Assembly: GCA_020137815.1 (NCBI GenBank)
Contig: CM035352.1
Coordinates: 6,386,001 to 6,450,000, forward strand
Length of the DNA: 64,000 nucleotides
Reading direction: 5' to 3'
DNA from: Hormiphora californensis
Lineage: Eukaryota; Animalia; Ctenophora
Part shown: piece by piece, positions 1 to 64,000 of the stretch
Layout of the letters: every line of letters begins with the position of its first letter
How positions within the stretch are numbered: the first letter of the stretch is position 1
Program-made: the position numbers and the translations under genes
The notes under the pieces: model-generated
The model's input: the letters and a program-made list of their open reading frames with translations, nothing else
Databases searched by the model: none
Told to the model about the DNA's origin: nothing

Positions 1-318
1 GTCTTACTGTTCATGCTCTGCGACAGAACGATTTTATATTTCATAATCTATAGATCAAAACGAGTTCGTCTCCACTAGTACTGGAGAAGAACTATACTGG
101 ACCAGTACACCATCTTCCTTGTCATTACGTAATATTACTTTCTATTCTTCTCAGCACCATTTCGTTGGACTAGTACCAATGGTACTGTACCATCGTGGCA
201 TAACCATAGTGGTCTGACGGAGTTGAAATCTTACGGCAGGAGGGAGAAAGGTAAACTTCCTCATTCACACGTAGGTGAATGAGCAAGTTTACTTTTCTCC
301 CTCCGGCCGTTTTACATA

Positions 319-964
319 CAGGGTGTTCATATGGGATCTTTACAAGCGTTGGGCTTCACCCAGAAAAAAGTTGACAAAATTATCTTATGAAACTTCATAC
401 TTGGACTAATCTATACCCTCATTCAAGGTTCCTGGTGTTTCCGGAGCTCTACTACCCCTGGAAGTGTATTTTTGGCATCAAAACCACAAGAAGGAATTTT
501 TTGCTGATGCTGAGACTTTGCTAAAATGTTTTTTGGGTATTTTCTATGTCAATTCCAAAGTTTCGTGATGATTGGATATGTTTTATGAACTCAAAATTTC
601 GAAACAAGTGCATGGAAAGACTCTAAAATATCAATTTTTGCCGTTTTTGAGCTGTTTTTAGGCCTTTCCAGCCAGTTTATTTTGAACTTGGTGACTGAAC
701 CACACATCCAATCATCATGAAACTTTGGAATTGACATAGAAAATACCCAAAAAACATTCTAGCAAAGTCTCAGCATCAGCAAAAAATTCCTTCTGGTGGT
801 TTTGATGCCAAAAACACACTTCCAGGGGTAGTAGAGCTCCGGAAACACCAGGAACCTTGAATGAGGGTATAGATTAGTCCAAGTATGAAGTTTCATAAGA
901 TAATTTTGTCAACTTTTTTCTGGGTGAAGCCCAACGCTTGTAAAGATCCCATATGAACACCCTG
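319..964. mobile_element. Foldback MITE, Tc1/mariner-type
   Basis: Termini CAGGGTGTTCATATGGGATC / GATCCCATATGAACACCCTG, ~260-bp near-perfect inverted arms, TA on both sides (317-318, 965-966), no ORF. Confidence 0.9.
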
Positions 965-1070
965 TATCAGTCAACTCTGCAGTATGATCTGTTGTTCCTC
1001 TAGCTCTGACTATAGTTCTAAAAGATATTCTCCAATTTAGCACTCTAATTGAGTAACAGAACAACCCAGC

Positions 1071-6703
<5,633 letters not shown>

Positions 6704-7018
6704 TATTAGACACTGACAAACTAATGTTAGACACTGACAAATGACTCTCTTAGTCTTATAGGGCATACAGTGTAGATAGTTGTAGATAGTCTTAGGGCAT
6801 ACATAGTATGATACAATTTAGTGAGTTGTAGATAGTTCATCATAGTTACCAACCTACCTAAAATTGTGTAGTACATTTAGACTGGAGTTATAGGCGATGT
6901 AACCTATTATCATGATTATTATTAACTTTAATATTAACTTGTCTTATTATGAGAAACTTATGAGAAAGGGAAAGATGATGTTGGTAATGGTGAGCCTGAG
7001 GAACCGGTTACACCTACG

Positions 7019-7897
7019 ATGAAACACTATGTGAACATTACCACTGGGAACAGCGGAGAAGGAGAATCAGCGTTCTGTGCTGATAAGTGGAAGAATGTGG
7101 TCAAACCAAAGGTGGAAAGTGCTTTGAAGACTATACCGGTAGTGAGATCCAGAGTAAACAGTGACCATACCCGATTATACTTCCCTAATGAGGACCAGAT
7201 GAAGGAAGCAGAGAAAGTACTGACTCCTCTTGCACAGGATTGTTCAGTGTCATTTTTCTCAGAGGAAACCAAGAAGCTTGAACCAAAGGTGACGATAAAT
7301 GACTTGGGCCCCGACCTACTTGAAAAGGAAGCTATCCTGGCGGCGATCTTGGACAAGAATGAGGATATCAGGAAGCTGTATCATGAGGATAAGAAGTTAA
7401 AAGTGGTGTTTGTGAACGAAAGAGACAGGTATGCAGTGATCCAGATGGCTCCAGAGATCCGGCGGCTTTTGTCTAGCAGTGGGGATAGACTTAACTTGGG
7501 TCTTCGGCAACATTTTGTCAAAAACAGGTATCATGTGATTCAATGTTATCACTGCCAAGGATTTGGTCACATGGCGGGCTCTGTATATTGCCCTCAGAAG
7601 GATGATCCTGTATGCTGCTTTTGTGCTGGCACACATCAGACGAAGGATTGTAGAGCGAAGAAGAACAATGAAACAGGCAAGATGAAGTGTGTGAATTGTG
7701 AAGTTGGAGGATCACGAGAGGACAAGAAGTATGCGAAGACCCACACGGCTTCAAGTATGTGGTGCCCTTCGTACATTAACGAGCGAGCACGGCTAATGGA
7801 GAGGACTTCAGGTGTGAGCAAAGAGGAAAAAAACATGTACTGGACGAGGACCAAAGAGGAACTACTCAGGAAAAGACTTGGAAGATTGGGACACTAA
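7019..7897 (+). CDS. LINE ORF1p, gag-like CCHC zinc knuckles
   Basis: CYHCQGFGHMAGSVYC, CCFCAGTHQTKDC, CVNC..HTASSMWC; frame is open from 6953. Confidence 0.85.
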   Translation: MKHYVNITTGNSGEGESAFCADKWKNVVKPKVESALKTIPVVRSRVNSDHTRLYFPNEDQMKEAEKVLTPLAQDCSVSFFSEETKKLEPKVTINDLGPDLLEKEAILAAILDKNEDIRKLYHEDKKLKVVFVNERDRYAVIQMAPEIRRLLSSSGDRLNLGLRQHFVKNRYHVIQCYHCQGFGHMAGSVYCPQKDDPVCCFCAGTHQTKDCRAKKNNETGKMKCVNCEVGGSREDKKYAKTHTASSMWCPSYINERARLMERTSGVSKEEKNMYWTRTKEELLRKRLGRLGH

Positions 7898-10821
7898 ATG
7901 TTCGCTCTCTTGTTAATAAAACTGGAGGTGTTATTTCTCATCTGGAAGAAGAGGATTGTGATATCTGTCTCGTACAGGAAACCTTTTTGAAGTCTACGGA
8001 TACTGGGAAACTCCAGGAGATTAGGGATAATGGATGGGATATTTTATCATGTCCACGAGGAGACAGAGGAGGTGGAGGAATAGGAATTCTTTTTCGGGAC
8101 GGTATAGTCCTTCGACAGTGCCCAGTGAAGACAAAGTTTAAGTCTTTTCAAGTGCAGGAGGTTCTCATCAGTGACAGAGATCAACCAAAGAGACTCTGTA
8201 ATGTTTATCGTCCACCATACACAACTAAGTCAAGACTCACAGAGGCTACATTCCTATCTGAGTTCGGAGACTATCTTTCAGAACTTGTTATGAAGCAAGG
8301 TACTCCAATTATAGCAGGGGATCTGAACTTTCAGGTGCAGGACAAGAACAACTTCTACTCGAGGAAACTATTGGAGCTTCTAGATTCATTTGACCTTCAG
8401 CAAAGAGTACCACTATTGCCTACTCACCAACTTGGTGGAACCTTAGACCTGGTGATAACTACAAGGGAAACCAATCTAGGAGATTTAACAATTTGTCCTA
8501 ATGGTACTACTTCGGACCACTTCCTGGTACAGTTTGGGCTTGAAGTGAGACAGGACCTGTCAAACTCTTGTATGCGGAAATCAATGTTTCGAGAATACAT
8601 GGACTACAAGTCAATGGACAAGGAAGGATTCAGAGAGGACCTCCAGAAAGCGGAATTTGAACCAGGCCGGGATCCAGAGGAGAGTATTGTAAACTTCTAT
8701 CGTTGGTTGGAAAGTGTAGTGGAAAGGCGAGTTCCGAGGAAACGGGTGAGGACAGGGAAAAAGTTTAAACCGTGGAGAGATGAGGAACTAAGAGGAATAC
8801 TACGTAAGAGGAGGAGTGCGGAACGATACTGGAGGAAGCATGGAACTGAGGAAGCGAAACGGAGATTCAATGATTTGAAGAAGCTCTATGGAAACATGGA
8901 CAAGGAAAAGAGAGCAGCTTTTGTTAAAGAGGACTTGGATGCGGCAAAAGGGGACCCGAAGAAGCTACAAAGAAAGTTACAGAAACTCCTGGGAAAAGCG
9001 GAAACTATTCTTCCTGAGACTACCAACAACAAGAACCTGGCTGATGATTTTTCAAAGTTCTTTAGTTCAAAGGTGACCAAAATTCGGACCCAAGTCAATG
9101 AGGAGCAGCAGCAGGCTGGCGATTTTGTGGAATCTGGAAAATCCTGTCATACAACATGGAATGAATTCAAAGAGATATCTGAGGAGGAACTTGTTTCATT
9201 AGTGAAATCGATGTCCAGCAAGCACTGTGACCTGGACCCGTTGCCCACTTGGGTGGTAAAGGAGTGTATAAGTGATCTGGCTCCTGCATTAACATCAATA
9301 GTCAATCAGTCTCTACATCAGTCTTCGGTCGCAGAATCTCTCCAGGAGGCACTTGTCTTTCCTACCATCAAGAATATGTATGGAGATCGTGAAGCTCTCA
9401 GCAACTATCGTCCTGTTTCGAACATCCCATTTCTGTCTAAGCTTCTTGAGAAGGTAGTTCTCACGCAACTCAATGACTACCTGGATCGCAACTCTCTTTT
9501 GGGCAAACATCAGTCTGGCTATCGTGTTGGTCACAGTTGTGAAACGCTATTGGCAAGCATGTTCGATGACATTCTAGGGGAAATGGATAAAGGAAACGTA
9601 GTAGCTCTTATCTGTCTAGATATGAGTGCTGCTTTTGATACGGTTGACCATGGAAAGTTGTTGGAGGTGTTGCAGAAACGGTTTGGAGTGGATGGTGAAC
9701 CTCTCCGATGGTTTAAAAGCTATTTGAGTTCCAGATCTTTTAGAGTTTCGGTCGGTGATTGCCTTTCGGAAACCCTTGCTTTACTTTGTGGAGTCCCTCA
9801 AGGGTCCCTCCTTGGTCCTATTTTGTTCCTACTCTACATCGAGGCTGTACAAGATATTGTGGAGCCATATGGACTCCGGATAAAGTTATATGCAGATGAT
9901 TCCCAGCTCTACGTGAGTCTGGTTCCTACGGATGCTGCTGGCTGGGTTGAGGCAAAGGTGGATATTGAGGAGTGTCTGGCGAAGGTGAAGAGGTGGATGG
10001 TAGGGCAGTGGTTGAAGTGTAATGAGGCCAAAACGGAATTCATCCTGCTTGGAAAGCGCAGTTCTCTAAGCAAAGTCTCTTTTGATCCAGTTATTAACTT
10101 TGGAGGAACGGAAATCTCCCCCAGTGAATGTAGTGGAACAGATGGTAAAACCCTGGGAATTCTCTTGGATCATAACCTTGGCCTTGAACGACAGGTTAAC
10201 AATGTGAGGAAACAGTGTGGACTGATGTTACGAAACCTTTGGCAACTGCACAGGTGTTTTGATATCCCAACAAAGATAATGTTGGTCAAACAGTTGATTT
10301 TATCGAGGATAGACTACAGTAACATTCTGTATTGTGGACTTCCTGGTCGAGTTCTCAGTGGGCTCCAGAAGCTTCTCAATGCCTGTGTTCGTTTTGTATT
10401 TAACCTCCACGGACACCAGGACAACTACATGGAGTATTTCAGGCAATGTCATATTTTACCGATCTCCTACAGGTTGGACTTCAAAGCATGTTTGATTGCC
10501 TACAAAATAGTCAATGGAACAGCCCCGTGTTATCTCCAGGATTTGGTGCCACGTGATGAGACTTGGGGAACCTCTAGGACAACGAGGATGACTAATGTTC
10601 CGGATCCCTATAGGTTAAAACATCCAAAGATGACCAGTATCAATGCCAACTCTAAGTTGAGACGTAGGAGGTTATCAGTATTCCTGCCCTCTGTCTGGAA
10701 TGAGCTTCCTCTTGAGCTCAGGTCAATCCCCAATGTGGATACTTTCAAAACCCGGCTGAAAACACATCTCTTCGTTGGTGCATTTGGAGTGGGTGATGGG
10801 GAACCCATGGCTGAGTTGTAA
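7780..10821 (+). CDS. LINE ORF2p, AP endonuclease plus reverse transcriptase (no AUG at the frame start)
   Basis: Frame opens after the TAA at 7777-7779. EN motifs KIGTLNVRSL, QET, VYRPP, GDLN, TLDL, SDH; RT motifs NYRPVS, QSGYR, LDMSAAFDTVDH, GVPQGSLLGP, YADD. Confidence 0.92.
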   Translation, partial: RASTANGEDFRCEQRGKKHVLDEDQRGTTQEKTWKIGTLNVRSLVNKTGGVISHLEEEDCDICLVQETFLKSTDTGKLQEIRDNGWDILSCPRGDRGGGGIGILFRDGIVLRQCPVKTKFKSFQVQEVLISDRDQPKRLCNVYRPPYTTKSRLTEATFLSEFGDYLSELVMKQGTPIIAGDLNFQVQDKNNFYSRKLLELLDSFDLQQRVPLLPTHQLGGTLDLVITTRETNLGDLTICPNGTTSDHFLVQFGLEVRQDLSNSCMRKSMFREYMDYKSMDKEGFREDLQKAEFEPGRDPEESIVNFYRWLESVVERRVPRKRVRTGKKFKPWRDEELRGILRKRRSAERYWRKHGTEEAKRRFNDLKKLYGNMDKEKRAAFVKEDLDAAKGDPKKLQRKLQKLLGKAETILPETTNNKNLADDFSKFFSSKVTKIRTQVNEEQQQAGDFVESGKSCHTTWNEFKEISEEELVSLVKSMSSKHCDLDPLPTWVVKECISDLAPALTSIVNQSLHQSSVAESLQEALVFPTIKNMYGDREALSNYRPVSNIPFLSKLLEKVVLTQLNDYLDRNSLLGKHQSGYRVGHSCETLLASMFDDILGEMDKGNVVALICLDMSAAFDTVDHGKLLEVLQKRFGVDGEPLRWFKSYLSSRSFRVSVGDCLSETLALLCGVPQGSLLGPILFLLYIEAVQDIVEPYGLRIKLYADDSQLYVSLVPTDAAGWVEAKVDIEECLAKVKRWMVGQWLKCNEAKTEFILLGKRSSLSKVSFDPVINFGGTEISPSECSGTDGKTLGILLDHNLGLERQVNNVRKQCGLMLRNLWQLHRCFDIPTKIMLVKQLILSRIDYSNILYCGLPGRVLSGLQKLLNACVRFVFNLHGHQDNYMEYFRQCHILPISYRLDFKACLIAYKIVNGTAPCYLQDLVPRDETWGTSRTTRMTNVPDPYRLKHPKMTSINANSKLRRRRLSVFLPSVWNELPLELRSIPNVDTFKTRLKTHLFVGAFGVGDGEPMAEL

Positions 10822-11354
10822 TGTTTGTTGTAGTTGTGGGGCCTGCGGGCAATCAGTGTCATCCTCTCTCTAGCCATGTTATTAATTCATTACCTAGTAT
10901 CCTTTTTTCGAGCAGGTGTGAGTATAGTGTGTTTTAATTTATATCTACAGGATTATGGGACCAGTTATTCCCTCAGTTTTATAAGTCAAGTTTATTTAGT
11001 CGTCTATATATTGTTTTTCAACCAGAGCTGTTCGAGTGTGTCATATAAGTAGTCGAGGATATACCGCTCTGATGATTCGGCGGAACATCGTCAATATTTT
11101 GACATGTCTCTGTCGGGTATGGGCGGTATATAAGCGCGGAATATTATTATTATTATTATTATTATTTTTTTGACATTGTGTAGTTTAAACCTTTTATTTT
11201 GTTACTTCATTTGTAACCGACGAGTATATTTTGAGCACTCAGTTGAATTCCAGTCAGACGAGGGGGGGGGCTACATCATTTAACTTACAAAACTCAGGCC
11301 ACCCCCCCCCCCCCCCCCCGCAACGGGCGCTGCAACGCGTGTCCCATTTCTTAC

Positions 11355-11602
11355 CTCGCAAATATGGTTCCAGTTACACAGATCTTGTCCATGAGATGAC
11401 TGTGATTCTTGATAATGCCAGCAAATGTGCGTCCATCCATTGCAACATGAATCTTCCGCTCTTGCCCCGTGTACCTACAGCAGGGTGTGATCGTGTGAGT
11501 GGTTGCTGAGAGCATTCTTGTAACTATGGTAACACTTAAAAAACTATGGTAACACTCACATTTCTGTCGTGCGGCAGAGTTTGGTACGCTATAACCTAGA
11601 GC

Positions 11603-11634
<32 letters not shown>

Positions 11635-14600
11635 TTTCGAATAGTTCCTCCATTTGTAATCCCGTTGGTTTTCTGTCCTGCTGTTTACAGAGCAGTTCTC
11701 CGTCAGCTGCTTCTTCTAGGATAAACAGATCTGCATAGTCAGGTACCTGAAACAGTCAGAATTACATGTCTGAAAGACAACAGATTATCAGTGTATTGAA
11801 AACTACTATACATAGATGTGTGTGGCCGCGAAATCTGAATCCGACTGCATATTGTGTGGCTCACACAGCACCCTGTGTGAGGGTTCGGTATAGATCAAAC
11901 TGCACGTACCATGGTACAGTCATGAGCTACACAAACAGCAGTCAGTAGGTTATCTCCTGTACACATCACACTCCGTACATCTGCCCTGCTCAGCTCCTCA
12001 ATAGCAGCCCTAGTTTCCGGTTTCAGTTTGTTAGACAGCACCAGGAGACCCTGGAAAATCAGGTCCCTCTCCAGCTCCCCTCTTGGGGTTGTTTGGGGGT
12101 CTGCGAAGGCGGCGAGGGGCTTGTAAGCCAGACCAAGGACTCTGAAACCCATGGAGGAGTAGGACGCGAGGACATCATCAAAGTCAGATGGGAGGGAGTC
12201 TGTTTTGCACCGTTCTGCGATGACTTCAGGGGCACCTTTTGTGGGAAATGGAAGTGAGTTTAGAATTTACGTACAAGTCAAGTTGGCCAAAATCGATTGT
12301 TTTTATTACCTACCTTTACAGCAGACAATAAAACCTCCCTCTGTACCCTCGCAAATGACACTCATCCTCTTGAGGTGCGACTCGAAGGGAAAGATCTTGA
12401 CAATGCCATAGCTCGTTTTAGAGTCGGGGGGTGTTGCCGTGGCAACGGTATCCTGGGTAAATGCATCCCCACCTGACCTCCAGGTGTAGCAGTATCTGAA
12501 ACAGAATATGGGTTCACTCAATTGACAGGTGCAGTCATGAGTCTCACTCTAGAATGGGGTCAGGGGGTTCTCTTGTTATGCTATGATCCTCCTTTACAAT
12601 AAAGCATCAACCTTATTTTTTTAAATTTATTAGGACACTTACCCACTGGTTTCAAGTCCAATTAAATCCATAGGATCTCCACAGGTGTTGTCATTGATCA
12701 GGGAGAGGGAGTGACAGGTCCCCATAACTAGCATTGTTTCATCGTGTGGAGAGTTTCCCTCCACCGCAAAGTTACCGTCAGCACTGGATCTCACACAGTG
12801 TAGTGTCAAGCCCTCCTCGGTCAGGGTTCCTGGGAGAAACAAATGGAGAGCATTAAAAGGAGCCAATGCTCTGACCACAGCTTTCTTGCACGCTCCGCCA
12901 ATGCTCTGACAGCCTGGGACTATGTTGATGTTGGATCTAAAAATATTATCAAGGTACCCACATGCTATTCAGACTATATTGTACCTCTGGCAGTGGCGGG
13001 TGGGGGTGGGTTCAATGTTCATCTCGATAACGTACCTGTTTTGTCGAACACAGCCAATTTAATCTTCCCCGCTATGTTGATAGAATTAGGAAGCGTTACT
13101 TTGATTCCCTTGCCCTTCAATCGCCTGATGGCATACGTCACAGCAATACTCAGGGCGAGGGGGAGAGATGGAGCGATGGCAATTGTTACCTGAAAGGAAA
13201 TTCATTACTGGTCAGTGGTGGAGTAACGAACTCTTTTTTGAAATTTCCAAAAAATTGTATGGAGCTAGACATGATAACCCGGTTTTTCTTTCTCTTACCA
13301 AATCGAGACATCCAATAAAGACAGCCCCAGCTGGTTGTTTATCAAGAATTCCATCAACAATATAATAAATCACACCACAGAAGCCCAGGAACCCCATTAT
13401 TTTCACATAGGTAATTGCCTCCCCGTAAAACTTGAATGTTTGGCGTCTTTTTGGGTGCAACATAAACCGAATTGTTTCTCCCTTTTTGGTGTCAAATCTT
13501 GTCCGGGTCACGAGACAGAGGACCTAGAGAGAAGTTTATTTTAGGGACGTGGGGGTTGCCCGAACTACTGACTAGATCGGGAGGGGGGGTCTTGTTATAA
13601 ACAAAGGGGTGTTGTATCGTGTGAGTGGGGGTACTGGGATTATCTTGTCAGGCACTGACTGTACATCGCGCAACCCGGTGCATAGAGGACGGTCTCACCT
13701 CTCCGTCGGTAGGTGGGCGTGCTTGAAGACAGGTTGTTCCACAAAACAGCGTGTTAACATCATTCTTATCAGACCAGTATCCCTCTCCCAAACTGTAAAT
13801 TATAAAGGAGTTATGGGAAAGTGTGGTACACAATTATACACATGTTGACATCACAGCTGCAAGTTACAAAAGTCACAATTCAGCAGCGACTTTGTAACTG
13901 ATCAGTTACTTGTCCAGAGGGGAGGTACCTAACACACATACAAACAGTCGCACATGCAAACACACATGCACCTGTCCCGTGGTATAGAGTTCTTGAGGGT
14001 GTTTGTAACCAATCAGTGTGGGACCCAACAATCAGTTACTAATCGGTTACTAATCAGTTACTAATCAGTTACTAATCGGTTACTAATCGGTTACTAATCA
14101 GTTACCTGTCCCGTGGTATAGAGTTCTTGAGGGTGGGAACTGATTCTCCTGTCAACATGGCCTCATCAACAATCACGCACCCACTCAACAGGACACCATC
14201 AAATGTTAGGAGAGACTCTGTTTCAGGTATCCTAACAACATCTCCCGGAACAAGGTCCCCCGAGGGCAGTTTTACGAACTGAGAAGGGAGGGGTTGAGTA
14301 GTAGTAGGGAGGGTTGTTATTTAGGGGTTTACTGCTGCCCGACTGGGATAGAGGCAAAGAGAGAGACATGATGTGGATAGAGAGAAAGAAATATATATGG
14401 TGACAGAAAGAGAGCCCACCTTGTCTCCTTTCCTGACTTCCACCTCACTCTCAAACAAGACAGATTTCCTCAAATTTACAATAGCGCTCCTTGCGAAGTA
14501 TGTTGTTGAAGAGAGGGACATGATGGACATGACTATAATAACTGTGGCATACATCTCGTATTTATTGTTGTACCTAGATTGGGAATGGAGATTAGTATTT

Positions 14601-16198
14601 CGTATACTCCGGCATTATCAAACCCGGAGCCCGGGCTATCAGCGCTAGGCCTGAATAGTGAACACTGAACACTCCCAAAATCCGGGCTTCATTATTCGAA
14701 TTATCCGTGTTATACAGTACATAATAGTCGGGTGTACCAATTAAGAACTATCGTTACTTCTGCTAGTTTGTGCTGTTTAGTAAGTTTGTGTACACGTTCA
14801 TACCAGACGATGCAGCTGAAGAGTTGGAAAATGTAGAAGAATGTGAGGACTTCAGTGAGAATGAACCAAATTAGAGGTTTCAGTGGCACGTCCAGTATGT
14901 TCCTTCCTAATACCTGTAGCATTGTCATTATCAGGAACCGACCGAAATAAGTAAACTACCAATCAGAACTCGTTATTTAGGTCACGTGACTGGTTATCAG
15001 CCAATCAGGGACCAGTATTTCCTGATTCGGTCGGTTCATGATTGTCATTACAGTAATCTGTCATGTTTATTACAACCATTATCTTACAGAAGACTGCCCT
15101 CTCCGAACCGAACCCAAGAGCGCATGTCTGTGCGATTAATATAGATAATTTGAAGGGGATGTTGCTTACAGTAAGAAGTTTTTCACGGTATACGTGTGTG
15201 TCTGTATCGGCTAATTCCGTTATCTTTCTGAACGTTTCACCGCATCCCAGGGTAGTTACTCGCCGTATACAATCATGTGATATCACATACCGCTCTAACT
15301 TGTATTCAAATATCTGTAAATGATGGGGGGTATTAGGCTCTATAAAGAGAGATAGTTAGCTTTACTAAAGCGAGCAAAAGCGATATTGTTACATTAACTT
15401 TGTTATGTTCTAACCCTCCTTTACATTTGTAAAGGCGGGGCGCGCGAAACACAGTCTAGCTAGGCAACAATAACTAAGGTGAGAGTGAGTGAGAGTGATA
15501 TACTGCAACGAACCTTTACAGTATCATCAAATGGTGACAGTTGTGCTATATTGGACAGCACAAAATTCTGGCATTCCTTCTCCTCCAGAGAGATGGTTAT
15601 GATTTTACAGGATAGCCATTTGTCATGTTCTCGTATTAGCAGCTGAGTTGCTTCCTGCAGTAGGCACTCAGAGTATAGCATCCAAACTTTTAACCATGGA
15701 CTAAAGTAACCTATAAAGTAGTGTTGTTAAAGTAGGGCATTAACGGAGGATAAAACCTAGAAATCAGATCAGACAATATAGGACTTGTACCTGTCAAGAG
15801 GTAGAAGAGTGGGAGGAGTCCTAGAGAGATTATAGATCCATAAATCATCAGGACAAACTTCAAAAAGCTCATCTTCATAGGGACCGCCTCCTGTGGGGAA
15901 AGTGTGTAGTGTGTACTGTAACAGTTTTTGAGATGGGCGACTATACATTTCTTGTATTCACGGGGGATGCGTGGTTCAGAAATGTATTCGGTCAAATAAC
16001 AACTGTGTACTTTTATTTTGCGCGCGGCTAAAGACTTTGCGCGCTACAACAATAACTCTCCCGCCACACGGGAGATCGTGCTTTTCTGGGCTTTTCTGGG
16101 CAATATTCTCTCCACAAATATTGCGTCTACAGACTAACCCTCCTGATGTAACTTACCAGACTCTCATCGGCCCCTTCCCTCTCAAAAGTGCACCTCAT
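11355..16198 (-). CDS. P5B-type P-type ATPase (ATP13A2-5 family), N-terminal part; later exons not in window
   Basis: About 15 minus-strand GT-AG exons give GRNILDVP..EVLTFFYIFQLFS, LVPGD, DEAMLTGES, FDKT/GTLTEEG (split by an intron), GDPMD, FPFESHLKRMSVI, KGAPE, MCTGDNLLTA, GTIFAR, followed by donor GTAAG. The start codon at 16198 is inferred. Confidence 0.9.
14932..15040 (+). mobile_element. 109-bp hAT-type MITE, copy 2 (ATPase intron)
   Basis: Near-identical to copy 1; flanks attgtcatta(t/c). Confidence 0.85.
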
Positions 16199-16985
16199 AA
16201 CACCCTCCCTATCTGAAGAGGTCCTTCCTGGATGGGGTTGAGAATGAAATATTTAGTACGAATACGTGAGATCCCCCCTTGTTTGCCGTATATATTCCAA
16301 ATCCAAAATCAATTATGATATTCCAAAATCCAAAATCAATTATCATGTTCTGTCAGTATGAAGGAGAATTCGGAGGAAAATGAATAAAGGATCAGCTACA
16401 CGTGGAAAATATAGCGATTAAGTGGGAGAGAGTGTGTCAGTGGGGAAAGAGGGGAAAGAGGGGGAGAGAGAAAAAGTGTGTCACAGAGAGAGACAGATAA
16501 GTTGAGGGACAAAATGAAAGGCAGCCGCTAGAAGGAGATCCAGGGCCATTTAGTAAAGATGGACGTCTGTGTTTGTGCGTGTGTGTCTGGAGAATATCAA
16601 GTTACGAAAGCGGCCTGGTAATCAAATGATAAAATATCAGGGACACCGGATTGCAGATTTAACCTTATACAGACTTTACCACGTTTTTACACGTAGAAGA
16701 CGTCTTCCACCGAGAGTGCTCAACTGGTTACCAAAGACTAAAGAGCGAATAATAAAGAGAAACAATTCAAAAGGTTTCCTTTTGCCTTTCAGACTTTAGA
16801 AATTGACAGTTAATTTAAGTAAAGATACAATCTTCTGATCAACCAAACAAAGAGCGATAACCAAAGTGAACTAAAATATTAAATATTAAACTAAACAAAG
16901 TGACCGATGAGGAATACCAGCTGTCATGATAACTAGCAGCTGGCCTTTCCTGCAGTGAGTAACCCAAGATCAATAGTAATCTTAT

Positions 16986-17094
16986 CAGGAACCGACCGAA
17001 ACAAGTAAACAACCAATCAGAACTCGTTATTTAGGTCACGTGACTAGTTATCAGCCAATCAGGGACCAGTATTTCCTGATTCGGTCGGTTCCTG
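16986..17094 (+). mobile_element. 109-bp hAT-type MITE, copy 3
   Basis: Perfect 14-bp TIR and perfect 8-bp TSD aatcttat. Confidence 0.92.
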
Positions 17095-17791
17095 AATCTT
17101 ATGATTCGAAAAGAAGTGACCAGTATCATGAACAACAAGGACTCAAATGATATAAAAGCCATGGAAATAATTCCATCTTGCAGTGCAATTTAGGGTTCAC
17201 AAGAAGATCTCAAGCAAAGATTTGTTGTAAAACTACATTTCACAAGAATCGTGCAATAAAATTAATCCCACGCTACTTATTTGTCCACAGGATGCTGCAT
17301 ATCAGATTTTCACCTGAATAGAAGATTCAAGAAAGTGCATAAATATCGTATCTACAGAGATATAGTATTTGTATTATTTATAGTATTTGTCAGAAAGGGG
17401 TATAGTATTTGTCAGAAAGGGGTGATCAGAATGAACAGGTTTTGTGCACAACTGATCCGTGTTGTATATGAGAGTATGATTCATTTGCACTTACTTTAGT
17501 AAGTATAGACCAATCAAAGTGCGTTCCTGAACTAAGCTTGAAAAAACAGTATATGGCTGAGTCGCTTGACACTATGTCCGCACAATTCAAGTATATGGTA
17601 GCCAGGTAGCAGTTTATAGTGGAAGCACTTGTGGAACATTTTATATAGTGTGACCAACCCTTTCCAGAGAATGGTCAGAAACTTCTTCCATATAAATTTG
17701 ATGGCGCTCCTTGTTCTAACTAAGTGTACTATCACGTGCTACAAAACACCATATATGGGCATTAGTCATCACGTGATCCTTCTTCTAACTA

Positions 17792-18272
17792 CTGTAAAAC
17801 TAGTAATTTTCGTGAGATTTTTATTTTCGCTCTTTATTTTTGGCTGGAAAATCCGCGAAAATTAATTCCGCGAAAATATTTTGGACGATTTTTTACAGAA
17901 AGCTCGTGCAAATTATTTCCTATGTAGATGGGAGTAGTGTTAATAATGGTCATGTGACCACTGCTCTTATACGTAGCAAGGGATTCAGTAGGAGTTGTAA
18001 GCCAATGAGATGTGAGCCTTTTCTGTCTCATCCCTGATTGGCTATCTCTTAGAGCCAATCAGCAATGAGAAAATGCTCACATTTCATTGGTCTACGCCAA
18101 GCAGGTCTGGTGTCTCATGGCAATGATGACTGCACTCTTGGCGTAATTAGACAATAGACTAGGACCGTGAAATGGGGGTAGCAGTGGGATTAGCGAAAAT
18201 TAAAATCGCGAAAATAGTCAATTTTGATCGAATCGCGAAAATTAATGGCCTCGAAAATATCTAGTTTTACAG
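17792..18272. mobile_element. TA-flanked MITE (Tc1/mariner/pogo-type)
   Basis: TA-CTGTAAAACTAG ... CTAGTTTTACAG-TA; subterminal cgcgaaaat repeats; internal imperfect hairpin at ~17997-18095. Confidence 0.75.
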
Positions 18273-18275
18273 TAG

Positions 18276-20985
<2,710 letters not shown>

Positions 20986-22035
20986 TTCACACTTCTTTCA
21001 CTGCCAATTTTTGTTTGCAACGGAAAGGGGGGCTCTCTCACACTTTTTCACTGCCATATTTTGTTTCGCACGACTTTGGGGGCTCTGTCCCTTCCTTATT
21101 GAATTTTGTTTATATTTGAGAGAGTATCACACATTACATAGTGTGAGAGAATAGTGTGTGTGTGTATTTCAACAAGGACACCTACCCAACCTCCTGTAAA
21201 GCTGGCAACATCGATCTACAAGCAACCATCGCATCAAAACAGATAAACTTGTCATGTTGTTGTCAGTCTACTGATTATTGTCATGTTTGTCTCTATAGGT
21301 TTCGTCATGTATGCTGTCCGTCAGTTTGGTAATAAGTTATTTAGTTTTATTTCATGTTGCATTGTATTATATTTCACCACCCGGTTGGGAATCTACTTTA
21401 TATTATATATTAGTGCCCTATCTCAGCTTTCTTTCTGGATGTCCCTAGCCTTCTGGTGATGGTGTGTGGTGGTATTTGATTTGAGAGGGCGGTCACAGTT
21501 AGCGTGTTGTTAGTAAGGTACCTTCCCTTGTACCTGGTGTTTCATCTGCGTGGAGTCTGGGGGTGTTGTGCAGTTTGGGAGTTGTAATTTGGGGTTTTCT
21601 GTAGCTCGCAGTATTTTTACGGTACTTTTTTAGGTTTCTCGCATTTTCTTGTATCTTGGTTGGGGGTTATGGATAGGCTTGCCCCCACCCCCATTATTAT
21701 TTTTCAGGTACGACAGCAGACTGCACAAATCATGATACAACTTTCAGGTCACCGTTTTCTATCTTATTCTAATCCCCTGATTCTCTGGCTCATCCTTGTC
21801 CAAGGTTCTTTGGTCCCTGCCCTCAGCTCTATCTCACCCTTCTCCTGTATGGCGGCGCCATACCCCATTTGATTCTCAGTGCGCTCAGATGGGTCGCGGC
21901 GCCAGGCAGCCCTTCTCCCTATTTTATCTTTTAGGACCTCGAGCAGCTGCAGGCCTCTTCTCACACAGTTCCCCTTTGACAGTCTATCTAGTTATTGTTT
22001 TGGCTATTCCTTAATTGCAGATTCCCTTCTTCTCG

Positions 22036-22129
<94 letters not shown>

Positions 22130-22423
22130 ACTCTCTCTCTCTCACTCTCTCTCTCTCTTTCTCTCTCTCTCTCACTCTCTCTGCTCTTTCAATATTCTCT
22201 TTCCTCACCTCATCTTATCAATGGGAAAGGTAGGCCGTGCTACAACAAGTTTTAAGTGTTGTGGCACTGTCTATCTACAAAAAGTTGGCCATACCATGCA
22301 AGTCAAGTCAGCATCAAATACCGCAGCAGACTGCGTTCAGCACCAACCATGCACCCACGTCACCTACCCGGCGTATTCTTCTTTATGGCCACTCTGTCCC
22401 CTGGAGAGAGGATCACTTATTCC

Positions 22424-22566
22424 AACCCTCTCAAAGGCAAAACGTTACCTAATCGACCAAGACCCTCTCAAAGGCAAAACAATACCTATTTTCAAGACCA
22501 AGAACCTCTCAAAGGCAATATGTTACCTACCCGACCAAGACCCTCTCAAAGGCAAAACGTTACCAA
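22424..22566. repeat. ~37-43-bp tandem repeat, 4 copies
   Basis: Core caagaccctctcaaaggcaaaacgttacc. Confidence 0.8.
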
Positions 22567-25500
22567 GAAATGAAGTTTAAAATGTGTCAATCCGACGAGG
22601 AATCACGTGAATCCTTATGACTTCATAACTAGCTTAGATCTACTCACAAGTGCGTTTTCATCACCCGTAACAGCTTTATCCTGTACGAAGTGACTCCATG
22701 TCTAACTAATCCGTTCATCAACCACCTATGAAACCTTGTGAGTCAGGATTCTTACTGGAGGTGAATACCAGTGCCTCCAACCCTGTATCACTTAAAAGTA
22801 TAAAATATGGAATAGTTAAATGAATATACCATAACTTCTAGTTCTAACTTTTTGTCGCCCGTGCGTAATTTCCCTACCTTCACACTGTGTATATGTGCAA
22901 TTTGATTCACAGTCACAATGTTTGCTTTACTTTTACAATATCTCTCTACTTCTTCTCTACACTCTCTCTCTCTCTCGCACCAACTCTCTCCTCTCTCTCC
23001 TCTCTCTCCCTCCTCTCTCCTCATCACTCTCCGTCCTCTCGGTCTCCTCATTCTCCGGTCTCTCTCTCTCTCTTGCCTCTCTTCGCTCTCTCTCCTCTCG
23101 ATCTCTGCTCATCCCTCTCCTGCCTACGAGGCTATCGCTTCCTGCTCCATTTTCAGCGTAGTGTACAGGTGTGCACGGAGTAGTACATAACAGATAGCTA
23201 ACTCGTGCATAAGTTTTGCTGAAGCATTTAAATGTTAAACAAAGTACTAACCGAACTGCGTATAAAGATAGACCAGTTAAACTAAAAGAAATTTTTGTGC
23301 TAATTACTATTTTACACTTCTCAGGTAGAACATACAGATGCATCATGTTGAGGTTTATAATGGTGTGATTAGTTTTTAGCTAAAAACTAACGTAACTACA
23401 ACCCACGAAACAATTTCCAACTAGTGATGCACCGCATTCCTGAAGCAGGACACGGAGATATCACTAACCAGGAACTGGGTAGATAGACATTCAAATTTGT
23501 GAGCGCTTAGAAAGAACTCTGAAATGATCTTTACCTAACCTCCCAAATTATAGAAATCTCATATTATTATTTTATCAGCTCATGCTTAGCAGAATATTGC
23601 ACACTTGTTAACAGTGTAACGCGAAAAAGCGAAAATAACCAGCATGGAACATTAAAAAAATCCTACCTATTACATATATACGGAAGTGCGTACGCCTTGT
23701 AATGACTAGACGATGATAAATACAATGATAGTGCTGGTCATTTGAGGAGGATCAGATCGTGAGGATACCTCGCTATTGTCACTGAAGGACAACCAATCAG
23801 AATACAAGATAAATTTGAAACTTTAAAATGGATACCTGCTGTTATAGCTAAATTTGATCCGACCAAAGATTATAATGCATAAAGTTTATCGAACCATATT
23901 CCATAATCGATAAAAAATTAATTTTACTACGGTAGGAAGAGATGAGTAGCAGACTGAGGACGACCGAGATGAGAGAGGAGAGGGGGGGGGGGGCGAAAGA
24001 GCTTTACTATAATGCCTATACATGTCTCATAGGTCACCATTGCTTATTGAAAAATGAGTATGCCCAAAAGAAACATGCTCTTAGCCAACGATATATTACT
24101 AGCCCTAGCCGAAACAATAAAATGCCAAAACTATAAGGATACCAGCGCAAGGCTCAACAACCAACGAATATTATTAAAGTGTAACATGACCATAAGGTTT
24201 TTCCTATCGCATGCAACTATCATACTATAATTAAAGCAATTTATAATATTGCAAATGCTGTGGCTGTGAGGATGGTGTAGTAATCCAACAGTGCCAAAAG
24301 ATGTGCGGTGATATGCAAGATGGCGCTGCATAGCCCAGCTACGCCAGCTGCAGACCATTTGTGCTTGAATGCGCTGCACGTGCGCGTTGCGTAGCACCAG
24401 TGGCAGTGATGAGGAAAGTGTGCCTCTCTGGGTGGAGATTCGGGTCAACGGCACGGTGCATAAATACTTCAAGCGCCTGTTTTATCTAGATTAAAGCCAA
24501 ATATGGGATAATCCCATGTCCCGCTATTTTTTAACCAAATATTAGCCACAATAATCCTGCCACGAAATCGGCCTTTTGCAGCGTGTTGTCCCGTAGAGTC
24601 GACTCCTTGGCACCTGACCAGACCTGCCAGCCATTAAACTTGCCACGGATGCATCCTTAGATTACATCTCTCTGCCACGGTTGTAGTGAATGATCGTTAT
24701 GTTCGCATTTGATCCGTGTATCACCACGTTTCGTGAACATGACTACTGCAACTTCAACACAATCCGGCGCAGCGAGTTGGGAATGCGAGCATATACTCCC
24801 AAACTAGGCTGCCCCCCAGACGCTATAGACTAGTGATAGAACCTACAAAAGATGAGTGATTGAATTATTCAAAAAAGTTGTCAACACACGTAAGTAACAA
24901 AGTATCAATGGCATTATAAGAAATGATAAGCTAATACGCTGAAGTTTATTGCACAATGTACTCCTTCACACTAAAAACTTCAGGCAACCTGGCAAAAGAG
25001 GACCCGTAACTGTTTTGATTTTTTTTTTTTTTTTTTATTCGATAAGGCAACACCCTGCTGCGTTAATTTAACCTGATAAATTTACTGATTTTAAAATTTC
25101 AATGATATACACTATTATGGTATAGTATGCCGAAGATACTATTTAGTGACGCACTTTAATTACAGGACAGCCGATTGGGGCGCAAATGGGCCATAGTGCG
25201 CCATAAAGAAACCGATCTTCACGGCAGGATTTTTTGAGTACACATTGGGCGCCAATTGGCGCCAATAGTTGGCGATTAGCGCCACCATCCGCCAATTTGA
25301 CGCGCCCAAATTAGGTCTGCCCATTTGGCGATCCCTGCATTGGCGGTCAGTTTTGGGCTAAAAGGCGTCATGACCCTAAGTGACCACTTTTTGGGCCAAT
25401 TCGATTTTTGGCGCCAAAAAACCATTATTGGCGACAAATATTATCGCCAATAAATAAATACAGGCGCCACAAACGCGATTTTGGCGCCGGTTTTTTTGGC

Positions 25501-26409
25501 GCCAAAGCTCTTTTTGGGCGCCGGCTTTTGGCGGTTCACTTGGCGTGGACCCTAAAAAAAAATTGGCGCCAATAATCTGAAATTGGCGCCACCCATCCTT
25601 GACCCTAAGTTTTTGGCGCCAAAAATCTCGTTGGCGCCAATAAATAGCGCCAATAAATAGCGCCGATAAATACCGCCAATAAATAGCGCCAATAAATAGC
25701 GCCAACTATTCCAATCTGTGAACCCTTTCGTAACAAAATCATTGGCCCCAAAATGATGTTAAATTGGCGCCAATTGATGGCGACAATTTAATGCGCCACA
25801 TGAAGTTGTTAATGTTGCCGATCCGTAGAAATGTTTTGGAATGGTGTGATGATGGAGTAGTAACCTATAAGCGTGCAACACTAGGGGCCAAAACAATTAC
25901 CACTTTTGCACGTGCGAATCAATGTGGTTGTTATGGCGGGTAGGCACGGCCTAGATAGGCAAGGTCAACGGCGTGCAATACTGCACGTGGCTGTTGTTGG
26001 ATGCGTGTTGTTATGTGTTCGGGTGTTCCTGCCATCATGAACTGGGGTTCCATTGATTACCAAAGCTTTCATGCCTATAGGTACGTAGCACTAGTACGTA
26101 TACTTACCCCGATACAGCTCCAGTTCTACGAATCTTTAATCACCTGATTCATAGATTTGAAGGGAACCTCTTCTCAATCCTTTCAACCATCCCTACCACT
26201 CTACCAACCTTATATTCTTCAGCCCGACATGATGAGAGATGGAGTGAGAGGAGAGAGAAAGAGAGAGAGGAGAGCTGAGAGAAAGGGAGAGAGACAGAGA
26301 GAGAGAGAGAGAGAGGAGAGGAGGAGAGAGACGAGAGAAAGAGAGAGAGAGAGCTGAGAGAAAGGGGAGAAGAGACAGAGAGAGAGAGACAGAGAGAGAT
26401 GAGAAAGAT

Positions 26410-26447
<38 letters not shown>

Positions 26448-26498
26448 GATGAGGAGAGAGAGAGAGAGAGAGAGCTGATAGAAAGGGAGAGAGACAGA

Positions 26499-26529
<31 letters not shown>

Positions 26530-27349
26530 AGAGAGAGAGAGACGATGAGAGGAGAGAGAGAGAGAGAGATAAGAGAGAGAGAGAAAGAGAAGCAGAAGAG
26601 AGGGAAGAGAGAGCGGACAGAGAGAAAGATAGAGATTAAGATCAACGGAGGTACAGCCAACGGGGTTCGACTAACGTCTAACATGCAGGGTCCAACCAAC
26701 AGGCTTTTATCCCTAAGATCTGTTTACTTGACACTCCGTATCTTAATTTTCAATAATGTACCTAAATCACAGCCAGTACCTAATGTTAAATGGCATTCCT
26801 CCACGTTTGAAGGGCCCCGTTATAATAACTGGAAAGATAGTGTGACGAGTTTCGGGGTCAGACATTGTGGTAGTACCACTGGTAATGAAAGTTATCCGCA
26901 CAAATGCCAGCATCTGCAAACTGAGCTGTCTGGCGGCGCCAGACAGCTCTGACAGATCCTGAAAGTGCGCTCAGATGGGCGCCAGACAGAAACTGAATGT
27001 TTTGGTTTTTTGGCGCCAATAATTGGCGCTAATAAATTGGCGCCAAAAAGTGGCGCTAACAACTAGCGCTGGGGGGGCCGTCACCTTTTTTTTTGTCTAC
27101 TTTTGTCTACTTTTGTCTACAGCACTTTGAAAATTTCAGTGCAAAGTAGACAAAAGTAGACAAAAGTAGACAAAAGTAGACAAAAGTAGACAAAAAATTT
27201 TCAAGTACAGAAAACAACTTCTGATTTTCTGTAATTGTTAAGTATTTTCATATTATACTTTGGAAATGTTTTTTATTAATTATTCATATTCCAATGGCCC
27301 CTTCTTTATTCCTAAATTAGAAAACTTTAAGAACAATTGCTGTAGTCGA

Positions 27350-28705
27350 GTGTAGACAAGAGTGTTTGGGGGTAAAGAGGGGGCAATTGAAAACGAAACT
27401 ACTAATAGAAACGTAGATAAAGTATTATATGAGAATACTTAACAAGTGCAGAAAATTTAAAAAATATTTTCTAAATCGTTTTCTAAACTTGAAATTTTTT
27501 GTCTACTTTTGTCTACTTTTGTCTACAGGTGTTCCTAAAGGGTTCTAAGAGTGTTTGGGGGTAAAGGGGGCAATTGAAGTCACAAACACCCATACACACA
27601 TAAATATAGTCCCAATAGAGAACATAGAAATACATATCAAGGATAGAAATTGTTTGGGAATTGTTTTCTAAACTTGAAAACTTTTTGTCACTTTTGTCTA
27701 CTTTTGTCTACAGGTGTTCCTAAAGTGTTCTAAGAGTGTTTGGGGGTAAAGAGGGGGCAATTGAAGTCACAAACACCCATACACACATAAATATAGTCCC
27801 AATAGAGAACATAGAAATACATAGCAATGATAGAAATTGTTTGGGAATTGTTTTCTAAACTTGAAATTTTTTGTCTACTTTTGTCTACAGGTGTTCCTAA
27901 AGTGTTCTAAGAGTGTTTGGGGGTAAAGAGGGAGCAATTGAAGTCACAAACACCCGCGCCGTACACACATAAATATAGTCCCAATAGAGAACATGGAAAT
28001 ACATATCAAGGATAGAAATTGTTTGGGAATTGTTTTCTAAACTTGAAAACTTTTTGTCTACTTTGTCTACTTTTGTCTACAGGTGTTCCTAAAGTGTTCT
28101 AAGAGTGTTGGGGGTAAAGAGGGGGCAATTGAAGTCACAAAACACCATACACACATAAAAGAGAACATGGAAAAACCTATCAAGGATAGAAATCGTTTTC
28201 TAAACTGAAAATTTTTTTGTCTACTTTTGTCATACTTTGTCTTCCAGGTGTCTAAGTGTTCTAAGAGTGTTGGGGAAAGAGGGAGCAATGAAGTACAACA
28301 CCCGTATACACATAAGTTAGTACCAATAGCGAACATAGAAAATACATAAGCAATTGATAGACATTGTGGGAATTGTTTTCAAACTTGAAAAAATTTTTGT
28401 CTACTTTTGTTACAGGTGTCCTAAAGTGGTTCTAAGAGTGTTTGGGGGTAAAGAGGGAGCAATTGAAGTCACAAACACCCGTACACACATAAATATAGTC
28501 CCAATAGAGAACATGGAAATACATATCAAGGATAGAAATTGTTTGGGAATTGTTTTCTAAACTTGAAAACTTTTTGTCTACTTTTGTCTACTTTTGTCTA
28601 CAGGTGTTCTAAGAGTGTTTGGGGGTAAAGAGGGGGCAATTAAAATCGAAATTACTAATAGAAACGTAGATAAAGTGTATGAGAATACTTAACAAGTGCA
28701 GAAAA
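27350..28705. repeat. ~180-195-bp tandem repeat (~7 units) with (ttttgtctac)n sub-repeats
   Basis: Recurring aagagtgtttgggggtaaagaggg..caattgaagtcacaaacacc..cccaatagagaacat..ttttgtctac. Confidence 0.9.
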
Positions 28706-29237
28706 TGTTTAAAAAAATTCTTAACTTGAAAAAAAAAGTTTTGTCTACTTTTGTCTACATTTGTCTACTTTTGTCTACTTTTGTCTACACTTTCATTTTC
28801 AAAATCTGGTGCAATGTTCCTGTAGACAAAAAAAAAGGTGACGGCCCCCCCCTAGCGCTCAAGGGTAAGTTAGCCGAAATTTCAAAGTTGGCGCTAATAA
28901 TTGGCGCCAATTTTCCATCCTATGACCCTAAATATTCAACAAATTGGCGCCAATAGTTGGCGCCAACTTTCGCCAGAGTTGGCGCCAAAACTTAGGGTCA
29001 AGGATGGGTGGCGCCAATTTCAGAATTGGCGCCAATTTTTTAGGGTTCACCCAAGTGAACCGCCAAAAGCCGGCGCCAAAAAGAGCTTTGGCGCCAAAAA
29101 AAACCGGCGCCAAATCGCGTTTTGGCGCCGGTATTTTTTATTGGCGATAATATTTGGAGCCAATAATGGTTTTTGGCGCCAAAAAATCGAAAATTGGCGC
29201 CAAAAATTGGTCACTTAGGGTCATGACCCTTTTACCT

Positions 29238-30570
29238 CAGTTTGGCGCCTATTGGCGCCGATTGGCGATCGCCAATCTTGTTCAACCGCCAATAATTGGC
29301 GGTGATTGGCGCTGCCGCCAATCGGCGTTTGGTACCTTTGGTGAAAAGAGGGGAACCAGCCGCCAATTGGCGACGATTGGCGCCAATCGGAAACTTTGGC
29401 GCCAAAAGTATTGGCGCCAAATTGGCGCCAATAGGAACATTTGGCGCCAATACTTTTGGCGCCAATTTGGCGCCAATCGGAAACTTTGGCGCCAATACTT
29501 TTGGCGCCAATTTGGCGCCAATCGGAAAATTTGGCGCCAATACTTTTGGCGCCAAATCTTTTGGCGCCACTCTGTTTGCAGGTTACCACTCTGTTTGCAG
29601 GTTAAAATGACGAGACACAAGATGATACTAACAAGATGATACATACAAGATGATAGAACATGATAACAAGATACAAGATCATAGAATAGGTGGCAATGAA
29701 ACCAACTCGATGCTGATTGGTAGTATTTAAAACAATGCTGTACTGTGACATTTGTGTATAATTTTTTTTCGTGATTCTATATCTTGTGTTTAGTGTTATT
29801 TCAGACAGGGTGGTACGGTTCCGGGACAAATACCTTTGAACCACCCTGTCTTGTCATGGTGACGGTGTTACATATACACTGTATAATATGTATACAGGTA
29901 CTGTTACATATACATATGTAACAGTACCATGACAAGACAAGGTGGTTCAAAGGTATTTGTCCCGGAACCGTACCACCCTGTCTGAAATAACACTAAACAC
30001 AAGATATAGAATCACGAAAAAAATTATACACAAATGTCACAGTACAGCATTGTTTTAAATACTACCAATCAGCATCGAGTTGGTTTCATTGCCACCTATT
30101 CTATGATCTTGTATCTTGTTATCATGTTCTATCATCTTGTATGTATCATCTTGTTAGTATCATCTTGTGTCTCGTCATTTTAACCTGCAAACAGAGTGGT
30201 AACCTGCAAACAGAGTGGCGCCAAAAGATTTGGCGCCAAAAGTATTGGCGCCAAATTTTCCGATTGGCGCCAAATTGGCGCCAAAAGTATTGGCGCCAAA
30301 GTTTCCGATTGGCGCCAAATTGGCGCCAAAAGTATTGGCGCCAAATGTTCCTATTGGCGCCAATTTGGCGCCAATACTTTTGGCGCCAAAAGTATTGGCG
30401 CCAAAGTTTCCGATTGGCGCCAATCGGCGCCAATTGGCGGCTGGTTCCCCTCTTTTCACCAAAGGTACCAAACGCCGATTGGCGGCAGCGCCAATCACCG
30501 CCAATTATTGGCGGTTGAACAAGATTGGCGATCGCCAATCGGCGCCAATAGGCGCCAATCGGCGCCAAAC
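29238..30570. repeat. ~620-bp-arm palindrome built on a TTGGCGCCAA satellite
   Basis: ~29238-29860 is the reverse complement of ~29927-30570; the mirrored ORF translations in the track confirm it. Confidence 0.92.
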
Positions 30571-33500
30571 TGACCGCCAATTGGCGCCAAAATGGCGCCA
30601 ATTTGGGTAGAAGGGCCACGGCCCTTGAACACCGCCACGTGGCGGTTTTAACCGCCACGTGGCCCCTGGACGTGGCGTCAATTCTCAGGACGTGGCGCCA
30701 ATGAGCCTTTTTGGCGGTGTTCATGTGGCGTTAATAGTCGAAATTGGCGCTTCGAATTGGCGCTTTTCTTTTTTGGCCCCAGGGGCGTGGCGTTGGCCCC
30801 AGGACGTGGCGTCAATTTTGAAAGGATGGCGCCAATGGATTTTTGTCGATTTTAGCGCCACGTGGTTTTTTGAATTTTCGGTGTGGCGTCAATAATTGAC
30901 GCCACATAATTGGCGCCACATAAACTCCGCCACATCAAAGCGCCAAAGTAATTATTAGCGCCATTTACATGGCGCTAATTGAGTTCTTACATGGCGATAT
31001 ATTTACATAAACACAGCTCTTTTTTAACTGTTCAATCCTTGATGCCTCTGTGGGTCTTTAGGGACTTCTACGGGCATTCAGGGACCTCTGGTGTCCTCTT
31101 GGGGCGTTTCAGGGGACTCTAGAGAACTTTGGTGGCTTTTTGGGGGCCTTGTGTGCTCATCTGGGGCTGCATTCGATCTTTCTGGGCTTTTGAGGGACTC
31201 TAATCGACTCTAGTGGCCTCTAGGGGTCTCTTGGAGCCTTCTAGGGGGCTTTTAGGTGACTCTAGCGCCTCCTGGGGGTCCCTAGGAGCCACTAGGGGGT
31301 TTCTGGCATCAGTTTATATGGCGCCAATTTACATGGCGCAAAAAAATTAGCGCCAAAAATTAGCGCCAAATGATAGGCCAAAAAAACAAATTGGCGATTC
31401 GAATTTTTCGGGTGTGGCGTCATCCGAAAGCGCCAAAAAATTTTGACATCTCCGCCACTCAAAAATTGACGCCACGTCCTGGGGCCAACGCCACGTCCCT
31501 GGGGCCAAAAAAGAAAAGCGCCAATTCGAAGCGCCAATTTCGACTATTAACGCCACATGAACACCGCCAAAAAGGCTCATTGGCGCCACGTCCTGAGAAT
31601 TGACGCCACGTCCAGGGGCCACGTGGCGGTTAAAACCGCCACGTGGCGGTGTTCAAGGGCCGTGGCCCTTCTACCCCAATTTGGCGCCAAATTGGCGGTG
31701 GTGCGCAATCGCCAACTATTGGCGCCAATTGGCGCCAATGTACCAAAAAATCCCGTGAAATCGGGTCTTTATTGGCGCCGATTGGCGCCATTTGGCGCCA
31801 ATCGGCGCCAATAAAGTGCGTCCTAATAGATCTTCCATACTACCCACTATTTGCTTAGTTTACTGTATGACCATCCCTGATATTCGCCCGTAGGGCGAGC
31901 GGGCTTACTAGTAATTATAATACAAACGTCACACCCGAACTATATCTAATGCAAATTTGCCATTTCGGTATGCGATCCCCCATATCATAGTGCTGGTGAG
32001 CGCCCGGGACCCAATCGAAATCTATCAATCGATCTAGTTTTTTTTAGATGGGATAAAGTAGTCCAATATCGACATCTCGTGATGAAAAGAAAAAAAGTTA
32101 AACAAACGGGCACTGGTGTCATAATATTTCCTGGTTTTATCAACTACACAATAGCCTCCACACACACTTCATGTGGTGTGACGTGTACGAGTAGTAGTAC
32201 AATTTCATAGAACAACTAAAAAGTAATAAGAGATGAGACCGGATGAGAGACAATATTATATACCTCACAAAATCACAACACTATTAATATTATGGATTTT
32301 GAACACTCTGCATTAGATAGAGACTTGAGCTGGAGACATCGAAGATATTGATAAACTCGTACTGCACTAGGATTCTGTAACTACAAAGCCCACGCGATGA
32401 GAACTGTTGTTACGATCTGCTAACGAATCACAAATTAATGAGAATTTTGATGAGATAGAGAGGGAAGAGTGAAAACAAAAGGGATCAGATGATGAATCAA
32501 TCTTTAGTGAACTATAGATGGGCGATAAATCTATATGAAATAGAGATCTCACCACGCAACAAGGATGGAGTATATAGACGGGTAAAGTGAATTACACTAA
32601 CCTGATAGTGCCGTGTAGATGGTCCCTTCGTCCCTCATGGTCCTTATCCTTAGCTGGGAGCGAATATATGAGATTATTCGTGAATTTAATTACGTTATAA
32701 AGAGTGATTAGTTTTATAGAGTGCTAGATTTATAGGGTCTTCGCAGACGAGAAAGTAGAAACTATGCCAATATTTTGTATTGTTTTCGCGTTCGTTAGAC
32801 TAAGAGTAGTTTCCGCTTTCGAAAGACGAAAGTGGAGGATCGAAACAACCCTGAACACGGAAAAGTAAAAATAATGTGAAGATGTTCCATATCATATTGT
32901 ACTGAATAAAAATGTTCAGTCCGAAAGTTCCAACATTTTTCTACACATGTGACTGGGTCACCTGCACATAACTAGCAGCTGCTTTTTCCTCTTAGCTGAT
33001 ACTTTCGATGGTAGAGACTATAGCCACTGAAAGTAAGCAGCTGCCCATGATCATGGTTGGGTCACTTTGACTGAGAGACACTTTATGTCAGCTTTGTCAA
33101 GATTTGATCCTTACAAACAGATCACGGCTATAAGTTTAATTCACTGTGATAAATGAGATATTTCAAGTTGGGACATAGTTGCCAGTTGTTATGTTCTAAC
33201 CCTCCCTTTACAGTTTACATTTGTAAATTTTCGCAAGCAGAGCTTACAAAAAGGTAATGGATATGCAAAAAGTCAGATTTTTTAACTATCACTCCCTTTC
33301 GGTGCACGTAATTTGTATTTACGCGTGACAGCACCCTCTCATGTTCATCTGAATACGGAAAACCGCATGTTTTCTGAAAGTGCATAATTTTCAAAGTCCT
33401 TCAAATTTTAGTTTCAAGAATTTGGTTGAGAAACAAAGGAATGACAGCCACAATTTCTCTATCAGACTATCAACAACTAGTATACCAGGTGTCACAGGAT

Positions 33501-33696
33501 GGGGTGACAGTTTAACGCATACCGATGTCAGTCGATGTATTTCACGCTAACTCTGCGATTAGAGATTTCTCAGAAATGTAATCGGTGATCAAGAAATATC
33601 CCAGAAATATGCGAGAACAGAAATTGAAAGGGTAAACCACAAATTAGCAGTAGCATTTCCGGAAGTGTTCCTGTGTTTAGCATTAAGATCTGTACC

Positions 33697-33972
33697 TAAA
33701 GTCGAATTTTTTAATCAAGGGACAGGGGGCCGCGCATTCAGAGGGGTCGTGTGGCTTTGTATTTGCGCGTGATAATCGATATCAAGTTCCTGGCAAACTT
33801 AAGACTTGAACCCGGAAGCGCTGGAAAGATAATTTTAAGACCTTTTCAACGCAACCAAGACCAAGTCATTATTTTATCAGGAACAGGAGATATGAGCGAA
33901 AACGTTTAGCACGCGCAAATCGACTTTTGTAGATGCGCGGCCCCTGTCCCTTGATTAAAAAATTCGACTTTA
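33697..33972. mobile_element. MITE with ~42-bp TIR
   Basis: TAAAGTCGAATTTTTTAATCAAGGGACAGGGG(G)CCGCGCAT at the left end and its reverse complement at the right. Confidence 0.8.
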
Positions 33973-34580
33973 CAGCGTAGCCTGCTTCGACCACAGCGAA
34001 GAGCAGCCATTATGACATATGGGTAACATTTCACAAATCTGCGTGAGAGCTGTTTTGAGCTGGAAAACGTTAAAATCTGGGTGCCTTTCATTGCTAACAA
34101 TTCGTAGTTTTGGCGCGCGCGACGGGTTAGGGCTATCCGTTAGGGTCTGGTTAGGGTTTGGTTTGGGGTTATCGGTTAGGGCTATCGATTCTCTAACTGA
34201 TACCGTTTAGTTTACTCAAATCGGCCATGTGGTTCCATGGCTATAGCCGTTTGAAAAAAGCCGGTATAAGTATACTCTTTTGGTAGCGCGCACCTGTAAA
34301 CAGGCTGCAAGGCACCCAGATTATAATCGCACCCTTTTGAGCTGTGATTAGACAATTGGCAAAACAGGTCAAGCGGTACAGACCTGAAAATCTCCGCAGT
34401 TGCTCATAGCCCAATGAACACAAAATTTGATGCTTCTGAATTGAATAAGCCCAAATCGAGAATTAGCGTGTGAATCTTACAAGTTTACAAGTTTACAATA
34501 AAAGTTTTAGTGTACACAACAGGCCTTCCCTTAGTGGGTCCACCTAAATAAATTAAACACGTATCACCTCTCAGCCACTC

Positions 34581-37556
34581 TCAGACATTTACAGCACATT
34601 GAGGGGAAATATCATTGGGAAGTGATGGATAGCCTCTGACAGGGGGACGGTCATAAAAGCCTGTCAAGTAATTGCCCAGGGATGATTTGAATTGACCTAA
34701 GCTTCCGCAAGAGTTAACGGCCGCTGGCAACCTGTTCCACAGGTGAGCAGCTCTCGGTCCGAAGGAAGAATGGTACTGATTCGCTCTCCAGGTCTCAGCC
34801 CGATAAGGAAACACTGGTGGGACTAACCTCATACCCAGCCTTGCACTGTGTTGGAACACAAGATTTGCAGAATTCGGAACAAACCCATGGATCGTCTTCC
34901 ACACATGTATCAACATGTAACGTTGTCTCCTACGTTGAAGAGACATCAGGTTGAGAACTTTTAATCTCTCCCAATAGTCGAGATTCTGCATTCCATCAAG
35001 TCTTCTAGTAAAACACCGTTGGACGTTCTCAATTGACTTTATGTCCCCAGACTTTGACGGATCCCAGACCAGACAACAATACTCCAAAATTGGTCTGACC
35101 AGTGATTTGAAGAGTTGCAACATTACCTCTGGTGAACGATCTCGAAAAACACTGAAAATCCACCCAGATAGGAGAGAGGCTCTCCTCACAATGGTGGCAA
35201 TGTGCTTAGACCAAGAACCATCCGAGGACATCTGGACACCCAAGTCACGGACATCAGCTTCAGGAAACAGTTGTACTCCAGATTTTGTGGTATACGAACA
35301 TATGTCAACTGAAAAAGGGAATTCCTTGTAGATTGCCGACTTGTTCAGTCTGTAACTCAGGAGTTGAAATTTCTGATCATGTAGCACCATATTGTTTATC
35401 TTTGCCCATTCTGTAACCTTCAAAAGATCAGATTGTAAACCCTCCTGATCAACAATATCTGTTATGGCTTTCATTAACTTGGTATCATCCGCAAAGGTGA
35501 GACACATACTACCATCCAGTACAGATTCCAGGTCCAGTATATAAATAAGGAAGAGGAGAGGGCCCAGGACACTACCCTGCGCCACCCCGCTGAGCACCTC
35601 CACCCATGGTGACCTAACCCCATCCACCATCACACACTGCTGCCTGCCCAGGATCCACGCACTGATCCACTGATGAAGTTTTCCTCCAATCCCGTACCTT
35701 TTCAACTTAGCTAGCAACACATTGATATCCACCGAATCAAAAGCTTTAGAAAAGTCTAAATAGAGAACATCAACTTCTCTATCTCCACAGAGTTCAGTTA
35801 GGATGTAGTCAACATGAGATAACAGTTGGGACATAGTACTACGTCCCTTTCGAAAACCGTGTTGCGTTTCACTCTGTAACTGCATCTCATCCAAATAATC
35901 AGCTATTCTCTTTCTGACTAGCCGCTCAAACACCTTCGATAGGTGACTGGTGATCGACACAGGGCGATAATTTGCCGTCGTAGACTTCGACCCTTTCTTA
36001 AAGATCGGTGTTATGAACTGCTGCTTTAAACAATTTGGAACAGCCCCATCTTCAAATGACTTGTTCCATAACATCCATATAGGATAAGACAAGCTGCTGT
36101 TACATCGTTTCAGAATGCACGAAGGAATGCAGCCCGGAGGTGAGGCCGAAAAGGGTTTAAGCTCCTCTAGTGCACTCTGGATACAATTCCGTGAAAAATC
36201 CATGGTCGTCAGGATCTCACCAAGGTCCTCAATGTTACCCGCTGCCACAGAGGGATCAATAGCCGCCGGATTGCTGAAGACGCTAGCAAACTGGTGTTGT
36301 AGTAGGTTAGCCTTCTCCAGGGGGTCCACAGTTAAGGAACCATCCGCACGCTCAAGGGGGGCAACTGATGATTTAACCTTGGAGTTCTTTTTAACGTGAG
36401 TATAAAAGTACTTGGGGTTTTCCTTGATAGCACCCACAGCCTTCCTCTCCACTTTCTTGTCCCTTGATATCAGATGGGATTTGATTTTCCCAATTAAACA
36501 ATCCATCACCGATTTCCACTTTACTGAATCGTTCTTACGTTTATCAAGTTTACGCCTCCTGCTAGTCAAATGCCTGAGCTCCTTGTCTACAAAGTCCTTT
36601 CGCATTTTCTTCACTCGGCAATGTGACTTAACCACCTTGAACACTCTATCTCGAACAGCTTCCACAAACAATGAGCCATCCTCATCACCCAGATCCTCAC
36701 ACTCAACAAGCAGTTTGTCCCAATCAGTAGCTGCAAGGTCAGCATCAATACTCACAAAGTCCGCTGAATGGAGATCCAGTTGCCGATAACCTTCCAGTTT
36801 GCCAGGCAGAAATAGACTTACTGGACCGAGAGGGTTGAAGGTGAGGTGACATGATACCCACAGATGATCTGATACACCCTCATCTGTAATGGAAATATCG
36901 CTGAAGTAGTCCGGTCTGTTGGTGAACACGAGATCTAACGTATTGTTGCCCCTGGTAGGGCCCTCTACAACCTGGGATAGAAAATTAGTGTCCATAAAGT
37001 CCGATACAACATTGTAGTTAGGCTGATCAACTGGGACTGATGACCCGTCAACCCAATTAAAGAGTGGGAGATTAAAATCACCCGATAATACCACTTCTGG
37101 TAACCCGCTCTCACTGTACTTATCGATAAATGTCTGTAAGGTGTTCATTAGTCTCTGAAAGTCCAAAACACTCGACTCTGAACGATAAACAGCAGCAAAT
37201 ATGGTGTTAATCTGGCCAACATAGACAGCTTTCATATTGTTAAACGCACTAGCAAAACATGTACTATCAGAAACAGCCAGCGACGAGTGAACATACAGAG
37301 CACAGCCTCCACCGACTCTACTCACTCTGTCACTCCTAAAAACATTATATCCCGGTATCTCAACCTGGGCATCTGAGTGATACCCTTTAAACCAGGTTTC
37401 AGTAACTGCAATGGCTACTGTAGGAGTTTTCTCATTTCTTATATAATCTCTAATAAGACCGAGTTTCCAGCACGTATCACCTGCCGGACTTAGACTCCTT
37501 GCATTAAGCAGTAATATGTTACTCGTAGTAGAAACAGTCCCTAACGATCTCTCCAT
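34581..37556 (-). CDS. CR1 ORF2p, endonuclease plus reverse transcriptase
   Basis: LLNARSL, VTETW, GDFN, LDLV, SDH; NYRPVS, QHGFR, YLDFSKAFDSV, GVAQGSVLGP, FADD, YWERL..LQRRR. The frame stays open ~105 nt upstream of the ATG. Confidence 0.95.
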   Translation of the reverse strand: MERSLGTVSTTSNILLLNARSLSPAGDTCWKLGLIRDYIRNEKTPTVAIAVTETWFKGYHSDAQVEIPGYNVFRSDRVSRVGGGCALYVHSSLAVSDSTCFASAFNNMKAVYVGQINTIFAAVYRSESSVLDFQRLMNTLQTFIDKYSESGLPEVVLSGDFNLPLFNWVDGSSVPVDQPNYNVVSDFMDTNFLSQVVEGPTRGNNTLDLVFTNRPDYFSDISITDEGVSDHLWVSCHLTFNPLGPVSLFLPGKLEGYRQLDLHSADFVSIDADLAATDWDKLLVECEDLGDEDGSLFVEAVRDRVFKVVKSHCRVKKMRKDFVDKELRHLTSRRRKLDKRKNDSVKWKSVMDCLIGKIKSHLISRDKKVERKAVGAIKENPKYFYTHVKKNSKVKSSVAPLERADGSLTVDPLEKANLLQHQFASVFSNPAAIDPSVAAGNIEDLGEILTTMDFSRNCIQSALEELKPFSASPPGCIPSCILKRCNSSLSYPIWMLWNKSFEDGAVPNCLKQQFITPIFKKGSKSTTANYRPVSITSHLSKVFERLVRKRIADYLDEMQLQSETQHGFRKGRSTMSQLLSHVDYILTELCGDREVDVLYLDFSKAFDSVDINVLLAKLKRYGIGGKLHQWISAWILGRQQCVMVDGVRSPWVEVLSGVAQGSVLGPLLFLIYILDLESVLDGSMCLTFADDTKLMKAITDIVDQEGLQSDLLKVTEWAKINNMVLHDQKFQLLSYRLNKSAIYKEFPFSVDICSYTTKSGVQLFPEADVRDLGVQMSSDGSWSKHIATIVRRASLLSGWIFSVFRDRSPEVMLQLFKSLVRPILEYCCLVWDPSKSGDIKSIENVQRCFTRRLDGMQNLDYWERLKVLNLMSLQRRRQRYMLIHVWKTIHGFVPNSANLVFQHSARLGMRLVPPVFPYRAETWRANQYHSSFGPRAAHLWNRLPAAVNSCGSLGQFKSSLGNYLTGFYDRPPVRGYPSLPNDISPQCAVNV

Positions 37557-38758
37557 TGACTTAGAGTCGGGCGTATCGTCTCTATACTCTCGAACCTCTT
37601 GTCTAGCATCTGTTTCATTCTCACTTCCATTCTCCCGAACAGTCTCTCTAAAAAAGAATCCTCATCAAATCGGGGTGGTTCACGGGTGTCATTGGAGCTA
37701 CCACTCGGATTTTGGGATCGTGGTATCTCCGTATCCCTAGCATAGTTCGTCTCAGCCCTTCCGACACCAAAAGACAGGGTTCCGTTCCGATTGAGATTGA
37801 GAGTCTCGTCCACTGCAACTCGTCGGGTGTTCTTGAGATGCTGAAAACGACAGTCCTTCTTGAGGCATTCGTGCCTGAACTGGGAAGAGCGGCAGATAGG
37901 TGGATGGTAGTATCGACACTCTTTCCCCAGCTGACAGCCGTATTTCTTCATGGACCCATGGGCGCAGTATCTCCGGCACATTGGGGGATGTGACTTCTGG
38001 CATGAAACTCCGTCGATCTTCTTCGTTCCGTAGCGGCCGTACTTGCACCGATTTTGTAGGTAGTGTTGGCACACCGGGATCGGCTTATCATCGTCTTTCT
38101 TCTTGCCCTCATCAGCCTCCTCCACACTGTTGATTTTATGACCGGGTGGCTTCTGCTGGTGTTCTGGTTTGGTGTCTCCAACCTCTGACATGAAGCTAAA
38201 CCTCCTCCTTAGGGCGTCATCCGAAGCCTCACTTGCTGCACTCTTGGGAGGGCTTGCAAACTCCCCACTGGAACCCACAAACTTTTCCAGTGTGTGTTTC
38301 TTGCAACACATGTGACAAATCCACTTGAAACCTGGAATAGAGCACAGCGGTTGCTCCTGGATTAGGGTGCAATTATGGCTCCCTGCCCCACAACTTCCAC
38401 AATTGAACCTGGATTTCTCACACCTTTTGATCACATAGTCTTTCTCGCATGCCTCACAAAATTGCGGAAATAGACTTTCAATAGCCATTATCAACCAGTC
38501 GATGAGACTGGCTTTGTCCCGGTACCGTTTTTCCTTTCCGTCATCAGTACGGGGTTTCCCCCCAAAGAAAAGCGCAGCCTCCTCCAAAACAATGTCCGTA
38601 AAACGATCAAGTGCCTTGAGATTGGTCTGGTACCTTTTAGCTGTAGGACTGTAGGCCTTCACGATCCGTTTCACCTCGTCACTACAGTCGGGGTCATCAC
38701 ATAGCTCCGACAGCACTGCTTTCTGTTTCGCTAGTATCTCGTTTGACATATCCGGCAT
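37541..38758 (-). CDS. CR1 ORF1p with a PHD-like finger and three CCCH zinc fingers
   Basis: CEAC..CGSC..HNC..WICHMC; CQHYLQNRCKYG..CQKSH, CRRY..CQLGKECRYYH, CRSSQFRHECLKKDCRFQH. Confidence 0.85.
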   Translation of the reverse strand: MPDMSNEILAKQKAVLSELCDDPDCSDEVKRIVKAYSPTAKRYQTNLKALDRFTDIVLEEAALFFGGKPRTDDGKEKRYRDKASLIDWLIMAIESLFPQFCEACEKDYVIKRCEKSRFNCGSCGAGSHNCTLIQEQPLCSIPGFKWICHMCCKKHTLEKFVGSSGEFASPPKSAASEASDDALRRRFSFMSEVGDTKPEHQQKPPGHKINSVEEADEGKKKDDDKPIPVCQHYLQNRCKYGRYGTKKIDGVSCQKSHPPMCRRYCAHGSMKKYGCQLGKECRYYHPPICRSSQFRHECLKKDCRFQHLKNTRRVAVDETLNLNRNGTLSFGVGRAETNYARDTEIPRSQNPSGSSNDTREPPRFDEDSFLERLFGRMEVRMKQMLDKRFESIETIRPTLSQWRDR

Positions 38759-38977
38759 CGTCTTCCGGGGTGGTCAGGCAGACATTTGGCTGAAACTCAA
38801 ATTAATTTGTTTAAAGTAGTGTTGAAAAGTTTATCCCTTATTTATCTCTTCAGAGCCCGAAACGTGAAAACACTTAGTACATTTATTTGATCCAAGTTTG
38901 ACAAATTCAATCTTTTCCTGCAACTTAAATGCTTTTAGGGAGCACCTAAACCACTCAGGCAAGATAGATGCTTTTAA

Positions 38978-41225
38978 CCCTTTGACGGCGACAGAGCATA
39001 TATGCTACAGTCTATTCTAGGCGGCCTGGAAGTCCTTATGTTTTATCTAGGTGGTCCATATTTTGTCACAAGCTAGTTTTAGGGATTATGAACCTAAAAC
39101 CACGTCCAGATCAGCTCAGAAAATCAAGAAAAAAATTTATAACCCTTCTAAGGAGGCTAATTTCAGCCTTTTTTTAAAAACATTTCTCATTTTTTTGTTT
39201 TTTGGGGGCACAACTAATCCTTTGAAGGAATAAAAGTGCTTGACATAACCTACCGAATGCAAAAAACCGCATCAAAAAATATTGAAAATTGAATGAGTTA
39301 TTAACATTTTAGTCGCCGTATCATATATGATACTATCGCCCGTAAGGGAATTCTAGTAACAAATCTAAATTGTACAAGTTTGTGGGTGCTATGGCATAAA
39401 TTTATGCTTTCATGAGGTTTGTAGCTACAAGTTCTACAATCGTGAACGGTTTTTACCTGGAAAAGAACCCAAATTAGAGATTTGTATCATATATGATACT
39501 ATCGTCCTAAGGGTAAATTCTCCTAAAACATCCATAATTCGGGCCAGAAAAGGAGCTAAGAGACAAATCAGGGCACTAAAATGTGTAGAATCATCGCATT
39601 AGTGGGGGTAGAGCACATATTTAGGTCGCTATCTGGATCCCTAATTGAGATAATTGGATAATTAGCCAATTATCTGTCCCGCGCGTGCTAATAAATGAAT
39701 CTTTGCTCTGGGAAGGAGTTATGAGACAAATGGGGGCACTGAAATGTGTAGAATCATCACATTAGTGGGGGTATAGCACATATTTAGGTCGCTATCTGGA
39801 TCCATAATTGAGATAATTGGATAATTAGCTAATTACTTGCCCTGGAGCGCTAATAAACGAGACTTTACAGAGTATACAAGACAAGTGGGGGCACTAAAAT
39901 GTGTAAAATCATCGCCTTAGTGGGGATAGAGCACATAGCTGAGTTTCTATTCCCACTCCCAAATGAGATAATTGGATAATTAGCTAATTGACGGTTGCAC
40001 ACCGTCCACTTTTCACCAAATCTCGTGGTTTCTAGGTAATCCTGAGCTCTTTTGCTCAATCTAAGGATCTTCTGACATCCCCTAACATCCCTAAACCCCT
40101 ATAACCGTGTGTCCAAACAATAAATGTGGGAAACTGTAGTACATTAGAGGTTGAACGTGTTGTAGGAGCAATAGGATATAAAAAATTCTTTAGGATTGTA
40201 GTTGGATCTTGGATGTATGAGAGGTTCAAGATGGAGCCTAGGATTCTAGAGAGCTGAAGACAGTATCTAGGGTTGAATCGAGTGCTATACTATTGTGTAA
40301 AACGAGTCAAAGGTGATACAAATGGGGTTAGGGGATGTCAGAAGATCCTTAGATTGAGCAAAAGAGCTCAGGATTACCTAGAAACCACGAGATTTGGTGA
40401 AAAGTGGACGGTGTGCAACCGTCAATTAGCTAATTATCCAATTATCTCATTTGGGAGTGGGAATAGAAACTCAGCTATGTGCTCTATCCCCACTAAGGCG
40501 ATGATTTTACACATTTTAGTGCCCCCACTTGTCTTGTATACTCCGTAAAGTTTCATTTATTAGCGCTCCAGGGCAAGTAATTAGCTAATTATCCAATTAT
40601 CTCAATTATGGATCCAGATAGCGACCTAAATATGTGCTCTACCCCCACTAATGTGATGATTCTACACATTTTAGTGCCCCCGTGTGTCTCATAACTCCTT
40701 TCCAGAGCAAAGTTTCATTTATTAGCACGCATGGGATAGATAATTAGCTAATTAACCAATTATCTCAATTAGGGATCCAGATAGCGACCTAAATATGTGC
40801 TCTACCCCCACTAATGCGATGATTCTACACATTTTAGTGCCTTGATTTGTCTCTTAGCTCCTTTTCTAGCCCGAATTATGGATGTTTTAGGAGAATTTAC
40901 CCTTAGGACGATAGTATCATATATGATACAAATATCTAATTTGGGTACTTTTCCTGGTAAAAACCGTTCACGATTGTAGAACTTGTAGCTACAAACCTCA
41001 TGAAAGCATAAATTTATGCCATAGCACCCACAAACTTGTACAATTTAGATTTGTTACTAGAATTCCCTTACGGACGATAGTATCATATATGCTACAGTGG
41101 GCCCAGCAAAAACTACATGTCGGAATTACAAATTTCCTTTTCGAGGCGTTTTGTGTTGATAATATCTACTTATAAACGAAAAATTAGACAATTCTATCGA
41201 GCCAATCCTTCTCGCCGTCAAAGGG
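38978..41225. mobile_element. Non-autonomous piggyBac element with long internal inverted repeats
   Basis: TTAA-CCCTTTGACGGCGA ... TCGCCGTCAAAGGG-TTAA; internal arms ~39318-40086 and ~40326-41095, each with about three ~157-bp sub-repeats; no transposase. Confidence 0.9.
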
Positions 41226-41237
41226 TTAAGGTGGAAA

Positions 41238-41463
41238 TAAAGTCGGATTTTTTGAAACTGTCACCCCCCTGGGTATTTTCAAATTTCGTAAATGACCATA
41301 AATCCGGTTCCTGACGAGATAGAGACTTGAAATTTGGAGGTTACAAAGATCTTGCTAAGTTCTTCCGAACCTCCAAATTTCAAGTCTCTATCTCATCAGG
41401 AACCGGAGATATGGCAAATTTTGTTATTTCAGGGGGGTGACAGTTTCAAAAAATCCGACTTTA
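41238..41463. mobile_element. Hairpin MITE
   Basis: TIR TAAAGTCGGATTTTTTGAAACTGTCACCCCC plus internal palindrome; shares the TAAAGTCG terminus with the 33697 element. Confidence 0.8.
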
Positions 41464-42351
41464 GGGAGCCCTCAGCCCTTAAATCAAAAGTTTTGAAAAA
41501 CGCTTGTCAGCGCCATCTTAAAAATCTGAACTGAAACCCAAATTTACTTCCTTTGCGCGGCGTTATCGGCAGACATAAACTGTATTTTGTCGCGCGTTAC
41601 GTGACGCGCTCCTTTATGCACAGAATCCGGGCCGAACGCGTTTTGTCCGATCGAGCGAGATTTTTTTTTAAATCGAGACGAACTTTTTCAAAATCTTGCC
41701 TTGAAAAGCGCTGCCTTATCCCGCACTATCGGGGGCCAGCAACGTTTGCCAAAATCTTGCCCGCCTTCAACTTTTCTGATGTACTTTGGACCCCCTAGCG
41801 ACTGTAATCTACAACACTGGTCTACATAATGCATACTTGCGCTTGATACTTGGGTCGAAAAAAAGTGGACAGTAGTAGGTGGACAGTGGTACTAGGGAAA
41901 TGGATGACGAGATTTCCGGATCGCCCACCGGTTCTCGGATACCCAAAACAAAACAACAATTCAATCTTGGACTGGATACGGATCGTTTCCAGGGAGGGGG
42001 AGGCTCTGTGAGGAACTGACACCTGTGTAGTTTGTACACGAAGAAGATTACAAGATTACAAGATTACAAGTACCACAGTGCCAAGGCACGCGATTCACGA
42101 ATAGCCGGAAATTCGTGAGACCAATCCAATATTTCGGTTGGGGTTAGCGCTTGAGGAAGTTTATCTTTGGATTAGCCCCAAACGGTGGTTTGGCGGTTAG
42201 AGCCATTTTGGTACATGGTACTGGCAGCGCTCACCTGGTAGGTATCGAAACGGCGCCCCGCGCCCTACACGGAAAATGGAAATGCCAAAGCTACCCAAAT
42301 CCGTGCATTCCTTCTACTTGGCCTTGTTTATAGTAACCCATCCGTGTAGCA

Positions 42352-44907
42352 ATGTTTTCTAAACTGGGGACCTACATAACTGCCTGTCGTTATGAAACCT
42401 TCACAATCAGCCTGTTTCCCGCTCTCCTAGCGTACATCTTGACAGAAGATGTAAAGGGAAACACAACTGCTACATTTTCATTCGTCCTCACTGCTGTTCT
42501 GGTTCTTCACGCTGGAGCGAACCTGTGTAACACTTATTTTGATTACAAAGACAAGGTAATTTACAAGTCCACTTTTCTACTAAAATATGAATTCGATTTT
42601 TTATGTTGTTTTCTTCTTCTAGATGATACAAGATGTTCCTCTCAGGTTGATACAAAGGAACACAATAATGACCCTACCTTGGTTGAGAAGATTCTAACGG
42701 AAGATGAAGTTATAAACGCAGGATGGGTCTGTTTTGCCTTCTCCATGATGTTCTTCGGTAGCGGGGTGGTCTTCATGGGACGAGCCCACTTGATCCCCTA
42801 CATTCTCTTCTTCAAGGGCATGTTTGTGGGTTACAACTACAGCTCAGGCATGAGGTTCAAACACAATGCCCTGGGGGAGTTAGTGGTTTATTCCATATTT
42901 GGACCTACCATATCAGTTTTTGTGAGTTCGTGTCTTAATAAAGGCATGTTTTCATGGTTGGCTTTTGTAGCGGCCAGCCCCTTTGGACTTCTCGCCGCTG
43001 CGGTTCTCCTTTCAAACAACATCAGAGATGCAGGTTAGTGGTGTATTGTAGTAGTGGAAGAATTTTAATAAGGGAAGTAGGATTGGTGGTGTATCTAACT
43101 ATATCTAATGCAAATTTGCACGGAAATGTGACACCCTATCGTCAATGTGACGACGTGATCCGTCAATGTGACGACGTGATCCGTCAGTGTGACGACGTGA
43201 TCCGTCAGTGTGACGACGTGATCCGTCAGTGTGACGACGTGATTCGTAGGTATCACGTATCACAAGTGCTTGAGAACTGCTTGCGAACTTGAGGGGTCAC
43301 ATCACATACATAAAAGGGAGAGAAAGAGAGAAAGAGAGAAAGAAAAAGAGAGGGATCACATCACAAGGTAGCTCGCTTAGCTACCTGGTCTATCACTAGG
43401 ACTTTGTGGGAGAGAGAGAGAGAGACAGAAAGATAGAGATAGAGGTACATAGCGACAGACAGACAGAGTGAGGCAGAGAGGAAAAGATAGAAACAGGTCC
43501 CTCGATTTGCGATCGGTACGATCGCCCCAGTTTTGCTAGTAAACTATAATGTAGAAGTATTTTATTAGTTGGAAAGGATGCATCATGCAGGATTGGCTTG
43601 GTTTGGTTCAACTGTACATTATACATGATCCCCCCTACATGATACATCTCACTGCACCCCGAAGGCATCTGGCTCAAGTGGTACTGTTATATCCGTCTGT
43701 CGTCGGTGTCATTGTCTTTCGAGTAACACTAATTTGTCTTTGTAGTGTTGTTAGAACACTGCCCACCGTTTGTGTAACAAATTGGGATTATTGAGTGACG
43801 CTGTCTCACTATTGTGATGCAGCAATGATCTAGACGTCCTCATGTTGCAGGCAATGATAAGGAAAGGCAACCTGTAGTTTATATGTTACGTATTTGTGAT
43901 CTCAACAGTCCCCCTGCCCACGCAAATTATTCATAGAGATATCTGTAGGAATAGTTCTAAGGGATGCACGTTAGTGGTATATCAGTCAAATTCTCTCGGG
44001 AAGAGTTTTATGAACGGTAAATCGACTGTTGTTGTTGTTAGTACATAAAGTAGGAAGGACGGGTGCAGGTGTAGACTAATAGTTTATACACTGGTGTTTG
44101 ATCAAGATCAATTAAATATTTTCTTCCGCAATTTACTGGTACTGGGTGTGGGCCATGTAGTCAATACTAACTGTACTGGGTGTGGTGACACTGTGGAGTC
44201 TATACTAACTGAGATGGGAACTGTCACATCCGTATACAACATTGTACACTCACACATACACGTGACAGAGTTCGCATTTGTCTATTGTACAATGTACAAC
44301 TAACCTATTTCTAAGAGATTGAAGAAATTTTGGTTAAAAACTAATCAATATCAAATATATTTATTAATCTGAAGTGTGTTATCACGGCATATTCATTGCA
44401 GGGAACGATTTGAAATGTGGAGTTCATACGCTAGCTAACAGACTTGGATTAAAGAAGTCGCTTAATGTATACGCCGGACTCCTCATTCTACCCTATCTCC
44501 AGGTATGTCGCGCTGGCAAACACATGTGCTTTCACTGATTATGATGAATCCCCTTTAATCGATCTCCCTCTAACCTTGGTGGTACCCACCTGTTACTTTC
44601 CGATCCGCGATCCGATCCGACGAGGCTGGCACAGCTTCTTGCGAGAGAGGTTACAAGTATCTACCAACCTCTAACCCTAAATAAACTACTAATTCCTCTA
44701 CAGGTGACTGGTATAGTGTTGATGTGGGAGCAGTACTATCCCCTGCTGTATCTCTGGGTCGTGGCCCCCTTCTCTCTCTTCTGTGCTGTCCGGCCACACC
44801 GACAGGATACTACAACGGCCATTGCCGAGATGTTCTCCCTTACCCTGAGTCACTATCATCTTGTGGGAGCGGTTTATCTTACACTGTGGACTTATTGTAT
44901 GCAGTAG
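42352..44907 (+). CDS. UBIAD1: UbiA prenyltransferase domain-containing protein 1 (UBIAD1/MenA-like), 4 exons
   Basis: Exons 42352-42555, 42646-43033, 44402-44502, 44704-44907. Motifs HAGANLCNTYFDY..VD....DPTLV, YS..FKHNALGEL, LLSNNIRD..ND...GVHTLA..LG; multiple TM segments. Confidence 0.9.
43094..43399 (+). mobile_element. Mini non-autonomous Helitron with internal 21-bp minisatellite (UBIAD1 intron 2)
   Basis: a|TCTAACTATATCTAATGC 5' end; hairpin GGTAGCT-cgctt-AGCTACC (43367-43385), then CTAG; five copies of cgtca(a/g)tgtgacgacgtgat. Followed by G rather than the usual T. Confidence 0.6.
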
Positions 44908-45155
44908 AACACCTTCATACAGGGTGGATTGTATGCAATAGGGCTCACCTCAGGGTGGATTATTTAAAAAATGTTTAATTTTGAGGTTTATCACATGTTT
45001 ATGGGATTGAAGAATTTAATTTTGAGCACACTTATAAATGTAATTTATATCCGACAATCGACTGATTTCAAAGTTGAGTTTCTTTTTTGTATCCCTGTCA
45101 AGTATTTCCCAACTCTAATACAAATGTTAACCACTAACCGCTAAAATGTTAGGCC

Positions 45156-46085
45156 ATGAAGGTTACAATTCCTGAGATCGCATGGCACAACCGGGACCCA
45201 GTGTTCAGTGCAGATTTCTCTCCCGCTACAGGGCAATCTTGGCGCATGGCAACCGCTGGGGCAGATGCAGATGTCAAGGTAAACGTGGGACGAATTGGTT
45301 TACTAAACCATCCAGGATAAACTGCAGGCCTAAGTTAGGCCATACTGGATGATTGATATCCTGGTTGAGACCAGGAGAGTGGTTAAGACCAGGAAGAGAT
45401 GGGTTTAGTAGTAAAAACTGCAACTCTGTTTCTAGATGTGGCGTGTGGTACCTCAGAGGGACGGGAAAGATGCCGAAGTGACATTTCTAGCTAATCTCAA
45501 GAGACACGAGAAAACAGTTAATTGTGTCCGGTTCTCACCCAATGGGAAATACCTCGCTTCAAGTGGAGATGGTAAGATGGGAAAGGAAGTGGTTAATATA
45601 TCCACTGGTTAACTGGGTGACTACTGACTACCATACCCCCACCATTATACCATGATCATAGTTTGTTATATATACTATGGTGAACTACTTACTATAACAG
45701 TTAACCTAAACAGGACAGTATCGCGTGAACTAAATGATCTGTGTTTACTTTTTACCATGAAGGAAACCGTCACTTTCCACAGATACCTCCTTAACCGAGT
45801 TCTGCCCGTGTATGTGTGAGATTCCCCATTAAACTGTTGTACAGAGGGCGTGTGTGTGTGTGTTGATCACCAGAAGGAGATATCAAAATTACTTCCCTTC
45901 CCACAGATGGTGCTATGTTCTTGTGGCATGAACGAAAAACAACAGGATCGGACCAGGCAATGGCAGCAACATTTGGAGATGATGATGCAGAACAAAACAA
46001 AGAAACATGGTCTGCTTTCAAAATGCTAAGGTACTTTTCTATTGTCCTTTCTTTCTTTCTTTTTCTTCCCCCCTCTCTCTCTCTC

Positions 46086-46179
<94 letters not shown>

Positions 46180-49100
46180 CTCTCTCTCTCTCTCTCTCTC
46201 TTTATATTTTCAGAGGACATATAGAGGATGTGATGGATATTTGTTGGTCGCCTGATGGGAAGAGTATTCTATCGGGTTCCATTGATAACAGTGCAATCGT
46301 TTGGGATGTAAAATCCGGTAAGAACGCTTGTAATATTCACAACACCGTTTTTCCGACAGCTGAGACTTGAAGTTGTCACCCAGGAATTTAGTTAGGAAAT
46401 CTGACTCTTACATTTCACAATAGAATTGAAACATGCTTGCAACATTTGCCTAGCTAGACTTCTGACTTTGTTTCGTGCGCCTCGCCCAAATGTAAAGGAG
46501 GGTTAGAACATAACAACGCATAACAATGCAACATACAAAATGTTCTAGAATAATGAACTATCTTTATTTGTTGTCAGGGAAGAAGTCGTTCATTCTAAAG
46601 GAACATGGTCACTATGTACAGGGTGTTGCCTGGGACCCTCTCTCGTACTACCTCTGTACTATATCTAGCGACAGGTGCAAACTTCGACATTTCTAAATTA
46701 TAATAAAAGAGATTCAATATCGAACTTTTTCTGAATTTGACAAACTATTCACTCTTACTCAGGACCTTGTTGGTGTACGAGGCAGCACGTTGCAACCTAC
46801 TTCATAATGTATCAAGGAATAAACAACTCAATAGTGAGGTTAAAAGTAACAAACTATTCGTTGAGGAGGGAGCTACAAAATATTTCAGAAGACTTGCTTT
46901 TAGCCCTGATGGTGCTTTTCTTCTTGTACCAGGTGAATAAGTGGATAAAAGTAGAAGGTTTATGCCCATGGCAACTAATAACAGGTGTTACTGTTATTTC
47001 CCGGTTATTACCGGATTCTTAGTTGAATTTTCTTACCGCTAAATCCAGTTTTTCTCATTCATCATTGTTATTACAGTCGGACCCCGATTTAGTGGCATCC
47101 TCGGGGGAAAAAAAATCCTGCCACTAAATCGGGGTGCCACTAAATCGGGGAGATCCATATTTGGCCCATAAAAACCTATTTTATGCCCAAAATGCTATAC
47201 TAGGACTAAAAACACCTCTAACTGTTATATGCAATATTCATGTATTGATGACATGATAATTTCTTTAGTAGAGGGGTTGTAGCACCGGGAGGTAATGAGT
47301 AAACACACACACACGCATTGAGCAAGCTCAATGTTTAGCTATTCTCCGGCTGGGTATAGGGCTGAGGTACTGGCAAGATATAGTAGGATCGCTACTGCCC
47401 ACATGTCAAGTTTATTCGGATATACAAGTTTAAAAGGTTGGGGGGTCACAGGGACCGTCTTAGCTTCGCTCCCCGTTAACATTGCCTGTAACCGGGGGTC
47501 CACTAAGCTCTCATATATACTCGGCCATTACTCCCAACCACTAGTAGTGGTTTTCAGTACATCTTATACTGGTAAATCCGTATAGAAACAATCCTTGTGT
47601 TTTAATAGCGATCACTCCGTATATCTTGCACTGACCCAGTATTACCACACATTAATTGTGCAATTGGCACTATGGGATTTCTCCACTGCGGCCGGCACTG
47701 TGAGTAATCAGTAGGGTGTGCTATTTTTCCCAACTCATAAATCAAATCCAATTTTCACAAAGTTTACCCCTAGAATGAGTTCCTACGATCATTCTAAAAC
47801 ATTTGGTAAAAAAATTTTAGTCCTACCCTGGCCCAATTACGTGGGCCGATGTATGCCCATATATGGGCATATTCATATCAAAAAATGTTTTTTGGGGCGT
47901 TATTTCGAAAAAACCACACATATGAATCGCCTCATGAGAACCAGTACAACCATTATTTCCAGTCTGCACCTTCAGAACTCCATTTTATAATGAAAATTTT
48001 ATTTTTTTTTCATCTTTTTTTCTTGCACATTTTCCTACTTTGCAGTATTAGTTGAGACGAATTTTAACTTTTTGAGATTTTATTTGTCGGAAACCAAATT
48101 CCGGTTGTAACCGACTACTTTTGACCTGCTGAACACGATCCCGTTCATGAAAAAGCTCTCAAAATTGAAGAAAATGGCCAAAATGAACATTTTTAGTCAA
48201 AAATGAACATTTTTGGTCCAAAATGAACATTTTCAGGTCAAAAATGACCTTTGGCTAACTTTCATGATACACATCCATTCTGATCGGTATCAAACCGCTG
48301 AACACGACCCTGACCATAAAAAGTTGATATCAAGAACATGCCAAACACTGGTGTAAAACACACATATTTTCCTTTTTTCGGTAAAAAAGTAAACTTTTTT
48401 AATCGCCTGGCCCACGTAATTGACATACACTATCCCAATTCCGTTTTCAGGATGTAGTAGACAATTGTCCATAGTTTCATATCTACCCTTAACCTTTTGG
48501 CCAAGTCGACAAAATTTTCACTTAGCACACCCTAGTAATCAGCCACTATATAAGCTACATCTTGGTTGCTAACCAGTCAATACATTAGTAGAGGGGTTGT
48601 AGCACCGGGAGGTAATGAGTAAACACACACACACGCATTGAGCAAGCTCAATGTTTAGCTATTCTCCGGCTGGGTATAGGGCTGAGGTACTGGCAAGATA
48701 TAGTAGGATCGCTACTGCCCACATGTCAAGTTTATTCGGATATACAAGTTTAAAAGGTTGGGGGGTCACAGGGACCGTCTTAGCTTCGCTCCCCGTTAAC
48801 ATTGCCTGTAACCGGGGGTCCACTAAGCTCTCATATATACTCGGCCATTACTCCCAACCACTAGTAGTGGTTTTCAGTACCTCTTATACTGGTAAATCCG
48901 TATAGAAACAATCCTTGTGTTTTAATAGCGATCACTCCGTATATCTTGCACTGACCCAGTATTACCACACATTAATTGTGCAATTGGCACTATGGGATTT
49001 CTCCACTGCGGCCGGCACTGTGAGTAATCAGCCACTATATAAGCTACATCTTGGTTGCTAACCAGTCAATACATTAGTAGAGGGGTTGTAGCACCGGGAG

Positions 49101-51154
49101 GTAATGAGTAAACACACACACACGCATTGAGCAAGCTCAATGTTTAGCTATTCTCCGGCTGGGTATAGGGCTGAGGTACTGGCAAGATATAGTAGGATGA
49201 TAATTTCTGATTAGAAATAGAAAACTTTAAAATAATTTTTTCAAAAAAATTGTGAAAAATTTTCTAAGTTATACAAGCCCGTCCGATTTGTGTTTCGAAT
49301 CGGTGCAGCTGACTGGATGTCCTGTCTAATTAGCAGGTTCGAAACGAACCGATACGTGATACCATGCCGAATCGGGGCACCCTAAGCGGGTGAGGAAGTA
49401 TCAAAATTTCAAAATAACTTTTTCTCTCAAAATTTATGGGGAGCACCGATCAAAGTATTGACAATCGTACTGTGAAATTTTGCAAAAAAGTTTTAAAATT
49501 TTTTTTAAAGTATACCAGCCACGTCCGAATCGTGTTTCGAATCGGTGCATCTTATCGCATGTCCTGCTGCTAATTAGACGGTTCAGAACGAATCGGAACG
49601 TGATCCCCATCGAATCGAAATTTTGACTCTTGGTGAACTTGAGATTCAATGGCCCCATGGGGATCACGTATCGGTTCGTTACGAACCGTCTAATTAGCAG
49701 TAGGATATGCGATAAGATTCACTGATTCGAAACACGATTTGGACGTGGCTGGTATTCCGTTGAAAAATTTTCAAAAAAATTTCAGAAAAATTTCACAAAA
49801 AAAATTCAAAAAAATTTTTGGGGGAAAAAAATCGTGCCACTAAATCGGGGTGCCACTAAATCGGGGGCCACTAAATCGGGGTCCGACTGTATTATTATCT
49901 TACAGCGGGTCAAGTTCCTACAGCCGATGATGTACAAAATGTAACATTCCTATTCGCTCGATCAAATCTTAAAACGTAGGTACCAGCAGTATCCAGTTCT
50001 ATTTTTTAGATAGATTCCTAGCGTGCCCTTCCGCTCAACTATTTGTTAATTGAGTAAATTAAATTTCCAGTTTAGTTGTTTAGTTCATTTAACACTCTGT
50101 ATCCCGCCCCATAGCCCCGTCTGCTACCTACCCGGTCCTCGCAAGCCTGTCTGTGTAGTACGGTGTTGTCCTGTCCTATTTGAGCTACGGAACAAACAAA
50201 CAGATAACAAACAACAACGATTTAAGTAAGTAAAAGGAGCTTTATCGCTGACCCCCTCCCATCCCCCACTGTTTTGGTACCAAATTGAGATTGCCTCTAA
50301 CTATAATATAACTAACCACTTTCCCCATTCCATCTCACATTTCAGATTACCCAACTGATTAATTCAAACCTCCTCAGGTTACCTTACAGAATAGTCTACG
50401 CAGTGGCGTCTCTTGGTGAAGTTATAATTTACGATACTGAGCAACTCACCCCTATATGTCTTGTATCTGATATCCACTACGCCTGTATAACTGACCTCGC
50501 ATGGTAAGTTCTAACCACCACCACCCCGGTCCTATTCCCTTCTATGTTAGTGCGCCAAATCCAAAAACAACAGCTATCAAGCTTGAAGCGGGCCAAAAAG
50601 CTTACATGCCCAGATTTGTCTTTTGTTCGCGCCAAAACTTTTCGTCGCGCGCGGTACGCTATCGGGTAGACTGGTGCGCGCGAACAAGGTCACGTGATCA
50701 ATTTTTGGAGCCCGAAAGCCAGAGTTCGAGTTCGGGCGTGCCACCACTTTGGTCAACGAGTGCGTCAAATATAATGGCTTCAACGACAAGTTTTTCTACT
50801 GGTCATTTGCTCTAGCTTCTACCATATATTCAAACTTCGACAAAAATGAATTCTAAACCTGTTTTGCTCGTTTTGCACCGGATGGATCGCCGTATTGCCG
50901 TTATAACACCACTCAGTGTATTATATGTGGTGCCCTGAGATTTGAATTTGCGCGGGAAACTAACCATCCCTCCCTTCAGGTCGAGTAATGGACGTGTTCT
51001 GATGATCACTTCATACGATGGCTTCTGTACTATCCTATCATTCGAACAAGATGAACTTGGTACATCCTACAGCAAAACCCCTTCTCCTCCTCCTCCATCG
51101 GAAATGGATGTTTCTTTGACAGACTCTAAAGAAAACGTGACAAATAACACGTGA
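45156..51154 (+). CDS. CHAF1B: Chromatin assembly factor 1 subunit B (CAF-1 p60, WD40), 10 exons
   Basis: Exons 45156-45278, 45436-45571, 45907-46030, 46214-46317, 46578-46674, 46763-46932, 49906-49975, 50115-50225, 50378-50503, 50980-51154. [111 protein letters not shown]. Confidence 0.93.
47265..49196. mobile_element. 2.25-copy tandem array of a 489-bp non-coding unit with 12-bp TSD (retrozyme-like insertion)
   Basis: Units start at 47265, 48585 and 49074 (third is 123 bp); atgataatttct at 47253-47264 and 49197-49208; copies 1 and 2 differ by one substitution seen. Confidence 0.75.
47712..48534. mobile_element. Non-autonomous hAT element nested in unit 1 of the 489-bp array
   Basis: 12-bp TIR TAGGGTGTGCTA, perfect 8-bp TSD gtaatcag; empty site visible in unit 2 at 49024-49031. 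Confidence 0.93.
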
Positions 51155-52554
51155 AATAAAGACAGAGAGAGCAAATTGGTTTAAGCATTGCGCCCTTTGA
51201 TTCTCAGTTGATAAAATTCTGTGAAAGCGGCGGTTTTCCGGCATTTTAATTGTAACAATTTTAATTGTTGTTTAAATGTTCCTAACTTCTGTGTTTTGTG
51301 GTTTCTCACATTTCTGATCTTCGTGAAATGGAATTGGATTCCCATTGCAGTGACGTCAAACAGGGCGAACCAATGAAGATAATGGCTGGATGACGAATGA
51401 AAGTGGCCACTAGTGGCATGATAATTTATATCTTAAATAGAAATCACTAAATGGATATTGATTTTGAATCTCTTGGGCCTTGACCCTTCTTGCAAAGTGG
51501 AAGAGAGTCACTTCCCCCAAAATTTTCCCACGCTTGAGTCTTTCAGAACGCGCCGCGCGCAGCAGCATGCTTCACTTGGGACCAAGGAGGACACTTTCAT
51601 TCCTGAATATGCTTCGCGCGCTACGTTTATTGAGACTGCTTCAGCCACCTGTGAGTGGCCACGGGCACTCTCTCTGTCACGGTATCGACAAATGCGTGAT
51701 TACTGTGTCACAAGTGCAGTAGCTCACGCGTTGGGTCTCCACCGCTTGCTCGTTACCGATTCCCCTAGGTCGAATTCGAGGTCCTTCCGCTTAATCATGG
51801 CTCCTAACTCCTACTGCAGACAAGCAGGCACTGCGGTTCAATTCAGACTTACTGTTAGTTAGGGGGCTAGATATTTCGTGAAATGACGAAACGTCGAGAA
51901 CAGCTGTTACTGGAACTGCAGTCGCTGACTCCGAGTGAGGGGTCGTTAAGTAAGCGGTTGTCTCCCCCGGTGAGCCGTTCTGGTTATCTGGTTTTCACTT
52001 TTCAGGCGTTCCCATCGTCCCTTGTCAAATTAGTGACAGAAATATACTCAATTCAATGTTGAAGGACGGCTACCCATTTAAACTCATAACTATCATGGAC
52101 CAGCAGTTATAGACTGGCTGAAATGCACATAATTATGGATAATTGAAAAAAGTCTACAAATGCAGTAGACCACGTTACCCATAGAGCTATTAGTAAATTC
52201 GTCCAATCACCAATGAGTGGTTAAAATCGGACCCCTGGTCGCTACTGCGGCACTATAATACGGCGCCACTATAATAAGACACAGAATTTAATCGGATGTT
52301 TTTAATCTCACTGATTTTTGAGAGTGAATGAACGCTTTAGGGGCTGTGTTTTCTCTCTCTCTGGTATTAAGTGATCAAAAGAGGGGGATAGAAAAAGAGA
52401 GAGAATAGTAGGGGAGTCTGAGCAACGGATTGCAACAGAGCTAGAGCAGCCTTATTAGTAAATTCGTATTGATTAATCCTTGTGCTCACGTGAACAACAA
52501 GACTCGTTGGGGGTTTATAGAGACGAGAGGGAGGGGAAGAGAGAGAGGGAGAGG

Positions 52555-52612
<58 letters not shown>

Positions 52613-53021
52613 GGGAGAGGGACGGTGAAAAGATGGTTAAAAACGAGAGTCTAACAGCTCCCACAAGTTCATCAAATACGATTTTAGATTTAATAATACA
52701 ACACCATGTAGTGCCTCTCCCTAGTCTTTTAGCTAGCTCCCACTGCCATTTAGTACCTACATGTGGCGTCCTCAATTAAGATCATGTGTCAAAAAGTTTA
52801 AGATCTAATAATTCTTAAACCCACTAAAGTAAATATATGTTTCTCTCTCTCACTGTCGACCTCTATCTCTCTTTCCCTTCTATCTCAAGTAATTTCTACT
52901 CAATTTGACAGGTGCAACCACGAGCAAATAACCAGTTAACCCAAATGAGAATTGCTATTTTTAAAGGTCATCTCCTGTCGGAAGAGAGCTGGAGATAGAG
53001 AGATAGATAGAGAGATAGAGC

Positions 53022-53109
<88 letters not shown>

Positions 53110-54183
53110 AACAGCGATGGAGTTTGATTTGACAGCAATAAATTGGTGTGGGGTTGAGCAGTTATTAGGTGACGTGACATGTGCCTAAGCTAGTCGAGAA
53201 GAGTAGAAATTAGCCATTCGCACGCGAGTATTACTTACCAATCAAAGTGTCATATTATATTAATATCTCTAACAGTCTCTCCCCCTCTCTCGCACTATCT
53301 TTCGTCCCTCATTTCTCCCAATCGAGCTAAAGTTCGTGGTTGTATGGCTCTAGTCGGGGAATGGGGAAATCCATGTGCAGAGCTCTCTGCAGAGTTTACT
53401 GTGACAAGTTCTAGACCCTAGTGAAGCTGAACAGTATCCCATTATGTACCTATTATATATCGAACTCGGTCAAAAAATGAGCATTTGGAGGCATTGAAGC
53501 GCGCATTTTATACGGAGTTCATTTCCGCGGTAAGTTATGAACAATCATTCTACTCTTCTCTCGGTCTTTTGTATCCCCTGTTCCTATTTGGACCACGTGT
53601 CTTCACAAAGCTCATGTTGGTCGCTATATGAGAATTATAGAATTTAGTGAAGGCTCCTAACTACAGAATATAAAACGCCAATTCAGCCAAGTCACATGTC
53701 TATTACTCTTCCTTTAATCTCTGATTTCTATTTCTCTTCCCCTCTCTCCCTCTCTCTCCCCCTCTCTATCTATCTATCTCAACGGAGAGAGGGTAGTATG
53801 AGCCATCTATCTTTTCTCCCTGATCATTGCGCAGGTAATTCTCGGGATTATCTAATGCAAAGGATTAAGGGGGTCCATTAACTAGAAATATAGATCTCCC
53901 CCCTAACATTCCTATTGCTCGGTTTAAATCATTACTTTCTACTCATTGTTTGTGGAGAGGGAGAGAGGGGAGAGGGGAGAGAGGGAGGGAGAGAAAGAGA
54001 GGATGATATGAATATAAAGGGAGCGGAGAGAGATAGATGGATTATGGTTGTTTCTCTAAAGTTAAACGATCTCTCATAGATCTCAATTTCTTAATTCTTT
54101 CCATCCTTTTGAACAGCTTCAGTTTAGCTCCAGATTAAGGAACACTGAATGAGCTGCGGGGATCGAGAAAAATAAAAGGAAAA

Positions 54184-54226
<43 letters not shown>

Positions 54227-54657
54227 GAGAGAGAGAGAGGGGGGAGATCCTCTGATCTACCAATGTAAAAAGGACCTTCCCTTCCCTATCTTTCCCCCTC
54301 TCTCTCCCCACTACCTAATCTGCATGACACTGACTTATGCTTGTAATCCAATGTCGCTTAGTTATCATAATCACAGCTAGCTCTTTCTTCGTTTTATTCG
54401 AAGGGCCCCAGCTGCTGCTATTAGTCTAATCGAGGAGAAAGAGATACTCCTCTCTCCCTCTATCTCTTTTATTCCCCCAAAAAGTGGGTCAATGATCCTC
54501 TCTGCTGGATCGAGCTGGTTGAAGACAATGACAGTTTGAGAACGACAAGGGTGACTTTGCTTAATGCTCCGGAATGAATATTGATCAGGATCCCTTTCTC
54601 TCCGGTTTTATAGTGGGAAAAGCGAAATAAAGTCTAAGAGAGTGGGAGAGTGAGAGA

Positions 54658-54759
<102 letters not shown>

Positions 54760-55328
54760 TAGAGAGAACTATATCAGTACAAATTTTGACCCATCAGACA
54801 GCTTGCTGTAAACCCAGACTGGGGGAGGCCATTACTAGTTACTACCTTTATTACATCAAATCAAGCATACCAGTCAGACTGCTGCTGCATCTAGTTACTG
54901 GGAAGTTTTTGTGCGAGAGAGATCGAGAAGGGGAGGAAGATAGATTGGTAATAGACATCCTGAGCTACCGATGGTTAAATTATATTCTTCTGATCTCGTA
55001 ATGCGCCGGCCGGTTAAGACAAAGGGTTAAACTCGAATGTAGTAGCTCACTAACTATAATCGGTCTATACAGGATTAACAAACCGTTTATATAATGCACT
55101 GGTTGGGTTATTATTTCCCTTCTTTGAGAGTAATTAAAGTAGGACAACTCTCATTTTGTCACATATCAACCAATCCAATCAATGGGGAATCAAGAGACTT
55201 CACACTAGGGCCGGGAACCGGGGAACATGATAACTGCAGGTTAACTACTACTTCACACTAGGGCCGGGAACACATGATAACTACAGGTTAACTACTACTG
55301 ATCAGTATTGCGAGGGGATATTAGTCGC

Positions 55329-55433
55329 CAGGAACCGACCGAAACAAGTAAACAACCAATCAGAACTCGTTATTTCGGTCACGTGACTGGTTATCAGCCA
55401 ATCAGGGACCAGTATTTCCTGATTCGGTCGGTT
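55329..55433 (+). mobile_element. 109-bp hAT-type MITE, copy 4 (right end truncated)
   Basis: Same sequence as copies 1-3, lacking the terminal CCTG. Confidence 0.85.
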
Positions 55434-55460
55434 GACAAAGCGAGAGGTAACTGTTACTGA

Positions 55461-57437
<1,977 letters not shown>

Positions 57438-57788
57438 CTGAGTGATTGGAAAGTGGGGGGATTTATTTTTTTTTAAAGGTTTTTTTTTTAAAACCCGGGC
57501 CCGAGAGAGAGAGATAGGAGAGAGAGAGATAGAGAGATGAGAGAGAGATGAGATGGATTGGATGGGATGTTAGAGAGGTGGAATGTCCCATGCACTTGTT
57601 GTTGTTCCAGAGAAAATCCCTCTCTTTCTCTCTCTCTCCCTTTCGCTTTCTCTCATGGCAGCTCGGGTGCGTGCTAACTTTTTGCAGATAATGGGTGGTT
57701 AAAAAATCATCACCTTTTAATTGGGCCTTAATCTTAAAAAAATTTTATTGCATTATTATAAACTAAATCATATTATGTTTGTACTTAC

Positions 57789-62938
<5,150 letters not shown>

Positions 62939-63110
62939 GCCCTCACCGCCGGCGCGTGGTGGATGTCTTGCGGAGGAGGTCAGCCATGATTCAACTGGAG
63001 TTCGGGCAAAATTTTACGGCGCGCTTCCGCGCGTTTTTTGCGCGTGACATCGCCGCGCGCTTAAAATAAACTTATTTCTAAATTTAATTTTCTCAAAGTT
63101 TAAAGTTAAG

Positions 63111-63403
63111 AGGGATCCCTAAAAAAGTTCAGTATTTACACAGCGTTTACACAGTCTTTACACAGTTGTTACACCCAGAGCGGCGCGTGCTGCGTTTTGC
63201 AGCTTTTTCTAAGAAAATAATGGATTGTGTGCTGCACAATTGAGTAAATTGAGCGCTGCGGCGAAAAAAGTTTCCGAAAACGCTGCAAATCGAGTGCGAA
63301 TGACGCAGTCTTTACACCCAGAGCGGCGCGGGCGCTCTGGGTGTAACGACTGTGTAAAGACTGTGTAAACGCTGTGTAAATACTGAACTTTTTTAGGGAT
63401 CCC
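63111..63403. mobile_element. MITE with ~55-bp TIR
   Basis: AGGGATCCCTAAAAAAGTTCAGTATTTACACAGCGTTTACACAGTCTTTACACAG and its reverse complement; TSD unclear. Confidence 0.8.
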
Positions 63404-63744
63404 TAGTCAAAGAAAAGTTTTCAAATTCCATCCTTGTTTTTTTTCTTCATTTTTTCCCTGCCCGGGTGAATGCCGAAGGCATTCACCCGGATGCCTTTTT
63501 ACTTTGTAAAAAGGCATAGCAGGGTTAGAATTCGAAAACGACATTTTGGTATACTAACTAATCGGTAGAGGGACATTTTTTGGTCACACTTTCGGTGTTC
63601 AAACTTTTCAACACTACTTTAAACAAATTAATTTGAGCAGGTAGATATGGTGATGTGACCGCCCCAAAGGGCAGAAAAGTGAAACGCTGATAATGAAGCC
63701 GATGTACGAAGACAAACGATTGGATAATATTCTTCGCTTACCGT

Positions 63745-64000
63745 AGCGTCAACGTAGAAGACGCCCTGAGGGATATTGAAGACAGAGAGGCAGAGCTCAC
63801 GCACATCGAGCTCTCCCCTGCAGCCATAGAAGGTGCACTAAAGGAACTCAACCCACAGTCTGCAGCTCCTAAGGGCGACATCCCATCTATTATCCTACAT
63901 GAGGCCAGGGAGCAACTATGCTACCCACTGTGGATACTGTGGAATGCGTCCTTTGATCGTGGATTCATCCCCGATGAGCTGAAGAGGCAACAGATTGCCC
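63745..64000 (+). mobile_element. 5'-truncated CR1 ORF2 fragment running off the window
   Basis: Translates IEGALKELNPQSAAPKGDIPSIILHEAREQLCYPLWILWNASFDRGFIPDELKRQQI, homologous to the pre-RT region of the CR1 at 34581-37556. Confidence 0.8.

What the first reader, a model, noticed from the sequence alone, without database searches (positions are those of the whole stretch)
47253..49208. Retrozyme/circular-RNA-like insertion: 2.25 copies of a rod-folding 489-nt unit with a 12-bp TSD and no recognisable ribozyme
Seen: after removing the nested hAT, the insert is 489+489+123 nt, nearly identical between copies, flanked by atgataatttct. The unit is self-complementary in nested order: 48688-48714 with 48926-48961, 48737-48753 with 48884-48900, 48756-48764 with 48851-48859 (G-U on the + strand), plus hairpins cattgagc-aa-gctcaatg, cttag..ccccg..cgggg..ctaag and aaccact-agt-agtggtt. 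The stems carry bulges and mismatches, unlike the near-perfect DNA foldbacks elsewhere in the window. Known: metazoan non-LTR retrozymes are non-coding tandem oligomers with long TSDs that spread via ribozyme-processed circular RNAs. Inference: more-than-unit-length reverse transcription around an RNA circle. I found no canonical hammerhead (CUGANGA..GAAA), HDV, twister or hairpin core by eye, so it may use a divergent or new self-cleaving motif or another circularisation route.
Basis: partly seen in the sequence, partly recalled or inferred. Interest (0 to 1): 0.85.

Follow-up and report, generated by a model that had tools for sequence, protein, structure and literature searches.

The report
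Structured tandem Penelope-type parasite, no hammerhead
This is one young copy of an abundant, non-coding 489-base mobile repeat whose folded shape is conserved in related families and which is likely pasted into the genome by Penelope-type jumping genes; unlike the known animal 'retrozymes' it has no standard self-cutting RNA motif, and a circular RNA stage is untested.

Summary
The anatomy is confirmed: 489+489+123 nt, one mismatch, 12-bp TSD, a nested 823-bp hAT-like element, all inside a TA-flanked MITE. Public contigs show a high-copy family plus two relatives. These keep the predicted fold by 7 compensatory pairs (4 and 3; null means 0.68 and 0.10), so the structure looks selected although whole-unit folding is only z about -2.

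The left end is fixed: contigs from three further runs start within 1 nt of it. It lies in a covarying stem-loop, and two inversion joints are head-to-head if the minus strand is the RNA. This matches Penelope-like (PLE) insertion with internal RT initiation. A circle with free endpoints is not needed.

Rfam and my descriptors find no canonical ribozyme. One split, variant hammerhead on the minus strand would cut 1 nt from the other end (0 of 2000 shuffles). However, it has U at G8, is energetically disfavoured, and a sister family lacks its GAAA.

Best reading: a non-autonomous PLE-mobilised, retrozyme-like element without a working canonical hammerhead. The partner PLE was not found (no genome held). 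This scan noted similar PLE-mobilised tandem elements on other DNA, mostly with hammerheads.

The parts
47253..47264 (.). 12-bp target-site duplication, left copy; AT-rich, contains ATT on both strands
47265..47711 (-). Unit copy 1, positions 1-447. 47265 is the fixed end (inferred 3' end, RT start)
   Evidence: fixed end
47712..48534 (.). Nested 823-bp hAT-like non-autonomous DNA transposon: 12-bp TIR, 8-bp TSD at 47704-47711 and 48535-48542; a later insertion
   Evidence: hAT label inferred from the 8-bp TSD
48543..48584 (-). Unit copy 1, positions 448-489
48585..49073 (-). Unit copy 2, complete 489 nt, GC 45.4%, longest stop-free stretch 87 codons
49074..49196 (-). Partial copy 3 (unit 1-123), inferred 5'-truncated copy forming a pseudo-LTR; 2-nt microhomology with the TSD
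49197..49208 (.). 12-bp target-site duplication, right copy
48693..48949 (.). Predicted long bulged rod (unit 109-174 with 295-365) plus apical domain; pairs 157/312, 160/309, 193/258 and 197/241 covary in relatives
48636..48653 (.). Hairpin, unit 52-69; closing pair covaries in family C
49043..49092 (-). Stem-loop across the unit junction (6-bp helix, unit 459-464 with 14-19) that encloses the fixed end; two compensatory pairs in family B. The 16 nt before the end are the most A/C-rich 16-mer of the minus strand (13 of 16)
48996..49040 (-). Candidate variant hammerhead, core half: stem I strand, CUGAUUA plus an extra C (U at G8), stem II, GAAA, 3-bp stem III strand; function doubtful
   Evidence: against:
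48698..48710 (-). Candidate hammerhead, cut-site half (AUC triplet plus 9-bp stem I strand). Predicted cut 48707|48706, equivalent to 49196|49195 at the insert's right end
47074..49889 (.). Host MITE (TIRs starting CAGT, TA duplication; pogo/Tc1-like by recall) into which the element inserted, between exons of a WD40 gene

Best explanation
It is a young copy of a high-copy, non-coding 489-nt tandem repeat with a conserved fold, likely a non-autonomous element mobilised by a Penelope-like retrotransposon (PLE). Shown: the anatomy, the TSD, a fixed left end shared by other copies, head-to-head inversion joints in other copies, and covarying helices. Inferred: tandem copies are transcribed on the minus strand into more-than-unit-length RNA. 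A PLE protein nicks AT-rich DNA (ATT in the target) and starts reverse transcription at a fixed internal site in the A/C-rich junction stem-loop (unit position 1). It copies 489+489+123 nt from a linear multimer, by template jumps, or round a circle (not resolved). The 5' end is joined through 2 nt of microhomology, and staggered nicks give the 12-bp TSD. The fold would serve protein binding and RT positioning; no working canonical ribozyme is required.
For: Fixed end: X16 contig joins a 191-nt unrelated flank at unit 1, X12 contig a 21-nt flank at unit 2; 3 X8 contigs with mixed flanks join at unit 489. No poly(A) or repeat tail in the window or in the X12 and X16 flanks. 2 of 2 opposite-strand joints (X12: unit 102|305; X6/X8, one sample: 188|64) join high-coordinate ends, i.e. 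5' to 5' on the minus strand. That is the head-to-head arrangement reported as most frequent for PLEs (PMC3846280). PLE partial tandems with a 5'-truncated upstream copy, and ribozyme-free Naiad/Chlamys with multi-copy head-to-tail non-autonomous partners such as MRC1, are described in 10.1101/2021.04.23.441226. PLE TSDs of 8-10 bp. Internal RT start in an AC-rich stem-loop, ATT cleavage preference and dispensable hammerhead in the anole PLE (PMC11167929). Here the end lies in a covarying stem-loop (P about 0.009) and is the top A/C-rich window, 1 of 489 (window size chosen after looking). Covariation: family B 4 pairs, P 0.004; family C 3 pairs, P 0.00015.
Against: No autonomous PLE partner or pLTR homology could be sought (no genome); the only RT genes in the window are two APE-type LINEs. 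Only 6 contigs from 3 runs support the fixed end, and 222 loose-end rows were not shown, so other ends are not excluded. One inversion joint comes from an RNA library and both are single contigs per run; they could be artefacts, and L1-type twin priming gives the same geometry. The optional 30-40-nt PLE tail was not seen. G-U asymmetry is mixed between strands. The right end coincides within 1 nt with a hammerhead-like cut site, which this explanation leaves as chance or relic.
Confidence: 0.6

Rival explanations
1. A true retrozyme with a split, variant hammerhead on the minus strand (U at position 8; halves 146 or 290 nt apart). It cuts at unit 123|122, releases 489-nt monomers that circularise, and PLE RT then copies these, ending at the cut site.
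For: The only hit of a relaxed descriptor on either strand has stem I 9 bp plus stem III 3 bp and a cut 1 nt from the insert end. In 2000 shuffles, 19 reach such stems and 0 do so within 3 nt of an end (descriptor fixed after looking, other ribozyme classes also tried). The variant at unit 121 turns a stem I G-U into G-C. Unit 105-132 round the cut is nearly invariant in families B and C. An extra base between A9 and stem II is typical of PLE hammerheads (PMC4209133). The cut lies 122 nt upstream of the fixed end; in the anole PLE the cut is about 85-92 nt upstream of an RT start.
Against: C3 cannot pair with U8, and single C3G or G8C changes abolish cleavage in a PLE hammerhead. No listed variant at 5% or more restores G8. 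Family B reads GAUA for GAAA (one contig, depth 3.7), and one distal stem I pair breaks in B. Unit 374-456 does not align at 80% in family C. The active fold costs 13-34 kcal/mol against the MFE, with stem I probability at most 0.001. Weak hits near an end occur in 217 of 2000 shuffles. The X16 RNA-library contig runs through the site. No second copy ending at 123 was seen.
Confidence: 0.2
2. A structured RNA retroposed by an APE-type LINE (CR1/L2/RTE-like) from its 3' end, with twin-priming inversions; tandems arise by template jumping.
For: TSD length and 5' microhomology fit target-primed RT in general. Two intact-looking LINE ORF2s are in the window. The inversion geometry also fits twin priming.
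Against: No poly(A) or short-repeat tail, no similarity of the unit to anything else in the window including the LINE 3' ends, no tRNA or Pol III boxes. The fixed end is internal to a tandem junction stem-loop.
Confidence: 0.1
3. A TRIM/LTR-derived tandem, or a DNA-level (circle or satellite) insertion. The TG...CA 6-bp inverted repeat (unit 14-464) would be LTR ends, with a purine tract upstream.
For: Both family A and family B keep TG...CA ends with covariation, and a purine run precedes position 14.
Against: Insert ends (1 and 123) are not at those boundaries. The TSD is 12 bp, not 4-6. The TGG after the putative LTR and the TATA-like motif at unit 452 are lost in family B. There are no TIRs at the insert ends. 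Fixed ends with unrelated flanks argue against random DNA capture.
Confidence: 0.07

Closest known systems
Non-autonomous Penelope-like elements, e.g. Chlamydomonas MRC1 (Chlamys), and ribozyme-free Naiad PLEs (10.1101/2021.04.23.441226; passages seen)
   Same: [quoted passage not shown]
   Different: Here apparently in an animal; clear 12-bp TSD in non-microsatellite DNA; covarying rod fold; no autonomous partner identified
Animal non-LTR retrozymes (PMC7229834, passages; 10.64898/2026.07.22.740005, parts 1-3 of 5)
   Same: Non-coding tandem unit of a few hundred nt, GC below 50%, TSD longer than 4 bp, structured RNA, proposed PLE dependence
   Different: No type I hammerhead, which defines the family; circular RNA untested
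Anole Poseidon PLE, PAc (PMC11167929, parts 1-2 of 4)
   Same: Fixed internal RT start in an AC-rich stem-loop, AT-rich target with ATT, two-strand extension that could give head-to-head arms
   Different: PAc is autonomous and carries a minimal type I hammerhead; no tail or second start site was seen here

Membership tests
Animal non-LTR retrozyme | Non-coding tandem unit (150-450 bp; 51-972 bp in Li et al.), GC below 50% | tested here: met
   489 nt, GC 45.4%, longest stop-free stretch 87 codons
Animal non-LTR retrozyme | Canonical or minimal type I hammerhead in each unit | tested here: not met
   Rfam has no ribozyme hit to E 10; no CUGANGA/UUGANAA core on either strand
Animal non-LTR retrozyme | TSD longer than 4 bp | tested here: met
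   12 bp
Animal non-LTR retrozyme | Self-cleavage and circular monomer RNA | not testable with these tools
   Only contigs were available; closed 519-522-nt loops occur in DNA runs too and cannot tell circle from tandem
Hammerhead ribozyme (variant) | C3-G8 pair and conserved GAA of the core | tested here: not met
   U at position 8 in family A; GAUA in one family B contig
Hammerhead ribozyme (variant) | Three stems round the core, cut site matching an RNA end | tested here: inconclusive
   9+2+3 bp and cut 1 nt from the insert end; fold disfavoured by 13-34 kcal/mol
Non-autonomous PLE | Partial tandem with common 3' end and truncated 5' copy | tested here: met
   Left end within 1 nt in the window and 5 other contigs from X16, X12, X8; assumes minus-strand sense
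Non-autonomous PLE | Inverted 5'-truncated arm, head-to-head | tested here: met
   2 of 2 opposite-strand joints in other copies; absent from the window copy
Non-autonomous PLE | Variable TSD, AT-rich target, no poly(A) | tested here: met
   only one TSD could be measured
Non-autonomous PLE | Sequence shared with the 3' end or pLTR of an autonomous PLE | not testable with these tools
   No genome held
Non-autonomous PLE | Optional 30-40-nt tail (second RT start) | tested here: inconclusive
   Not seen among the loose ends shown; 222 rows hidden
TRIM / LTR retrozyme | Ends at TG...CA LTR boundaries, 4-6-bp TSD, PBS | tested here: not met
   Ends at unit 1 and 123, 12-bp TSD, TGG not kept in family B
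tRNA-derived SINE | tRNA-like head with A/B boxes and a 3' tail | tested here: not met

The most novel reading that the evidence does not exclude
An animal retrozyme that runs on a long-range, conformationally switched self-cleaving motif, either a U8 hammerhead variant split by 146-290 nt or a new fold. The conserved rod would hide the cut site in internal copies and in the circle, and PLE reverse transcriptase would copy from a fixed stem-loop back to the cut site.
Probability: 0.2. Interest if true: 0.8.

Novelty: new variant of a known kind. Interest (0 to 1): 0.5.

Why it matters
Animal retrozymes are defined by their hammerhead and proposed to depend on PLEs. A family with the same tandem, TSD-flanked architecture and PLE-type scars but no canonical ribozyme would show that the tandem form needs only a PLE-recognised RNA structure. 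Three families with covarying helices point to the cis-elements (junction stem-loop, rod) that a PLE protein binds, which can be tested directly in the existing in vitro PLE assay. If the split hammerhead proves active, it would be a core variant that I did not find in print (searches).

Tried and rejected
Rfam scan of 47000-49900 to E 10: 3 hits, none in the unit, no ribozyme. ARAGORN: 0 genes. Own descriptors from recalled motifs for HDV-like, twister, pistol, hairpin and hatchet: no complete motif on either strand; a pistol-like spacing at minus-strand position 276 lacks the other recalled elements. Canonical hammerhead scan of the whole window: 1 weak hit, inside a LINE. No other copy of the unit in the window. 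Metagenome pattern scans: 0 hits; 4 hits, all chance with no similarity beyond the pattern. Viral contigs: 0. Earlier findings by sequence and by place: none; by words: none.

Expression: RNA-library contigs hold the family (3 of 3 RNA runs laid, out of 6 RNA holders listed), but no silent-stretch control was laid, so transcription is not shown. Two RNA runs from the same sample as a DNA holder had next to none of the words, which is no proof of absence. Higher depth over unit 1-130 was first read as a shared terminal repeat, then set aside: summed contig depth is inflated by family B and is no copy number. A plus-strand TATA/initiator reading (unit 452) was dropped because family B alters it. 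Host group could not be determined (no hit; generic WD40 only). No supplements of any paper were read; consensus sequences of PLE or retrozyme families there could hold a relative.
Full report
Observation. The insert lies between two copies of a 12-mer (47253-47264, 49197-49208). With the nested 823-bp hAT-like element and one copy of its 8-bp TSD removed, it is 489+489+123 nt with one mismatch. It sits in a MITE (47074-49889, TA duplication) between exons of a WD40 gene. The unit has no long ORF, no tRNA, and no other copy in the window. Whole-unit folding is modestly better than shuffles: linear z -2.3 and -2.2; circular 4 of 100 shuffles as good on each strand. The rod signal is confined to unit 96-380 (z -3.5 and -4.4, 0 of 100).

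Family. No genome was held. Of 24 listed runs, 20 hold the stretch or part of it, in 12 studies; I laid 8 of them. One DNA run of the possible source sample lays 2177 contigs on the 489 nt, so the family is high-copy; the number cannot be derived. Closed loops of unit length plus 30 nt appear in two DNA runs and one RNA run and fit tandem DNA as well as circles. Two relatives appear: B (about 85-87% alike, also in the organism's own runs) and C (about 93%, in one RNA run). The host is a marine eukaryote, probably an animal (inferred from introns and element types; not determined).

Structure is conserved. I placed the listed substitutions on pairs predicted at p at least 0.5 on either strand. 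Family B (35 substitutions in 216 covered nt) gives 4 compensatory Watson-Crick pairs, 16/462, 18/460, 157/312 and 160/309, against a null mean of 0.68 (P 0.004). Family C (19 in 321 nt) gives 3, 52/69, 193/258 and 197/241, against 0.10 (P 0.00015). Limits: seven B changes were read by eye from one loose end of a different contig, and variants near contig ends are unlisted. B also shows 3 double changes without a Watson-Crick pair (G-U on the minus strand) and 8 one-sided changes; C shows 7 one-sided changes. Watson-Crick covariation does not tell the strand, and G-U signals are mixed.

Ends and polarity. Other insertions begin at unit 1 (X16, 191-nt flank) and unit 2 (X12), and at 489 (three X8 contigs). 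None shown carries a poly(A) in X12 or X16; 222 loose-end rows were hidden. Both opposite-strand joints link high-coordinate ends (102|305 and 188|64). If unit position 1 is the 3' end, these are head-to-head, the common PLE arrangement (PMC3846280, passages). The fixed end lies inside the stem-loop closed by the covarying 459-464/14-19 helix (P about 0.009). It follows the most A/C-rich 16-mer of the minus strand (post hoc). The target is AT-rich with ATT. The anole PLE starts RT internally in an AC-rich stem-loop after cutting at ATT, and does not need its hammerhead in vitro (PMC11167929). Naiad and most Chlamys PLEs lack hammerheads, and non-autonomous Chlamys form head-to-tail multimers (10.1101/2021.04.23.441226). 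The mechanism is therefore inferred: minus-strand multimeric RNA, fixed internal start, 2.25 units copied, microhomology join. The partner PLE is not shown. Circle, linear multimer and template jumping cannot be told apart from these data.

Ribozyme. Rfam and descriptors for canonical hammerhead, HDV-like, twister, pistol, hairpin and hatchet motifs (motifs recalled) give no complete match. A relaxed hammerhead descriptor gives one candidate core, on the minus strand, whose best cut lies 1 nt from the insert's right end. Of 2000 shuffles, 1063 give any hit, 217 a hit near an end, 19 stems as long, and 0 both. For it: a common variant strengthens stem I, and the cut-site region is the best conserved part. 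Against it: U at G8; GAUA for GAAA in one family B contig; the core region unalignable in family C; 13-34 kcal/mol cost; no second copy ending there. I put a working ribozyme at about 0.2; relic or chance is more likely. Searches for such a core in print found nothing relevant.

Comparison. It works like a PLE-dependent retrozyme but fails the family's defining hammerhead test (PMC7229834, passages; 10.64898/2026.07.22.740005, parts 1-3 of 5; PMC4209133, parts 1-2 of 4). It meets the testable features of non-autonomous PLEs. A search for ribozyme-free non-autonomous PLE tandems returned only two papers, both already read. TRIM and SINE membership fail on ends, TSD length and missing signals. 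Earlier AI notes of this scan report hammerhead-bearing and one ribozyme-free PLE-mobilised tandem in other genomes; these are unchecked leads, not support.

Verdict: a real, young, structured mobile element; a new variant of a known kind; interest 0.5, and 0.8 if the split ribozyme and circle are real (probability 0.2).

Noticed in passing
window 47704-47711 / 48535-48542: The nested hAT-like element duplicated exactly the octamer that forms the candidate hammerhead core; probably coincidence.
   Followed up: no
window 6953-10821 (+) and 34581-38773 (-): Two intact-looking LINEs, each with an upstream ORF and a 1013- or 1026-aa APE+RT ORF (Pfam); 3' ends in short repeats.
   Followed up: partly
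window 3190-3986: 46-nt tandem array (17 copies) with strong C skew, containing a CCCTAA telomere-like motif.
   Followed up: no
window 29065-31812 and 39561-40864: Large foldback-like elements built from 45-nt and 163-nt tandem units that appear in inverted orientation.
   Followed up: no
window 49234-49792: The host MITE has an internal 136-bp inverted repeat and a third partial copy.
   Followed up: no
window 42337-43038; about 46216-46933; 11895-12266: Host genes: UbiA prenyltransferase (Pfam); WD40 exons resembling CAF-1B/HIRA (recalled; only generic WD40 hits); an exon resembling a P5-type ATPase (recalled; no Pfam hit).
   Followed up: partly
unit 194-199 / 239-243 (48778-48827): The apical helix appears in three different versions in families A, B and C (B read by eye from loose ends), suggesting a conserved apical domain of unknown role.
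   Followed up: partly
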